A DNA stretch of 64,000 nucleotides from the NCBI RefSeq assembly GCF_002113885.1, contig NW_018404481.1, forward strand, positions 795,322 to 859,321, in the 5' to 3' direction. The notes below the pieces were generated by a model that saw nothing but the letters and a program-made list of their open reading frames with translations, searched no databases and was not told the origin of the DNA. A program made the translations under genes and the position numbers. This DNA is from Mizuhopecten yessoensis (Eukaryota). Positions 1 through 64,000 of this stretch are shown piece by piece. Each line of letters begins with the position of its first letter. Within the stretch, counting starts at the first letter, position 1.

Positions 1-350
1 GTGGTCGGTCACCAGATGTGTGGTGTCGGCAACGAGAGGGTGGTCGGTCACCAGATGTGTGGTGTCGGCAACGAGAGGGTAGTCGGTCACCAGATGTGTG
101 GTGTCGGCAACGAGAGTGTGATCAGTCACCAGATGTGTGGTGTCGGCAACGAGAGTGTGATCGGTCGCAATATGTGTGGTGTCGGCAACGAGAGTGTGGT
201 CGGTCACCAGATGTGTGGTGTCGGCAACGAGAGTGTGGTCAGTCACCAGATGTGTGGTGTCGGCAACGAGAGTGTGGTCAGTCACCAGATGTGTGGTGTC
301 GGCCGCAAGATGATGGTCGGTCAGAAGATACGTCGGTGTCGGCCACGAGA
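1..350. repeat. 39-bp minisatellite (GTGGTCGGTCACCAGATGTGTGGTGTCGGCAACGAGAGT), about 8-9 copies, cut by the window edge
   Basis: Direct tandem periodicity of 39 bp that degenerates after about 300. It explains ORFs 1..375 and 18..359. Confidence 0.95.
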
Positions 351-2469
351 GTTTGGTAGGTCACAAGAAGGGTAGGTCACAAAAGAGTATCTGTTGCAAA
401 TCGTGAGAAGTGTCGGTCGCAAACTCAAGTCAATCCATCATGCACCTGATATAAATTATTCAAATCCCTACGAATAACTTGCTTGAAATGTATTCATAAA
501 TAGGAGCATTACAAAAATTGAATAATTTGCAGTAAGTTAAGTAATCTACAGAATAAATTCGTTTAGATATTAATTTCGTAATTTTGTTCGACCTATTCAA
601 ATTTTGTATCTCACGGTTTCTATATCAGCTTTTAAGTGTATGTGTGACCGTACAAAATCAATTTTGTACTCGTTACATATTTTGTGAATATTTTTCAATA
701 ATTGTTTTTTATCTCTTAGATTCATTTCTATCACAGGCTGTGCATGTAATAGTGTCGACATTCCAGTCAGGATTATTCTACCAATGTTACAGAGTTATCA
801 ATTAATTTCCTGAATAATTCGACTGTTTCATGTTAATCATTTGAAATATTTATTTTGTTAACTTAACCGGCCTGTGGGTTCCCCTGAAATGACAGGACAA
901 CTTTTGTCTAATCCGTGATAATATGTCTGTTCAAAACGTTCTAAGATGTAGAGATCACGTGATACGGAAATCGCATAATATTCAAGTCATTTTGACGACC
1001 GTGTGTATATATTGAGGAGCTTATAATCTTACCCGTAGGAAACTTTGTCTATGTGATTTATTAAACACGACTAATCTATCAAGAAAGTGCTGTCACTTAG
1101 TTCGAATGTATTTAGTTGAATACTGAATCAACCAGGATTTGATATGATGGAGAGATTTGCATGTTCGCACTAACGGAAATCCCTTGACAACTGCAAAAAT
1201 ATAGTCAGGACGTATATAATATTATAATAGAGTATGCTTAGGGAGTGTTACACAATGTGTGGTTTCACACAAAGTAATAATACCTTTAGTTCAGACATAT
1301 TTCCATCAAGTGATTACCATCGGCGATGCTGCATAGTGCGTAATTAAGAATATATTTAATTATGACCTGTAACGAGAACGCGACTGTGGTGTCGTGTTCG
1401 ATAATTATATGAGACTCAACTAGTGCTAAACAATCGCGTTGCTGAATTAAAAAGACAAAGTATAATCAAAATTTGCGACAGTGAAATTATCTCTTTTCCT
1501 AAGTAACTCTTGGTATAAATGTTAACCTTATAAAAACATAAATCATATTCGAACCATTTAAATTCAAATTGAATTATTTGGTAATTTAGTCTACTTTTTC
1601 CAAAGTAATCCAAATTTAATTCCACAAACTTTACTTTCTGAATATATTTGATTATTTCAGAATATAGAAGTTAGCTAATGTGCGACAAAAAACGATTTGA
1701 TGATAACCTATTCAACCGCCTAAGATATTCTAGTTTAGTGGCAGACCTAAGTGCAAATTGTTTGCCGGCCCGGTGGTAGAGCCAGTTGACCTTGTGGTTA
1801 CCCCAATAACAAACCTGCGTTCTGTATTAAATGAACCTTTAGGTATTAAGGACATATTCGTATATAGTGTTGACAAGTACGGCTCATCTATTTCACCCCC
1901 ACACTGTCCTATTTTTATTAGACATATCTTGACAGAAATGTAGCTTTATTGCATAAAATGTATATATTTTTTTCCTACGCAAAAATATATAACGCGTAGT
2001 AGCAAGGACAGTTGCTCCCGAGAAACCTGTGTGTTTATTATGTCCATGTAAGTGAAATGTTAGTAATGTATTAAGTATAAGAGGTGATGTTGAGGAAAAT
2101 GACAGGAGATTGGTGATGAGCCGACAGGTATCGTTCACAAACCTGTCACACACTGTCACAGAAACGTTAATGATAGCCTCGCTAACCTTCACGTGTGATC
2201 CTATACACTCCGCACAAACAAAACATTGTTTTGGTTAACACGGAATCATGTGTTAACCTCATATCGGTTGAATGTATTTACGTACAGAAGGGTTTTAAAG
2301 CAAACTCGATGCTTGCCATTATTCATTCGGAACACCTCGCCCCGATTCCAGTTCCTTCCAACGTAGCACTCGGAACTTCTCGACCGATACGGTCATCTAC
2401 GATGAACATCTTGAAGACGAGGTGTTCCGAATGCATACGTAGATGACCGAATCGGCCGAGAAGTTCCGA

Positions 2470-2720
2470 GTGGCCATTATTAGGAGATCATTCCAATTGT
2501 TAGAGGACGCAACATTCGTGCCACTCTTCAAATGTCTTTTGAGGATACAGTTGGAATACGTTGGAGCAGTATGGTCACCGTACAATTTAAAATATGTAGA
2601 CAAACTAGAAAGCGTACAACGTCGCGCTCCAAAATACGTACCGGGGATGAAGGGCCTAGTAGAATATCCAGGAAGATATAAGAAATTGAACCTTCCAACA
2701 CTACATATATAGAGGCCGGC
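2470..2720 (+). mobile_element. Degenerate CR1/L2-clade LINE fragment (ORF2 C-terminal region after the RT domain)
   Basis: Translation IIRRSFQLLEDATFVPLFKCLLRIQLEYVGAVWSPYNLKYVDKLESVQRRAPKYVPGMKGL..LNLPTL matches the CR1-type motif LxRPxLEYxxxVWSPY..LExVQRRATK..LxLPTL. Confidence 0.85.
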
Positions 2721-4711
2721 ATGCACTTGTGTTAAGCTTTGGAGTGAGGAATCAATCAAAAATAATATACCCATATCAGTCAACAACATCCCTGAGGAGA
2801 AACTAATTCACATTTCGTACAGTCAAAACCCGGAACAATCTTCCGGAGGACGTTGTATCCGCACCAAATATCAATACTTTTAAGAACGGAATAGATAAAC
2901 TTTGGCAGAATGAAGAACTTTCTTATAGTTATTAGGGCAAATGTAATTAACGATGCACTTTAACTATATATTATACAATTATTTATTGTTTGAGTCCAAT
3001 GTAGAGGAGTTTTATCGGCTCCTGTATTTGAAACTAACTTCAACTGTTACTTTAACTTTATTGGCATTTTTGTTTATGGAATCCTGTCATACATACATAA
3101 TTGTTTTTAGAAACAATGCACAATCTGAACATTTATATTTTTCTATCAACACGCAATCATTAAATCTTAACAGATTTGTTCTGAAGGAGTTTGACATGCT
3201 TAATAGCTCTGTTGTTGAAAATCGATACTAAGTCAATCACTTTTTATTTTGTACGGTTTTCAGTTTAAATGAGAACGAGTGAAAATTCAACACTCGTTCA
3301 GTTGATAATTGCTGAAAAGAGGAGCATTCCTAAAACGAGTCAGGGATAGGTTATTTTCGTTGTTTACAAAAAAATGTGGATAATATAGCATGGATTTTTG
3401 AGCAAACGTATTTTATAAACATTTTTTCTACGTAACATATTTGTTTACATATTAGGTATTTACGAATCCAAACATTTAATCTATATTGGCCAATCTTAGT
3501 ACAAGCAAATTATCTATATTTGTAGATGGAACTACAAACCTGGGCCCGAATTCGTGAAACCGTTCTCTTGCTCAAGCATGAATTCTGTGCTCAAGCCAAC
3601 TTTCTTGTAACTCGCTTCAATCACGAGACACAGAAAAAGGGTAAAGTTTAAATATTAAACGATATATCGGCTTTTAGTCTCTCCAAAATTCGTCCAAATC
3701 ATTGAGAAAAAAATGGATTTTAGTTATTTTATCACCGGAACAAGAAATATGTCTATATGTATCAATATAACACAAACATATTTCTTTATAGATGCGAGTA
3801 AATCAGGTTTTATACATGTTTGTTTATCATGAATATGAGGACAAATATTGTATTACCTTTATTTATGTTTTAATTAATTTTGGCTTTTAAATATCAAATC
3901 TTGACATTTAAATTCGGTATAAAAATTAAAGTGATGTCATGATGTTTTTGAAAATATTAGAAAATCAGCTTCAGGTATAATTTCAACTGATCGCAGAATG
4001 GACTATTTTACTTAAAAACTTTAATCTGTAGCTGTAACTGAATATCCAGTTTTTTTCTTCTAAAATATAATTATTGGTATATTTCCTATCTTTTGACTCC
4101 TCCAACAAGAACAAACAAGAAAATAGCCTACCATTAGTGGCTCCTTTGATAATAAATATCTCGTTTACATGCATCAAAACTATTCTTACAGAAAGTAATT
4201 ACTTTTAATAATTTCAGCTTATCTACTTGCTAGTTCGGAGGGAAATAGCGATTCGGTAGTAAGTCGGACCCGTGGAGATATCACTACGCCTGTGCTATGG
4301 TCTCATAACACGGAAGTTGCTTTGCTAGTGTTATATAGTGGCAATGCAGAGCAAATGTAAATATACTCTGATTCACAATTTATTCTCTTAGTATTAAGTG
4401 TGTTATGGTCATTAATTTACTTTACTGCTTTCGAGACATCTTGTCATGAACTTGAATTGCTGTTCACGTCTATGGCATGTTTAGATGATATCATTTTTCA
4501 TTTTTCCTTATTTTGAATGTAAATGTAAGTTTGTCCAACGCCACGATTATATTAAGAGAAATGCTAACTTTTACAATTATATGACGTTAATGTAAGTTGA
4601 TTATATAACTGCGATATTTGCAGATCAAAGTCTACATTAATTCATCATAAATATTCAATTTCCAAGGACAAAGTGTTTCAGTTCCTCACCAAAAATAAAT
4701 TCATCACTTGT

Positions 4712-6390
4712 AATACAACACTACCTTACCAGTCAGTATGTTACAATGCTGGGGCACATACAACACTACCTTACCAGTCAGTATGTTACAATGTTAGGAC
4801 ACATACAACAATACCTTACCAGTCAGTATGTTACAATGTTAGGACTCATACAACACTACCTTACCAGTCAGTATTTTACAATTTTAGGACACATACAACC
4901 CTACCTTACCAGTCAGTATGTTACAATGTTATGACACATACAACACTACGTATGTTACAATGTTAGGGCACATAAAACAATACCTTACCAGTAAGTATGT
5001 TACAATGTTAGTACACATACAACACTACCATACCAGTCAGTATGTTACAACGTTAGGACACATACAACTCTACCTTACCAGTCAGTCAGTTGCAATGTTA
5101 GGACACATAAAACACTGCCTTACCAGTCAGTATGCTACAATGTTAGAGCACATCCACCACTTCCTTACCAGTCAGTATGCTACAATGTTAGAGCACACAC
5201 AACACTACCTTACCAATCAGTATGTAACAGTGTTAAAGCAAATACAACACTACCTTACGAGTCAGGATGTTGCAATGTTAGGGCACATAAAACAATACCT
5301 TACCAGTCAATATGGTGCAATGTTAGGACACATAAAACACTGCCTTACCAGTCAGTATGTGACAATGTTAGGACACATGCAACAATACCTTACCAGTAAG
5401 TATGTTGCAATGTTAGGAAACATACAACCCTACCTTACCAGTCAGTACGTTACAATGTTAGGACACAAACAACACTACCTTACCATCCAGTATGTTACAA
5501 TGTTGGAGCACATACAACACTACCTTAACAGTCAGTATGTTGCAATCTTAGGACACATACAACACGACCTTACCAGTCAATATGTTACAATGTTAGAGCA
5601 CACACAACACTACCTTACCATCCAGTATGTTACAATGTTTGGACACATACAACACTACGTATGTTACAATGTTAGGTCACATACAACACTACCTTGCCAG
5701 TCAGTATTTTACAATGTTAGGACACATACAAAAATACCTTACCAGTCAGGATTTTACAATTTTAGGACTCATACAACCCTACCTTACCAGTCAGTCTGTT
5801 ACAATGTTAGAGCACACACAACACTACCTTACCATCCAGTATGTTACAATGTTTGGACACATACAACACTAACTTACCAGTCAGAATGTTACAATGTTCG
5901 AGCACATACAACACTACATTACCAGTCAATATGTTACAATGTTAGGGCACATACAACACTACTCATACAACACTACCTTAACAGTCAGTATGTTGCAACG
6001 TTAGGACACATACAACACGACCTTACCAGTCAATATGGTGCAATGTTAGGACACATGCAACAATACCTTACCAGCCAGTATGTTACAATGTTTGGACACA
6101 TACAACACTAACTTACCAGTCAGAATGTTACAATGTTAGAGCACACACAACACTACCTTACCATCCAGTATGTTACAATGTTTGGACACATACAACACTA
6201 GCTTACCAGTCAGTATGTAACAGTGTTAAAGCAAATACAACACTACCTTACCAGTCAGCATGTTACAATGTTAGGACTATACAACAATACCTTACCAGTC
6301 AGTATGTTGCAATGTTAGGACACATACAACACTACCTTACCAGTCAGTATGTTGTAATGTTAGAGCACATACAACACTACCTTACGAGTT
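4712..6390. repeat. 45-bp minisatellite (CATACAACACTACCTTACCAGTCAGTATGTTACAATGTTAGGACA), about 37 copies
   Basis: Tandem periodicity. The 15-aa translated unit in the ORF track confirms 45 bp. Confidence 0.95.
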
Positions 6391-6549
6391 AGAAGTACAG
6401 ATGAATCATCATGCAGAGTAATATGCATAGCACACCACAGAGATAAATTGCTCTTGTCCCAGGATAATTCACACCAAATTAAGTAAACGCATATTTCAGG
6501 AGTAGTAATTACTATTTTTGTTTTTTTGACGCATTCAATATGCAGCAAA

Positions 6550-7050
6550 CTTAAATCCCCAAATTAAGATTGGAAGGGACATTGTGGTTAAGCTTGTCTA
6601 TCCATCGATATGTCCCAACTCCGTTTCCGCACAAATGCTCGTGTTCATGTGGGTCAAATGTATACAGTGTTTTCTTACTGGAATGGCTTGCTTGTGTAAG
6701 TTGTTTTTGTCTGAATGTCAAAGGTCATGGTCACTATAACTCTGCAAAGACATTTAGTCCCGAACTTATTTTTGCGTATCTTATCAAACAATTTACATCA
6801 ATGCTTCCTCACTGAAAGAGCACGCCTATGATTACCTTTCAAAAACGAATGTCAAATGTCAAGGTCATGGTGACTATGCTTGTCTCCTCAATAACTTTGG
6901 TTCCCTTTGGCCAATAACCCTCAGGTACTGCTTCCTTCTTTGGGATTGCTTACAAGATCTGAAGGTCAAATGTCAACTCGACTGTTACTATAAATAGCAA
7001 ATTGATTTCTGTTCAAGAATTCTAGTTTACATGGGTCGAGGGGTGACTTC
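6550..7050. mobile_element. Degenerate Helentron/HINE-like non-autonomous repeat fragment
   Basis: Recurrent GTCAAAGGTCA/AAGGTCATGGT motifs and a TCCG/TCCA-type micro-repeat near one end, as recalled for bivalve HINE-like repeats. Family assignment is inference. Confidence 0.35.
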
Positions 7051-7276
7051 CCCTTTGTTTCCCCCCTGCCTCATGCCCCTGCCCCATCATGTATGTAATG
7101 CTATTATTTCACTGCAGTTCTTCATAATGAAAATACAAATAGCGTATTTCATAGCAGATCACTTGAAGTATAATCAACTGCGTTGACAAAATTGAAAAGA
7201 AGAACAAAAAAATATGCCAAGTAAAACTTCGATCATTTTAAACAGTTACTGTTATGGTTATTAGATGTGTTACGAT

Positions 7277-10200
7277 TAACCTCTAAACCGTTTGATTGGC
7301 TGTGTTACCCTAACTCATGGTAACCTTTTAACCGTTTGATTGGCTGTGTTACCCTAGCTCATGGTAACCTCTAAACGGTTTGATTGGTTGTGTTACCCTA
7401 ACTCATGTAACCTCTAAACCGTTTGTTTGGCTGTGTTACCTTAACTCATGTAACCTCTAAACCGTTTTAGTGACTGTGTTACCCTTACTCATGGTAACCT
7501 CTAAACCGTTTGATTGGCTGTGTCACCCTAACTCATGGGAACCTTTAAACCGTTTGATTGGGTGTGTTACCCTAACTCATGGTAACCTCTAAACCGCTTG
7601 ATTGGCTGTGTTACCCTAACTCATGGTAACCTCGTAACCGTTTGATTGGCTGTGTTACCCTAACTCACGGTAACCTTTTAACCGTTTGATTGGCTGTGTT
7701 ACCCTAGCTCATGGTAACCTCTAAACGGTTTGATTGGTTGTGTTACCCTAACTCATGTAACCTCTAAACCGTTTTAGTGACTGTGTTACCCTAAATCATG
7801 TAACCTCTAAACCGTTTGATTGGCTGTGTTTCCCTAACTCATGGTAACCTCTAAACCGTTTGATTGGCTGTGTCACCCTAACTCATGGTAACCTTTCAAC
7901 CGTTTGATTGGCTGTGTTTCCCTAACTCATGGTAACCTCTAAACCGTTTGATTGGCTGTTAGACCGCTTTTTTGGCTGTGTTACCCTAACTCATGGTAAC
8001 CTCTAAACCGTTTGATTGGCTGTTAGACCGCTTTTTTGGCTGTGTTACCCTAACTCATGGTAACCTCTAGACCGCTTTTTTGGCTGTGTTACCCTAACTC
8101 ATGGTAACCTCTAAACCGTTTGATTGGCTGTTAGACCGCTTTTTTGGCTGTGTTACCCTAACTCATGGTAACCTCTAGACCGCTTTTTTGGCTGTGTTAC
8201 CCTAACTCATGGTAACCTCTAAACCGCTTGATTGGCTGTGTTACCCTAACTCATGGTAACCTTTCAACCGTTTGATTGGGTGTGTTACCCTAACTCATGT
8301 AACCTCTAAACCGTTTTAGTGACTGTGTTACCCTTACTCATGGTAACCTCTAAACCGTTTGATTGGCTGTGTTACCCTAACGCATGGTAACCTCTAAACC
8401 GTTTGATTGGCTGTGTCACCCTAACTCATGGTAACATTTAAACCGTTTGATTGGGTGTGTTACCCTAACTCATGTAACCTCTAAACCGTTTGTTTGGCTG
8501 TGTTACCCTAACTCATGTAACCTCTAAACCGTTTTAGTGACTGTGTTACCCTTACTCATGGTAACCTCTAAACCGTTTGATTGGCTGTGTCACCCTAACT
8601 CATCGTAACCTTTCAACCGTTTGATTGGGTGTGTTACCCTAACTCATGTAACCTCTAAACCGTTTGATTGGCTGTGTTTCCCTAACTCATGTAACCTCTA
8701 AACCGTTTTAGTGACTGTGTTACCCTTACTCATGGTAACCTCTAAACCGTTTGATTGGCTGTGTCACCCTAACTCATGGTAACCTTTAAACCGTTTGATT
8801 GGGTGTGTTACCCTAACTCATGTAACCTCTAAACCGTTTGATTGGGTGTGTTACCCTAACTCATGTAACCTCTAAACCGTTTTAGTGACTGTGTTACCCT
8901 AAATCATGTAACCTCTAAACCGTTTGATTGGCTGTGTTACCCTAACTCATGTAACCTCTAAACCGTTTGATTGGGTGTGTTACCCTAACTCATGTAACCT
9001 CTAAACCGTTTGTTTGGCTGTGTTACCTTAACTCATGTAACCTCTAAACCGTTTTAGTGACTGTGTTACCCTAACTCATGGTAACCTTTCAACCGTTTGA
9101 TTGGTTGTGTTACCCTAACTCATAGTAACCTCTTAACCGTTTGTTTGGCTGTGTTACCCTAACTCATGGTAACCTCTAAACCGTTTGATTGGCTGTGTTA
9201 CCCTAACTCATGGTAACCTCTAAACCGTTTGTTTGGCTGTGTTACCCTAAATCATGGTAACCCCTAAACCGGTTGATATGCTGTGTTACCCTAACTCATG
9301 GTAACTTTTAAACCGTTTGAGTGGCTGTGTTACCCTAACTCATGGTAACTTTTAAACCGTTCGAGTGGCTGTGTTACCCTAACTCATGGTAACTTCTTAA
9401 CCGTTTGAGTACCTGTGTTACCCTAACTCATGGTAACCTCTAAACCGTTTGTTTGGCTGTGTTACCATAACTCATGGTAACCTCTAAACCGTTTGATTGG
9501 CTGTGTCACCCTAACTCATGGTAACCTTTAAACCGTTTGATTGGGTGTGTTACCCTAACTCATGGTAACCTCTAAACCGTTTGATTGGCTGTGTCACCCT
9601 AACTCATGGTAACCTTTAAACCGTTTGATTGGGTGTGTTACCCTAACTCATGTAACCTCTAAACCGTTTGTTTGGCTGTGTTACCTTATCTCATGGTAAC
9701 CTCTAAACCGTTTGTTTGGCTGTGTTACCATAACTCATGGTAACCTCTAAACCGTTTGATTGGCTGTGTCACCCTAACTCATGGTAACCTTTAAACCGTT
9801 TGATTGGGTGTGTTACCCTAACTCATGTAACCTCTAAACCGTTTGTTTGGCTGTGTTACCCTAACTCATGGTAACCTCTAAACCGATTGTTTGGCTGTGT
9901 TACCCTAAATCATGGTAACCTCTAAACCGTTTGTTTGGCTGTGTTACCTTAACTCATGTAACCTCTAAACCGTTTTAGTGACTGTGTTACCCTAACTCAT
10001 GTAACCTCTAAACCGTTTTAGTGACTGTGTTACCCTAACTCATGTAACCTCTAAACCGTTTGTTTGGCTGTGTTACCATAACTCATGGTAACCTCTAAAC
10101 CGTTTGATTGGCTGTGTCACCCTAACTCATGGTAACCTTTAAACCGTTTGATTGGGTGTGTTACCCTAACTCATGGTAACCTCTAAACAGTTTGATTGGC

Positions 10201-10573
10201 TGTGTTACCCTAACTCATGGTAACCTTTCAACCGTTTGATTGGCTGTGTTACCCTAACTCATGGTAACCTTTTAACCGTTTGATTGGCTGTGTTACCCTA
10301 ACTCATGGTAACCTTTTAACCGTTTGATTGACTGTGTTACCCTAACTCATGGTAACCTTTTAACCGTTTGATTGACTGTGTTACCCTAACTCATGGTAAC
10401 CTCTTAACCGTTTGATTGACTGTGTTACCCTAACTCATGGTAACCTTTTAACCGTTTGATTGGCTGTGTTACCTTAACTCATGGTAACCTCTTAACCGTT
10501 TGATTGGCTGTGTTTCCCTAGCTCATGGTAACCTCTAAACCGTTTGATTGGCTGTGTTACCTTAACTCATGGT
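7277..10573. repeat. 43/44-bp minisatellite (TAACCTCTAAACCGTTTGATTGGCTGTGTTACCCTAACTCATGG), about 75 copies
   Basis: Clear tandem periodicity over 3.3 kb with recurring sequence variants. Confidence 0.97.
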
Positions 10574-11639
10574 ATGTCATTAGAAAGCTAAAAATACTGA
10601 CTTAAGTATATATTGATGTTGCTTATCATAATTCCGAATATTTTCATTAATAAAAATATTGCTATGTTTTTATTCACGAATCGGCTTATTTATATTTATT
10701 TTTTATGTTTCCGGTTTGTTTACATTGTTGTTCAAAACACCTTTGTCTCAGTTTTTATATTATCTGGCTTTCATTAGCAAATGCGGTTTTTATGTAGGTG
10801 GTTAATTCAAGAAAGGGCTATGAAAACTTGAGATAACGTTTTTTTTACTATAAATTGTCCAACAAATTTGCCAAATATGAACATCTCTGGGCAAAATATC
10901 TATGAAATGAAGCATTTCGGTTTTTAAAAGTTTTAAAAGGGAATTAATTTTATATGAAATGACCGACAGACAAGCAATGAATCCTTTAAAGAAATCTGAT
11001 TATTTAAATATTTAACACACACGCACATAGAGCTAATGGGTTAACCTTCTTCACCACTATTCCACAATAGACTTCAACTTTCTCCTTCTAACCTTTCCTG
11101 TGGAGTGAAGTTGGATAGTATATGTTATATTTAAGCCAGTGCAGAGAGTATTGTTGTTAACTGCTATTGCGCTACTACATATTTTTGATAGAAAATAAAA
11201 TAATTATTTCGTTTATTTACACAACTTTTTATATATATTTTTTTTTTGATTTTTTGTTTTGTTTTGTAATTCTTATATTCTACAACTTATGTAGGAAGGA
11301 TATATCTTTGATATAACCTAGAAAAAAAATGTCGGATTTTTCAAATATTTAAAGCCCAATACCAATTTTAGCATTGTTAATGTTTCACCCATTGGCCTTA
11401 CCCGATTTTACTACCTTAGGGTTGTGGTATACCTTTCAAAAGAATATCACCTGGTCAAAATAGTGCATCTCACTGACACTTATTGAACTGGAGAAGAAGA
11501 TTGTTAAGTTCCTATAATAATCTACGCTTAGCCTGTTGTTTTTTTTGGAAGTCCATTTATAATCACTTAAACCGGATATGAGCTAATTTAACAAATGAGT
11601 AATCCAGGCTTAAGTTTCTGTCACTTGCAGGATAAACGT

Positions 11640-11667
<28 letters not shown>
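11640..11667. repeat. (CA)n microsatellite
   Basis: Direct. Confidence 0.9.
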
Positions 11668-11672
<5 letters not shown>

Positions 11673-11843
11673 TTGCAGCTTTAAAAGTTTGTAATATATA
11701 CAAAATGCCAAAAATGAATTACGCTGCATCATCACATTTCATTCCCATATGTCAAAATACTATCAACCACTCACAACATAAACATTGTTGTCAACGGTAG
11801 TTCAGTTACCAGTAACAGGAGTTAATGCGAAATAATGCAACAT

Positions 11844-11962
11844 TTGGTTTAGTTTGTTTGTGTTTTACATCCTATTAACAGCTATGGTCATTAAAGGACG
11901 TGCAAAGTTTTGGTGGTGGAAGAAAGCCGGAGTACCAGGGGAAAACCCACCGACCTACGGCC
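11844..11962 (-). mobile_element. 5'-truncated SINE, family 1
   Basis: Reverse-complement similarity to 13254..13465 and direct similarity to 59683..59860, with a (CAAA)-type tail. Confidence 0.8.
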
Positions 11963-12769
11963 AATCGGTAAACGATAGGTAAACCGCAGAGATATTGACT
12001 CTGGGTGTATAATAAGTAATTAATACAGTTTATCACATAGCTGCATTTACTACATCTTACCAGGGAATGATCAAAAATAAAATAAAAACTTTAAGATATA
12101 CGAAATGTTATATCTTCATATGTCAGGATATAAGGTGCAGGATCGATTTAATATTGACCAGTCAAAATGGTATTTTTTATTTACTGCTGAAAATTTTCTA
12201 TTAAGCTTCAAATGAAGCAACTGTCGATTAAGTGGTTGTTTATGTTTACCTTTGATACATTCACAAATTTATTAGCAAACTTCCACAATTGATAACACTT
12301 TGGTAAGCAAAACCTACCAGAAAATAGCAGTAATAATCTTATCTCAATTGTGACTACCAATAGACCTTTTTTGTCAACCATTCTTTTAATTAAAAAAAGA
12401 CAGAATATACATATGCAAAAGCCCAACAGAGTACCAGAAGTGTCATCACACCAAATAATTCCTGATTAATTCAAGAGACTAAATCACAAACACGATATCG
12501 CTGTGTTAATTAAATGTAAATAATGACGTTACTAATGTACATTTATGGCACAACCATTAAACAGCTAGACGGAAACAATGGCGCTTGTTATGTGTGTCGG
12601 CATCTATACACACATACATACACATATGACAGACGTGAAAGGAAAGAAAAAGTCTGACAGTGAATGTATTAGCAAGACGCCTTCCGTTCCGCGCGTCAGA
12701 AGGCTGGTTAACGGTACGGAGCGTGCCCACATTGTTCTGCTGCCCTACTGCTCAGTTTGAATAGACACG

Positions 12770-12827
12770 ATGAAGGATTTATTTTTTATCATTCTCGTGG
12801 TTTTTTCATCATGGACATTTATCTCAG
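12770..12827 (+). CDS. Cys-rich secreted protein exon 1 (signal peptide)
   Basis: ATG, basic residue, hydrophobic core, small residues at the predicted cleavage site, GT donor at 12828. Confidence 0.8.
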
Positions 12828-14670
12828 GTATGTTAAATTAATTACCTTTTTTTATGTATTTTTTATTGTATCTGTGACAATTGTTTTTATATTTCTGAAT
12901 ATTATCCTATCTCTATAAGGTCATTTCTAGCAATCTTATGACTTTACAGAAAAAATGCTTGACACCAAGATAAACTTATTGATTGACTGATTTTTAATGC
13001 ACTAATAGCAAAGGTCGTTAAACTCTTTTAAATTTTCACGAAATGAAATTCTTGTAATTCATTTATTCATATCTAGCATAACAAGTAGTGAATAACCTAA
13101 CCATTTTGATTTCGACTGGTACAGTTATAACTATAGACAGGCATAGCAATGTTTGTTATTTCTTTATTAGGTAAATGGTATATAATGGTTACTGTGTAAA
13201 ACACATACTATAGAATGTGTACGCATATCAAATTGTATTTAATTACTACATGTCTGGGCCGAGTGGTTAAGACATCTGATCGTCTAAAAACACTAGCCCT
13301 ACACCACTTGGTCGATGGATCGAGGCCTACGTGGGGCAATCACCAGTGACTCGATGTAGGTCGGTGGTTTTTCTCCGGGTACTCCGGTTTTCCTCCTCCA
13401 CTAAAACCTGACTCGTCCCCTTATGACAAGAGCTGTTAATAGTGTGTAAAACACGATCACACCACCCAAAAATAAATGTCTATACAATTAACATGTATCG
13501 AGTTATTCCAATTAACGCATATACATTTGTATTTACTAAGAACATATCCCAAGTGTTTAATAACTTCAACTTAAATACTAGCATCTGCTTAATTTAGTCG
13601 GGACATATGTTATATGTTGGTGTATTTCTTTTCCAAAAAGAGACTGCTCGACTGTTTAATTAGTACGTATGTTATGTTTTGCCGTATTTCGTTCCCGTAA
13701 AAATAATAGTATCTGTTTGTATATTTTGTCAGTACATATGTTAGGTGTTGGCGTGTTTCTTTCCCTTAATAATAGTAGTGTCTGCTTGTCTATTTAGTCA
13801 GTATATATGTTATGTGTTGGCGTATTTTGTTTTACATAATGTTAACTTGTACATGTAGTATGTAAAAATCTTATGTGTAAGCGCATTACACTTTAACAAA
13901 ATGGTATTTGCATCTACGTGTCGGCTTATTACACTTTATATCGTATTCCCTGTTTGTGTTATTTGGTGCACAACAGAGGGTAATCTCTAAACTTTACGAA
14001 AAATGTGTGTCCATAAAAGTTCGCAACAATTGTTTTGTTCATAGGCGCAATGGTAACACAGTCGGGGAGGAGGAATTTCCAGACGAGTACTCGGAAGAAT
14101 GATTCCAAGGTTCGAAGTGCACGACTACCAGCGGTGTCGTTTTCAGCTGGACCAGCAAAGAGCAAGTGTGAGTCACAGAAATGTAATCCTGGCTACAAGA
14201 AGAAGGTAACAGCTAATCCGACGGGAGGTTGTCCTATCGTCAATTGTATAAGAAAGCAACAAGCTTACTGTCCTCCTGTAAATTGTCAAAGCAATCAAAA
14301 GAAAAGCTACAGTGGTAAAAAACTGCCAAATGGCTGCCAGGAGATAAAATGTGTAAACAACCGCCAACCTCAGCGAGCACAGAGGCGGAGGAAAGGGGGT
14401 TGTCCATCGGTGCGTATGTGCACGCCTCGAGAGGAAGGTTACTGCGAGATACCGCGCATCATTTACGTCAACCGCCAGAAGTGTTACCTCTGTCCCGATG
14501 TTGTGAAATGCAACAAACGCAAATGTCCGGATATAAGTCTTTGTCCTTCAGCGAATTTCCAGCTGGACGAATGTCTCATTCCTAGAAAGGATAAAGGAGG
14601 ATGCAAGCAATGCCCTGAGATAACTAAAAATTGTGATCAAATTGGTGGAGTAAGGAAACAACTCGTCTAA
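12770..14670 (+). CDS. Secreted cationic cysteine-rich protein, 227 aa, join(12770..12827,14045..14670), family not recognised
   Basis: Exon 1 encodes a signal-peptide-like MKDLFFIILVVFSSWTFISG ending in a phase-1 donor CAG|GTATGT. Acceptor TTTTGTTCATAG| at 14044 restores the frame of the 211-aa ORF. Total 684 nt = 228 codons. 20 Cys in two repeated patterns. AATAAA at 14873 and 15520. Confidence 0.88.
13254..13465 (+). mobile_element. tRNA-derived SINE, family 1 (V-domain-like core), near full length, intronic
   Basis: Pol III A-box-like GGGCCGAGTGGTTAA, degenerate B box, core GGTTTTTCTCCGGGTACTCCGGTTTTCCTCC. Two more copies occur in the window. Confidence 0.8.
13575..13835. repeat. Degenerate about 62-68-bp tandem repeat, about 4 copies, intronic
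   Basis: Recurring TCTGCTT...AGTACATATGTTATGTGTTGGCGTATTTC. Confidence 0.7.
14045..14670 (+). CDS. Cys-rich secreted protein exon 2 (mature region, stop TAA)
   Basis: Long non-repetitive ORF with higher GC than its flanks and patterned cysteines. Confidence 0.9.
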
Positions 14671-15129
14671 ATCACGAAACGTTCAACACTTTTAATGATG
14701 AGATGATAAGCATCGACATTATACAAGCAGAAATAACACAACGACGAACCTAATAGTCACATACAAAAATATAAGGCTTTAATCCGAACCGATAACAGTG
14801 TATCTCTTAGTGAATGAGATTTGCGTACTGGAACACCAAATAGGGCATTGCAAAGTCTAGAGGGATTACGACAATAAATTGACTATGGTTGTCACCATCA
14901 AGAATGAAAATAACAGGAAAGATTTTGTGTTCACGACGTGATGTGATTTTTTTTTTTCTCTTTTTAGTTATTTCAGGAGTTGACCTTCCATCAATTGATA
15001 GGTGAAAAGGTTTGAGAGGCTAAAATGAACGAAGACTTGAGTAATATGTACGTTTTCAAGGCGACGAAATCACCACAGCATAGCGTACGAAATCTCAGGA
15101 ATATGCACATTTTCTAATGAAGGAACACT

Positions 15130-15360
15130 GATACGTTACAAACATTGCCTCGACGATCGTATACACGCTGCCAAGGCGCTCGTAATGTTTCTGTACGTTA
15201 TAAACTCTGCCTAGACGCTCGTACCTTGATGTACGCTACACACACTGCCTAGACGATCGTACATTGAAATACATAACAGACACTGTCTGGGAGCTCGTTA
15301 TGTTGATCTACGTAATAAACACAGCGTAGGTGCTCGTACATAGATGTACGTTACAAGCAC
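15130..15360. repeat. Degenerate about 38-40-bp tandem repeat, about 6 copies
   Basis: Recurring TACGTTACAAACACTGCCTAGACGCTCGTA. Confidence 0.7.
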
Positions 15361-18300
15361 ATATTAAACAATGAGAATGTATTTTTAAAAACTGCATGAC
15401 ATTGAAGATAATGATGGTATCGCTCAATTTAGACATTTTTCATAATTGTGGCCGTACATGTTCGAGAAGCAATGTATATTTTAAAAATCTGTTTTTTCTT
15501 TTCGTTTTATTTAAAATTGAATAAACTGAAGTCCAAACACGATACCAAAGGTTTTTTTAATATTGGTTATATGTTGGATGGATAACATTGGCGCTTAAGA
15601 ATTAATGTTATTTATTTATGTGAAATTAAAGCAAAACTTTCTATCTTTTTCAGCACGTAAATTAAAAGATATTTTTTCCCTGATATTAAATAAAAGTTCT
15701 ATTTATCCAAAGAAGATCATCTGGTTACAATATATGAAATATTATTATATCACTGTCGTGTTGTGTGCCGTTTTAGGTACATGACCGGAATATATACAGG
15801 TGTTGAAGGTGTATTGGCCCTTCTATAGGGACAAGAACAAGCCAAATGTTCAAGTAACAATATCTTATCTTTCTGCATTATTCTCCAGTGTTTGACACAT
15901 TCGTAGGTTGGTTACATAAAATTTAATAACATGATACTCATGTTTATATATATCAATTAATACTTCAATCAAAAAGGTAGATATACCTATCACTTGTATT
16001 ATTTTGTATTTACATCTTTCATGAATTTTAAATGACGATATAAACAGTGAATAAATACATGAAACATCAATAATTGTTTGATCTTTTCGGTTTAACCGTG
16101 CCACTAACCTGCGCTCTTATTTCTTATCAACATAAAAAATCTAGCATTACTTATTTTTCATATCTAGCAAAAGTGATTAAACTTCCGTTAATACCACGCT
16201 CAGGAAGTTAAACGTATCAAAGACATTAAATAAAAAGGACGATAAATATATTTTCCTACGTGCCGTACAGAAATTGGATTTTTTCCATAATGTTAAGCAT
16301 GCGCAAACCCGTACGATGTAATGGGGATGTCGTGATCGACCAAGCAAGCAAACATAATCGACAGGAACGGTAAAAGCTGGAGGCGAAAGTGTACATCAAT
16401 GAAGATATATATGTGTTCTGCTCTCGTGATACCTCGTGAATTCTCGTATGCATAATAATAACGTAAACATTGCCTCAACTATGCTTCTTGTGAAATATGG
16501 AGCAGTCGGGAAAAGGCTTATACAAAATTAGTCATTGAAATTTTAAATCTTTTCAAACCAATATAATAATAGTATTTTGGGAATTTCATGACTCCAATTT
16601 TAACCACAGTTTTTATGACAGATTGAAGCACGGTAACTCTTTAACATTTAGATACTGACAGCCAATAGGGATTTGACAAACATGATACACCGTATACTAT
16701 CTAATGATAAAGCTATCCTGATTGTTTTTAAATGCTGACAGAACAATGAATTGGCAAATATAGTACAATTAATGATGCATTTTATACACAACAAAACAGG
16801 AATAAACAATCAAAACTTAATTAAATCTAAAGTAATATGTGCAGGTTAAAATGAAATTACCTTTTACTTGCTCTGTTAATAAATCTAACTACACTTTAGT
16901 TTATTACAATTATTTCTTTTTACAAAAGAAATTAATTAAAACAAAACAAACCCACTTAAGATTAAAACAAAGAGAATGGCGAACCCAGGGTTTGAGCTAT
17001 CTCAAGATGGTTACTTAGATGAAGTTGTGGGGCGATCCCCGGGGCTTGAGCGATCCAAAGTTGTGGAGTGGGTAGCTAGTAGCAGGCGGCCCTGTGAATA
17101 GGTCTGATGCTGAAACTGAACTGAACTGACTGAAGACGTTGTCACTCGGGGTAATCCCTTTAAGCTTGAATAACCATTCGGCAATCAGGTTATGTTACTA
17201 GGGATATATACTGCAATCAAATATAGCAGCAGAGATCAGCTGGTAAATGTTGTGTATAAACAATTATTTAGGTAAACCAAAATGCACATTTATTATAATT
17301 AATAATTTTTAAATAGTGACAGTAAACGGCGAATTGATACACTTGATGATATAAGTTATTTACTATTTTTGACCTTTGTTTAAAAAAAAAAAAAGTTTTA
17401 TTATTCTGACCTTTATTTATAATTAGAAAACTGAAAAAGAGATTTTCTGGTTACTTCTTATCGAAATCACATATAATGTAAATTTCTAGAATCGTGCAAG
17501 GCAAACAAGGGAATAGGATTTAATCAAACAACCATTTGTGAGACAATCTTCTCAGATGTAATCACAGCAAACGGCAGACCAAATGTATGGCCTTTGATCT
17601 CTCGGTTATAGAAATATGGAAGATGATTTAACAGGAAAATTGACAACGGAGTACGGCAGATGCCGCGTCATACCATATGAGCTAAAAATAATACCCAAAT
17701 ATTGCAACCTATTAATGTCTATTTCAACTGAACTCGGACTCAACGCTTACAAACCTGCTTATCAGTTACGTCATCTAGCCCCAATGTGATATTACATGGA
17801 AATATCCCAAAATAATGTATTTATCACCGCGTTTAATGACGTCACAACTGTGTGACACCATGCTGATATTAATACGCTACTTTGTTTCAAGCGGAGAATT
17901 TGAATCGCAAAAGAAATCATATCAGTTCTATTTCTCATATTTTCAAATTTTATTTTTTCACTGCAGCTCGTTAATTTGTTTTATATTTTATTTTTATTTT
18001 TTAAATAAAGTCATTCCATCATTATCTCAATTGTCAAATAGACGTCCGTGAAAAATACGTTCTTAAACATTTTGATTAAATAGTGTTTGTGTAGCTATCA
18101 TACCAATATTGGTGCCAAGATGGCTTGCATAGTGTACGACTGCAAGGGGATTGCGTTAACCCTGTGCAAATGTTTGTCGTACACAAGCTGCAAAGTATAA
18201 CATTATTGATTTTCTTTTTAGTGTCAAATATAATGTTCTTAAATAATCGTCTTCTCTATATGATTTATATAACATATTACTGTCGGAAAACCAAATGTAA

Positions 18301-18378
18301 AACATCCTTTATATATCTACAGGTGTATGTATATCAAATATAAAATTGATCCAAAGGTTATGCTTGAATGAACACCAG

Positions 18379-18602
18379 GGCCCAGTTGTTCAAAAGATGA
18401 TTAGCTTAATCACTGTTTAACGACATTTTCAACCTTTGATAATTTCGATAAAAACTTGTAATTTTACACGTACATTTACTCTACTTAATACTTGATATCT
18501 GGGTAGTTTGAACTCGGTTGATTATTGCATCTCAAAGATACAAAAAAATCGAAATTTGCGCTAATCACTGGTTAAGCTAATCACCCTTTGAACAACTGGG
18601 CC
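18379..18602. mobile_element. PIF/Harbinger-like MITE, copy 1
   Basis: TIR GGCCCAGTTGTTCAAA..TGATTAGCTTAA at both ends, 3-bp TSD CAG (18376-78 and 18603-05). Confidence 0.85.
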
Positions 18603-19095
18603 CAGCTGGTTCCTCTATAATCATATAACTACCAAAAAACGAGAAATCACTCATTAAAAAGCCTTTATGAATTAAACGGATCCTCCGTACATGTACAATG
18701 AAACTCGATATTGTGCCACCATTTGGCGATAAATCGAGGGCAACATATAAAGGAATCCTTAAAACGAACAGAAAATAGACCTTGAACTATTTTAATGGTA
18801 AGCGAGCTGGAAAATGGAACGAAATGCATTAGATCGGGGTTATACTGCATGTTTTATTGTTATAACGAAACAAAAGTCATTGTATCGAGGTTATACTACA
18901 TATCATATTACTACCGAACATCTGAAGGTCCCTCTTATGTCATAGATGCACCATACATCAGGTAAATTCTTATTATACAAGGTAGGTGTATAACATGAAT
19001 CCAGTTTATATACATGTACTTTATCAGTTTAACATTTACTCCACTTGTATTACCATGAAATCTTATTAAGATGCCCGAGTTAAAAAAAGACACAA

Positions 19096-20003
19096 GTGTA
19101 ACGTTGATAATGGACCCCCGTGAAAAATGGAACCGGGGTCAGTTTTCAACGTTGAAAATTGAACCGGTAAAACCGTGGAAAAAGGAACCTAACTAAATTT
19201 TATTTCAACATACTTTGAAAATGGACCTAGTTAAAAAGTGACCAATATAAGCCATTGATATTGATTAAAAATATCGAATTAGATTTTACTTAATGAAGTC
19301 ATGTGATCTATTTCGAAAACAATTGCCTTCACTAAGAAAATTTTATTCAGTTCAGAATTAACCCAGTATGAGTATTTGACCTTATTAGGTCAGAGACCTA
19401 ATTTTGGAAATTTGACCTACATTATAAACAATTGTCATATAGTTAAAAAATTAACATCAAATTGTTGTTTGGCCAAATTGGATGACTATGACTTAGTTTT
19501 CAAGATTTGACCTACATTATCAAAAGTCGTCACATGACTCAGAAAATTAACAGTTGTAAGACAAGATAGGTCACTGTGACCTAATTTTCAAAATTTGAAT
19601 GATCACAGGTGTAAGAAATTAACATTTCTGCACCCAACGATAATTTTTAATAATGTAGGTCAATTTTTCGGAAGAATGTCACAGTGACCTAATCAGGTAA
19701 AACAAAATTATGAGTCCATTTCTGAACCCCATGATAATTTCTTTTATATAATGTCAAACATTGAGAGGTCAAAGTGACATGATTTGGTCGGTCGATGGAT
19801 GTCAAGGTAAGAAATGATATGACTAAGTTCAAGGTGAGCTAATAATAATAGGAATCTAATACGGGTCCGTTTTCCAAGGTAAATGTTAACGATCTACATG
19901 TGAAAACATTACCACTTACGGGGTCCATTTTCAACGGGGAGTCAGTTTTCCATATCATACAAGTTTAATTTTCAATGGGGGTCCATTTTCAACGTTACAC
20001 CGG
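19096..20003. mobile_element. Non-autonomous TIR DNA element (about 0.9 kb) with subterminal repeats
   Basis: Left end GTGTAACGTTGATAATGGACCCC and right end GGGGTCCATTTTCAACGTTACAC are inverted. GAAAATGGACC-like motifs repeat near both ends. Confidence 0.8.
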
Positions 20004-20004
20004 C

Positions 20005-20119
20005 CTCGAAAGTAAGCCAAGGATTCCTTGCAGTTAAACAAATTTCGATAATAAGCCGTCTTAGAAAATAGTCCGAAAAAATTAAATAAGCTGCGCCTTA
20101 TTATCGAGATTTTGGGGTA
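20005..20119. mobile_element. Right end of a MITE family also present at 60354..60836
   Basis: Shares AAAGTAAGCC..GGATTCCTTGCAGT and terminal TTATCGAGATTTTGGGGTA with the 60.4-kb element. Confidence 0.7.
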
Positions 20120-20505
20120 TGCAAACAGTTGTATATGTTATGTACAATATACAAACAGTTTGGTATGTTATATACAATATACAAACAGTCTGGTATGGTG
20201 TATATAATATTCAAACAGTTTGGTATGTTATATATAATATTCAAACAGTTTGGTATGTTATAAATAATATACAAACAGTTTGGTATGTTATATACAATAT
20301 ACAAACAGTTTGGTATGTTATATATAATATACAAACAGTTTGGTATGTAACATATAATATACAAACAGTTTGGTATGTTATATACAATATACAAACAGTT
20401 TGGTACGTTTTATACAACATACAAACAGTTTGGTATGCTATATACAATAACCAACAGTTTGTTATGTTACATACAATATACAAATCGTTTGTTATGCTAT
20501 GTATA
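20120..20505. repeat. 30-bp minisatellite (TATACAATATACAAACAGTTTGGTATGTTA), about 13 copies
   Basis: Direct periodicity. Confidence 0.95.
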
Positions 20506-21352
20506 ATGTTCTGTATTCTATCCACTCATTTGGTTTCTTAAACATATTTAAGAAGCCGCAAACAAATATTTTTGAATCACGGTTATATCAATCTGAGAAA
20601 AATGACGTTCAACATGATTAAGTCGTTCAAAATATCTAAAACAGACATCCAAATTAAATATTATTAACTGCAGAACCGAGTTCAGAATTCTGATATAAAC
20701 AAAAAGCTGGGAGTTCCCTTCTACAGAACTTAAGCAAATTCGCTTGCCGAAATACATCTCTTCAAAACGAATCATAATGTATACCGCGAAATGTTCGCCT
20801 AATCATACTTTCGCCCATAGCCCATGGATTCAATTTTTGCCCTGTGTTTATTTCGCCCTTATTTGACTACTATGTTTTTATGCTGTTTACTTATTTTCAC
20901 CGTAATGATAAATACGCCCTCTTTAATGAGGGCGAAAAAGGCGAAAATTAAACTGCAGCGAAAATGTCCCGGCATACAGCATTTCTGGTCAATTTCGTAA
21001 GTTATAACGTACTTTGTTAGCCATACTTAGGCCTACTACCACTACTTTTGAGATAGGAAGACTCGAGCATCACAATTTGCTCCTAGCACATTAACCTTCG
21101 CTTAACTACTTATGTCCGAGCACATTCGTCCAAGGACTACGTTTTTCGTTATAGGTGCGTTCAATAAAATATGCTCTTTGACCGCGATTGCACCACACTG
21201 AGACATTGAACTAAAATTGTCCAAGGAACAGATTATTTGTATGCGGTAAACAAAACATATAACAAGGAGAAAGTTCAAACAATTCCGACAGGGCGCATCC
21301 AACAGCATGTATTATACCACCAGAGTGACTACCACGTGAGCGCTTAGCGGGG

Positions 21353-21412
21353 TTACTGATACAGGTCCGATAAAGCCTTATACATACAGCAGGAGAGAAC
21401 GATACCTAGGAG
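21353..21412 (-). CDS. Tetraspanin A exon 7: LLGIVLSCCMYKALSDLYQ*
   Basis: TTTCAG acceptor, end of TM4 with juxtamembrane CC, stop TAA. Confidence 0.9.
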   Translation of the reverse strand, partial: LLGIVLSCCMYKALSDLYQ

Positions 21413-24400
21413 CTGAAATTAGAACAAGTAATATTTAGTCGATTTAATGGTTTAAAGCGATAATAAGTATTAAATCCAAATAGGTATAAACTGTCACATG
21501 ACTGAATCACAAGATTAGTCTGAAGCCCCCTACTGATCTCAATAAGGGCTGAAGAAAGCAACCAGGAGGGCGCCGAAAGTTGCTCATGAGTATTCAGTTG
21601 AAAGATTCTGTTAAACGTTGGTTTAATAAAGGTGTTAACTGCTGTTGAAACAGAAGGGGAGGAGCATGAAAACCTTTAATAAAATAATTTTAAAATTTCA
21701 GAAGACTGATATTTATACTGTTAAAACATTTAAACTAAAACGTAACAATCACCATATTGTTTACTACTTAAAGTTGAAATGAAATGAAATTCAAACTGTT
21801 GGCAATCAAAATTAAAAACTGAACCTCAATAATCAGCCTACTATTAACCATCAAAAAATAAAGCAGCATTTATATAAATCAATAGATGAATCTCCATATT
21901 CATCATGCATTTAACTATTTTTAGTTGAAATACAGCAATATGTTAACGGTAGTAGGTAATCATTCCTTACTAAGCTGACATATCCAATTAAGCTCCACAA
22001 TAAGAAACATCTACATCTTTTTATAGATGATACTTTTAATTTGTTTGATTTATTACTGACACAAAGGTGCAAATGGTTGAAAAGCGATCACAAGTATTCA
22101 ATAATTAGATTATGCAAATTTCACAACAAATATATGATGTGTAAGTTAGTTGATAACCTTTATATCGACACAATCCAATTATCAAACGATAAACTAATAA
22201 AAAGGACTGTTAAGGTTGTATTTGAATTTTTAATATTATTGTATTCCCCCGAGCCAAAACTTATATATAATATACTTATAAGTATATACATATACATATA
22301 TAAATAACTGTGAACCTTGAACTGTCAGGGTTAAATATTTATTGATCGTGTATCATTGTAACGGTATACAAACAAGGGTCCAAGTGTAATATTTTGCATG
22401 ACTCAATGCAATCATTTTTCTGTTAAGATTATAGACAAAAAATGAAAAGGTCTTTTGTTCAATTTATAACGATAGTGTCCATTGAAAACGTTTTGAAAAT
22501 TACCTGAAATGAGGAAAATACGAACGCACCCCATCCAAATATCAACAGCTTACTTTTGAGCCAATCTTTTAACACAACATTGCATCCCTAGAAACAAAAC
22601 AAAAACGGTAATATATATCATTGCCATCATTACAAAACATTATGCATATTCGAAAAGACCTATGATATTGAATCAGTTCAATAAATGGTCGAGCATATAT
22701 ATGCATCAACTCTTTGAATGAACTATGCATGCTTTTGTAAGTTGTCGTTTCTCGGATGCTTAACAAAACAAATTAACCTCTTTGAACAACATTGCTTATA
22801 GCTTATCTATGATATCTCCTTGAGTGTGTCAATTCGAGGACTTACTTTAGTATATACCCTGCTTAGATCTGGTGGTATGCCCTTTGGTACGTTACATGAC
22901 ACGTCCGCTGGATCATGGCAACATGAAGTCGGCAGCACTTCACGCCCTCTACCGTCCGATAAGGTGACATCGCGGTAATACAGAGTTGACCGCCAGTCCA
23001 TATAATCACGATACCCACAGCAATACAACTACAACCGACAAATTTAAACCAGCAGTGACATCCACAGCAAAACGATAAAAAGCACAACCTTAAACGTTTG
23101 AAAGCGTTTAAGTTAAGTTTATATACAGAATAAATCATTTAAAGTAGTCTGAAACAATATCTTACACTGAATCACATTTTTGGGGTTAATACTGCAATCG
23201 AGGGATATGATACGAAACATAACTGCTCGAAGCTTGATCAATATTTGAAGACCACTCAAAAAGTTTACAACTTCGGAAAACTGCAAACACCAAACAAAAT
23301 GTTGAAATACTTAAACTAAACAGAAAGGCATTGAAAATTACCAAAATATGCACTCTGATAAGAAACGAATACAGGATTCTCGGATGTCTTATTTTTATGC
23401 AAATTAGCTTTGTTAGGGTGTTTTATTTCAGGTGTAATACTTGAAATAGTATAGTTAAACAGAGGGATTATGCATATACTATTATGTTTGTGTATTAAGT
23501 AAAACTTTGATACAAATATAATACTTCTTATCCAAAACAGAAATTTGGTTAGAAGATCGTAAGGTTTTTTTGTCATAAAATAAAGTATAAATGTATTTCC
23601 CTTTTATTTTCCATATTAAGAACAACAAGACGAACCTGGATAAAACCTCCACTTAGTATTAACTCATTAAGTATTTTTTGTTTAATTTCAAGTATTTGTG
23701 ACTTAATTAATGCATTCATGTATTTATATATGCAAATGCATTTATTCCAAGACATTTCTATATATCAATAGATTCATTATTCTATTGTTCATTCATTTCA
23801 CGGATAAGTCATTCATTCAACTTTTTGCTAATTCATGATTTCCACATCCTCCCAATTGATTGATCTTACATGTTATAGATAATGGTTATATGGGCGTTAT
23901 AAGCTTAGTCAAGTGTTACACTGTCAAACATTATATATAACATCACAAATAAGATACTCTTACTCAGTATGAATACATGTATGTATCATGTCGTTCCATT
24001 AGGTGAAGTTAGTTTTTAGAATGACTATCCTTGACATGTAAATAGATAATGTACGTTTTTTTTGAAACAGTGCAAATACAGAAATAATCAGGATATGTCC
24101 CTTTCAATACGATTTGCCAGTATACATAACAGTATACATAACAGTATACATAACAGTATACATAACAGTATACATAACAGTATACATAACAGTATACATA
24201 ACAGTATACATAACAGTATACATAACAGTATACATAACAGTATACATAACAGTATACATAACAGTATACATAACAGTATACATAACAGTATACATAACAG
24301 TATACATAACAGTATACATAACAGTATACATAACAGTATACATAACAGGAAATGTTTTGAATAACCTACACCAACTCACATTTACCCCAAATAGATAGTC

Positions 24401-27400
24401 CTAAAACTACTGAAGTTTGTGCTGAATGTATGCAAACATTTATGACTATGATAATGGTGATTAGGGCCTTCATAATGTAATCAGAAGGTTAAAGTTGAAC
24501 ACTTGTTGGCACCCGCAGTTTTGGAAGAGTTGTCCGGACAAGGATTTTTCAACCAAGGGCCATAACTTTGTAAACCAAAGAGTCAGAATGAAAAAGAATA
24601 CCTGAATGCGGATGATAGTTTTCATATCTGGAATCTTTCGTTGAAATCGATTGATTGCATTAGAAGGAGTTGTCCGGACAAAAAGGTTTCAGTTTTCAGG
24701 TTTTATTTCCCCCCCCCCCCCCCCCCCCCTTGGGGATGGGGGTTGGTGGGGGTAAAATAACTTCATTAAATGTCGAAAAAGCCATTATACCTCTCGCTGA
24801 ATTCTGTCTATAGCAGCAGTCGTGTCATCTTTATAGTGATATAGATGGTAAATACTATAGTTCAGGTCATTTGAAACATCTATATCAACCTGCAATCAAA
24901 GAAATTAGGATAAATGTGTGTCATGATTCATAATACAATAAAATAAACAAAATACAAACAAATATACACCGAATGGTTTTGTCATAAGTCACCTAAAGAA
25001 ACATAAAACCATAAGGAAATAGCATAAGCTATGCTTTAAATGTTACAAAAAAAAACAAAAAAAAAACACAACCACATGTGAAACATAACAGTAGTAGCAT
25101 AATGAATAATCGTCAATTAATGAGATACGAAATATAATGTACTAATATGACATGAGACACACAATAAAACGAAGGTACTTCATAGTAACTAAACAATCAC
25201 TTTGCTAATTCTTATTATTTGAAATTGGGGGAAGAGCGACATCTGACTTAAAAGCCGGTCAATTTTGCCGTTATGCTGCCGTGTAATTCTTTTGAAGTAC
25301 ATTTAAGGATCATGTACTTGTATCATCCACATGGAGGTGCTTGCACAGCCTTTAATTAAGTCATGACATTACTATGGATGACAAAGGATGTGTGTAACCA
25401 GATGCGTGACTTTTGGATGTCGAAGATGTGCATAGGTATAACATGAGATATTAAAATGTAGCAAAATATCCATCACAATAAATGACATAATACACATAAT
25501 GTAAACATATAATGAAATTACACGAGACATAATAATACAAATTACATAAGACACAGAAGCAAGATGAGTATACGGGCTATATTATAGAGAGTTCAAAATA
25601 AACATACATATGATCAACTCATAAAGACCAATCTGTCCGGGCCTGTCATTGTATATCACACAGGATATCGCAATTCAACCTGTCTTGGTTTCATTGTTAT
25701 ATGACAGACAAATTAAAATAATACATATTCATAAAAATTGAAATATAAAATAAATTACCAATTTGAATGAAAGGGCATTATTCAACTTACGAAATTTATT
25801 ATAATAATGATGTATGAGCATCATGTTTAAAATTCGAAAACAGCTCATGGGAATAATGTTATATTGATGAGGTTTTTGTTTTTGAATAATAATCAAAGTA
25901 GAGAAACGCATTATTTCGTAACAGACACATCAAACTAATGATGTGAATAATGTGTTGATGAAGGACAGTGTTGCATTGTTTTCCAATGATGGACCTTACC
26001 TGGAGCATTATGGCTTAATATGTGATAGAAGTCATATAAAGAAAACACTATAAGTTTGTGTTACCAGGGCCCAGTTGTTCAAAAGGCGATTAGCTTCATC
26101 ATTGATTAGCTCAAATTTTCATTTTCGTGTATCTTTAAAATAAAACCATCAAACTACTTACAACTTTCCAGAAATAAAATATAAGTAGAGTGAAATTATA
26201 TACAAAATTGTGAGATTTTACCTTGTTTATTGACGAAATTATAATAGGTTGAAATATGTCGTTAAACAATGATTAAGCTAACAACCTTTTCAACAACTGG
26301 GCCCAGCTGGACGATGATTGGGTCATTATTATCCACATCAAAAAAATCAATGAATAGATTTGTTTAGTATCTTCTGAAACAATCGATAACATCGATGTAT
26401 TTCAAAATCAAGGACTAATTAAAACCAAGATTTTATGTAAGAAAGGAAAATATATAAAAACATATATGAAGGCAATAAGTTAACCATTAGGGAAAGGGTT
26501 ATTATTTTAAAGATAATATTACTTCATTTCTGATTATCAAAACATGGTTTTACATCTAGCAATATATATATATAATATATATATATTAACAAATATTATG
26601 AAAAAGAAACACACCAGGTGATGACGTAAGATAGCGAAGCGATTAAAGTTTGTTTCAAATACTACAGTTCTTGCAAAAATCGAAATTATTCATTGAATGG
26701 AAAAGATATTTTTCACAAATTAGGAAGCTTTCAAAACCGTTATCTTTAACGTCAATAGTGTTATTTAAAGCACGAGTATACACTATTAACAAGTCAGGAG
26801 ACGGATACACTGGCCAAGCCCTGTTACATCCGGACATTAGGATAATAGCCTGATAAATCCGGTGACGATAATGGAACTGGTTCACGCCTTATCAAAACTA
26901 CCAGTAGATAGAACGATCTCGTATTAGAGTAGAGCAATGGAGACCATGAGAATAAGCTACATTTCGTTTCAAAATTATTTTATTGTTGCAATTAATAGGA
27001 TTGGGCTATAAAAGCCCTTTCCATATAGAAAGACAAACATTTCAAACATATACTGCATGTAAATTGAAGACGTAATATATTAAGTTTAGGTAGATACAAT
27101 GAAGGGTAGGCCGAACCAATAAGCCAGTTTTATATATATATATATATAAACATAGAGATTAGCAGTCTCATTGGAATATCAGAGATTTTAACAGGATAGA
27201 TCTAGTGTTTGATTAGGGCACTTCAAAGTCACCGTCAGTACATACAGTGCCATATTAACCAGTTACACTAGAATTGCATGCAATCAATGATACATAGTAT
27301 AATATATGGTACAATATTTACATTTGCCCCCGCGCCGTCCCATTACAACAGTGTTAGAGGGCAAGTGTAATTATATAGGCTATAATTACAACTGCTCGAC

Positions 27401-30400
27401 TATAATTACAACTGCCTGTTTCAGGTGTAGGAATATGTAAACAAACAAAATGGCCGCCTGAAATGTATTTTGAGGCAGGGCAAATGGTTTTTGTAGGAAT
27501 ATGTCTTAAAAAAGAAAAANNNNNNNNNNNNNNNNNNNNNNNNNNNNNNNNNNNNNNNNNNNNNNNNNNNNNNNNNNNNNNNNNNNNNNNNNNNNNNNNN
27601 NNNNNNNNNNNNNNNNNNNNNNNNNNNNNNNNNNNNNNNNNNNNNNNNNNNNNNNNNNNNNNNNNNNNNNNNNNNNNNNNNNNNNNNNNNNNNNNNNNNN
27701 NNNNNNNNNNNNNNNNTATTGTTGACATACTTACAAGTGGCCTCTGGCAAATCTACCATAAAATCCTAGCGGGTTTTATGGAATTTGCCAGAGGCCACTT
27801 GTAATTATATCAACAATAATTACATCCAGACAACCAGTTATTGTTTAAATAAAGTTAAAAACGTCCTGATTTTTCTATATAGAATAAGCTTCATCATATT
27901 TAGTTATATCCACTCAACAAGATACTAACTGTATTTGTAATTATCTTAATTCAATAATAATGTTTCAAAAAGCTGGATATATTTAATGACTCAGTATCCA
28001 AATTAGTCGTTTAATCCAGTCTTTTTCCCAATATATGGCCTTAAATGTACAGTAAAAATGTAACTTGGTTTAGCTTTATGCATCAACTTACTCAAATTTT
28101 AAATAAGCGTTTCCTTGCTTTATATTTCTTGAGACTATAATATGGACCATGTATTAATTGTTTAAATTTGCATACCTGAGGAGTTATTAAGACGCTAAAG
28201 CGCTATCGTTTAACGACACGGCACCATTGTAAACCACTGAACAAGTAAGACTTAAGAGCAAAAGCAGTACACGGTAATTTTGTGGTTAAATTAAAAATAC
28301 ATATGACAGTTATTTGAAAAATGACACATGATTGTGGTTTGAGAAATTTATTATCTATAACAAACCACATCCAGAGCTTAACAATAATTTATCAGCTGAG
28401 TGTGCCATTTCAATGAAAAATTAACATAATGACGCTAATTATAGCTGTTGTTAGTAGATAATAATAGCCCACAACTGTGATTTGTCTCTTAGATTATATG
28501 CAAATAAGGCTAATACACGAACACAATATAAGCACGAACAAAGTAACACACAGCTAAGTCCCCCAAACACAGTTGGGGACCTTTTTCTTTGGCTGCCTTT
28601 TATAATATTACTTTTCTTACAATGATTTCGCCAAATAGTTCCCGAGGGTTTTCTTAGAGACTACCTTCCGGATACTTTTGACACTTCACATCAGCCTTGA
28701 TAGGCATATGTAGATGTGCATAATGCGCTTCATGATCTGATTGGTTAACAAACACGGGTTCCGTGGCCGCTGATTGGTTGGCGCGTTTATTGGTGTACGC
28801 CAAGGTGATACCAACGGTCAATCCATATATTTTTATTTGATAGTATAACTTCAATATAATGCTCCTCGTTTCATTTGCTCCTTCACTCACTTCACACATT
28901 TCAATATCCCCTTTTCTACTTTTCTTTAAAAAAAAAGGTGTTATATGTTACCTCGTATTACCGCCAACCCCTTTATAACGCCAAAATAGTGACAGTATAA
29001 CGAGGTTTAACTTTATGGATCATTACATTGAAAGCTCTTTCTGATGCATCGTTTGTAACTATCGGGACAGTTTGGGGACTTGAGTAACAATGAAAGCGTC
29101 TTTATCTCACAATGAATAAAATTACATGAAGAATGTAATATAATGCTTGAAAAAGAAAAAATTATAAAAAGAAAAAAATACATGAAGTAGAACAAAAGAA
29201 CACATGATTTATCATAAAGTGAATAATATCATAGAAAGCCTTTTAGAGGAACTAGTCAACCAAAATATCGTACACAATAGAAGGAATAAACTGTTACCTT
29301 TAGAGTGTGCATTAAGGTATACAGGTCTGAGTGCAATTATATGGCCTCATTAATCACCACTTGACTTATGCGTGGCTGGCACTCGCGAACTGACATAAGA
29401 TATATTAATGACGTCGGTGACTCACCTTGTCATAAATATAGAAGGAAGCGACGCACGTGTATAGCTGACATCCAAATATCACAACAAGGGAAAAGCTGAA
29501 CTAGAACACAGAATTGTACAATACGTTTACGTGAGTCTTCATGATTACATGTGTCAATGTTAGACTTGTCAATGTCTCTTATTACATTAGCGTATGGACT
29601 TTATGTAGAAGGTATGGGGGTCACTGTGACAATTTTGTATTCATAACATGTTCCATTGAATGTGTTTTTGAAAATGTGTTATGTAGACCTCAAATGAATA
29701 ATATACAGGTATGTATAATTATTTCCTAATACAGCGAAGTTTAACATATAACTTAATGCGGAACGAATATGCGCCTTCAAAATCAAACAGTTAGCTTTTT
29801 TCGCCTAGATTTTAAGTAATCTTTTCGATATAATTCGTAAAATGGTAATATTGATATATTTTGAATCCATATTAACTTTTCAGGTGCTATGAAGAAATAT
29901 CTTAATTGAATCCGTTATTGAATTACAAACGTGTTACAACCTGACAGCTTCAACACTTCAACATTGTTTTCTGAATAAACGTCATTATTTCATGAAAATA
30001 AAACCTTGATATGCCTACAATTGCCTTATTGCCTAATGCTTAAATTGCAAATGCCTAACTTATGGTGGTTAAAACAACTTGCAAATATTTTTACATGAAT
30101 GGTATTATAAATGTTAACACTATTGTCAGTGAGTATTTAAGAACAGGTATAAAGTGTATAATATATGTCTCTATTCTACCATCAGACATTTATATCCTGA
30201 TTTATCCATAAGTGATTTATCTTCCAACCCTTAGATTATGAGAACCGGCACGTGCTGAACCGGAAGCGTTATTTTTTTTTTATAATACACACATTTAAGG
30301 AATTAATTGAATTCAAATCTATTTCATATGAAGACAAAATTGTCACGATTGTTTTGAAAAACAAAAAATCTCCGTTTAATTAAACACACTGACAGAAGCT

Positions 30401-30437
30401 ATATATCCATGCCATATATATATATTTAATCCCTTTT

Positions 30438-30479
<42 letters not shown>

Positions 30480-31312
30480 TGGTGAACAAATGGCATTGTT
30501 TAAGGGACAAGTGATTTAAAACTGTTGACATCATGTTTAATATATACTGGAATTTTCCAAAATGATTTCACAACTATGGTGCTTGAATAAATCGCTTGAG
30601 TCGTTGCTTTTAAATTTATTCATGTGGGTCAAATGTAATATACCAAATATACATTACACATCGTTTAAAGTAAAGTGACACTGATCTTAAAAGTGTCTTA
30701 ACTGATGAAATATTAGGTCAAGTTACTAATTTGGGAAATATTAAGAAGTTACAACTATACATTATTTACAACATGACTCATTCCATTCGATAACGAAATG
30801 TTAAGATTAACAAATCTGAATAATTGAAGGTAAAGATTTATAAATATTGTGGAATATATTCTCAAATTATTGATGCTGTGCACGAATGTATTTATCCAAA
30901 CACAACATATTTTGTGTATACACGTACTTTCTAACATACTACTGACTGAATGAAATACATACTTACAAAGCAGACAAGCAATTTATTTTCGTTGACACCA
31001 CCTAAGCAGCCACATATACCACAAACGATACAGGCGCCTCCAGCAGCAATCATGACGTAGGACTGGGTATTGTATGACGTCATATCAAGGACAGGACTGT
31101 ACATATTTACCGTGAGATAAAACCAAATAGACAGTCCAAGTACAGCTGGTCCAGAAAACTGCACGACAGAATAAATACATAAATGAAAATATGATACTGT
31201 GACAAGAAATAAACAACAGTTAAATGTGGACAATAAAGCATACACAAACCAAAATACAAGGATTTAACATATGCATAAAGCTAAAGTCAACAAGCAAACA
31301 GACAGTGTGTGT

Positions 31313-31355
<43 letters not shown>

Positions 31356-34300
31356 TGGTATGTGTGTGTGTGTGGGGGGGGTATAGTTGTTATAAAAAGA
31401 CATCAGATATGTTATATTCACTCATTATATTGCTTTTAAATCACCTTTATTAATTTCTGGCACACCAAAAAAAGACACAGTAATACTGAATAATTTCAAG
31501 TTGAAATTTATCAAAATGCAAATAGATAATTCATATACAATGACCCAGAAGGGATGGTAATTTTTAACAACCAAAGTTAAAAATAAAATAATCAAATGCA
31601 GGTATAAGATAAACAATTAAGTTGATATAAATATAAATCAAGGAACGTTATCCCTGGACAGTTTTTACAACAAAAACGTCATATAAGCCCTTAAAGTCGT
31701 TATTAAAAAAATTCGGTCAAGATATAAACACTTGTAACCAACTACATCACAGAGGTCATGTACATGGCAGAGTTACAACCAAAGTATGACAAAAAAAAAT
31801 CTCAATTATTTGAAAGGTTACACATATTATTCCATTTACGTGATACATTATTCACATTAAATATTTTAGTATTCCAACTCTGGTTAACCAAGTCATTACT
31901 TTATAAGCAAGTAGCTACAAGGTCCATGGGCAGAATACCACCTTCTTGCTGGGATTTAAACCCTTACCACCAAGATACCCAGTGGTTACGGAAACCCTAC
32001 CTACTAAACAGTTGGTCCTAACATCCCCACTTTCAGGATGTCTTTGCCTACGCCAAACCTACAAGGCTCCTAGACATAAAACATAAAGCTTACTGAGCCT
32101 AACACCCCATCTACAATTTTAAAGTTACTGACCATTTACCCCACATACAATGTTAAATGACTTAAATGACACCCCATCTACATTTTAAGGTTACTGACGC
32201 TAACACCCCATCTACAATTTTAAGGTTACTGACGCTAACACCCCACCTACAATTTTCAGGTTACTGACGCTAACACCCCATCTATAATTTTAAGGTTACT
32301 GACGCAAACACCCCATCTACAATTTAAGGCTACTGACGCTAACCCAACATCTACAATTTAAGGTTACTGACGCAAACACCCCATCTACAATTTAAGGCTA
32401 CTGACGCTAACACAACATCTACAATTTAAGGTTACTGACGCTAACACCCCACCTACAATTCAAGGATACTGACGCTAACACCCCATCTACAATTTAAGGT
32501 TACTAACGCTAACACCCCACCTACAATTTAAGGTTACTGAAGCTAACACCCCATCTACAATTTTAAGGTTACTGACGCTAACCCCCCACCTACAAATTTA
32601 AGGTTACTGACGCTACTGAGGCTAACACCCCATCTACAATTTAACGTTACTGACACTTACACCCCACCTACAATTTAAGGTTACTGACGCTAACGCCCCA
32701 TCTACAATTAAAGGTTACTGACGCTAACACTCCATCTACAATTTAAGGTTACTAACGCTAACACCCCACCTACAATTTAAGGTTACTGACGCTAAAATCC
32801 CATCTACAATTTTAAGGTTACTGACGCTAACACCCCACCTACAAATTTAAGTTTACTGACGCTACTGACGCTAACACCCCATCTATAATTTAAGATTACT
32901 GACGCTAACACCCCATCTACAATTAAAGGTTACTGACGCTAACACTCCATCTACAATTTAAGTTTACTGACGCTAACACCCCATCTACAATTTAAGGTTA
33001 CTGACGCTCACACCCCACCTACAAATTTAAGGTTACTGACGCTACTGACGCTAACACCCCATCTATAATTTAAGATTACTGACGCTAACACCCCATCTAC
33101 AATTAAAGGTTACTGACGCTAACACTCCATCTACAATTTATGGTTACTGACGCTAACACCCCACCTACAATTTAAGGGTACTGACGCTAAAACCCCATCT
33201 ACAATTTTAAGGTTACTGACGCTAACACCCCCCCTACAATTTAAGGTTACTGACGCTAACACCCCGCCTACAATTTAAGGTTACTGACGCTAACACCCCA
33301 GCTACAATTTAAGGCTACTGACGCTACCACCCCATCTACAATTTAAGGTTACTGACGCTAACTCCCCATCTACAATTTAAGGTTACTGACGCTAACCCCC
33401 CATCTGCAATTTAAGGTTACTGACGCTAACACCCCATCTGCAATTTAAGGTTACTGACGCTAACGCCCCATCTACAATTAAAGGTTACTGACGCTAACAC
33501 TCCATCTACAATTTATGGTTACTGACGCTAACACCCCACCTACAATTTAAGGTTACTGACGCTAACGCCCCATCTACAATTAAAGGTTACTGACGCTAAC
33601 ACTCCATCTACAATTTATGGTTACTGACGCTAACACCCCACCTACAATTTAAGGTTACTGACGCTAAAACCCCATCTACAATTTTAAGGTTACTGACGCT
33701 AACCCCCCACCTACAATTTAAGGTTACTGACGCTAACACTCCATCTACAATTTAAGTTTACTGACGCTAACACCCCATCTACAATTTAAGGCTACTGACG
33801 CTAATACCCCATCTACAATTTAAGGCTACTGACGCTAATACCCCATCTACAATTTAAGGCTACTGACGCTAATACCCCATCTACAATTTAAGGCTACTGA
33901 CGCTAATACCCCATCTACAATTTAAGGCTACTGACGCTAAGACCCCATCTACAATTTAAGGTTACTGACGCTAACACCCCACCTACAATTTAAGGTTACT
34001 GACGCTAACACCCACCTACACATTTAAAGTTACTGACGCTACTGACGCTAACACCCCATCTACAATTTAAGGTTACTAACGCTAACACCCGATCTACAAT
34101 TTAAGGTTACTGACGCTACTGACGCTAACACCCCATCTCTAATTTAAGATTACTGACGCTAACACCCCATCCACAATTTAACGTTACTGACGCTAACACC
34201 CCCCCTACAATTTAAGGTTACTGACGCTAACACCCACGTACACATTTAAAGTTACTGACGCTACTGACGCTAACACCCCATCTATAATTTAAGATTACTG

Positions 34301-37300
34301 ACGCTTACACCCCATCTACAATTAAAGGTTACTGACGCTAACACTCCATCTACAATTTAAGGTTACTAACGCTAACACCCGATCTACAATTTAAGGTTAC
34401 TGACGCTACTGACGCTAACACCCCATCTATAATTTAAGATTACTGACGCTAACACCCCATCTACAATTAAAGGTTACTGACGCTAACACTCCATCTACAA
34501 TTTAAGGTTACTGACGCTAACACCCACCTACACATTTAAGGTTACTGACGCTATTGACGCTAACACCCCATCTACAATTTAAGGCTACTGACGCTAACAC
34601 CCCATCTACAATTTTAAGGTTACTGACGCTAACACCCCACCTACAATTTAAGGTTACTGAAGCTAACACCCCATCTATAATTTTAAGGTTACTGGCGCAA
34701 ACACCCCATCTACAATTTAAGGCTACTGACGCTAACACCCCATCTACAATTTAAGGTTACTGACGCTAACACCCCATCCACAATTTAACGTTACTGACGC
34801 TTACACCCCACCTACAATTTAAGGTTACTGACGCTAACACCCACCTACACATTTAAGGTTACTGACGCTACTGACGCTAACACCCCATCTACAATTTAAC
34901 GTTACTGACGCTTACACCCCACCTACAATTTAAGGTTACTGACGCTAACACCCACCTACACATTTAAGGTTACTGAGGCTACTGACGCTAACACCCCATC
35001 TACAATTTAACGTTACTGACGCTTACACCCCACCTACAATTTAAGGTTACTGACTCTAACACCCACCTACACATTTAAGGTTACTGACGCTATTGACGCT
35101 AACACCCCATCTACAATTTAAGGTTACTGACGCAAACACCCCAACTACAAATTTAAGGTTACTGACGCTACTGACGCTAACGCCCCATCTACAATTTAAG
35201 GTTACTGACGCTAACCCCCCACCTCCAAATTTAAGGTTACTGACGCTACTGACGCTAACGCCCCATCTACAATTTAAGGTTACTGACGCTAACACCCCAC
35301 CTACAATTTAAGGTTACTGAAGCTAACACCCCATCTATAATTTTAAGGTTACTGACGCTTACACCCCACCTACAATTTAAGGTTACTGACTCTAACACCC
35401 ACCTACACATTTAAGGTTACTGACGCTATTGACGCTAACACCCCATCTACAATTTAAGGTTACTAACGCTAACACCCCATCTACAATTAAAGGTTACTGA
35501 CGCTAACACCCCATCTACAATTAAAGGTTACTGACGCTAACACCCCATCTACAATTAAAGGTTACTGACGCTAACACCCCATCTACAATTTTAAGGTTAC
35601 TGACGCTAACACCCCACCTACAATTCAAGGTTACTGACGCTAACACCCCATCTACAATTTTAAGGTTACTGACGCTAACACCCCACCTACAAATTTAAGG
35701 TTACTGACGCTACTGACGCTAACGCCCCATCTACAATTTAAGGTTACTGACGCTAACACCCCACCTACACATTTAAGGTTACTGACGCTACTGACGCTAA
35801 CACCCCATCTACAATTTAAGGCTACTGACGCTAACACCCCATCTACAATTTAACGTTACTGACACTTACACCCCACCTACAATTTAAGGTTACTGACGCT
35901 AACACCCACCTACACATTTAAGGTTACTGACGCTATTGACGCTAACACCCCATCTACAATTTAAGGTTACTGACGCAAACACCCCACCTACAAATTTAAG
36001 GTTACTGACGCTACTGACGCTAACACCCCATCTACAATTTAAGGCTACTGACGCTAACACCCCATCTACAATTTAACGTTACTGACGCTTACACCCCACC
36101 TACAATTTAAGGTTACTGACGCTAAAACCCCATCTACAATTTAAGGTTACTGACGCTAACACCCCATCTACAATTTAAGGTTACTGACGCAAACACCCCA
36201 CCTACAATTTTAAGTGAATGACGCTAACATCCCACCTACAATTTAAGGTTACTGCCCCATCAACAAGATTACTGGACATAGCACCCCACCTGCGTAATCC
36301 AACCTCCATCCATCGCTATCGTAACGTTATGTATACGACAACTTTAAATGACCTTGCGCGGTTCTCGCGATATTTAGATTCTTAAAAGCACAGGTAAGGT
36401 AGAAATTATATTGATTTAGACCTTTGTATCAGTATCGAAAAACATTGAGCCTGTGTGTTTAAAACATTGCAAGAACATGAGGTAAAGTAGTTACAGTACC
36501 TCCTATTCATAGATGTATCGTAATGCATGCAGGAAACATTTCTGTATATAAATCTGTCTCGGCAACAATTCGTTAATATGCTGAATTCATGAACAAACTT
36601 ACATCACTACCAATTACACTTTAAATAAACTTCATACACTACTTTAAAACGACACACAGAGCCAAACCCCCGCCCCGTATAACACCTTACGCTGTACGTC
36701 ACATAATTATATACAAAGTAATTGACAAAAATAGCATCAACAAGAAAATGTAAAACAAGGTTGACCTTTGACCGAGGTCAACCTGTGCTCTATATTACAC
36801 ACACCTACAGGTGTAAGGTGAAACATCAACCCAACAGGGTTCTGAAAACATTACCTGGGACCATTGTGTTATGCTTACATATAACCTCAACATATTGATG
36901 GCGAGACCAGCGTTATCTGGGATGAATTTTATTACGTTAATCTTCGCCCCGAAATCTGATGTAAGATACATTACTATAAATATGCACGCGCCCAAGTAGG
37001 TGCCTAAGATTCAGTGAATGAGGTATCTTTGAACAGGTGGTCTCAGAGTATAGCACTATGTTTACACAACTAAGCTATCTAGAATGATAGTACTTGATTT
37101 CTCTGACGTTAAGGCACAAGACCTACTGCAATGACAAGTCAGCTTTAAAAAACATATTTAGATATATATATATAAGACAGAATACTCAATGGTATCAATT
37201 AAAGTTATTTTATCCGTCAATAGCTGTATTTGTTGTGAATATTCATGCGTAAAACAGAACGGAATATAATTTATAACTTTTAAATGCATATAAATATACG

Positions 37301-38804
37301 TACTTATCGAATAAAATATTTATCGATAAACATTTGCGCGTTTATTATGGTAGACTGTTGTTAATCATTTTGTTTCAAATAGAGATAAATGTTTCGTTTT
37401 AATTTGCGAGGAGACCCATTTGAGGAGCTTACGTCTTCCGGGAATTTATATATTTAAGATAAAAGTTGCGAACGAAAGTTACACTATAAGGAAAGAAAGG
37501 TGATAGACATTCTCCCTTAAATTACCGACCAATTTCTCTCTNCTAAAGAAGTAATATAAAATATATAATACACGCAAAATTAGAGAGATTTTAAGTTCAT
37601 GTCAAAGGTGAGAAACTTCAGACAAACAACTAACGCGTCGACCTGAATTTTGTTTTTCTAACCATAAAATACAAACGTATCAAATGTGTCCAGGTATCAA
37701 CCCTAATGCATAAGTAAAACATTGCCTAGATATGGCAATGTATTAAATTACCTTTTTCAAATATTTTTTCTCGTTATGTTTTGTTTTCATTTCATGACAT
37801 CAACATTCCGTATCCACCTACATACACTTTTCTTGTATGACGATTTAGACATTGTGGACTTATTCTATCGGTTTAAAATGGATGCATGCGGAAGTTGTTA
37901 GATATGCACATGCACTCGACACTTCAAACTCCAAGACTACTCACACACGGCTCACCTAATAACTTTGTCATTACGCAATCGACGGTAATAAATTACAAAT
38001 AAAGTTTGAACAGATAAATAAATCTCGGTCAAATAATTGTAATCATTCATCATTTTTATTAAAAACAATCTTTCTACGAACCGGAAAACATCTATTAGAA
38101 ACCAATCAGTCATCTGTCACCACCATCTCAACCGACACATCTCATTGTTTGGAGACTCGCCCCATGTGACTCCGAAAGATTATAATTAATATGTAAGAGG
38201 AATTAAATCACATCATTGAAAAGTTGGTTTTTATTTGATCTGTCTTGTTTTATCTGAGCTGTCGTTTTCCTGACAATTATCTTAATTCCTGTGATATACG
38301 AGAAACTGTATATGGTATTTCAGTATTTGTTGGTTTGTTTAAAACGATGTTGACAGATGATTGGGTCATTCGTGTTCCATATGATATTATGTGACTTGAC
38401 TTGTGATAATCTAGACACAATAGTTCTCCACCCATAACACAAATTTAAATGTACCACTGGCTGAATTTTTATCATTTCGGGCTAATTTTCACTCAAGAGT
38501 ACAAATAAATTGTTTAGTTTCAATGATAGAAAAGCTCAATCTGTTTAAATCCTTTCTCTCCCGGTCATAACACAATATATGATGGATGTGATAATAAGGA
38601 AAATGAAAATTATATTATTCAACAAAACTGTATCTTTTAAGATTATGTTTATTAGGTCAAATAGATTATTATATAATATTATTTTCTGAGACAATTAATT
38701 CTTAAAAGCAAATCACGTTGTTTTTCTGCATTACTTACCCAGAAAATAACGTTGAAAGCAATCAAAGAGCCCTTGACATAGGGGAATGGGCAGCATTCAG
38801 CCAT
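21353..38804 (-). CDS. Tetraspanin A, 252 aa, complement(join(21353..21412,22504..22587,22846..23028,24791..24889,29426..29500,30967..31158,38739..38804))
   Basis: Seven GT-AG exons, all introns phase 0. Four TM segments, TM1 FNxxFW, GCxG..EN after TM2, EC2 with CCG, DW, PTSCC, C and GC (6 Cys), short tail. Confidence 0.93.
22504..22587 (-). CDS. Tetraspanin A exon 6: GCNVVLKDWLKSKLLIFGWGAFVFSSFQ
   Basis: 84 nt, TTCTAG acceptor, CAG|GTAATT donor. Confidence 0.92.
22846..23028 (-). CDS. Tetraspanin A exon 5: LYCCGYRDYMDW...LPTSCC...C...VYTK
   Basis: 183 nt, CCG and PxSCC motifs, GTAAGT donor. Confidence 0.95.
24118..24348. repeat. Perfect 12-bp tandem repeat (CAGTATACATAA), about 19 copies, Tspan-A intron 4
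   Basis: Direct; no variant units seen. Confidence 0.97.
24791..24889 (-). CDS. Tetraspanin A exon 4 (EC2 helices): VDIDVSNDLNYSIYHLYHYKDDTTAAIDRIQRE
   Basis: 99 nt, TTGCAG acceptor, GAG|GTATAA donor, DxIQ motif before CCG. Confidence 0.9.
26068..26303. mobile_element. PIF/Harbinger-like MITE, copy 2 (opposite orientation to copy 1)
   Basis: Same TIR, TSD CAG at 26065-67 and 26304-06. Internal AGGTTGAAA.ATGTCGTTAA is the reverse complement of the copy 1 segment. Confidence 0.85.
27520..27716. other. Assembly gap (197 N)
   Basis: Run of N. Confidence 1.
27717..27818. repeat. About 100-bp near-perfect inverted repeat (hairpin, MITE-like)
   Basis: TATTGTTGA..TTACAAGTGGCCTCTGGCAAAT..CCATAAAA pairs with TTTTATGG..ATTTGCCAGAGGCCACTTGTAA..TCAACAATA. 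Confidence 0.9.
29426..29500 (-). CDS. Tetraspanin A exon 3 (TM3): FSFSLVVIFGCQLYTCVASFYIYDK
   Basis: 75 nt, TTCTAG acceptor, AAG|GTGAGT donor. Confidence 0.9.
30440..30474. repeat. (TA)n microsatellite
   Basis: Direct. Confidence 0.9.
30967..31158 (-). CDS. Tetraspanin A exon 2: FSGPAVLGLSIW...GCLGGVNENKLLVCF
   Basis: 192 nt, CAG acceptor, GTAAGT donor. Confidence 0.93.
31305..31374. repeat. Interrupted (TG)n microsatellite
   Basis: Direct. Confidence 0.9.
32090..36255. repeat. 34-bp minisatellite (TTAAGGTTACTGACGCTAACACCCCATCTACAAT) with 43-44-bp variants, more than 100 copies, Tspan-A intron 1
   Basis: Direct periodicity over 4.1 kb. Long variants carry a duplicated ACTGACGCT. Confidence 0.97.
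38739..38804 (-). CDS. Tetraspanin A exon 1: MAECCPFPYVKGSLIAFNVIFW
   Basis: ATG, TM1 start, donor TGG|GTAAGT. Confidence 0.9.
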
Positions 38805-39127
38805 CGTCACTTGTCAGGTAGACTTCTTGGAGCAGATCATCGGGTAGATCCCAACCATGGATGTTAGCCTGTGTAAATATCTACAGGGCAGTATCACATA
38901 GTAAATCACACTAAGACCCAATAATCAGCATCAACATCTATCTGTACAGCAAGACCTGTATTGAAGAATTGTAACGTTAATTATAATGGAATATTCTACA
39001 TCCCCACAGACTGCAATCGTAATCCAGGTATAATTACCGTCTGAGAGGTTTGCGGCCGGGTAGCATGTTATCCCGGCCGTTAATCAGACCCACAGGTGTC
39101 CAACGGCCTGCTACATACACCGGTAAG

Positions 39128-39130
<3 letters not shown>

Positions 39131-39163
<33 letters not shown>
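39131..39163. repeat. (TA)n microsatellite upstream of Tspan-A
   Basis: Direct. Confidence 0.9.
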
Positions 39164-39166
<3 letters not shown>

Positions 39167-40549
39167 AGGGAGGGCGATCACGGTATGTCTACCTTGTAAT
39201 AAGCTGTCTGGTCAAATACTGTGTCAATAAATATATATTATGAGCTTATTTTTGTACAATTAAACAATAAATTTGATTAAATGATTTTGTATTTTAATTT
39301 ATATTAACTTAATTACACAAACATCCAGTAAAAGTCTATATAACTATGTTACAGTACCTGGTGTTAAGATGACAATGCTTAACAGGATCTAAGCGACTTA
39401 TCTCTACCCGTCCATCAGATCACAACGTCTACATCACTACGGTTTTGACGCATTAATGGCTGATAATGCCTTGTTTGCAGTTTTAACGCTCAAATTTATC
39501 AATATTTAATGCACTTGCACATCTTGTTTTCTTTTCTTAACTTGATAGTATACCATTTTGGCAACAGGTTTAAAATATAGTGTTAAAAAGGTGTTCATAC
39601 ATGTGCACCCTGATAAACAAATAGAAATACATTAAACCCTGCTTGGCCCGAAGTTACTGGGCGAAAAAAGTAGTTTTCTGTTAATATTGACACTTTTATT
39701 CACGAAATAGTTTCTTGAAATTTTAACAATTGTTTTCTTCATTAATACAATTGTTCTATTTATGTGCAAGATTTTTTCCCCTAAGCTTTACAGCAGCTCA
39801 TCAGCTGTGCATATATACAGTGCAACATAAAGTAAACAATTAAACAACAACAAACACACACACCAACTTCCGCACCTACTCCTCGAAGTGTAGAGAGATA
39901 TTTCTTGCACTGCTAAAAGTAATGTATCATATATATACTGCTCTACAGCTCTCAGCTTCTCCCACACAGTTAAATATGAGTGCCCACTTCTACTAGGGAA
40001 AAGATCAACCTGTCCTTAACCTTAACCTTAGGAAAAGACAGCTCACACGCGCTGTTATTGTGAAAACATCACCATCGCGTCATCACTTTATTCAGTGTTG
40101 CCAGGGGACCGTCATCAATTGCAACACACATTTCATGCGCCCATGATGATTGTGCAGTGCACTGGGTTACCTTTACAACTTATGTTTTCGTTTCGAAAGT
40201 GTGGGAGAAAAAGAATTAATCACCCCTGTGTAACAGAAAAAAAAAATCAAAATCCTTGGGTAAGATTTTTGAAATTTAGCTTGAGTCTTGCAAGCGTAAT
40301 AGATTCTATTAATCTTTTACTGTCAACGTAGCATACTAACTCGCCCGTGGTAATTTGATAGAAAATATTTTATATTATCGATGCAAATTGTAGAAAGTTC
40401 GATAGTCATTTGTTAAAGGAACTATATCATTTTCAAATGTTAAAAGTGTCCTATTGATGTAATACGTAAAATGTTTTACAACTCTATGATAAAAGTATCT
40501 AAATCTATCGATTTCACATTTAGAATGTTCTATAACCCTTATATATATA

Positions 40550-40775
40550 AAACAAAAAACACTCTTTGTTACTGTATATCATCTCATTTTCGCGAGAGAT
40601 TAATTTTCGCGGTCATCAGCAAGAGGACTCATTTGCCAATTTACTTCCTCCGCGAATATTTATTTCATAGACATATGCATACTCATGATCAAGAATTCAA
40701 GTATTAATGAATAAGGCCTTCAGGCACAGTTTGCGAAAGAAAGTACACTTGAAAATAAAGTAAGTTCAGCACTAT
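40550..40775. mobile_element. Degenerate short DNA-transposon-derived repeat (TACTGTA...TTTTCGCG type); related fragments at about 20780-20980 and 63560-63645
   Basis: Repeated TTTTCGCG/CGCGAA motifs and CTGTA/TACAG-like termini. Family uncertain. Confidence 0.45.
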
Positions 40776-41762
40776 TGAAATAACAAATGAAATGTTTCAT
40801 AATCCGAATGTATATATATCAATATATATAAACCTACTTCAGCCTCTTATGATAAAAGTCTTTCCAACTTACTGATATGATATTTGAACTATTTGAGAGT
40901 AATTTGATATAAGTACCCTACGGTACTATTGAAGTAGTATGCGAACTGTTCTAGTTTATCCAATGTTGTAAAATGCCAGGTGACACGGAAGAAATATTAG
41001 CGGTGCTGCTCAAACCCAAGATCCATTAACCTTTTGAAATCTTTTAAGTTTCTCCCCTGTTTGACAGCGTCTAGATTACATACATTGTTATACAAACTAT
41101 TCCCGTCCTGTTTGACTGAATCCAAAGCATACTTGACGTGATATGTACATTTTAAAGCACCGGGGTTTAATTTTCCTCCTAGCAACAGTGTGTGTTTACA
41201 GGCATGTGACCCCCCAACATCTGTGTTTACCTGTCGGTGACTGCTGCACTGCAAATGTGCACATGACAGGTAGGTATGCCTTTATTCGCTCATTCACATT
41301 TAAGTAGGTTATTTACCAGCCTTCTTGCTAAAAAGTATTGCCATTTAAAATTGAGTTAAATGAGGTATATTCACTTAAAATTCTTAACTTGTGTAGCATT
41401 TCATTAGAGTAAAAAAGCTACTTTGCTACGTTTTCTACAATTTTTTTACCCAATATGCTGTCGCAATGAGGAAGTAAGGGTCTAGGGATGTTAAGCGACA
41501 TTAATTTGGCATGTATGGTTAGAAGTGATAATGCTTTGATTTCAATTTGGGTTTAAGCGTTCCTCTGTTTATGTAAACATTTTTTTTTTTTTTTTTTTTT
41601 TTATCTTATGATGAATCATTAATTTCGTCAAACATTCTTTCTTGTAATTTCCTGTTTTATAAACAAACCAGTGTTATGACGAGGAGCAACTAGACAATAT
41701 ATACCTACCTCGGAGATAGTTTTGTTTGTCTTTTTTTGTAAAGAAAATCCTCAAAGCATTTA

Positions 41763-42035
41763 TGGGCGGATTGGTCGAGTGGTTAACACTCCGGCCTTCC
41801 AAGCAGGCGGCCGGGGTTTGATCCCCTAAGTAATCGTACGCATGGAATATTCAGAGAAAGTGATTTTCTCCTCCCCACAACCCAGGTGGAATATGAAATA
41901 GTCTGGGGTGGATGTTACGGTATCTGCGCTGTGGCATTCAAGTGAGGTGGCACTATAAATGATACCGTTGGAAGTACGTTCCCACTACAAAAAGAACACA
42001 AAACATCTCCAGCACACGCGCAGGCATTCACACAT
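41763..42035 (+). mobile_element. tRNA-derived SINE, family 2 (tRNA-Gly(TCC)-like head)
   Basis: A box TGGTCGAGTGG, anticodon-arm-like GCCTTCCAAGC, B-box-like GGTTTGATCCC, no proper acceptor stem, followed by an unrelated body and a CA-rich tail. Confidence 0.7.
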
Positions 42036-43270
42036 AGGTAGAAATTAGCCAGGTGGTAGAGGACTAGTAGTTAGCGCCTGATAAGGCAACTACTGCGAAT
42101 TCCTCAAAACTGTATTGATTAATGTATATGCTAATTGTATTCATTGCTTTAATAGGATGCTATATCGAATGTTGTATATTTATTTATTTAACCGACAGTT
42201 ATTATATCAAATTAGACTGACANTGCTATATCGAATGTTGTATATTTATTTATTTATTTAACCGACAGTTATTATATCAAATTAGACTGACACGGACTTC
42301 CTCTCTTTTTTGTTAAAGGGTTTGTGACCGGACTAACGAAGTTCAACTGCATGAAGAACCCTGTTTTCAGCTCGACAAGGTTCCATTTGTGGGCAAATCA
42401 AATCTTTTTAATTAAAACAAGAACTCATTTTAATACATTAATCTACGTATAAATCGTCATACAACGTATCATAAAGAATAGATGTTTACTTTGTCTGGCT
42501 TACTGTACTGAAAACCCATTTTTAAATTGGTGCTTTCTTATTCTATTTTTCATTATTGTTTCAGGCTTACTGCTAAAATGTCCATTTCAATTGTTTTCAC
42601 AAATTATTTAACATCGTACTCGCTGTAGAATGTTTTTGGGTTACCGCCCTTCTACAGTCTTACTGAGGACAAGTGTCTTTATGTTAATGTCATATATATT
42701 TTGAATGATTACATAAGCAACAAATAATAACGTCAAACAGTTTATTAACATTCACAACAGAGTTAAGAACACAACGTTGTACCATGAAACATTGTACAGC
42801 ATCAAAGAATAGCAACTGTGTTAACTGTAAATACAGTTTATATACAGCAGACACGCCTCACACTGAGTATTCAATATGTGCAGCAAAGGATGCAAATGCT
42901 TACAATGCAATGGTCATTTTAAGTAGATGCTCGTATCATCAAATGAGTCTTACTTTAAGAGTGACATCGTTAAGTTCACATATTATCTTTGGAATGCTGC
43001 GTTCCTGATGAAACTTAAATGTAAACCAAAGACTGCAATAACTAAATGAAATTGTAATTATTGAAGTAAGTTCTTCATTTCCATTTCAATGTGCAAGCTG
43101 TATTGGCTCTCTTAGTATAGAATTCATATCAATTTGCAATGAAAGCTAATCATCATCCATTCGTTTCAAAGGCCTCTATTTTCCTCATATATATAACATG
43201 CAATGTTACACAGTAACCAAATTTGACTTTCAAAGTGTTAATCAGGAATCCAAATACACATGAATGTGAA

Positions 43271-43456
43271 TTCCGTCTTTGCGTATTGCAGAGTTATCCT
43301 CTCTTGGGAGCAGGGATTGATTGTTACGTCATTGGTTTGTTTGAGAAAATTACGTCGTTTTCTCAAAAATTGATGACCTTACTCTCACAAACAAGTGACG
43401 TAACAATCAATACCTGCTCCCAAGAGAAGATAACTCTGCAATACGCAAAGACGGAA
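43271..43456. mobile_element. About 186-bp palindromic MITE, copy 1 (TIR TTCCGTCTTTGCGTATTGCAGAGTTATC...)
   Basis: About 75-bp inverted arms; three copies in the window. Confidence 0.9.
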
Positions 43457-44020
43457 GCAATATCGTGGGAAAAGTCAATTTAAAACAAAATGTTTAAAAC
43501 TCTTAATACAACAGTAATGTACACTATAATACAATAGCAAAGCTGCCCTAGGTGTTGGTTTAAACATACACAAATAAAGAGCTATTTCCAAACCATTCAC
43601 TTCACTGTTCCAAACATACAGCCAAAGTTGAAATGTCTTGATCCATCCATCAAATATAACGATTTTTTCTTCGTTTATTTGAAAATTAAACTTAAATTCC
43701 TAAATATTATATAAATCATATTTTTAAACATGTCAAAGGCGAAATTAATGCTTCACGCAAATGATTTCTACTATTAAAGGGGCGACAATTTGACTGGGCG
43801 GAAAATTTACCGGTATGCAGTATATTAAACAAACACAAATATTACTAGATTTTGATGCACAAATATAGATAGATCTTAAATTTATGGACCAACTCACCTA
43901 AATATTTCTAGGTTTAAATGAATCAATCAGACATATCAAATATATGTATGTAGGTGTAAAATATATCGGTCGAACATAACCTAGATCCATAATCATTCGT
44001 TCCATGTGAAGCTAGGTATT

Positions 44021-44086
44021 CTACGCACGGTGGCTCCACTCTCCGGCCTGCTTACATAGGCACATTGAAATGGTCATTGCAATCAA
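44021..44086 (-). CDS. Tetraspanin B exon 7: LIAMTISMCLCKQAGEWSHRA*
   Basis: TCTTTTCAG acceptor, end of TM4 with CxC, stop TAG. Confidence 0.88.
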   Translation of the reverse strand: MIAMTISMCLCKQAGEWSHRA

Positions 44087-47000
44087 CTGAAAAGATATGA
44101 CAATACAAATGAAAATAGGTTTTATTTTTAATCAAAGGACAATTGGGCATGTAAAAAGCTAACCAAGTCAAACAGCATTAACAGTAAGACAATTACAATT
44201 CTTCAGAATTAGAATGAATGTGTACCCTTGATGTGGTTCTCATGAATTGAAACCCTTTTTCTGTCAGGAAAGATATTCAGTTTTTAAAGTATTTTTGAGT
44301 GCTTTGCAGTCAAGATTAATCTAAATGTTATTTTCATTACAGTATTTTTTTCTCCAAACATAGGGACGATTTGAATAGTTTTTATATGACCCTTGTCAAA
44401 TTGAATGTATGTTGCATTGATATCAAATTAAGGTGTATTTGTTAGTATACACATAATTCGCCATGATTGAAAGGTAAAATATAACGTATAAAGGTATATT
44501 TGCACCATGTAATTTTACACTATACAACGAACCTTAACAATTTACTCCATACAATGTATCCCCCAATGTTACAATGTATCAAGCAATAGTGCATTATACA
44601 AAGTACCATATTCCGACTTTTCGTATTGCAGAGTTATCTGCTCTTGTGAGCAGGTATTGATTGTTATGTCATTTGTTTGTGAGAGTAACGTCATCCATTT
44701 TTGAGGACACGACGTAATTTTCTCACACAAACCAATAACGTAACAATCAATACCTGCTCACAAGAGAAGATAATTCTGCAATACGCAAAGACGGAATACT
44801 GTTTACACTGTAGGTTTATCATTTTTTTCTTCGTTAATGATTTATTTATTAAAATGTTCATCTTGTTATCAAAAAAGATTCCGATTGGTAGTTACAGTTT
44901 TTTGGCATTGGTATGCTTTTCAACAAAATCTAATATTTTTCTCTCCTTCAAATAGATCGAGACATTGTATGAATACAAAATAAGTATACGTGTACCATCC
45001 AATTAAACACATGTGAATAAACACACATAGGATTATAGATATAACCGTGTAATTTATGCTATCAATATATATGATAGGTTTATCTGATAAGCAACAGTTA
45101 TATGATATCAATATATATGATAGGTTTATCTGATAAGCAACAGTTATATAATCTATCAATATATATGATAGGTTTATCTGATAAGCAACAGTTATTTGCT
45201 ATCAATATATATGATAGGTTTATCTGACAAGCAACAGTTATATGCTATCAAGATATATGAAAGGATTATGTCAAGCAACAGTTATTTGCTATCAATATAT
45301 ATAATATGTTTATATGATAAGAATCAGTTATATGCTGTCACGATATATGATAGGTTTATCTATGCTATCAAGATATATGATAGGTTTATCTGATAAGCAA
45401 CATTTATATGCTATCAAGATATATGATAGGTTTATGTCAAGCAACAGCTATATGCTATCAAGATATATGATAGGTTTATGTCAAGCAACAGCTATATGCT
45501 ATCAAGATATATGATAGGTTTATGTCAAGCAACAGCTATATGCTATCAAGATATATGATAGGTTTATATGATAAGCAACAGTAATATGCTATCAAGATAT
45601 ATAATATGTTTATATGATAAGCAACAGTTATTTGCTATCAAGATATATGATAGGTTTATATGATAAGCAACAGTAATATGCTATCAAGATATATAATATG
45701 TTTATATGATAAGCAACAGTTATTTGCTATCAAGATATATAATATGTTTATATGATAAGCAACAGTTATTTGCTATCAAGATATATAATAGGTTTATATG
45801 ATAAGAAACAGGTATGTGCTATCAAGATATATGATAGGTTTATCTGATAAGCAACAGGTATATGCTATCAATATACATGATAGGTTTATCTGATAAGCAA
45901 CAGTTGTATGCTATCAATATATATGATAGGTTTATCTGACAAGCAACAGTTATATGCTATCAAGATATATGAGAGGTTTATATGATAAGCAACATTTATA
46001 TGCTATCAAGATATATGATAGGTTTATCTGATAAGCAACATTTATATGCTATCAAGATATATGATAGGTTTATCTGATAAGCAACAGTTATATAATCTAT
46101 CAATATATATGATAGGTTTATCTGATAAGCAACAACTATATGCTATCAAGCTATATGAAAGGTTTGTCAAGCAACAGTTATTTGCTATCAAGATATATGA
46201 TAGGTTTATATGATAAGCAACAGTTATATGCTATCAAGATGTATGATAGGTTTATCTGATAAGCAACAGTTATATTCTATCAAGTTATATGATAGGTTTA
46301 TCTGATAAGCAACAGTTATATAATCTATCAATATATATGATAGGTGTATCTGATAAGCAACAGTTATATGCTATCAATATATTTGATAGGTTTATCTGAT
46401 AAGCAACAGTTATTTGCTATCAATATATATGATAGGTTTATCTGACAAGCAACAGTTATATGCTATCAAGATATATGAGAGGTTTATATGATAAGCAACA
46501 TTTATATGCTATCAAGATATATGATAGGTTTATATGATAAGCAACAGTAATATGCTATCAAGATATATAATATGTTTATATGATAAGCAACAGTTATTTG
46601 CTATCAAGATATATGATAGGTTTAGACGATAAGCAACACTTATATGCTATCATGATATATGATAGGTTTTTATGATAAGCAACACTTATATGCTATCATG
46701 ATATATGATAGGTTTTTATGATAAGCAACACTTATATGCTATCATGATATATGATAGGTTTTTATGATAAGCAACAGTTATATGATATCAAGATATATGA
46801 TAGGTCTTTATGATAAGCAACAGTTATATGATATCAAGATATATGATAGGTCTTTATGATAAGCAACAGTTATATGATATCAAGATATATGATAGGTTTA
46901 TCTGATAAGCAACAGTTATTTGCTATCAATATATATGATAGGTTTATCTGACAAGCAACAGTTATATGCTATCAAGATATATGATAGGTTTATGTCAAGC

Positions 47001-50000
47001 AACAGCTATATGCTATCAAGATATATGATAGGTTTATCTGATAAGCAACAGTTATATGGTATCAATATATATGATAGGTTTATCTGATAAGCCACAGTTA
47101 TATGCTATCAATATATATGATAGGTTTATCTGACAAGCAACAGTTATATGCTATCAAGATATATGAAAGGTTTATATGATAAACAACAGTTATATGCTAT
47201 CAAGATATATGATAGGTTTATCTGATAAGCAACATTTATATGCTATCAAGATATATGATAGGTTTATATGATAAGCAACAGTAATATGCTATCAAGATAT
47301 ATAATATGTTTATATGATAAGCAACAGTTATTTGCTATCAAGATATATAATAGGTTTATATGATTAGCATCAGTTATATGCTGTCACGATATATGATAGG
47401 TTTATCTGATAAGCAACAGCTATATGCTATCAAGATATATGATAGGTTTATCTGATAAGCAACAGTTATATGCTATCAAGATATATGAAAGGTTTATGTC
47501 AAGCAACAGTTATTTGCTATCAATATATATAATATGTTTATATGATAAGAATCAGTTATATGCTGTCACGATATATGATAGGTTTATCTGATAAGCAACA
47601 GTTATATGCTATCAAGATATATGATAGGTTTATATGATAAGCAACAGTAATATGCTATCAAGATATATAATATGTTTATATGATAAGCAACAGTTATTTG
47701 CTATCAAGATATATGATAGGTTTATGTGATAAGCAACAGTTATATGCTATCAAGATATAAGATAGGTTTATAGGATAAGCAACAGTTATATGCTATCAAG
47801 ATATATGATAGGTTTATATGATAAGCAACAGTTATATGCTATCAAGATATATGATAGGTTTATGCATGTCAAGCAACAGTTATATGCTATCAAGATATAT
47901 GATAGGTTTATGCATGTCAAGCAACAGTTATATGCTATCAAGAAATATGATAGGTTTATATATGATAAGCAACAGTTATATGTTATCAAGATATATGATA
48001 GGTTTATATATGATAAGCAACAGTTATATGTTATCAAGATATATGATAGGTTTATGTCAAGCAACAGTTATATGCTATCAAGATATATGATAGGTTTATG
48101 TATGTCAAGCAACAGTTATATGATATCAAGAAATATAGGTTTATATATGATAAGCAACAGTTATATGTTATCAAGATATATGAAAGTTTTGCTAATATAT
48201 TTGAGACCAAAATTCTATCCCATGTCTCATGAGAAATTTAGATTTTTTCAAACCATGTGAGAAAAAAAACACCACTAAAAACGGCATTTCAGTAATATCT
48301 TAAGTGCAAACAAATTTACTTTTCAAATTTCCTGAGCGACCTTTTTAAAGACATTACGAATACGTAACACAGTCACAACGGTAGTATGTACATTTGTCTA
48401 CACCGTCGCCACCCTTGCAGTGTAAATACTGTATTGCACAATAAATACATATATAATATTGCTTGTACCAATAATATAATGTAACAGTTTAGTTGTTCAT
48501 TAGCATATATCAGTTGACAACTGTACACACCACCTACCTGGATAAACACTACGCAGATGGACACAGCTGAAATCACCTGTACATTGTCCTTCAGCCAGGA
48601 AACCAGTTTTGTCTTACATCCCTGAATGGATAAAAAGAGCATCAAGTTCATACATACATGTACAGTATAACAAATACAATAAATTGTGAAACTACCAATA
48701 AAAAAATATAGTATAAAAATGGTCCCATCCAGGACTTTGGATTAATAATGACCTACGTGAGAAAATCTATTTACACAATACCACTAATACAATATTGTTT
48801 TTGTATTGAATATTTGAACATTTATCTTTATTCAGCCGTCAGCAAATCAAACTTGATCAACTGGGAATTTTGTGATAAAAACAACAGGACTGTACTTTGA
48901 TGTGGATCTTTGTGGGAAGAACCTGCTCGTTACACATCGGCTCGTTCTGGTTGAAGCAGCAAGAGATCGGGACAGCCACCACGGAAGTGTTGAAGGTTTC
49001 AGAATGTCCCCAGTCAAACGGGCTGTTGTACCCACAACAACTAAACTAAAACAGGTACAAAAAGTCAAACGTAATAGAAGTCTCCCTGAGTAAACTCAGA
49101 CTAATGTAACTGACATAACAGTTATATTACCAGAACACCATTCGATAGCACAAATTATTACTATGGTTATTTTTTTTTTCATTCTATAATATTTTTTTAA
49201 TAAACAGAAATAGGAAAAGGGGCATAACTCTCGACGTTGAATAAATAAACATAAGAGAAAATGAGCGTTGTTGCATATAACTGTAGAGTGTGGTTGTTAT
49301 GTCTGTGAAACGTCATTTCTTTTTCATTGAAACCGATAACGGATACTGTCGACAAGATTTGGATAAGCATTTTGCAAAATGGGAATAACTTCTATAAAAA
49401 AGTCAGGTCGTAAAATTAGCCTAGGTGCAAAACCTTACAGCATGAAAAAAAATTAGATCAGATTTGGCTAATATTTTGTAGAGGGGGCATAACTCCTATA
49501 AATCCGGTAACCCTACCAACCCTATTTGTTTGTGCCCACCCTAAACTTTTTAAGGCATTTTTCAAAAAGCACTGTTAAACTCTCCTATATAAACCATATG
49601 AAATTATTTGTAAAAATAAAATGTGTTCCCTACCTACCTACCCTAAGTGTTTCCAACATGTAACAGGAAACATATATATATATATATATATATAGTCTGG
49701 TCTAAGGAGAACAGGTGATGATTACACCGGTGAAGTTTAAGGAATTCCGGAAAAGATTAAGGTTTACTTGTCCAGACAGACGGGTGGAAGGAGGTGAACA
49801 TTTCTCATTTTTATGAAGAACATTTCATTAAATTGGGATACTACTCACAACATGAATGTGATAAATTGCCGGTATAAGATTTCACAAAATAAAATCCAAC
49901 AAGTGCTTTTGGTCTTTACCGGTGTTTTTTTTTTTTTTTAATTTTAAATACCTTATTTTGAAGCTAATTGAACAAAACTGAATGGGGTTGCATGGCATAG

Positions 50001-53000
50001 CTATGAACAACTATACCCATAAGGTGCGTATAGACTTCTATACGCTAGTTCACAGGTGAATCTACCAAATTTTCAAACAGAATTTAACAAAACAAAAACA
50101 CTGCTTGTTGTACCCCTTTGTCCCCCTACCAAGGCCCTGTCCTAGACCCACTCCTAAATGAATCCACTCCTAACAAAGGCTAGCTAAGCCCCTGTCCATG
50201 TCATGTTTGATCAAAATAGATCACCGATTCTAATTAAACATAGCAAGGGAGACAACTGTCTACTGCAGCTGTTCGTGATTTCGTCCATAGTAATTCTGGA
50301 CAGGCATAGGAAATCAGTCGACAACTTAATTTTCAACATGATTCGATTTGTTAAAGCCACTATACTTTACCAAATGTCCTATCAAAATCACATTTATAGC
50401 GATAATTATCCTATTTGTTTTAGGGGGTTTCTTATGAGTCTGACACGATATCACTGGTTCAATCCACAAAAATATATGTAGGAAAAAAAAACAGAAGTTT
50501 TGTACATGAAATAAATAGAAAAACTACAATGAAATGTTATTCTTGTCAAGACAACCGACATGTTGAGTTCAGCACACATGTACTTTATTTCGATAGGCAA
50601 TCAATTAAAATTGGCCTCAGTGAAACGTACCTTATCCTGCAGGGTATCTATTGCAGTAGTGACCAGATTCTTCCCCGCCAAGCTGTACGACTTTAGAATA
50701 GCGTCTCCTACGTACTTATCAGGATAGCTCTCCACCTGCATGAAAAAAAAACCACCCCATTTTATTGGAAAGATTTTAGTAAGATTAACTAATCTTATTT
50801 GACATATATTAATTCGAATCCATGCAGTGTTTTAACAAAATCTTAAGAATGTGAAAATCCATTATTTATATAGGTAGCTAGTCTGAAAATGTCTCCCATT
50901 TATATCATATTGGTCAATAAATGTCACAATATATATCCTGTACATATATAACAATATAATGGATACAAAATCACTATTAAATGACGCTTTATGAGACAAA
51001 AAAAAAGGAGGAAAATTCAACAGAGACAGGCAGGCAGCCACTAATGACAGTAATGGACATAAATATTACAGACAGACAGACAGACAGACAGGCAGACAGC
51101 CACTAATGACAGCAATGGACATAAATATTACAGACAGACAGACAGTCACAGATGAAGACAAAGAAAAAGACAGAGAAATAGAACGAAAGACAAACATACA
51201 AAGGCTATGCAAATCTAGTCCGAATCATTCGGACGTTTTATCGACTTTTTTCATAGCGGTCTTTAGTCGATTAACCGACGACAGACCGATATGAAAAAAG
51301 TCGATAAAACGTCAGAATAATTCGGACTATGCAAATCCGACTTCCCATCGACTTTAAAGGGGAAGCATGTAATGAAAATATGGTTCAATAAATTAATTTA
51401 GTCGATAACTTTAAAAGTATTAATCCACATATAAAATACTGAAAAATGTACGTACATTGTCGAAGAACATGAAGCCCAAAACAGCGGCTGCAGCTTGTAA
51501 TAACGTAATTAGAAGTAGGCAGGTGAAATACTGCAAAACAGAAAAACAACATTACCAGTCATTCAGAAACATGAATAATACTTATGTATAAATCGGTGTA
51601 AGACATGAAACAATGGGAGAATTGTGTGTATGGGTGGATTTTCATTTCATATTTTTTTTTTTTTTTTATAATATTGCATCTTATACAAATTTCAAAAGGA
51701 ATTGGGCAACAGGCGTAATGCCTATACAAGCCCTCTCCTATTATGGGTGGATGAGGGATGTCTGCAAGCAAGTTAAACGCAGTCCAACCTCCGGTGACGT
51801 CACGCCAAAGAAAACGGCTGTTTTTACCCCACCTGACAAAATTGTCACCAGCACTAGTGTTGTCATTATCAAATTATTTATTGGTTTATTTTGTACATTT
51901 AATGGAGAAGAAATGAATCAAAGTATCTTTTTTTCAATTAACCAACGCATAAAAATGAGTAAAAAGTAGAGCGTCCGTATAGAGTTCGAGGGGTCTTGGG
52001 TACGAATCCAATTCTGGCCGTGCATTTCTCTTGTTCCTGTTACAAAAGCTTGAACATAGGTAAGTCGTCGATTGTCTATTGTATATACTTACACTTCCCA
52101 GAAGACATCTGTTTTCAGTGAGCGCTCCCCAGCAACCAATCAGCGATATGAATGAGATGAATCCCCCAACAGCAATCAGCATGTAGGACGCTTTGGACAA
52201 TAGGCTGGCCTCCAAAAGGATAAGGAACTTTGACCCCTCCAGCATCACCCAAAAGCCTAGTCCTAACACCCCTAGTCCTGCCAACTGAGTTGTTATTTTA
52301 ATGTTATTAGAGCAAAGTACAAAATGGAAGTATTATTCTCATTGATACTCTACATTCTCTATTCCGTCTTTTCGTATTGCAGTGTTATCTGCTCTTGTGA
52401 GCAGGTATTGATTGGTCGGGCATTGGTTTGTGTGAGAACATTACGCCGTTTTCTCGAAAATTGATGACGTTGCTCTCACAAACAAATGACGTAACAATCA
52501 ATACCTACTCACAAGAGAAGATAACTCTGCAATACACAAAGACGGAATATTGTAAATGACGCACCAAAAGTCGTCAATCACAAATTGATTTTCAAATTTA
52601 TACTATAATTGTATTTGTACTTACACTATTTTTTCTGGTGAGTTATTCTCATCATATTTTTTCAATTAATCCATATTTTTTTCAGATCATCATCAATTTC
52701 TTTTATTACTTAAAGAGACAGCAACGATTGCGTTTGAAGTTAAATTTCAGCAACGTCACTTTGACGTTAAGAAGGAAACATCTACATCTGAAAAAAATTG
52801 CCATAATTTATTCATGATTAATAAATAACCTAGAAACTAAACATTATGAACGTTTAAATTGATGAGCTCTAGATTATTTTCTTCCGTTATACAGATTTTC
52901 TGTATAAACTGAATGAGAAATAAATTGAGGCGCAGTCACATAGAATCCAATAGGGTAGAATAATTATGGTGACGAAATACTTTTGGCAAGTCATTAAATT

Positions 53001-53766
53001 AATTATTCTGTCAAGAAAATATTGAATGGGAACACTTAACTCTTGAATAGAGATAAGCAGTATCTTCCGTAGTATTGTCTAAATAATGTACAAACAAAAT
53101 ATTTTAAACTCCTGTGCAATTATCCCATAAACAATTGTGGAAATTGCCTAGTGGTGATTTAAAAGTATGAGTTGATACACAAGTGATTACTTAGAAATGG
53201 ATTTTTTCCTGTGATTTCTTTTTTCAATCTCGGACTTGAGCACGGCTATTAAAACGAGCCAATCGATTCGAGACACTTGCTCAATAGTAAACTCAAATAG
53301 TCTAAGATAAATTTTATTTTGACTCCTAGGGGATAAATAGCATAAGTTTTGCAGAGCTTTTTACAGTGGTAACAAGATTATTTTCTAACTGAGGAAACTT
53401 CTTTTCAAATTTTGAGGAAACTAAGATCGACCGCTTTAACTACTGTGGACCACAGTATTTGGACCTAAACTAAGGTGTTCATCGTAGTTTTTTTTAATGT
53501 TTTAGGGGTTTATTATCATTGAGGGTGTCATTTTTACCGAAAGTCTATCTAAATCCCTAAAACATGCAAAATTACTCTGAACACTTTAGTTTAGGTCCAA
53601 ATATAATATGTAACGAAAGCTCAGGTCCCTGTGCTGTGGACCTTAACTTTAACAACATTATACATTGTACAGGATTAGACAGATTATGATTATGACAATA
53701 CAATTTTGTACTTACCAGACATATAATGTTAAAGACAAGTAGTGTAGATTTCATACAATTCGCCAT
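44021..53766 (-). CDS. Tetraspanin B, 240 aa, complement(join(44021..44086,48538..48621,48896..49045,50631..50735,51456..51530,52093..52284,53716..53766))
   Basis: Seven GT-AG exons, all introns phase 0. Four TM segments, FNII in TM1, GCWGA.TEN.CLL, EC2 with CCG, DW, PISCC, C and GC. Confidence 0.93.
44611..44796. mobile_element. About 186-bp palindromic MITE, copy 2 (opposite orientation), TA flanks
   Basis: Same TIRs, TA on both sides (Tc1/mariner-like TSD). Confidence 0.9.
45055..48185. repeat. 46-bp minisatellite (TATGCTATCAAGATATATGATAGGTTTATCTGATAAGCAACAGTTA), about 68 copies, Tspan-B intron 6
   Basis: Direct periodicity over 3.1 kb. Confidence 0.97.
48538..48621 (-). CDS. Tetraspanin B exon 6: GCKTKLVSWLKDNVQVISAVSICVVFIQ
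   Basis: 84 nt, TTCAG acceptor, CAG|GTAGGT donor. Confidence 0.93.
48896..49045 (-). CDS. Tetraspanin B exon 5: FSCCGYNSPFDW...VPISCC...C...IHIK
   Basis: 150 nt, CCG and PxSCC motifs. The donor AAA|GTACAG is weak but positionally homologous to the Tspan-A donor. Confidence 0.88.
50631..50735 (-). CDS. Tetraspanin B exon 4: VESYPDKYVGDAILKSYSLAGKNLVTTAIDTLQDK
   Basis: 105 nt, polyT-CATGCAG acceptor, AAG|GTACGT donor. Confidence 0.9.
51216..51329. mobile_element. 114-bp hAT-like MITE
   Basis: About 45-bp TIR starting TAGTCCGAAT, 8-bp TSD TGCAAATC at 51208-15 and 51330-37. Confidence 0.88.
51456..51530 (-). CDS. Tetraspanin B exon 3 (TM3): YFTCLLLITLLQAAAAVLGFMFFDN
   Basis: 75 nt, TTGCAG acceptor, GTACGT donor. 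Confidence 0.92.
52093..52284 (-). CDS. Tetraspanin B exon 2: LAGLGVLGLGFW...GCWGALTENRCLLGS
   Basis: 192 nt, CAG acceptor, GTAAGT donor. Confidence 0.95.
52362..52547. mobile_element. About 186-bp palindromic MITE, copy 3, TA flanks
   Basis: Same TIRs as the copies at 43271 and 44611. Confidence 0.9.
53716..53766 (-). CDS. Tetraspanin B exon 1: MANCMKSTLLVFNIICL
   Basis: Donor CTG|GTAAGT. An acceptor TTTTACAG 9 nt upstream of the ATG implies a separate non-coding first exon. Confidence 0.9.
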
Positions 53767-55109
53767 CGTTTTTTTCTGTAAAACTAAAAATAAGAAAGAA
53801 TGAAGAGTTGAGAGTAAGCTTACAGTAACGTAAAAGATATCTATCTATGATCCCGTTTAACGATAGAATTCTCTTTCAATTAATCAACATATGGAATCAA
53901 CATATACTTACAACTGTACAAAACAAATAAATGGAAACTTCAATCCGTGATTTGTGCTTTTTGAGCGTCAAGTTCCTAGTACACAAAATATAAAACTTGC
54001 AGACGACGTCTTCCGGGAGGGGAGATAACTTAATCTTAATATACTTTCATATCTGACTGATTATCTCCCTTAGTACCTGCTGTCTGACCTGTTCTTCCTA
54101 GTGACTCCCGGTTACTTATCTTGTCTTGACATCAAATTAAGTCGTATGTGTTTAATCAGGGGCGCATTGAAATTGAGTTAATTTATTCTTAAGAAGTAAT
54201 TCATATCCCCCATAACAACAACCACCTCTTTTTTTTTAAAGGGAAAAAGACCTCAAATAAAGATAATTTTCAGTTATATTAAAAATATGCCAAGAAATTA
54301 TTTCTCAAGATGTGTGTTTATTATTATACTTCAAAGTTGAACCCCTTAAAAAGGGGGAAAATGATGTAAATGTCATGAATGAAGTTGCTAATTATTTTCT
54401 ATATTAAAAACTTTTCACATATATAAACGTCTCACAACAGGTCTACGACAGAACAGTGTGGAAAATCCTAGGACAGTCGTGGGAGTGTCATACGAAATTC
54501 GAGTGATTTGCGACAAAAATAATGTCTTTGACCCTTTGCGTAGAGTTTTGGAACGTCAGGCCTATTTCGTAGGTCTGTCATACAATACCCTACGACTGTG
54601 TTACGATAGACCTACGTTTTCGGGGATCATCACAGGCCCTCAGAGTTTTACGATTGCCATACGTTAATTATTTTTTTTAAATCCAAGACCGTTCTACCAA
54701 TGTTAACACGTAAATATTACCACTCTCTCTAAGTTACGACAGTCGTGCACAGGCTATATAGTCGTAACTAGAGCTGTCGAGATTGAGCGACGGTACAATA
54801 GCCGCAACAGCCGAGCATCGCAGAACTGTCCTATGCCGATTTTCTTGTAACTTCAATCATATGGGATGATACGACGGTCGTTATTCCGCCATACGACTTG
54901 ACTTCGACAGTCTTTTAAACTTATTTTCGCGTGAAGTTGTACAACACATAAAGTTTTCAAATCTCCCTCCCAAAAATGCGTCCGACCTTTCTGTCGTAGC
55001 CCCGCTATAATCGTTAAAAAAAGCCGATAATTATGATAAAACATCGAAGATGGGATGAGAAACAGAATTGAGTTTTACAATCGTTCACATGGGACATGAT
55101 AATCAAGAT

Positions 55110-55500
55110 ACAACATTATTTTGAGACCATTCCTGGTGTATAGCATTATTATCTGACATTTAAGTGCTTTAAATAAACGTTTAAGGTCTGTTTCGGTATC
55201 TCTTCGATTCCAGCTTTCGCCTTGTCGTTTCTATAAGTTTGAGTCTTTTTTGAGGCACATTTGTTGAACAGCCATACTACAATTATGGAAGCCTGTTGGG
55301 ACCATGATAAGTTTCTGTCCTTGTCTAATATCGCGAAATCGTGAAATAGCTATCTTCTGCGTTGCGTCATTTCCCCACTTGATTCTATGTTGTTGTTATT
55401 TATTCAAAAAAGTTCGTGACTTCGTTTGATATCCAATTTTGTTAAAGCTTCATATCCTGTTTTATATCCTGACTTATCCAGCGTTGCCTCTAGTATCTAT
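55110..55500 (-). mobile_element. Possible highly decayed RTE-like LINE fragment
   Basis: Only scattered motifs on the minus strand (DISNEV, YGC), broken by frameshifts. Confidence 0.3.
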
Positions 55501-56274
55501 ATTAATAATCGTAGCTCAGTTGTTGAGATATCACTTTCCCATAGGCACAGTGTTAAATTTTGCCGTTACTGTGTAACATCAAATTCGAAATAGCTACGGG
55601 CGAACTTGTACTTAAGATATTACGTTTTCGCTATATTTCGTGTTTCTTTGAAATATTTATGGGGCGTTAAATATAGCCCTAACAAGGTACCATACTATAT
55701 ATGCTGGTACATGGTCTAGTCTCGATGCAGTACTGTCGTGAAAATACCCTGCCTTTGTTGTCTGTTCACGTCACTGAAATTAAACTGCAAAATTTAGATA
55801 AATTGGTACCAATGGCCGTTACCATAAGATTATCTCCAGTGGCGAATACAGTATTCCAAGAAGGATTGGGGAAGATTGGCGGTTGCATTTTTCAGACCAT
55901 CAGATTCCAGAGACCTCTTCGAATTTCCAAGGGTTGCTTACGCTCACTTACAGTCTATGCACCCCAGGAATACGCAATGACGAAATAGAAGAATCTATAA
56001 GCGCCACCTTGTGGACGATACAAGTAGAGTAGTTTGATAAGAAGATGTAAATCAAAAGATTCGCGCGGCTGCATAACTGTAAATCGACTGGATTTTATGT
56101 TGTACATCGCTCCTCTGTTAGATTTCAAAGGAGAATTAATGGTATTAGCCTGGCGATTGGTCATTTTGTTTTTACCTGAAACCAATCAAATAGCTAACTG
56201 TACGTATGTCTTTGATTTTGTCATTACCTATTCTAGGGGTCTAGAGAACATAACAGAGAGCGGCTAAACGTTTT

Positions 56275-56705
56275 TTTTAAAAAACACATTTGATCCATAA
56301 GCCATTGAATAAACTGGATAGCCCTTCATCCCAGCATGGTACTGGCCAAATATCATCACCCTGGGTCTCTTGGTTGTTCAAAAGAAGTTGTTTAAAGTTT
56401 TGAACATACGACACTTGTGACCTTGAAGAACGGTCAAGGTCAATTATTTGAATAAACTTGATAGCCCTTCATCCCAGCATGGTGCTGGCCAAACGTCATC
56501 ACCCTAGGTTTCTTGGTTGTTCAAAAGAAGTTGTTTAAAGTCTTAAACACATTTGACCTTGAAGCACGGTCAAGGTCATTTATTTGAATAAACGTGATAG
56601 CATGCTTCATCCTAGCATGCTACTGGCAAAATATCATAACCCTAAGCTACTTTGTTCTTCAGATGTTGTTAAAAGTTGACCCACCATGACATAAGCTCAC
56701 TTGGC
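56275..56705. mobile_element. About 145-160-bp tandem unit x3, Helentron/HINE-associated satellite-like; related relic at about 61300-61660
   Basis: Repeated TTGAATAAAC..ATAGCCCTTCATCCCAGCATG..TGGCCAAA..GAAGTTGTTTAAAG..TGACCTTGAAG..GGTCAAGGTCA, ending ATAAGCTCACTTGGC. Family is inference. Confidence 0.6.
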
Positions 56706-56948
56706 ATATCAGTTTCCGTTTTGAATGTTAACATAGATCTAATGTCTAGTGTCCTGTGTCACCGATTAGATGCTTTATTGATATTTGTTACCACAAAGGG
56801 CTTAAACAAGTGACAGTGGTATGTATTAATTACGATAAAAATGATTTCCTTGACTCAAGTGCGTATTCGTGAGACCATTTTCGTGCTCAATCCCAATTTC
56901 TTGTGCCAGTGATAAAGTGTTAAAACATCTATTTTGTCTTTTTGACTT

Positions 56949-57101
56949 TTAACTCAGTCACCCCTGAAACTTCAAAATGAACTATTCCAACCTTTGAATT
57001 GACATGCCATAAACTCATTCACCCCTGAAATTTTATGATAAACTATTCAAACCTTTGAATTGGAAGAGTTCAAATTTTGTCTTCAAGGAAGAATGAGTTA
57101 A
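56949..57101. mobile_element. TTAA-flanked 83-bp MITE family: one partial plus one full copy, reverse orientation
   Basis: CTCATTCACCCCTGAA TIR; interior is the reverse complement of 59109..59191. Confidence 0.8.
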
Positions 57102-57716
57102 GACAAAATTTTTGTAGGGGTTAGTGATGTCTTTCAATTTGCTTTTAAAACCTCCCAAGTTTCCTTATTAACTTCAAGATCTAATTTTTCTTTGTACATC
57201 GACGCTAAAATATATTTTGTTCTACCTGACATAAGATACAATCAACATTTTTTGCATTAGAGAGTTATCCAACATGTCATTTGGAACTAACTAAGAAAGT
57301 GACTAAAATTCCATATTACAATATCATAATACTGTTTCTCCTGATGAGAATATTAAAATCCTACTAAAATCAGCATGATTTCCTTGGTATCTGATAGCAC
57401 TAAAGATGAGGAACGATACATAAATGTCACTTTACCATCCGAATCGGCCTCTCCGCATTGATCACCCATAAACTCACACATGTGATACCCCCCTCCCAAT
57501 CCCCCACTCCCCATTGATCACCCATAAACTCACACATGTGATATCTCCCTATTTCAAGGGGAGTCTCTCTACATTTTACTTTTAACACTTAAACTCTATC
57601 TAAAGTTACAGAATCTCCCTCACAACTGATTGCAAAGTAAGAAAAAGTGTCTATAAACACCAATAAGCGATTTTTCTGTTTAGAAAGCATTGGATCAGTA
57701 GCAATTACATAATTAA

Positions 57717-57799
57717 CTCATTCACCCCTGAAGACACACTTAAACACTTCTAAGTCAAAGGTTGGACTAGTTCATTATGAAATTTCAGGGGTGAATGAG
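57717..57799. mobile_element. 83-bp MITE with TTAA TSD (piggyBac-like)
   Basis: TTAA-CTCATTCACCCCTGAA...TTCAGGGGTGAATGAG-TTAA. Confidence 0.88.
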
Positions 57800-58160
57800 T
57801 TAAGTCTGACTTTATGAATATTGTTCTATATGGAAGAAAATTCAATATTCTGATTCTGGCAAACATTATGCTTGTAATGGAAATCTCCCTACCAAAACCT
57901 CAATCTGTCTACCAGTGGAGGTGACGATCTTTCTACATGAGGTCTGAAGTCATCACATGTATGGCAGACCCACAAAAAAACTGAATCCGAAAACGAACTC
58001 TGATGCATGGATAATTTAATAATGAAATAAAAAGCTGACATTGGCACACGACAGTAGCATGTGTAATTTATAGTGCTTATCAAACACGCGTTCACTCAGG
58101 CACTACAAATTCTGTTAGGAGTTACCTCATTAAACAATGTACAAGACAGCCTTGACCTCT

Positions 58161-58202
58161 GTTACCATGGTAACTGTCCTTGACCTCTGTTACCATGGTA
58201 AT
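58161..58202. promoter_or_regulatory. Two RFX X-box motifs in a 28-bp tandem duplication
   Basis: Perfect palindrome GTTACCATGGTAAC (58161-74) and GTTACCATGGTAAT (58189-202). Function not shown. Confidence 0.45.
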
Positions 58203-59108
58203 CGTCACACATCTGACATCTTATGTAAATTAGAACTTTTTTTTTTTGGAACATTGATAACATATTTAATATTCAGGATAATTTTTACACTAGTGATATT
58301 TTTGGTAAGATTTCACGCATTCAACATAATAGCAAACTTTTGTAGTAATCCTGCAGAACAATCTGAACCATAAATGAAACACTGCATGAACTGGAATTTT
58401 CTCATATCAATTAAAAAATAACACTGTGTGAAATAAAAGGCTATACACAATATTAAAAATGTTAGGATTTCTGGAGGGAAACTAGAATTAAAGAAATCAA
58501 CGAAACTCAACAAAAGCAATTGCTACATGGGAAGAAGCTTTGTTTCCAATGACAACGCTGGCAAATATATATATATATACCAATGTTATGTTCCTCAAGT
58601 ACATTTGTGTAGAATGTACAAATAAAAAAGAGTTCAGAAATTACATTATTTTACAGCCTATGAAACTAGTACCAATACCACCAATTATTTGCCAAATTCT
58701 ACATTTTTCATAAACTGGTACTACAACACGTTTTCAGTAAAATTAAGCATTAAATCACAGTTTCTTTGATATAAATTGTAGAAAATTACAATTCTTCACT
58801 GAATTAATAACTCTTAAAGAGCCCTTTCTTAAACAACTTTACAAACATTTCCACAGATATAATAAACACACACACATTCAAAGATGGCTCCAGTTGTTTA
58901 GTGCAGTAAATGAGCCCTGTGGGTATGCTGGTGTCTCTACCATATAAACAATACCTAGGCTTATAATATCAAACACATCCTTGATCCTCTTTTGGAAAGC
59001 GTAGCACATGTTAAATAATTTCATGACAACAAAAACATTAATTTTATCATGAGATTAAAAACCATACACAATGATGTAAGTATGTATAACAATCACATAT
59101 AAGTTTAA

Positions 59109-59191
59109 CTCATTCACTCCTGAAGACACATTTGAACTCTTCCAATTCAAAGGTTGGAATAGTTCATTATGAAATTTCAGGGGTGAATGAG
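59109..59191. mobile_element. 83-bp MITE with TTAA TSD, further copy
   Basis: Same TIR and length as 57717..57799. Confidence 0.88.
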
Positions 59192-59682
59192 TTAAATGAA
59201 CATTACTGGGTCTGTAAAGTCCTCAGAAGTCACAAATTTATAAAATATAGCTAAACATAAACATTCAATGCCGATTTCCAACCAGAACACCCAACATCAG
59301 CTTTAAGAGTCTCTTGTAAATGATCATTGAAAAATGGGAAGCTCAAAATAAGTTGACAATAAGCTGTTATTGAATGACGAAAACAATGCTAAAGTTTGCT
59401 TTTGGTCAATGTCATCAAATGAAATGAAGAAAAGGCTTAGAAACCGTATTTCTTTCAAAAGATCATTAGTAAATACCTTAAGTGTTCTTGTCGACTTCCT
59501 CGCCTAGACCTATATGTCACAGACCCATCACTCCCAAATAAAAATTTATCAGAAATGGGACATAACTCCCATAAAACAGCCGAAAATAAGTTATAAATCT
59601 CAAGGGCAGAATTACTGAAATGCTTATTTTGTGTACAAAGTTTCATATATATCAGTTGAGAAGGTAAGCCGCATTGCTAGAA

Positions 59683-59860
59683 TTTGGTTTGGTTTGTTTG
59701 TGTTTTACATCCTATTAACAGCTATAGTCATTTAAGGACGTGCCAGGTTTTGGTGGTGGAGAAAAGCCGTAGTTCTCGGGGAAAAAACCACCGACCTACG
59801 GCTAGTACCTGGCGACTGCCCCACATAGGCCTTGAACCCGCGATCCAGTGGTGGAGGGCT
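59683..59860 (-). mobile_element. SINE family 1, 5'-truncated copy
   Basis: Highly similar to 11844..11962 and includes a B-box-like GGGTTCAAGGCC on the minus strand. Confidence 0.8.
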
Positions 59861-60353
59861 ATCCTGTTTTTAAAGAAATTCCTCGAAAACTGACTGTAGA
59901 ATTATTCTGATTAGTGATGGGCAATCTGTTTAAAGGTGGGTTTTTTCTACACTTCCATTATTTTTTTTACATTACCATCAATCATATATTAACAATAAAT
60001 GACTTTCAATGCAAACTTTACATATATTTGACACTTCAGTTCAGTATGGAACCAATTATATCGATTATGAAATTGGTACAACTGATGCATACATCATACA
60101 GGGCAAAAAAAATGATTTTCATCAGCCATAACAAATTCTGATCATTTCCATATCCTCCTAAGTTCACAACATTGATTTATTTCTATAGATGTATTGACAA
60201 TGCCTATATGCTGTAATCTATTACCAAGTATAAAAATGAATAAATAGGTACTCAAATTGGCCTAAGACTCTATATTTGAACATACAGGCCTGAGCAATCG
60301 TCAAATTGATTTCAGAATGAGGTAATGCTGCTATTGACGGAAACAAAATATTT

Positions 60354-60836
60354 CACCCTAAAATCTCGATAATAAGCCTGATCTGAAAATAGGCATATTT
60401 TGAAAGTAAGCCCTGGATTCCTTGCAGTCAAATATATCTTGATAAAAAGAAGTCTTTGAAAATAGTCAACCTAAACAGGTTTACAAGTAAATATAACTTC
60501 ACATGACTTACTATTGCATCAATTTTATAAGAAAAAAAGAGAAATTAATTTGATTTTCTGAAGAAAATTGTTATTTTTCCATGCAAAAAAAAGAAGGACT
60601 GGAAGATAAGCCACTGATGGCTTACTGCCTAAATGATTTCAAAAATAAGACTTCATTGCAAATAAGCAGGCTTCGAAAAGAAGCCTGGGTTTCCGTACTA
60701 AAATGAAAATAAGCCAGCTTTGCAAATAAGCCTTGGATTTCTTTCTAAAATGAAAATAAGCAAGCATTGAAAATAAGCCTGGTATTTCTTTCTAAAATGA
60801 CAATAAGCCGGGGCTTCTTATAAAGATTTTAGGGTA
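60354..60836. mobile_element. MITE with internal AATAAGCC repeats
   Basis: Termini ACCCTAAAATCT and AGATTTTAGGGT are inverted; AATAAGCC recurs internally. Confidence 0.75.
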
Positions 60837-61800
60837 TTTATTCCTGGATCTTTTTATCAATTAACTTATTCACAGCACAATAATTAATGGCTCTTAGATA
60901 TTATTTAATGGCTCTTAGATATTATTTAATGACCAAACATATGTAGTTGATATATAGTTTACTTTGGTGAGTGGATTAAAAAGTATTAAATCAATGCTAT
61001 GTTTTAAAGTGAGTCAAACGTTAACCCATCTGGAATATATTCGAGTCAAATTTAAGATGATTATAAAAATGATGGTTTTTTTATATATATATATATAAAA
61101 CATGATGTTTATACTAGACATTATGTATCTCTGTCGGAGAAATTGTTTGATAATTTGGGAAATTACCTTAGAAAGTGGGTTAACATAATTCATCCAAAAA
61201 TTGTGTTAGCGTTCATCCTTAATCCTAGCTATATATATCACAAATATAATTACTCCAGGCCTTTTGGATCATTGAAAGAAACTATTTGAAGTTTTTAAAA
61301 GATACTAGACCTAAAACTGGGTGAAGGTAATTTACTTGAACAAATCTGATAGCCATCCTAGATACAACCCAATCATTATCAATGTAGGCCTTTTTAATGT
61401 TCTTAAGAAGAAGTTGTTTAATTTTTTAACATATTTACCCCCATGACCTGTGAAAGAAGGTCAAGGTCAATCAATTGGACAAAGCTGACAGCCTTTCACT
61501 TCAGAAAGCAAAAGGCACACTATCAAAAGATTTGACAAATATCTTGTTTTTCAACTGGTTATAGAGAAGAATTGGAAAATGTGAAATGATAATGCATAGC
61601 ACACAGAGATGGACAAACACATTGATGGCATTAGGTCACAGTGTTTGGCTCTGAAGACCTAGAAATATGGCAACATGAAATACTGAAGTATACACATTAA
61701 GTAATATATCGTCATAATAAATAATCTTAACCTAATTTGTGGTTCTAGGACAAATAAATATGTTGTTAGCTCATAACATGCAGTTCTATCTTTGTACTCG

Positions 61801-63472
61801 GGACACTTTTGAAGAGAAAAGAAGGTCTTTTCTTGACGAATGCAGAAATGTTGTACATGACCATTTGCTAAGAAAAATGCATTTTTCAAATTGTCCAACT
61901 TTTGGGCTCGATTACCAGGGTTCTCCTGTATAACACTACATGATCAATGTATGATAACGTATGACACCATGTATGACAATGTATATTTACCATGTATGAC
62001 ATTGAACATTAATCATGTATGACATAGTATATTGGCCATGTATGACATTGCAATTGTGTCACAATGTACAATTGTCTTTCTGGAGCAATTTTCTTTTTAT
62101 GAATTTTCTTCTACCATAATAAACAGGCCAAATTGTTTGTTTTTGTATAAGACTTATACTGTCCCACTAATGTTCAATTGTTGCATTGTCCAATCTATAC
62201 ACTGCTGGCCAGCTGTGCTAGTTCTTGACCTATACACTGCAGGTCAGCTGTGCTAGTTCTTGACCTATACACTTCATAGTCTGGACACTTTTGAAGAGAA
62301 AAGAATATCTTTGAAATGGTGACTTTTCTTGACGAATGCAGAAATGTTGTACATTAGCATTTCCTAAGAAAAATGCATTTTCAAATTGTCCAACTTTTGG
62401 GCTAGATGACCAGGGTTCTACTGTATAACAATACTGTATAACACTACTGTATAACACTACTGTATAACACTACATGACCAATGTATGATAACGTATGACA
62501 CCATGTATGACAATGAACATTACTCATGTATGACAATGTATAATTACCATGTATGACATTGAACATTACTCATGTATGACAATGTATATTTACCATGTAT
62601 GACATTGAACATTACTCATGTATGACATAGTATATTTACCATGTATGACTTTGAACATTACTCATGCATGACATAGTATATTGGCCATGTATGACATTGC
62701 AATTGTGTAACAATGTCAATTGTCTTTCTTGAGCAATTTTCTTTTGATGAATTTTCTTCTATCATAATAAACAGGTCAAATTGTTTGTTTTAGTATAAGA
62801 CTTGTACTGTTCCACTAATGTTCAATTGTTGTATTGTCCAATCTATACACTACTGGTGAACTGTTCTAGTGCTTGACCTATATACCGTTGGTCAGCTGTT
62901 CTAGTGCTTGACCTAAACACTACTGGTCAGCTGTGCTAGTACTTGGTCAACTGTTCTAGTGCTTGACCTTTACACTGCAGGTCAGCTGTTCTAGTACTTG
63001 ACCTATACACTGCTGGTCAGCTGTGCTAGTTCTTGACCTATACACTGCTGGTCAGCTGTGCTAGTACTTGACCTATACACTGCTGGTCAGCTGTGCTAGT
63101 TCTTGACCTATACACTGCGGGTCAGCTGTTTTAGAGCTTGACCTTTACACTGCGGGTCAGCTGTTTTAGAGCTTGACCTATACACTGCTGGTCAGCTGTT
63201 CTAGTACTTGACCTTTACACTGCTGGTCAGCTCTGCTAGTTCTTGACCTATACACTGCTGGTCAGCTGTTCTAGTACTTGACCTAAACACTACTGGTCAG
63301 CTGTGCTAGTACTTGACCTATACACTGCGGGTCAGCTGTGCTAGCAATTGACCTATACACTGCTGGTCAGCTTTGCTAGTTCTTGAACTATACACTGCTG
63401 GTCAGCTGTTCTAGTACTTGACCTATACACTGCAGGTCAGCTGTTCTAGAGCTTGACCTATACACTGCTGGT
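61801..63472. repeat. Tandem duplication of an about 480-bp composite unit with nested 13-, 23- and 35-bp arrays
   Basis: 61801..62282 and 62283..63472 align along their unique parts; internal repeat copy numbers differ. Confidence 0.9.
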
Positions 63473-63782
63473 TTTAATATGATTTTTTAGGATTTGTACT
63501 AAAAGGTTAATTTTTTCGTATTTTTAGCTTTGCTAGCCATGACACTTAGTCCGATGGTAAGAGAGGGGTTGTATTTTTCATGGAAAAATTGTCACTGCGA
63601 AAATCACGAAAAATTAGAACCCCACTAAAACATGACTTTGACAGTATCAGCACATGCACATGTTGGTTTCAGAAAAGGGTTGATCCACTAAATGACTTTC
63701 TTACTTAAATTGTAGACCGAGGTACATGCATTGGCCAATACAAGTTTGTTTACAGTGCTTCACACTAGCCAAGTTGTGTTAA

Positions 63783-64000
63783 CTATACAATGTCATGAGA
63801 CTTGGCCATTTTTGTTTCCTCTTCAACATTTTCTGGTTTTGTTGAAGAGCTGTCCTGTGTCGTTTCACTATCCGCTCTTTTGTCTTTTTCCAGGGTGTCC
63901 GCACTTGTTACTGTGAAATCCCCGACTCTGTCATATATTATCTCTTGGGATTTCTCTGGTTCCTTTTCCTCTAGTTCTGGCAAGGCACCAGCACCAGGAA
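63783..64000 (-). CDS. Probable last coding exon of an upstream gene (acidic low-complexity C-terminus ...PGAGALPELEEKEPEK...AKSHDIV*), product unknown
   Basis: Frame is open to the window edge, composition is E/K/S/T/D-rich and protein-like, GC is above the flank, stop TAG at 63783. Confidence 0.6.
   Translation of the reverse strand, partial: PGAGALPELEEKEPEKSQEIIYDRVGDFTVTSADTLEKDKRADSETTQDSSSTKPENVEEETKMAKSHDIV

Follow-up and report, generated by a model that had tools for sequence, protein, structure and literature searches.

A pectinid family of secreted, cysteine-rich basic proteins with a link to the scallop shell

Lineage-restricted shell matrix proteins are common and form a well-known kind of protein (PMC4897951). 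Songin, KRMP, N25, PNU9, PfN23, perlwapin and perlinhibin come closest to the scallop protein described here, the product of LOC110445471 (P0001), as they too are secreted, basic, often rich in Cys and in Arg or Lys, lineage-restricted and associated with mantle or shell. No sequence relationship to P0001 was found for Songin, KRMP, N25, perlinhibin or perlwapin, which makes this a comparison of how the proteins may work; perlwapin is made of WAP domains and KRMP proteins carry Gly/Tyr-rich tails. Songin is also far shorter, with a 76-aa precursor compared with the 227 aa of P0001, and the basic matrix proteins KRMPs, N25 and PNU9 inhibit crystal growth (PMC13756312). The same source considers that basic proteins may act via carbonate, mineral surfaces or other matrix components, which it states as not demonstrated; among the hyperacidic proteins it names are MSP-1 and MSP-2 of Mizuhopecten yessoensis (PMC13756312).

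The shell proteome of Pecten maximus was obtained from shells that had been bleached with hypochlorite, freed of the periostracum and decalcified, with the spectra being searched against mantle transcriptomes. Its protein list comprises 46 entries, 24 of which have a BLAST match, and actin, tubulin and myosin, which are common cell contaminants, are absent from it as reported (PMC5854119). Immune-related domains account for 21 of 47 shell domains (PMC5854119), so location in the shell does not imply a mineral role. In the byssus of Chlamys farreri, the main components are 4C-repeat proteins, for which five genes with 8-18 exons, ORFs of 1035-2532 nt and 6-13 repeats have been described (PMC9168380). 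Sbp5-2 and its kin are similar to P0001 in being secreted scallop proteins with about 8-9% Cys and 4-Cys units, but Sbp5-2 is acidic (12.4% D+E) and Ca-binding, whereas P0001 is basic and has all four of its modules, arranged as A-A-B-B, in one exon.

LOC110445471 lies in a 64-kb stretch of M. yessoensis DNA, referred to here as the window, the features of which are collected in Table 1. The initial annotation of this stretch had proposed that a signal-peptide exon splices in phase 1 onto a single 626-nt exon, and this is borne out, as a GT donor directly follows exon 1 and the spliced translation of 227 aa, with one stop, is letter for letter the uncharacterised LOC110445471 protein of M. yessoensis at NCBI. 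A profile made from four homologues alone, with P0001 left out, recovers exon 2 (E 3.6e-57) and the exon 1 frame (E 3e-06) as the top two of the 2899 six-frame segments of the window, which means that the gene model is not due to chance. An artefact or a repeat-derived ORF is ruled out by an exon 2 that is free of tandem repeats and whose best match to itself at the DNA level has an E of no less than 0.57, and by the conservation of the homologues. The GC content is 0.465 in exon 2 compared with 0.33 in the intron. No TATA box was found in the 370 nt upstream of the gene; downstream, the putative poly(A) signal is followed by three more up to 15525.

The neighbours of LOC110445471 are two tandem tetraspanin genes on the opposite strand, convergent with it and without an evident link to it. 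Nesting of LOC110445471 in the neighbouring tetraspanin gene was rejected, as the recognisable coding exons of the latter stop near 22.5 kb, about 8 kb away. The region of the second tetraspanin gene contains an assembly gap. A profile search of the six-frame segments found no paralogue of LOC110445471 in the 64-kb window, and weak profile matches near its start were in fact a 39-bp tandem repeat. The interspersed repeat in the intron has two inverted copies elsewhere in the window and is, by its sequence, possibly a SINE. Large minisatellite arrays create long spurious ORFs, and an open frame of 89 aa resembles the end of a reverse transcriptase from a non-LTR retrotransposon.

Table 1. Positions of LOC110445471, its protein regions and other features in the window
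Feature	Position	Strand	Details
Coding exon 1	12770..12827	+	58 nt; ATG at 12770; signal peptide (predicted) residues 1-19 and first base of codon 20
Intron, phase-1 GT-AG	12828..14044	+	1217 nt; AG at 14043-14044 after T-rich tract
Interspersed repeat inside intron	13285-13464		~180 bp
Inverted copies of interspersed repeat	59690-59872, 11852-11958		78-80% identity
Tandem repeat inside intron	13655-13831		69-bp
Coding exon 2	14045..14670	+	626 nt; entire mature chain; stop codon 14668-14670
Cys-free basic leader, residues 21-60	14047..14166	+	9 K+R, 1 D+E; predicted disordered
Ser-Phe-Ser, residues 51-53	14137-14145	+	
Module A1, residues 61-87	14167..14247	+	C-x4/5-C-x12/15-C-x4-C; predicted beta-hairpin 70-75/84-89
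Module A2, residues 95-122	14269..14352	+	C-x4/5-C-x16-C-x4-C; predicted beta-hairpin 104-112/118-124
Basic linker, residues 123-138	14353..14400	+	15-16 aa, 4-8 K+R
Module B1, residues 139-175	14401..14511	+	C-x5/7-C-x7/10-C-x12-C-x2-C-x5-C; long predicted beta-hairpin 152-161/164-174
Module B2, residues 180-216	14524..14634	+	C-x4/5-C-x7/9-C-x9/11-C-x2-C-x6/7-C; predicted beta-hairpin 196-198/211-213; most antistasin-like stretch
AATAAA, putative poly(A) signal	14873..14878	+	first after stop
Two tandem tetraspanin genes	21.4-31.3 kb, 48.4-53.8 kb	-	
Tetraspanin Pfam PF00335 matches	51937-52332, 48376-48741, 30934-31263	-	
Tetraspanin CCG/PxSCC exon	22807-23028	-	
Assembly gap	27520-27716		197 N
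Weak profile matches (39-bp tandem repeat)	1-413		rejected as paralogue
Open frame, 89 aa	2443-2712	+	no match in Pfam (E up to 0.01)
Minisatellite arrays	4713-6389, 7277-10574, 32086-36254, 45361-48190		units 45-, 44-, 34-, 46-bp

P0001 contains 20 Cys, and its residues 21-227 hold 42 K+R against 13 D+E (43 against 14 in the whole chain), with a pI of 9.76 and a computed charge of about +28. Hydropathy peaks at 3.71 over residues 4-12, a single N-terminal hydrophobic stretch and none further along is present in four of the five proteins of the family, and AlphaFold2 predicts a helix at residues 2-22; together these support the presence of a signal peptide and the lack of a membrane anchor, with cleavage inferred near residue 20. 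The Cys spacings are 4,15,4 in A1, 4,16,4 in A2, 5,7,12,2,5 in B1 and 5,9,9,2,6 in B2, with 7, 16 and 4 residues between successive modules, and the chain ends in a short tail after B2. The leader measures 40 aa in P0001 and 36-40 aa across the five proteins. The Cys and charge counts, the module spacings, the basic leader of about 40 aa and the GC at the third Cys of each A module had all been claimed in the initial annotation and agree with our recount, the GC being invariant in all five proteins. Of the motifs said to be shared by the B modules, the spacings stood, but CxIPR in B1 holds for P0001, while the homologues read C-x-V-P/S-R/K.

The A-A-B-B arrangement was assessed by fixing the Cys columns and shuffling the remaining columns 500 times, as a per-sequence shuffle overstated the significance for all six module pairs. 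The real score was reached in 3/500 shuffles for A1-A2 and in 0/500 for B1-B2 (hhalign E 0.016 and 1.2e-4, respectively), and as both pairs survive this column shuffle, the modular architecture read from the single sequence is real. A2-B2, one of six comparisons, was reached in 2/500 (hhalign E 0.026), making a common origin of the A and B modules possible, as far as sequence similarity goes; by the same shuffle, A1-B1, A1-B2 and A2-B1 are not significantly similar. The most conserved module is A2, with eight invariant non-Cys residues and a mean non-Cys identity of 56%. In an AlphaFold2 model from the five-sequence alignment, each module contains one two-stranded beta-hairpin and the leader is disordered, at a low confidence (mean pLDDT 58, pTM 0.22; about 65-80 in the A modules and 48-64 in the B modules), and a single-sequence model backs the A1 hairpin alone. 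The picture that this suggests is one of small disulfide-stapled beta-hairpins on a flexible string. The even number of Cys in each module would allow 10 intramolecular disulfides distributed as 2+2+3+3, a figure that comes from the count and not from the fold model.

An exhaustive search of 1.84 billion cluster representatives with the single sequence gave three matches at E up to 0.001, and a profile search of 1583 candidates retained five with an E of 1 or less. The family consists of P0001, LOC132547038 of Ylistrum balloti, a protein of Argopecten irradians, LOC117336230 of P. maximus (P0005) and one Logan record lacking a signal peptide. All four named source species are Pectinidae, which agrees, for the searches run, with the earlier proposal of a lineage-specific protein. 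The four full-length homologues are 40-50% identical to P0001, and all 20 Cys are kept in the same pattern in 5/5 proteins, the conservation that had been named beforehand as a test of the gene model; pairwise identity across the five is 40-59%. The A. irradians protein, signal peptide included, is also present in Logan contigs, which suggests a spliced transcript. A pI of 9.74-10.08 is found in all five proteins, which places them among basic shell matrix proteins as defined by more basic than acidic residues and a pI above 9. When the mature chain is counted region by region in each protein, 33 of the 35 values show no net negative charge. The heparin-binding consensus matches once across the five proteins. 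One gene was found in each named species by the profile search of proteins of at least 113 aa, and longer multi-repeat forms were absent among 5533 candidates at E up to 10, which is weak evidence. The single copy and the 40-59% identity fit a rapidly evolving, lineage-restricted shell protein (compare PMC4897951).

The initial annotation had recognised no characterised family, and none emerged from the searches. Pfam gave no significant match for exon 2, its two halves, the four modules or the five proteins (searched to E 10, HMMER filters on), and none of the antistasin, VWC, WAP, Kazal, Kunitz, EGF or defensin HMMs matched the proteins or modules; the best row of any kind was CHCH at E 0.0099 in one of the five proteins, below the cut-off. 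Nothing significant was found in NCBIfam, PDB sequences gave no match at E up to 10, the Atlas gave no usable feature match (best TM 0.24 and 0.34), and fold searches returned nothing at E up to 0.001. In a further fold search, a Z of at least 2 was reached by 0 and 14 chains out of 48161, the highest being 2.4; with models this weak, the results point neither to a known nor to a new fold.

Direct evidence for the shell matrix, one of the roles suggested at the outset, comes from the P. maximus homologue. P0005, the sole P. maximus match, is 50% identical to P0001 over the full length, and a search of the PMC5854119 supplement with its motifs led to TR36767c0_g1_i1_fr2, the third entry listed for P. 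maximus shell, with two unique peptides, an identification probability of 1 and Mascot scores of 71.3 and 57.9 (PMC5854119). By in-silico digest, both are tryptic peptides of P0005, residues 38-54 in the leader and 76-85 in A1. The first covers the stretch that matches the Ser-Phe-Ser region, which is invariant in an otherwise variable leader and a possible candidate for a short binding or modification motif. LOC117336230 has the signal peptide and all 20 Cys of P0001 and is, from sequence, likely the orthologue of LOC110445471. The shell list gives the entry as '---NA---', without a BLAST hit and with one predicted TM helix (PMC5854119), which is probably the signal peptide; if so, exon 1 and exon 2 would be read in a single frame of the mantle transcript. 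Mantle transcription of the P. maximus homologue follows from the origin of the entry, a contig of the mantle transcriptome. Unlike P0001 here, it had been listed without a name, architecture or family description, and the main text of PMC5854119, as far as available, does not mention it. Shell presence is documented by one study in another species, with two peptides and 7% coverage of a six-frame translation (PMC5854119), and a polycation could also be trapped passively in the shell.

We regard it as highly probable that the product of LOC110445471 is secreted by the mantle and incorporated into the shell in M. yessoensis too. That matrix or mineral control is the main job of this single-copy, pectinid-restricted gene has, in our estimate, an even chance. 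The protein would be secreted into the extrapallial space as a protease-resistant, disulfide-stiffened polycation. D/E pairs number at most two per protein and His 0-2, and with almost no acidic clusters or His, direct Ca2+ binding is unlikely, so the protein would act without chelating Ca2+. It could bind the very acidic scallop matrix proteins of the MSP-1/MSP-2 type as well as carbonate-terminated crystal faces and, once bound, neutralise or bridge the matrix and slow or shape CaCO3 growth, an effect in line with reports on other basic shell proteins. For specific binding, the conserved face of A2 is the leading candidate site.

A defensive role embedded in the shell is unlikely but fares best among the alternatives. 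The cationic hairpins, either whole or cut in the linker to AA and BB, would act where mantle and shell meet, by harming the membranes of microbes or by keeping borers and foulers away. RxxR and dibasic sites are convertase cleavage motifs, and the linker between A2 and B1 contains both in four of the five proteins, making it a possible convertase site by sequence; basic pairs are, however, expected by chance at about 19% K+R. Similarly, both shell peptides come from the N-terminal half, but this bias has p = 0.13, and the leader beyond the first dibasic site was itself recovered from shell. The charge of about +28, the predicted Arg-rich beta-hairpin of B1 and the frequency of immune proteins in bivalve shell (PMC5854119) speak for a defensive role, whereas the mature chain has a low hydrophobic fraction of 0.22-0.25 and an aromatic fraction of 0.03-0.05. 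The gene was also found just once in each species, with no second copy in the window, in contrast to the variable multigene families of bivalve antimicrobial peptides (PMC10138031). A bolder form of this reading, in which A and B are undescribed disulfide-hairpin modules of common origin and the AA and BB miniproteins cut at the linker are a long-lived polycationic defence of the scallop shell against microbes and borers, is distinctly improbable; if true, it would define a scallop-specific effector family with new scaffolds.

Quite improbable, too, is a divergent antistasin-like serine protease inhibitor guarding the organic matrix, although Kazal, Kunitz and WAP inhibitors do occur in shells (PMC5854119). 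An antistasin repeat contains 2 Gly along with its 5-6 Cys (PMC6719055), and the B modules resemble this repeat (PF02822) in six Cys, a C-x9/12-C-x2-C arrangement near the end, Gly-Cys at the hairpin turn and tandem copies. One invariant Gly lies inside each of B1 and B2, that of B2 before the fourth Cys. The spacing differs from antistasin, however, as the second-to-third and fifth-to-sixth Cys loops are longer and variable. In antistasin, P1 is the residue after the second Cys and the reactive loop is short and fixed at three residues, while the B-module loop after the second Cys varies between 7 and 10 residues. At the would-be P1 position, B1 has T,K,K,K,G, with Lys in three of the five proteins, whereas B2 has P,P,P,P,R. 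These residues, with Pro in 4/5 B2 modules, disfavour antistasin-type inhibition; the initial annotation had itself called two motifs only loosely antistasin-like. None of the proteins or modules matches antistasin, Kazal, Kunitz or WAP in Pfam or a PDB sequence at E up to 10; fold searches barely test the B part at its pLDDT of about 48-64, and a distant descent from antistasin or VWC hairpins is at most a possibility.

A general secreted protein of mantle or haemolymph, involved in the extracellular matrix or growth-factor binding and of remote VWC/mucin ancestry, might have been passively occluded in the shell, which we consider very unlikely. The VWC/mucin repeat hairpin reads Cys-x4-Cys...Cys-Pro-x3-Cys, in a domain with a Cys-Cys doublet and about 10 Cys. 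The C-x4-C start and C-P-x3-C end of A1 and the string of small disulfide-stapled beta-hairpins are reminiscent of VWC and mucin C-terminal repeats, as if the A modules were such hairpins with one disulfide lost, and VWF C4 (rank 9, E 2.6) and VWC/antistasin and VWD proteins (TM 0.21-0.22) were among the weak, non-significant rows. The A modules differ in having only four Cys each, no adjacent Cys-Cys pair occurs in the five proteins (the smallest Cys spacing being 2), and neither a VWC Pfam match nor a significant fold match was found. The family is also scallop-only in the searches run, and the shell list is without the common cellular contaminants (PMC5854119).

The least probable reading is a structural or cross-linking role in the byssus, also raised at the outset, with kinship to the 4C-repeat proteins. 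The secreted, Cys-rich chain and the 4-Cys modules shared with them are set against the difference in gene structure and charge, a Tyr content of just 3-6 per protein and the lack of a fitting entry in the 101 rows covered of the byssal secretome table of C. farreri, which has 186 rows and gives no sequences. The nearest of these entries, row 127, has 2 exons, 729 nt, a Cys/Lys/Arg-rich composition, a Kazal/IGFBP annotation and a GRAVY of -1.05 compared with -0.45 to -0.67 here (PMC9168380). As a separate observation, row 164 of Table S3 of that study (CF44339.34) is the most strongly induced C. farreri byssus-secretion gene, which encodes an unannotated, Cys/Pro-rich secreted protein; with 184 aa and 5 exons, it is unlike LOC110445471 in size and exon count (PMC9168380).

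The gene was already annotated in RefSeq, and its homologue is listed, unnamed, in the P. maximus shell proteome. What is new is the scallop-restricted, undescribed family, its Cys framework and its link to the shell. The locus numbers and two family motifs are not mentioned in the literature searched, which consisted of main texts with subscription papers largely missing, and the family has no match in the six supplementary files of PMC5996578 or the single short one of PMC8382897. The finding is not very surprising, since a BLAST match was reported for no more than 24 of the 46 proteins in P. maximus shell. It does bring together a RefSeq gene and a shell-proteome entry, both anonymous until now, in one defined family of five members. 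Much less is understood about basic shell proteins than about acidic ones. Very acidic proteins are what the scallop shell is mainly known for, which makes a conserved polycation an obvious counterpart to study. With about 27-40 aa, each module is small enough to be produced by itself, so that the mineral, antimicrobial and inhibitor readings could be cheaply separated.
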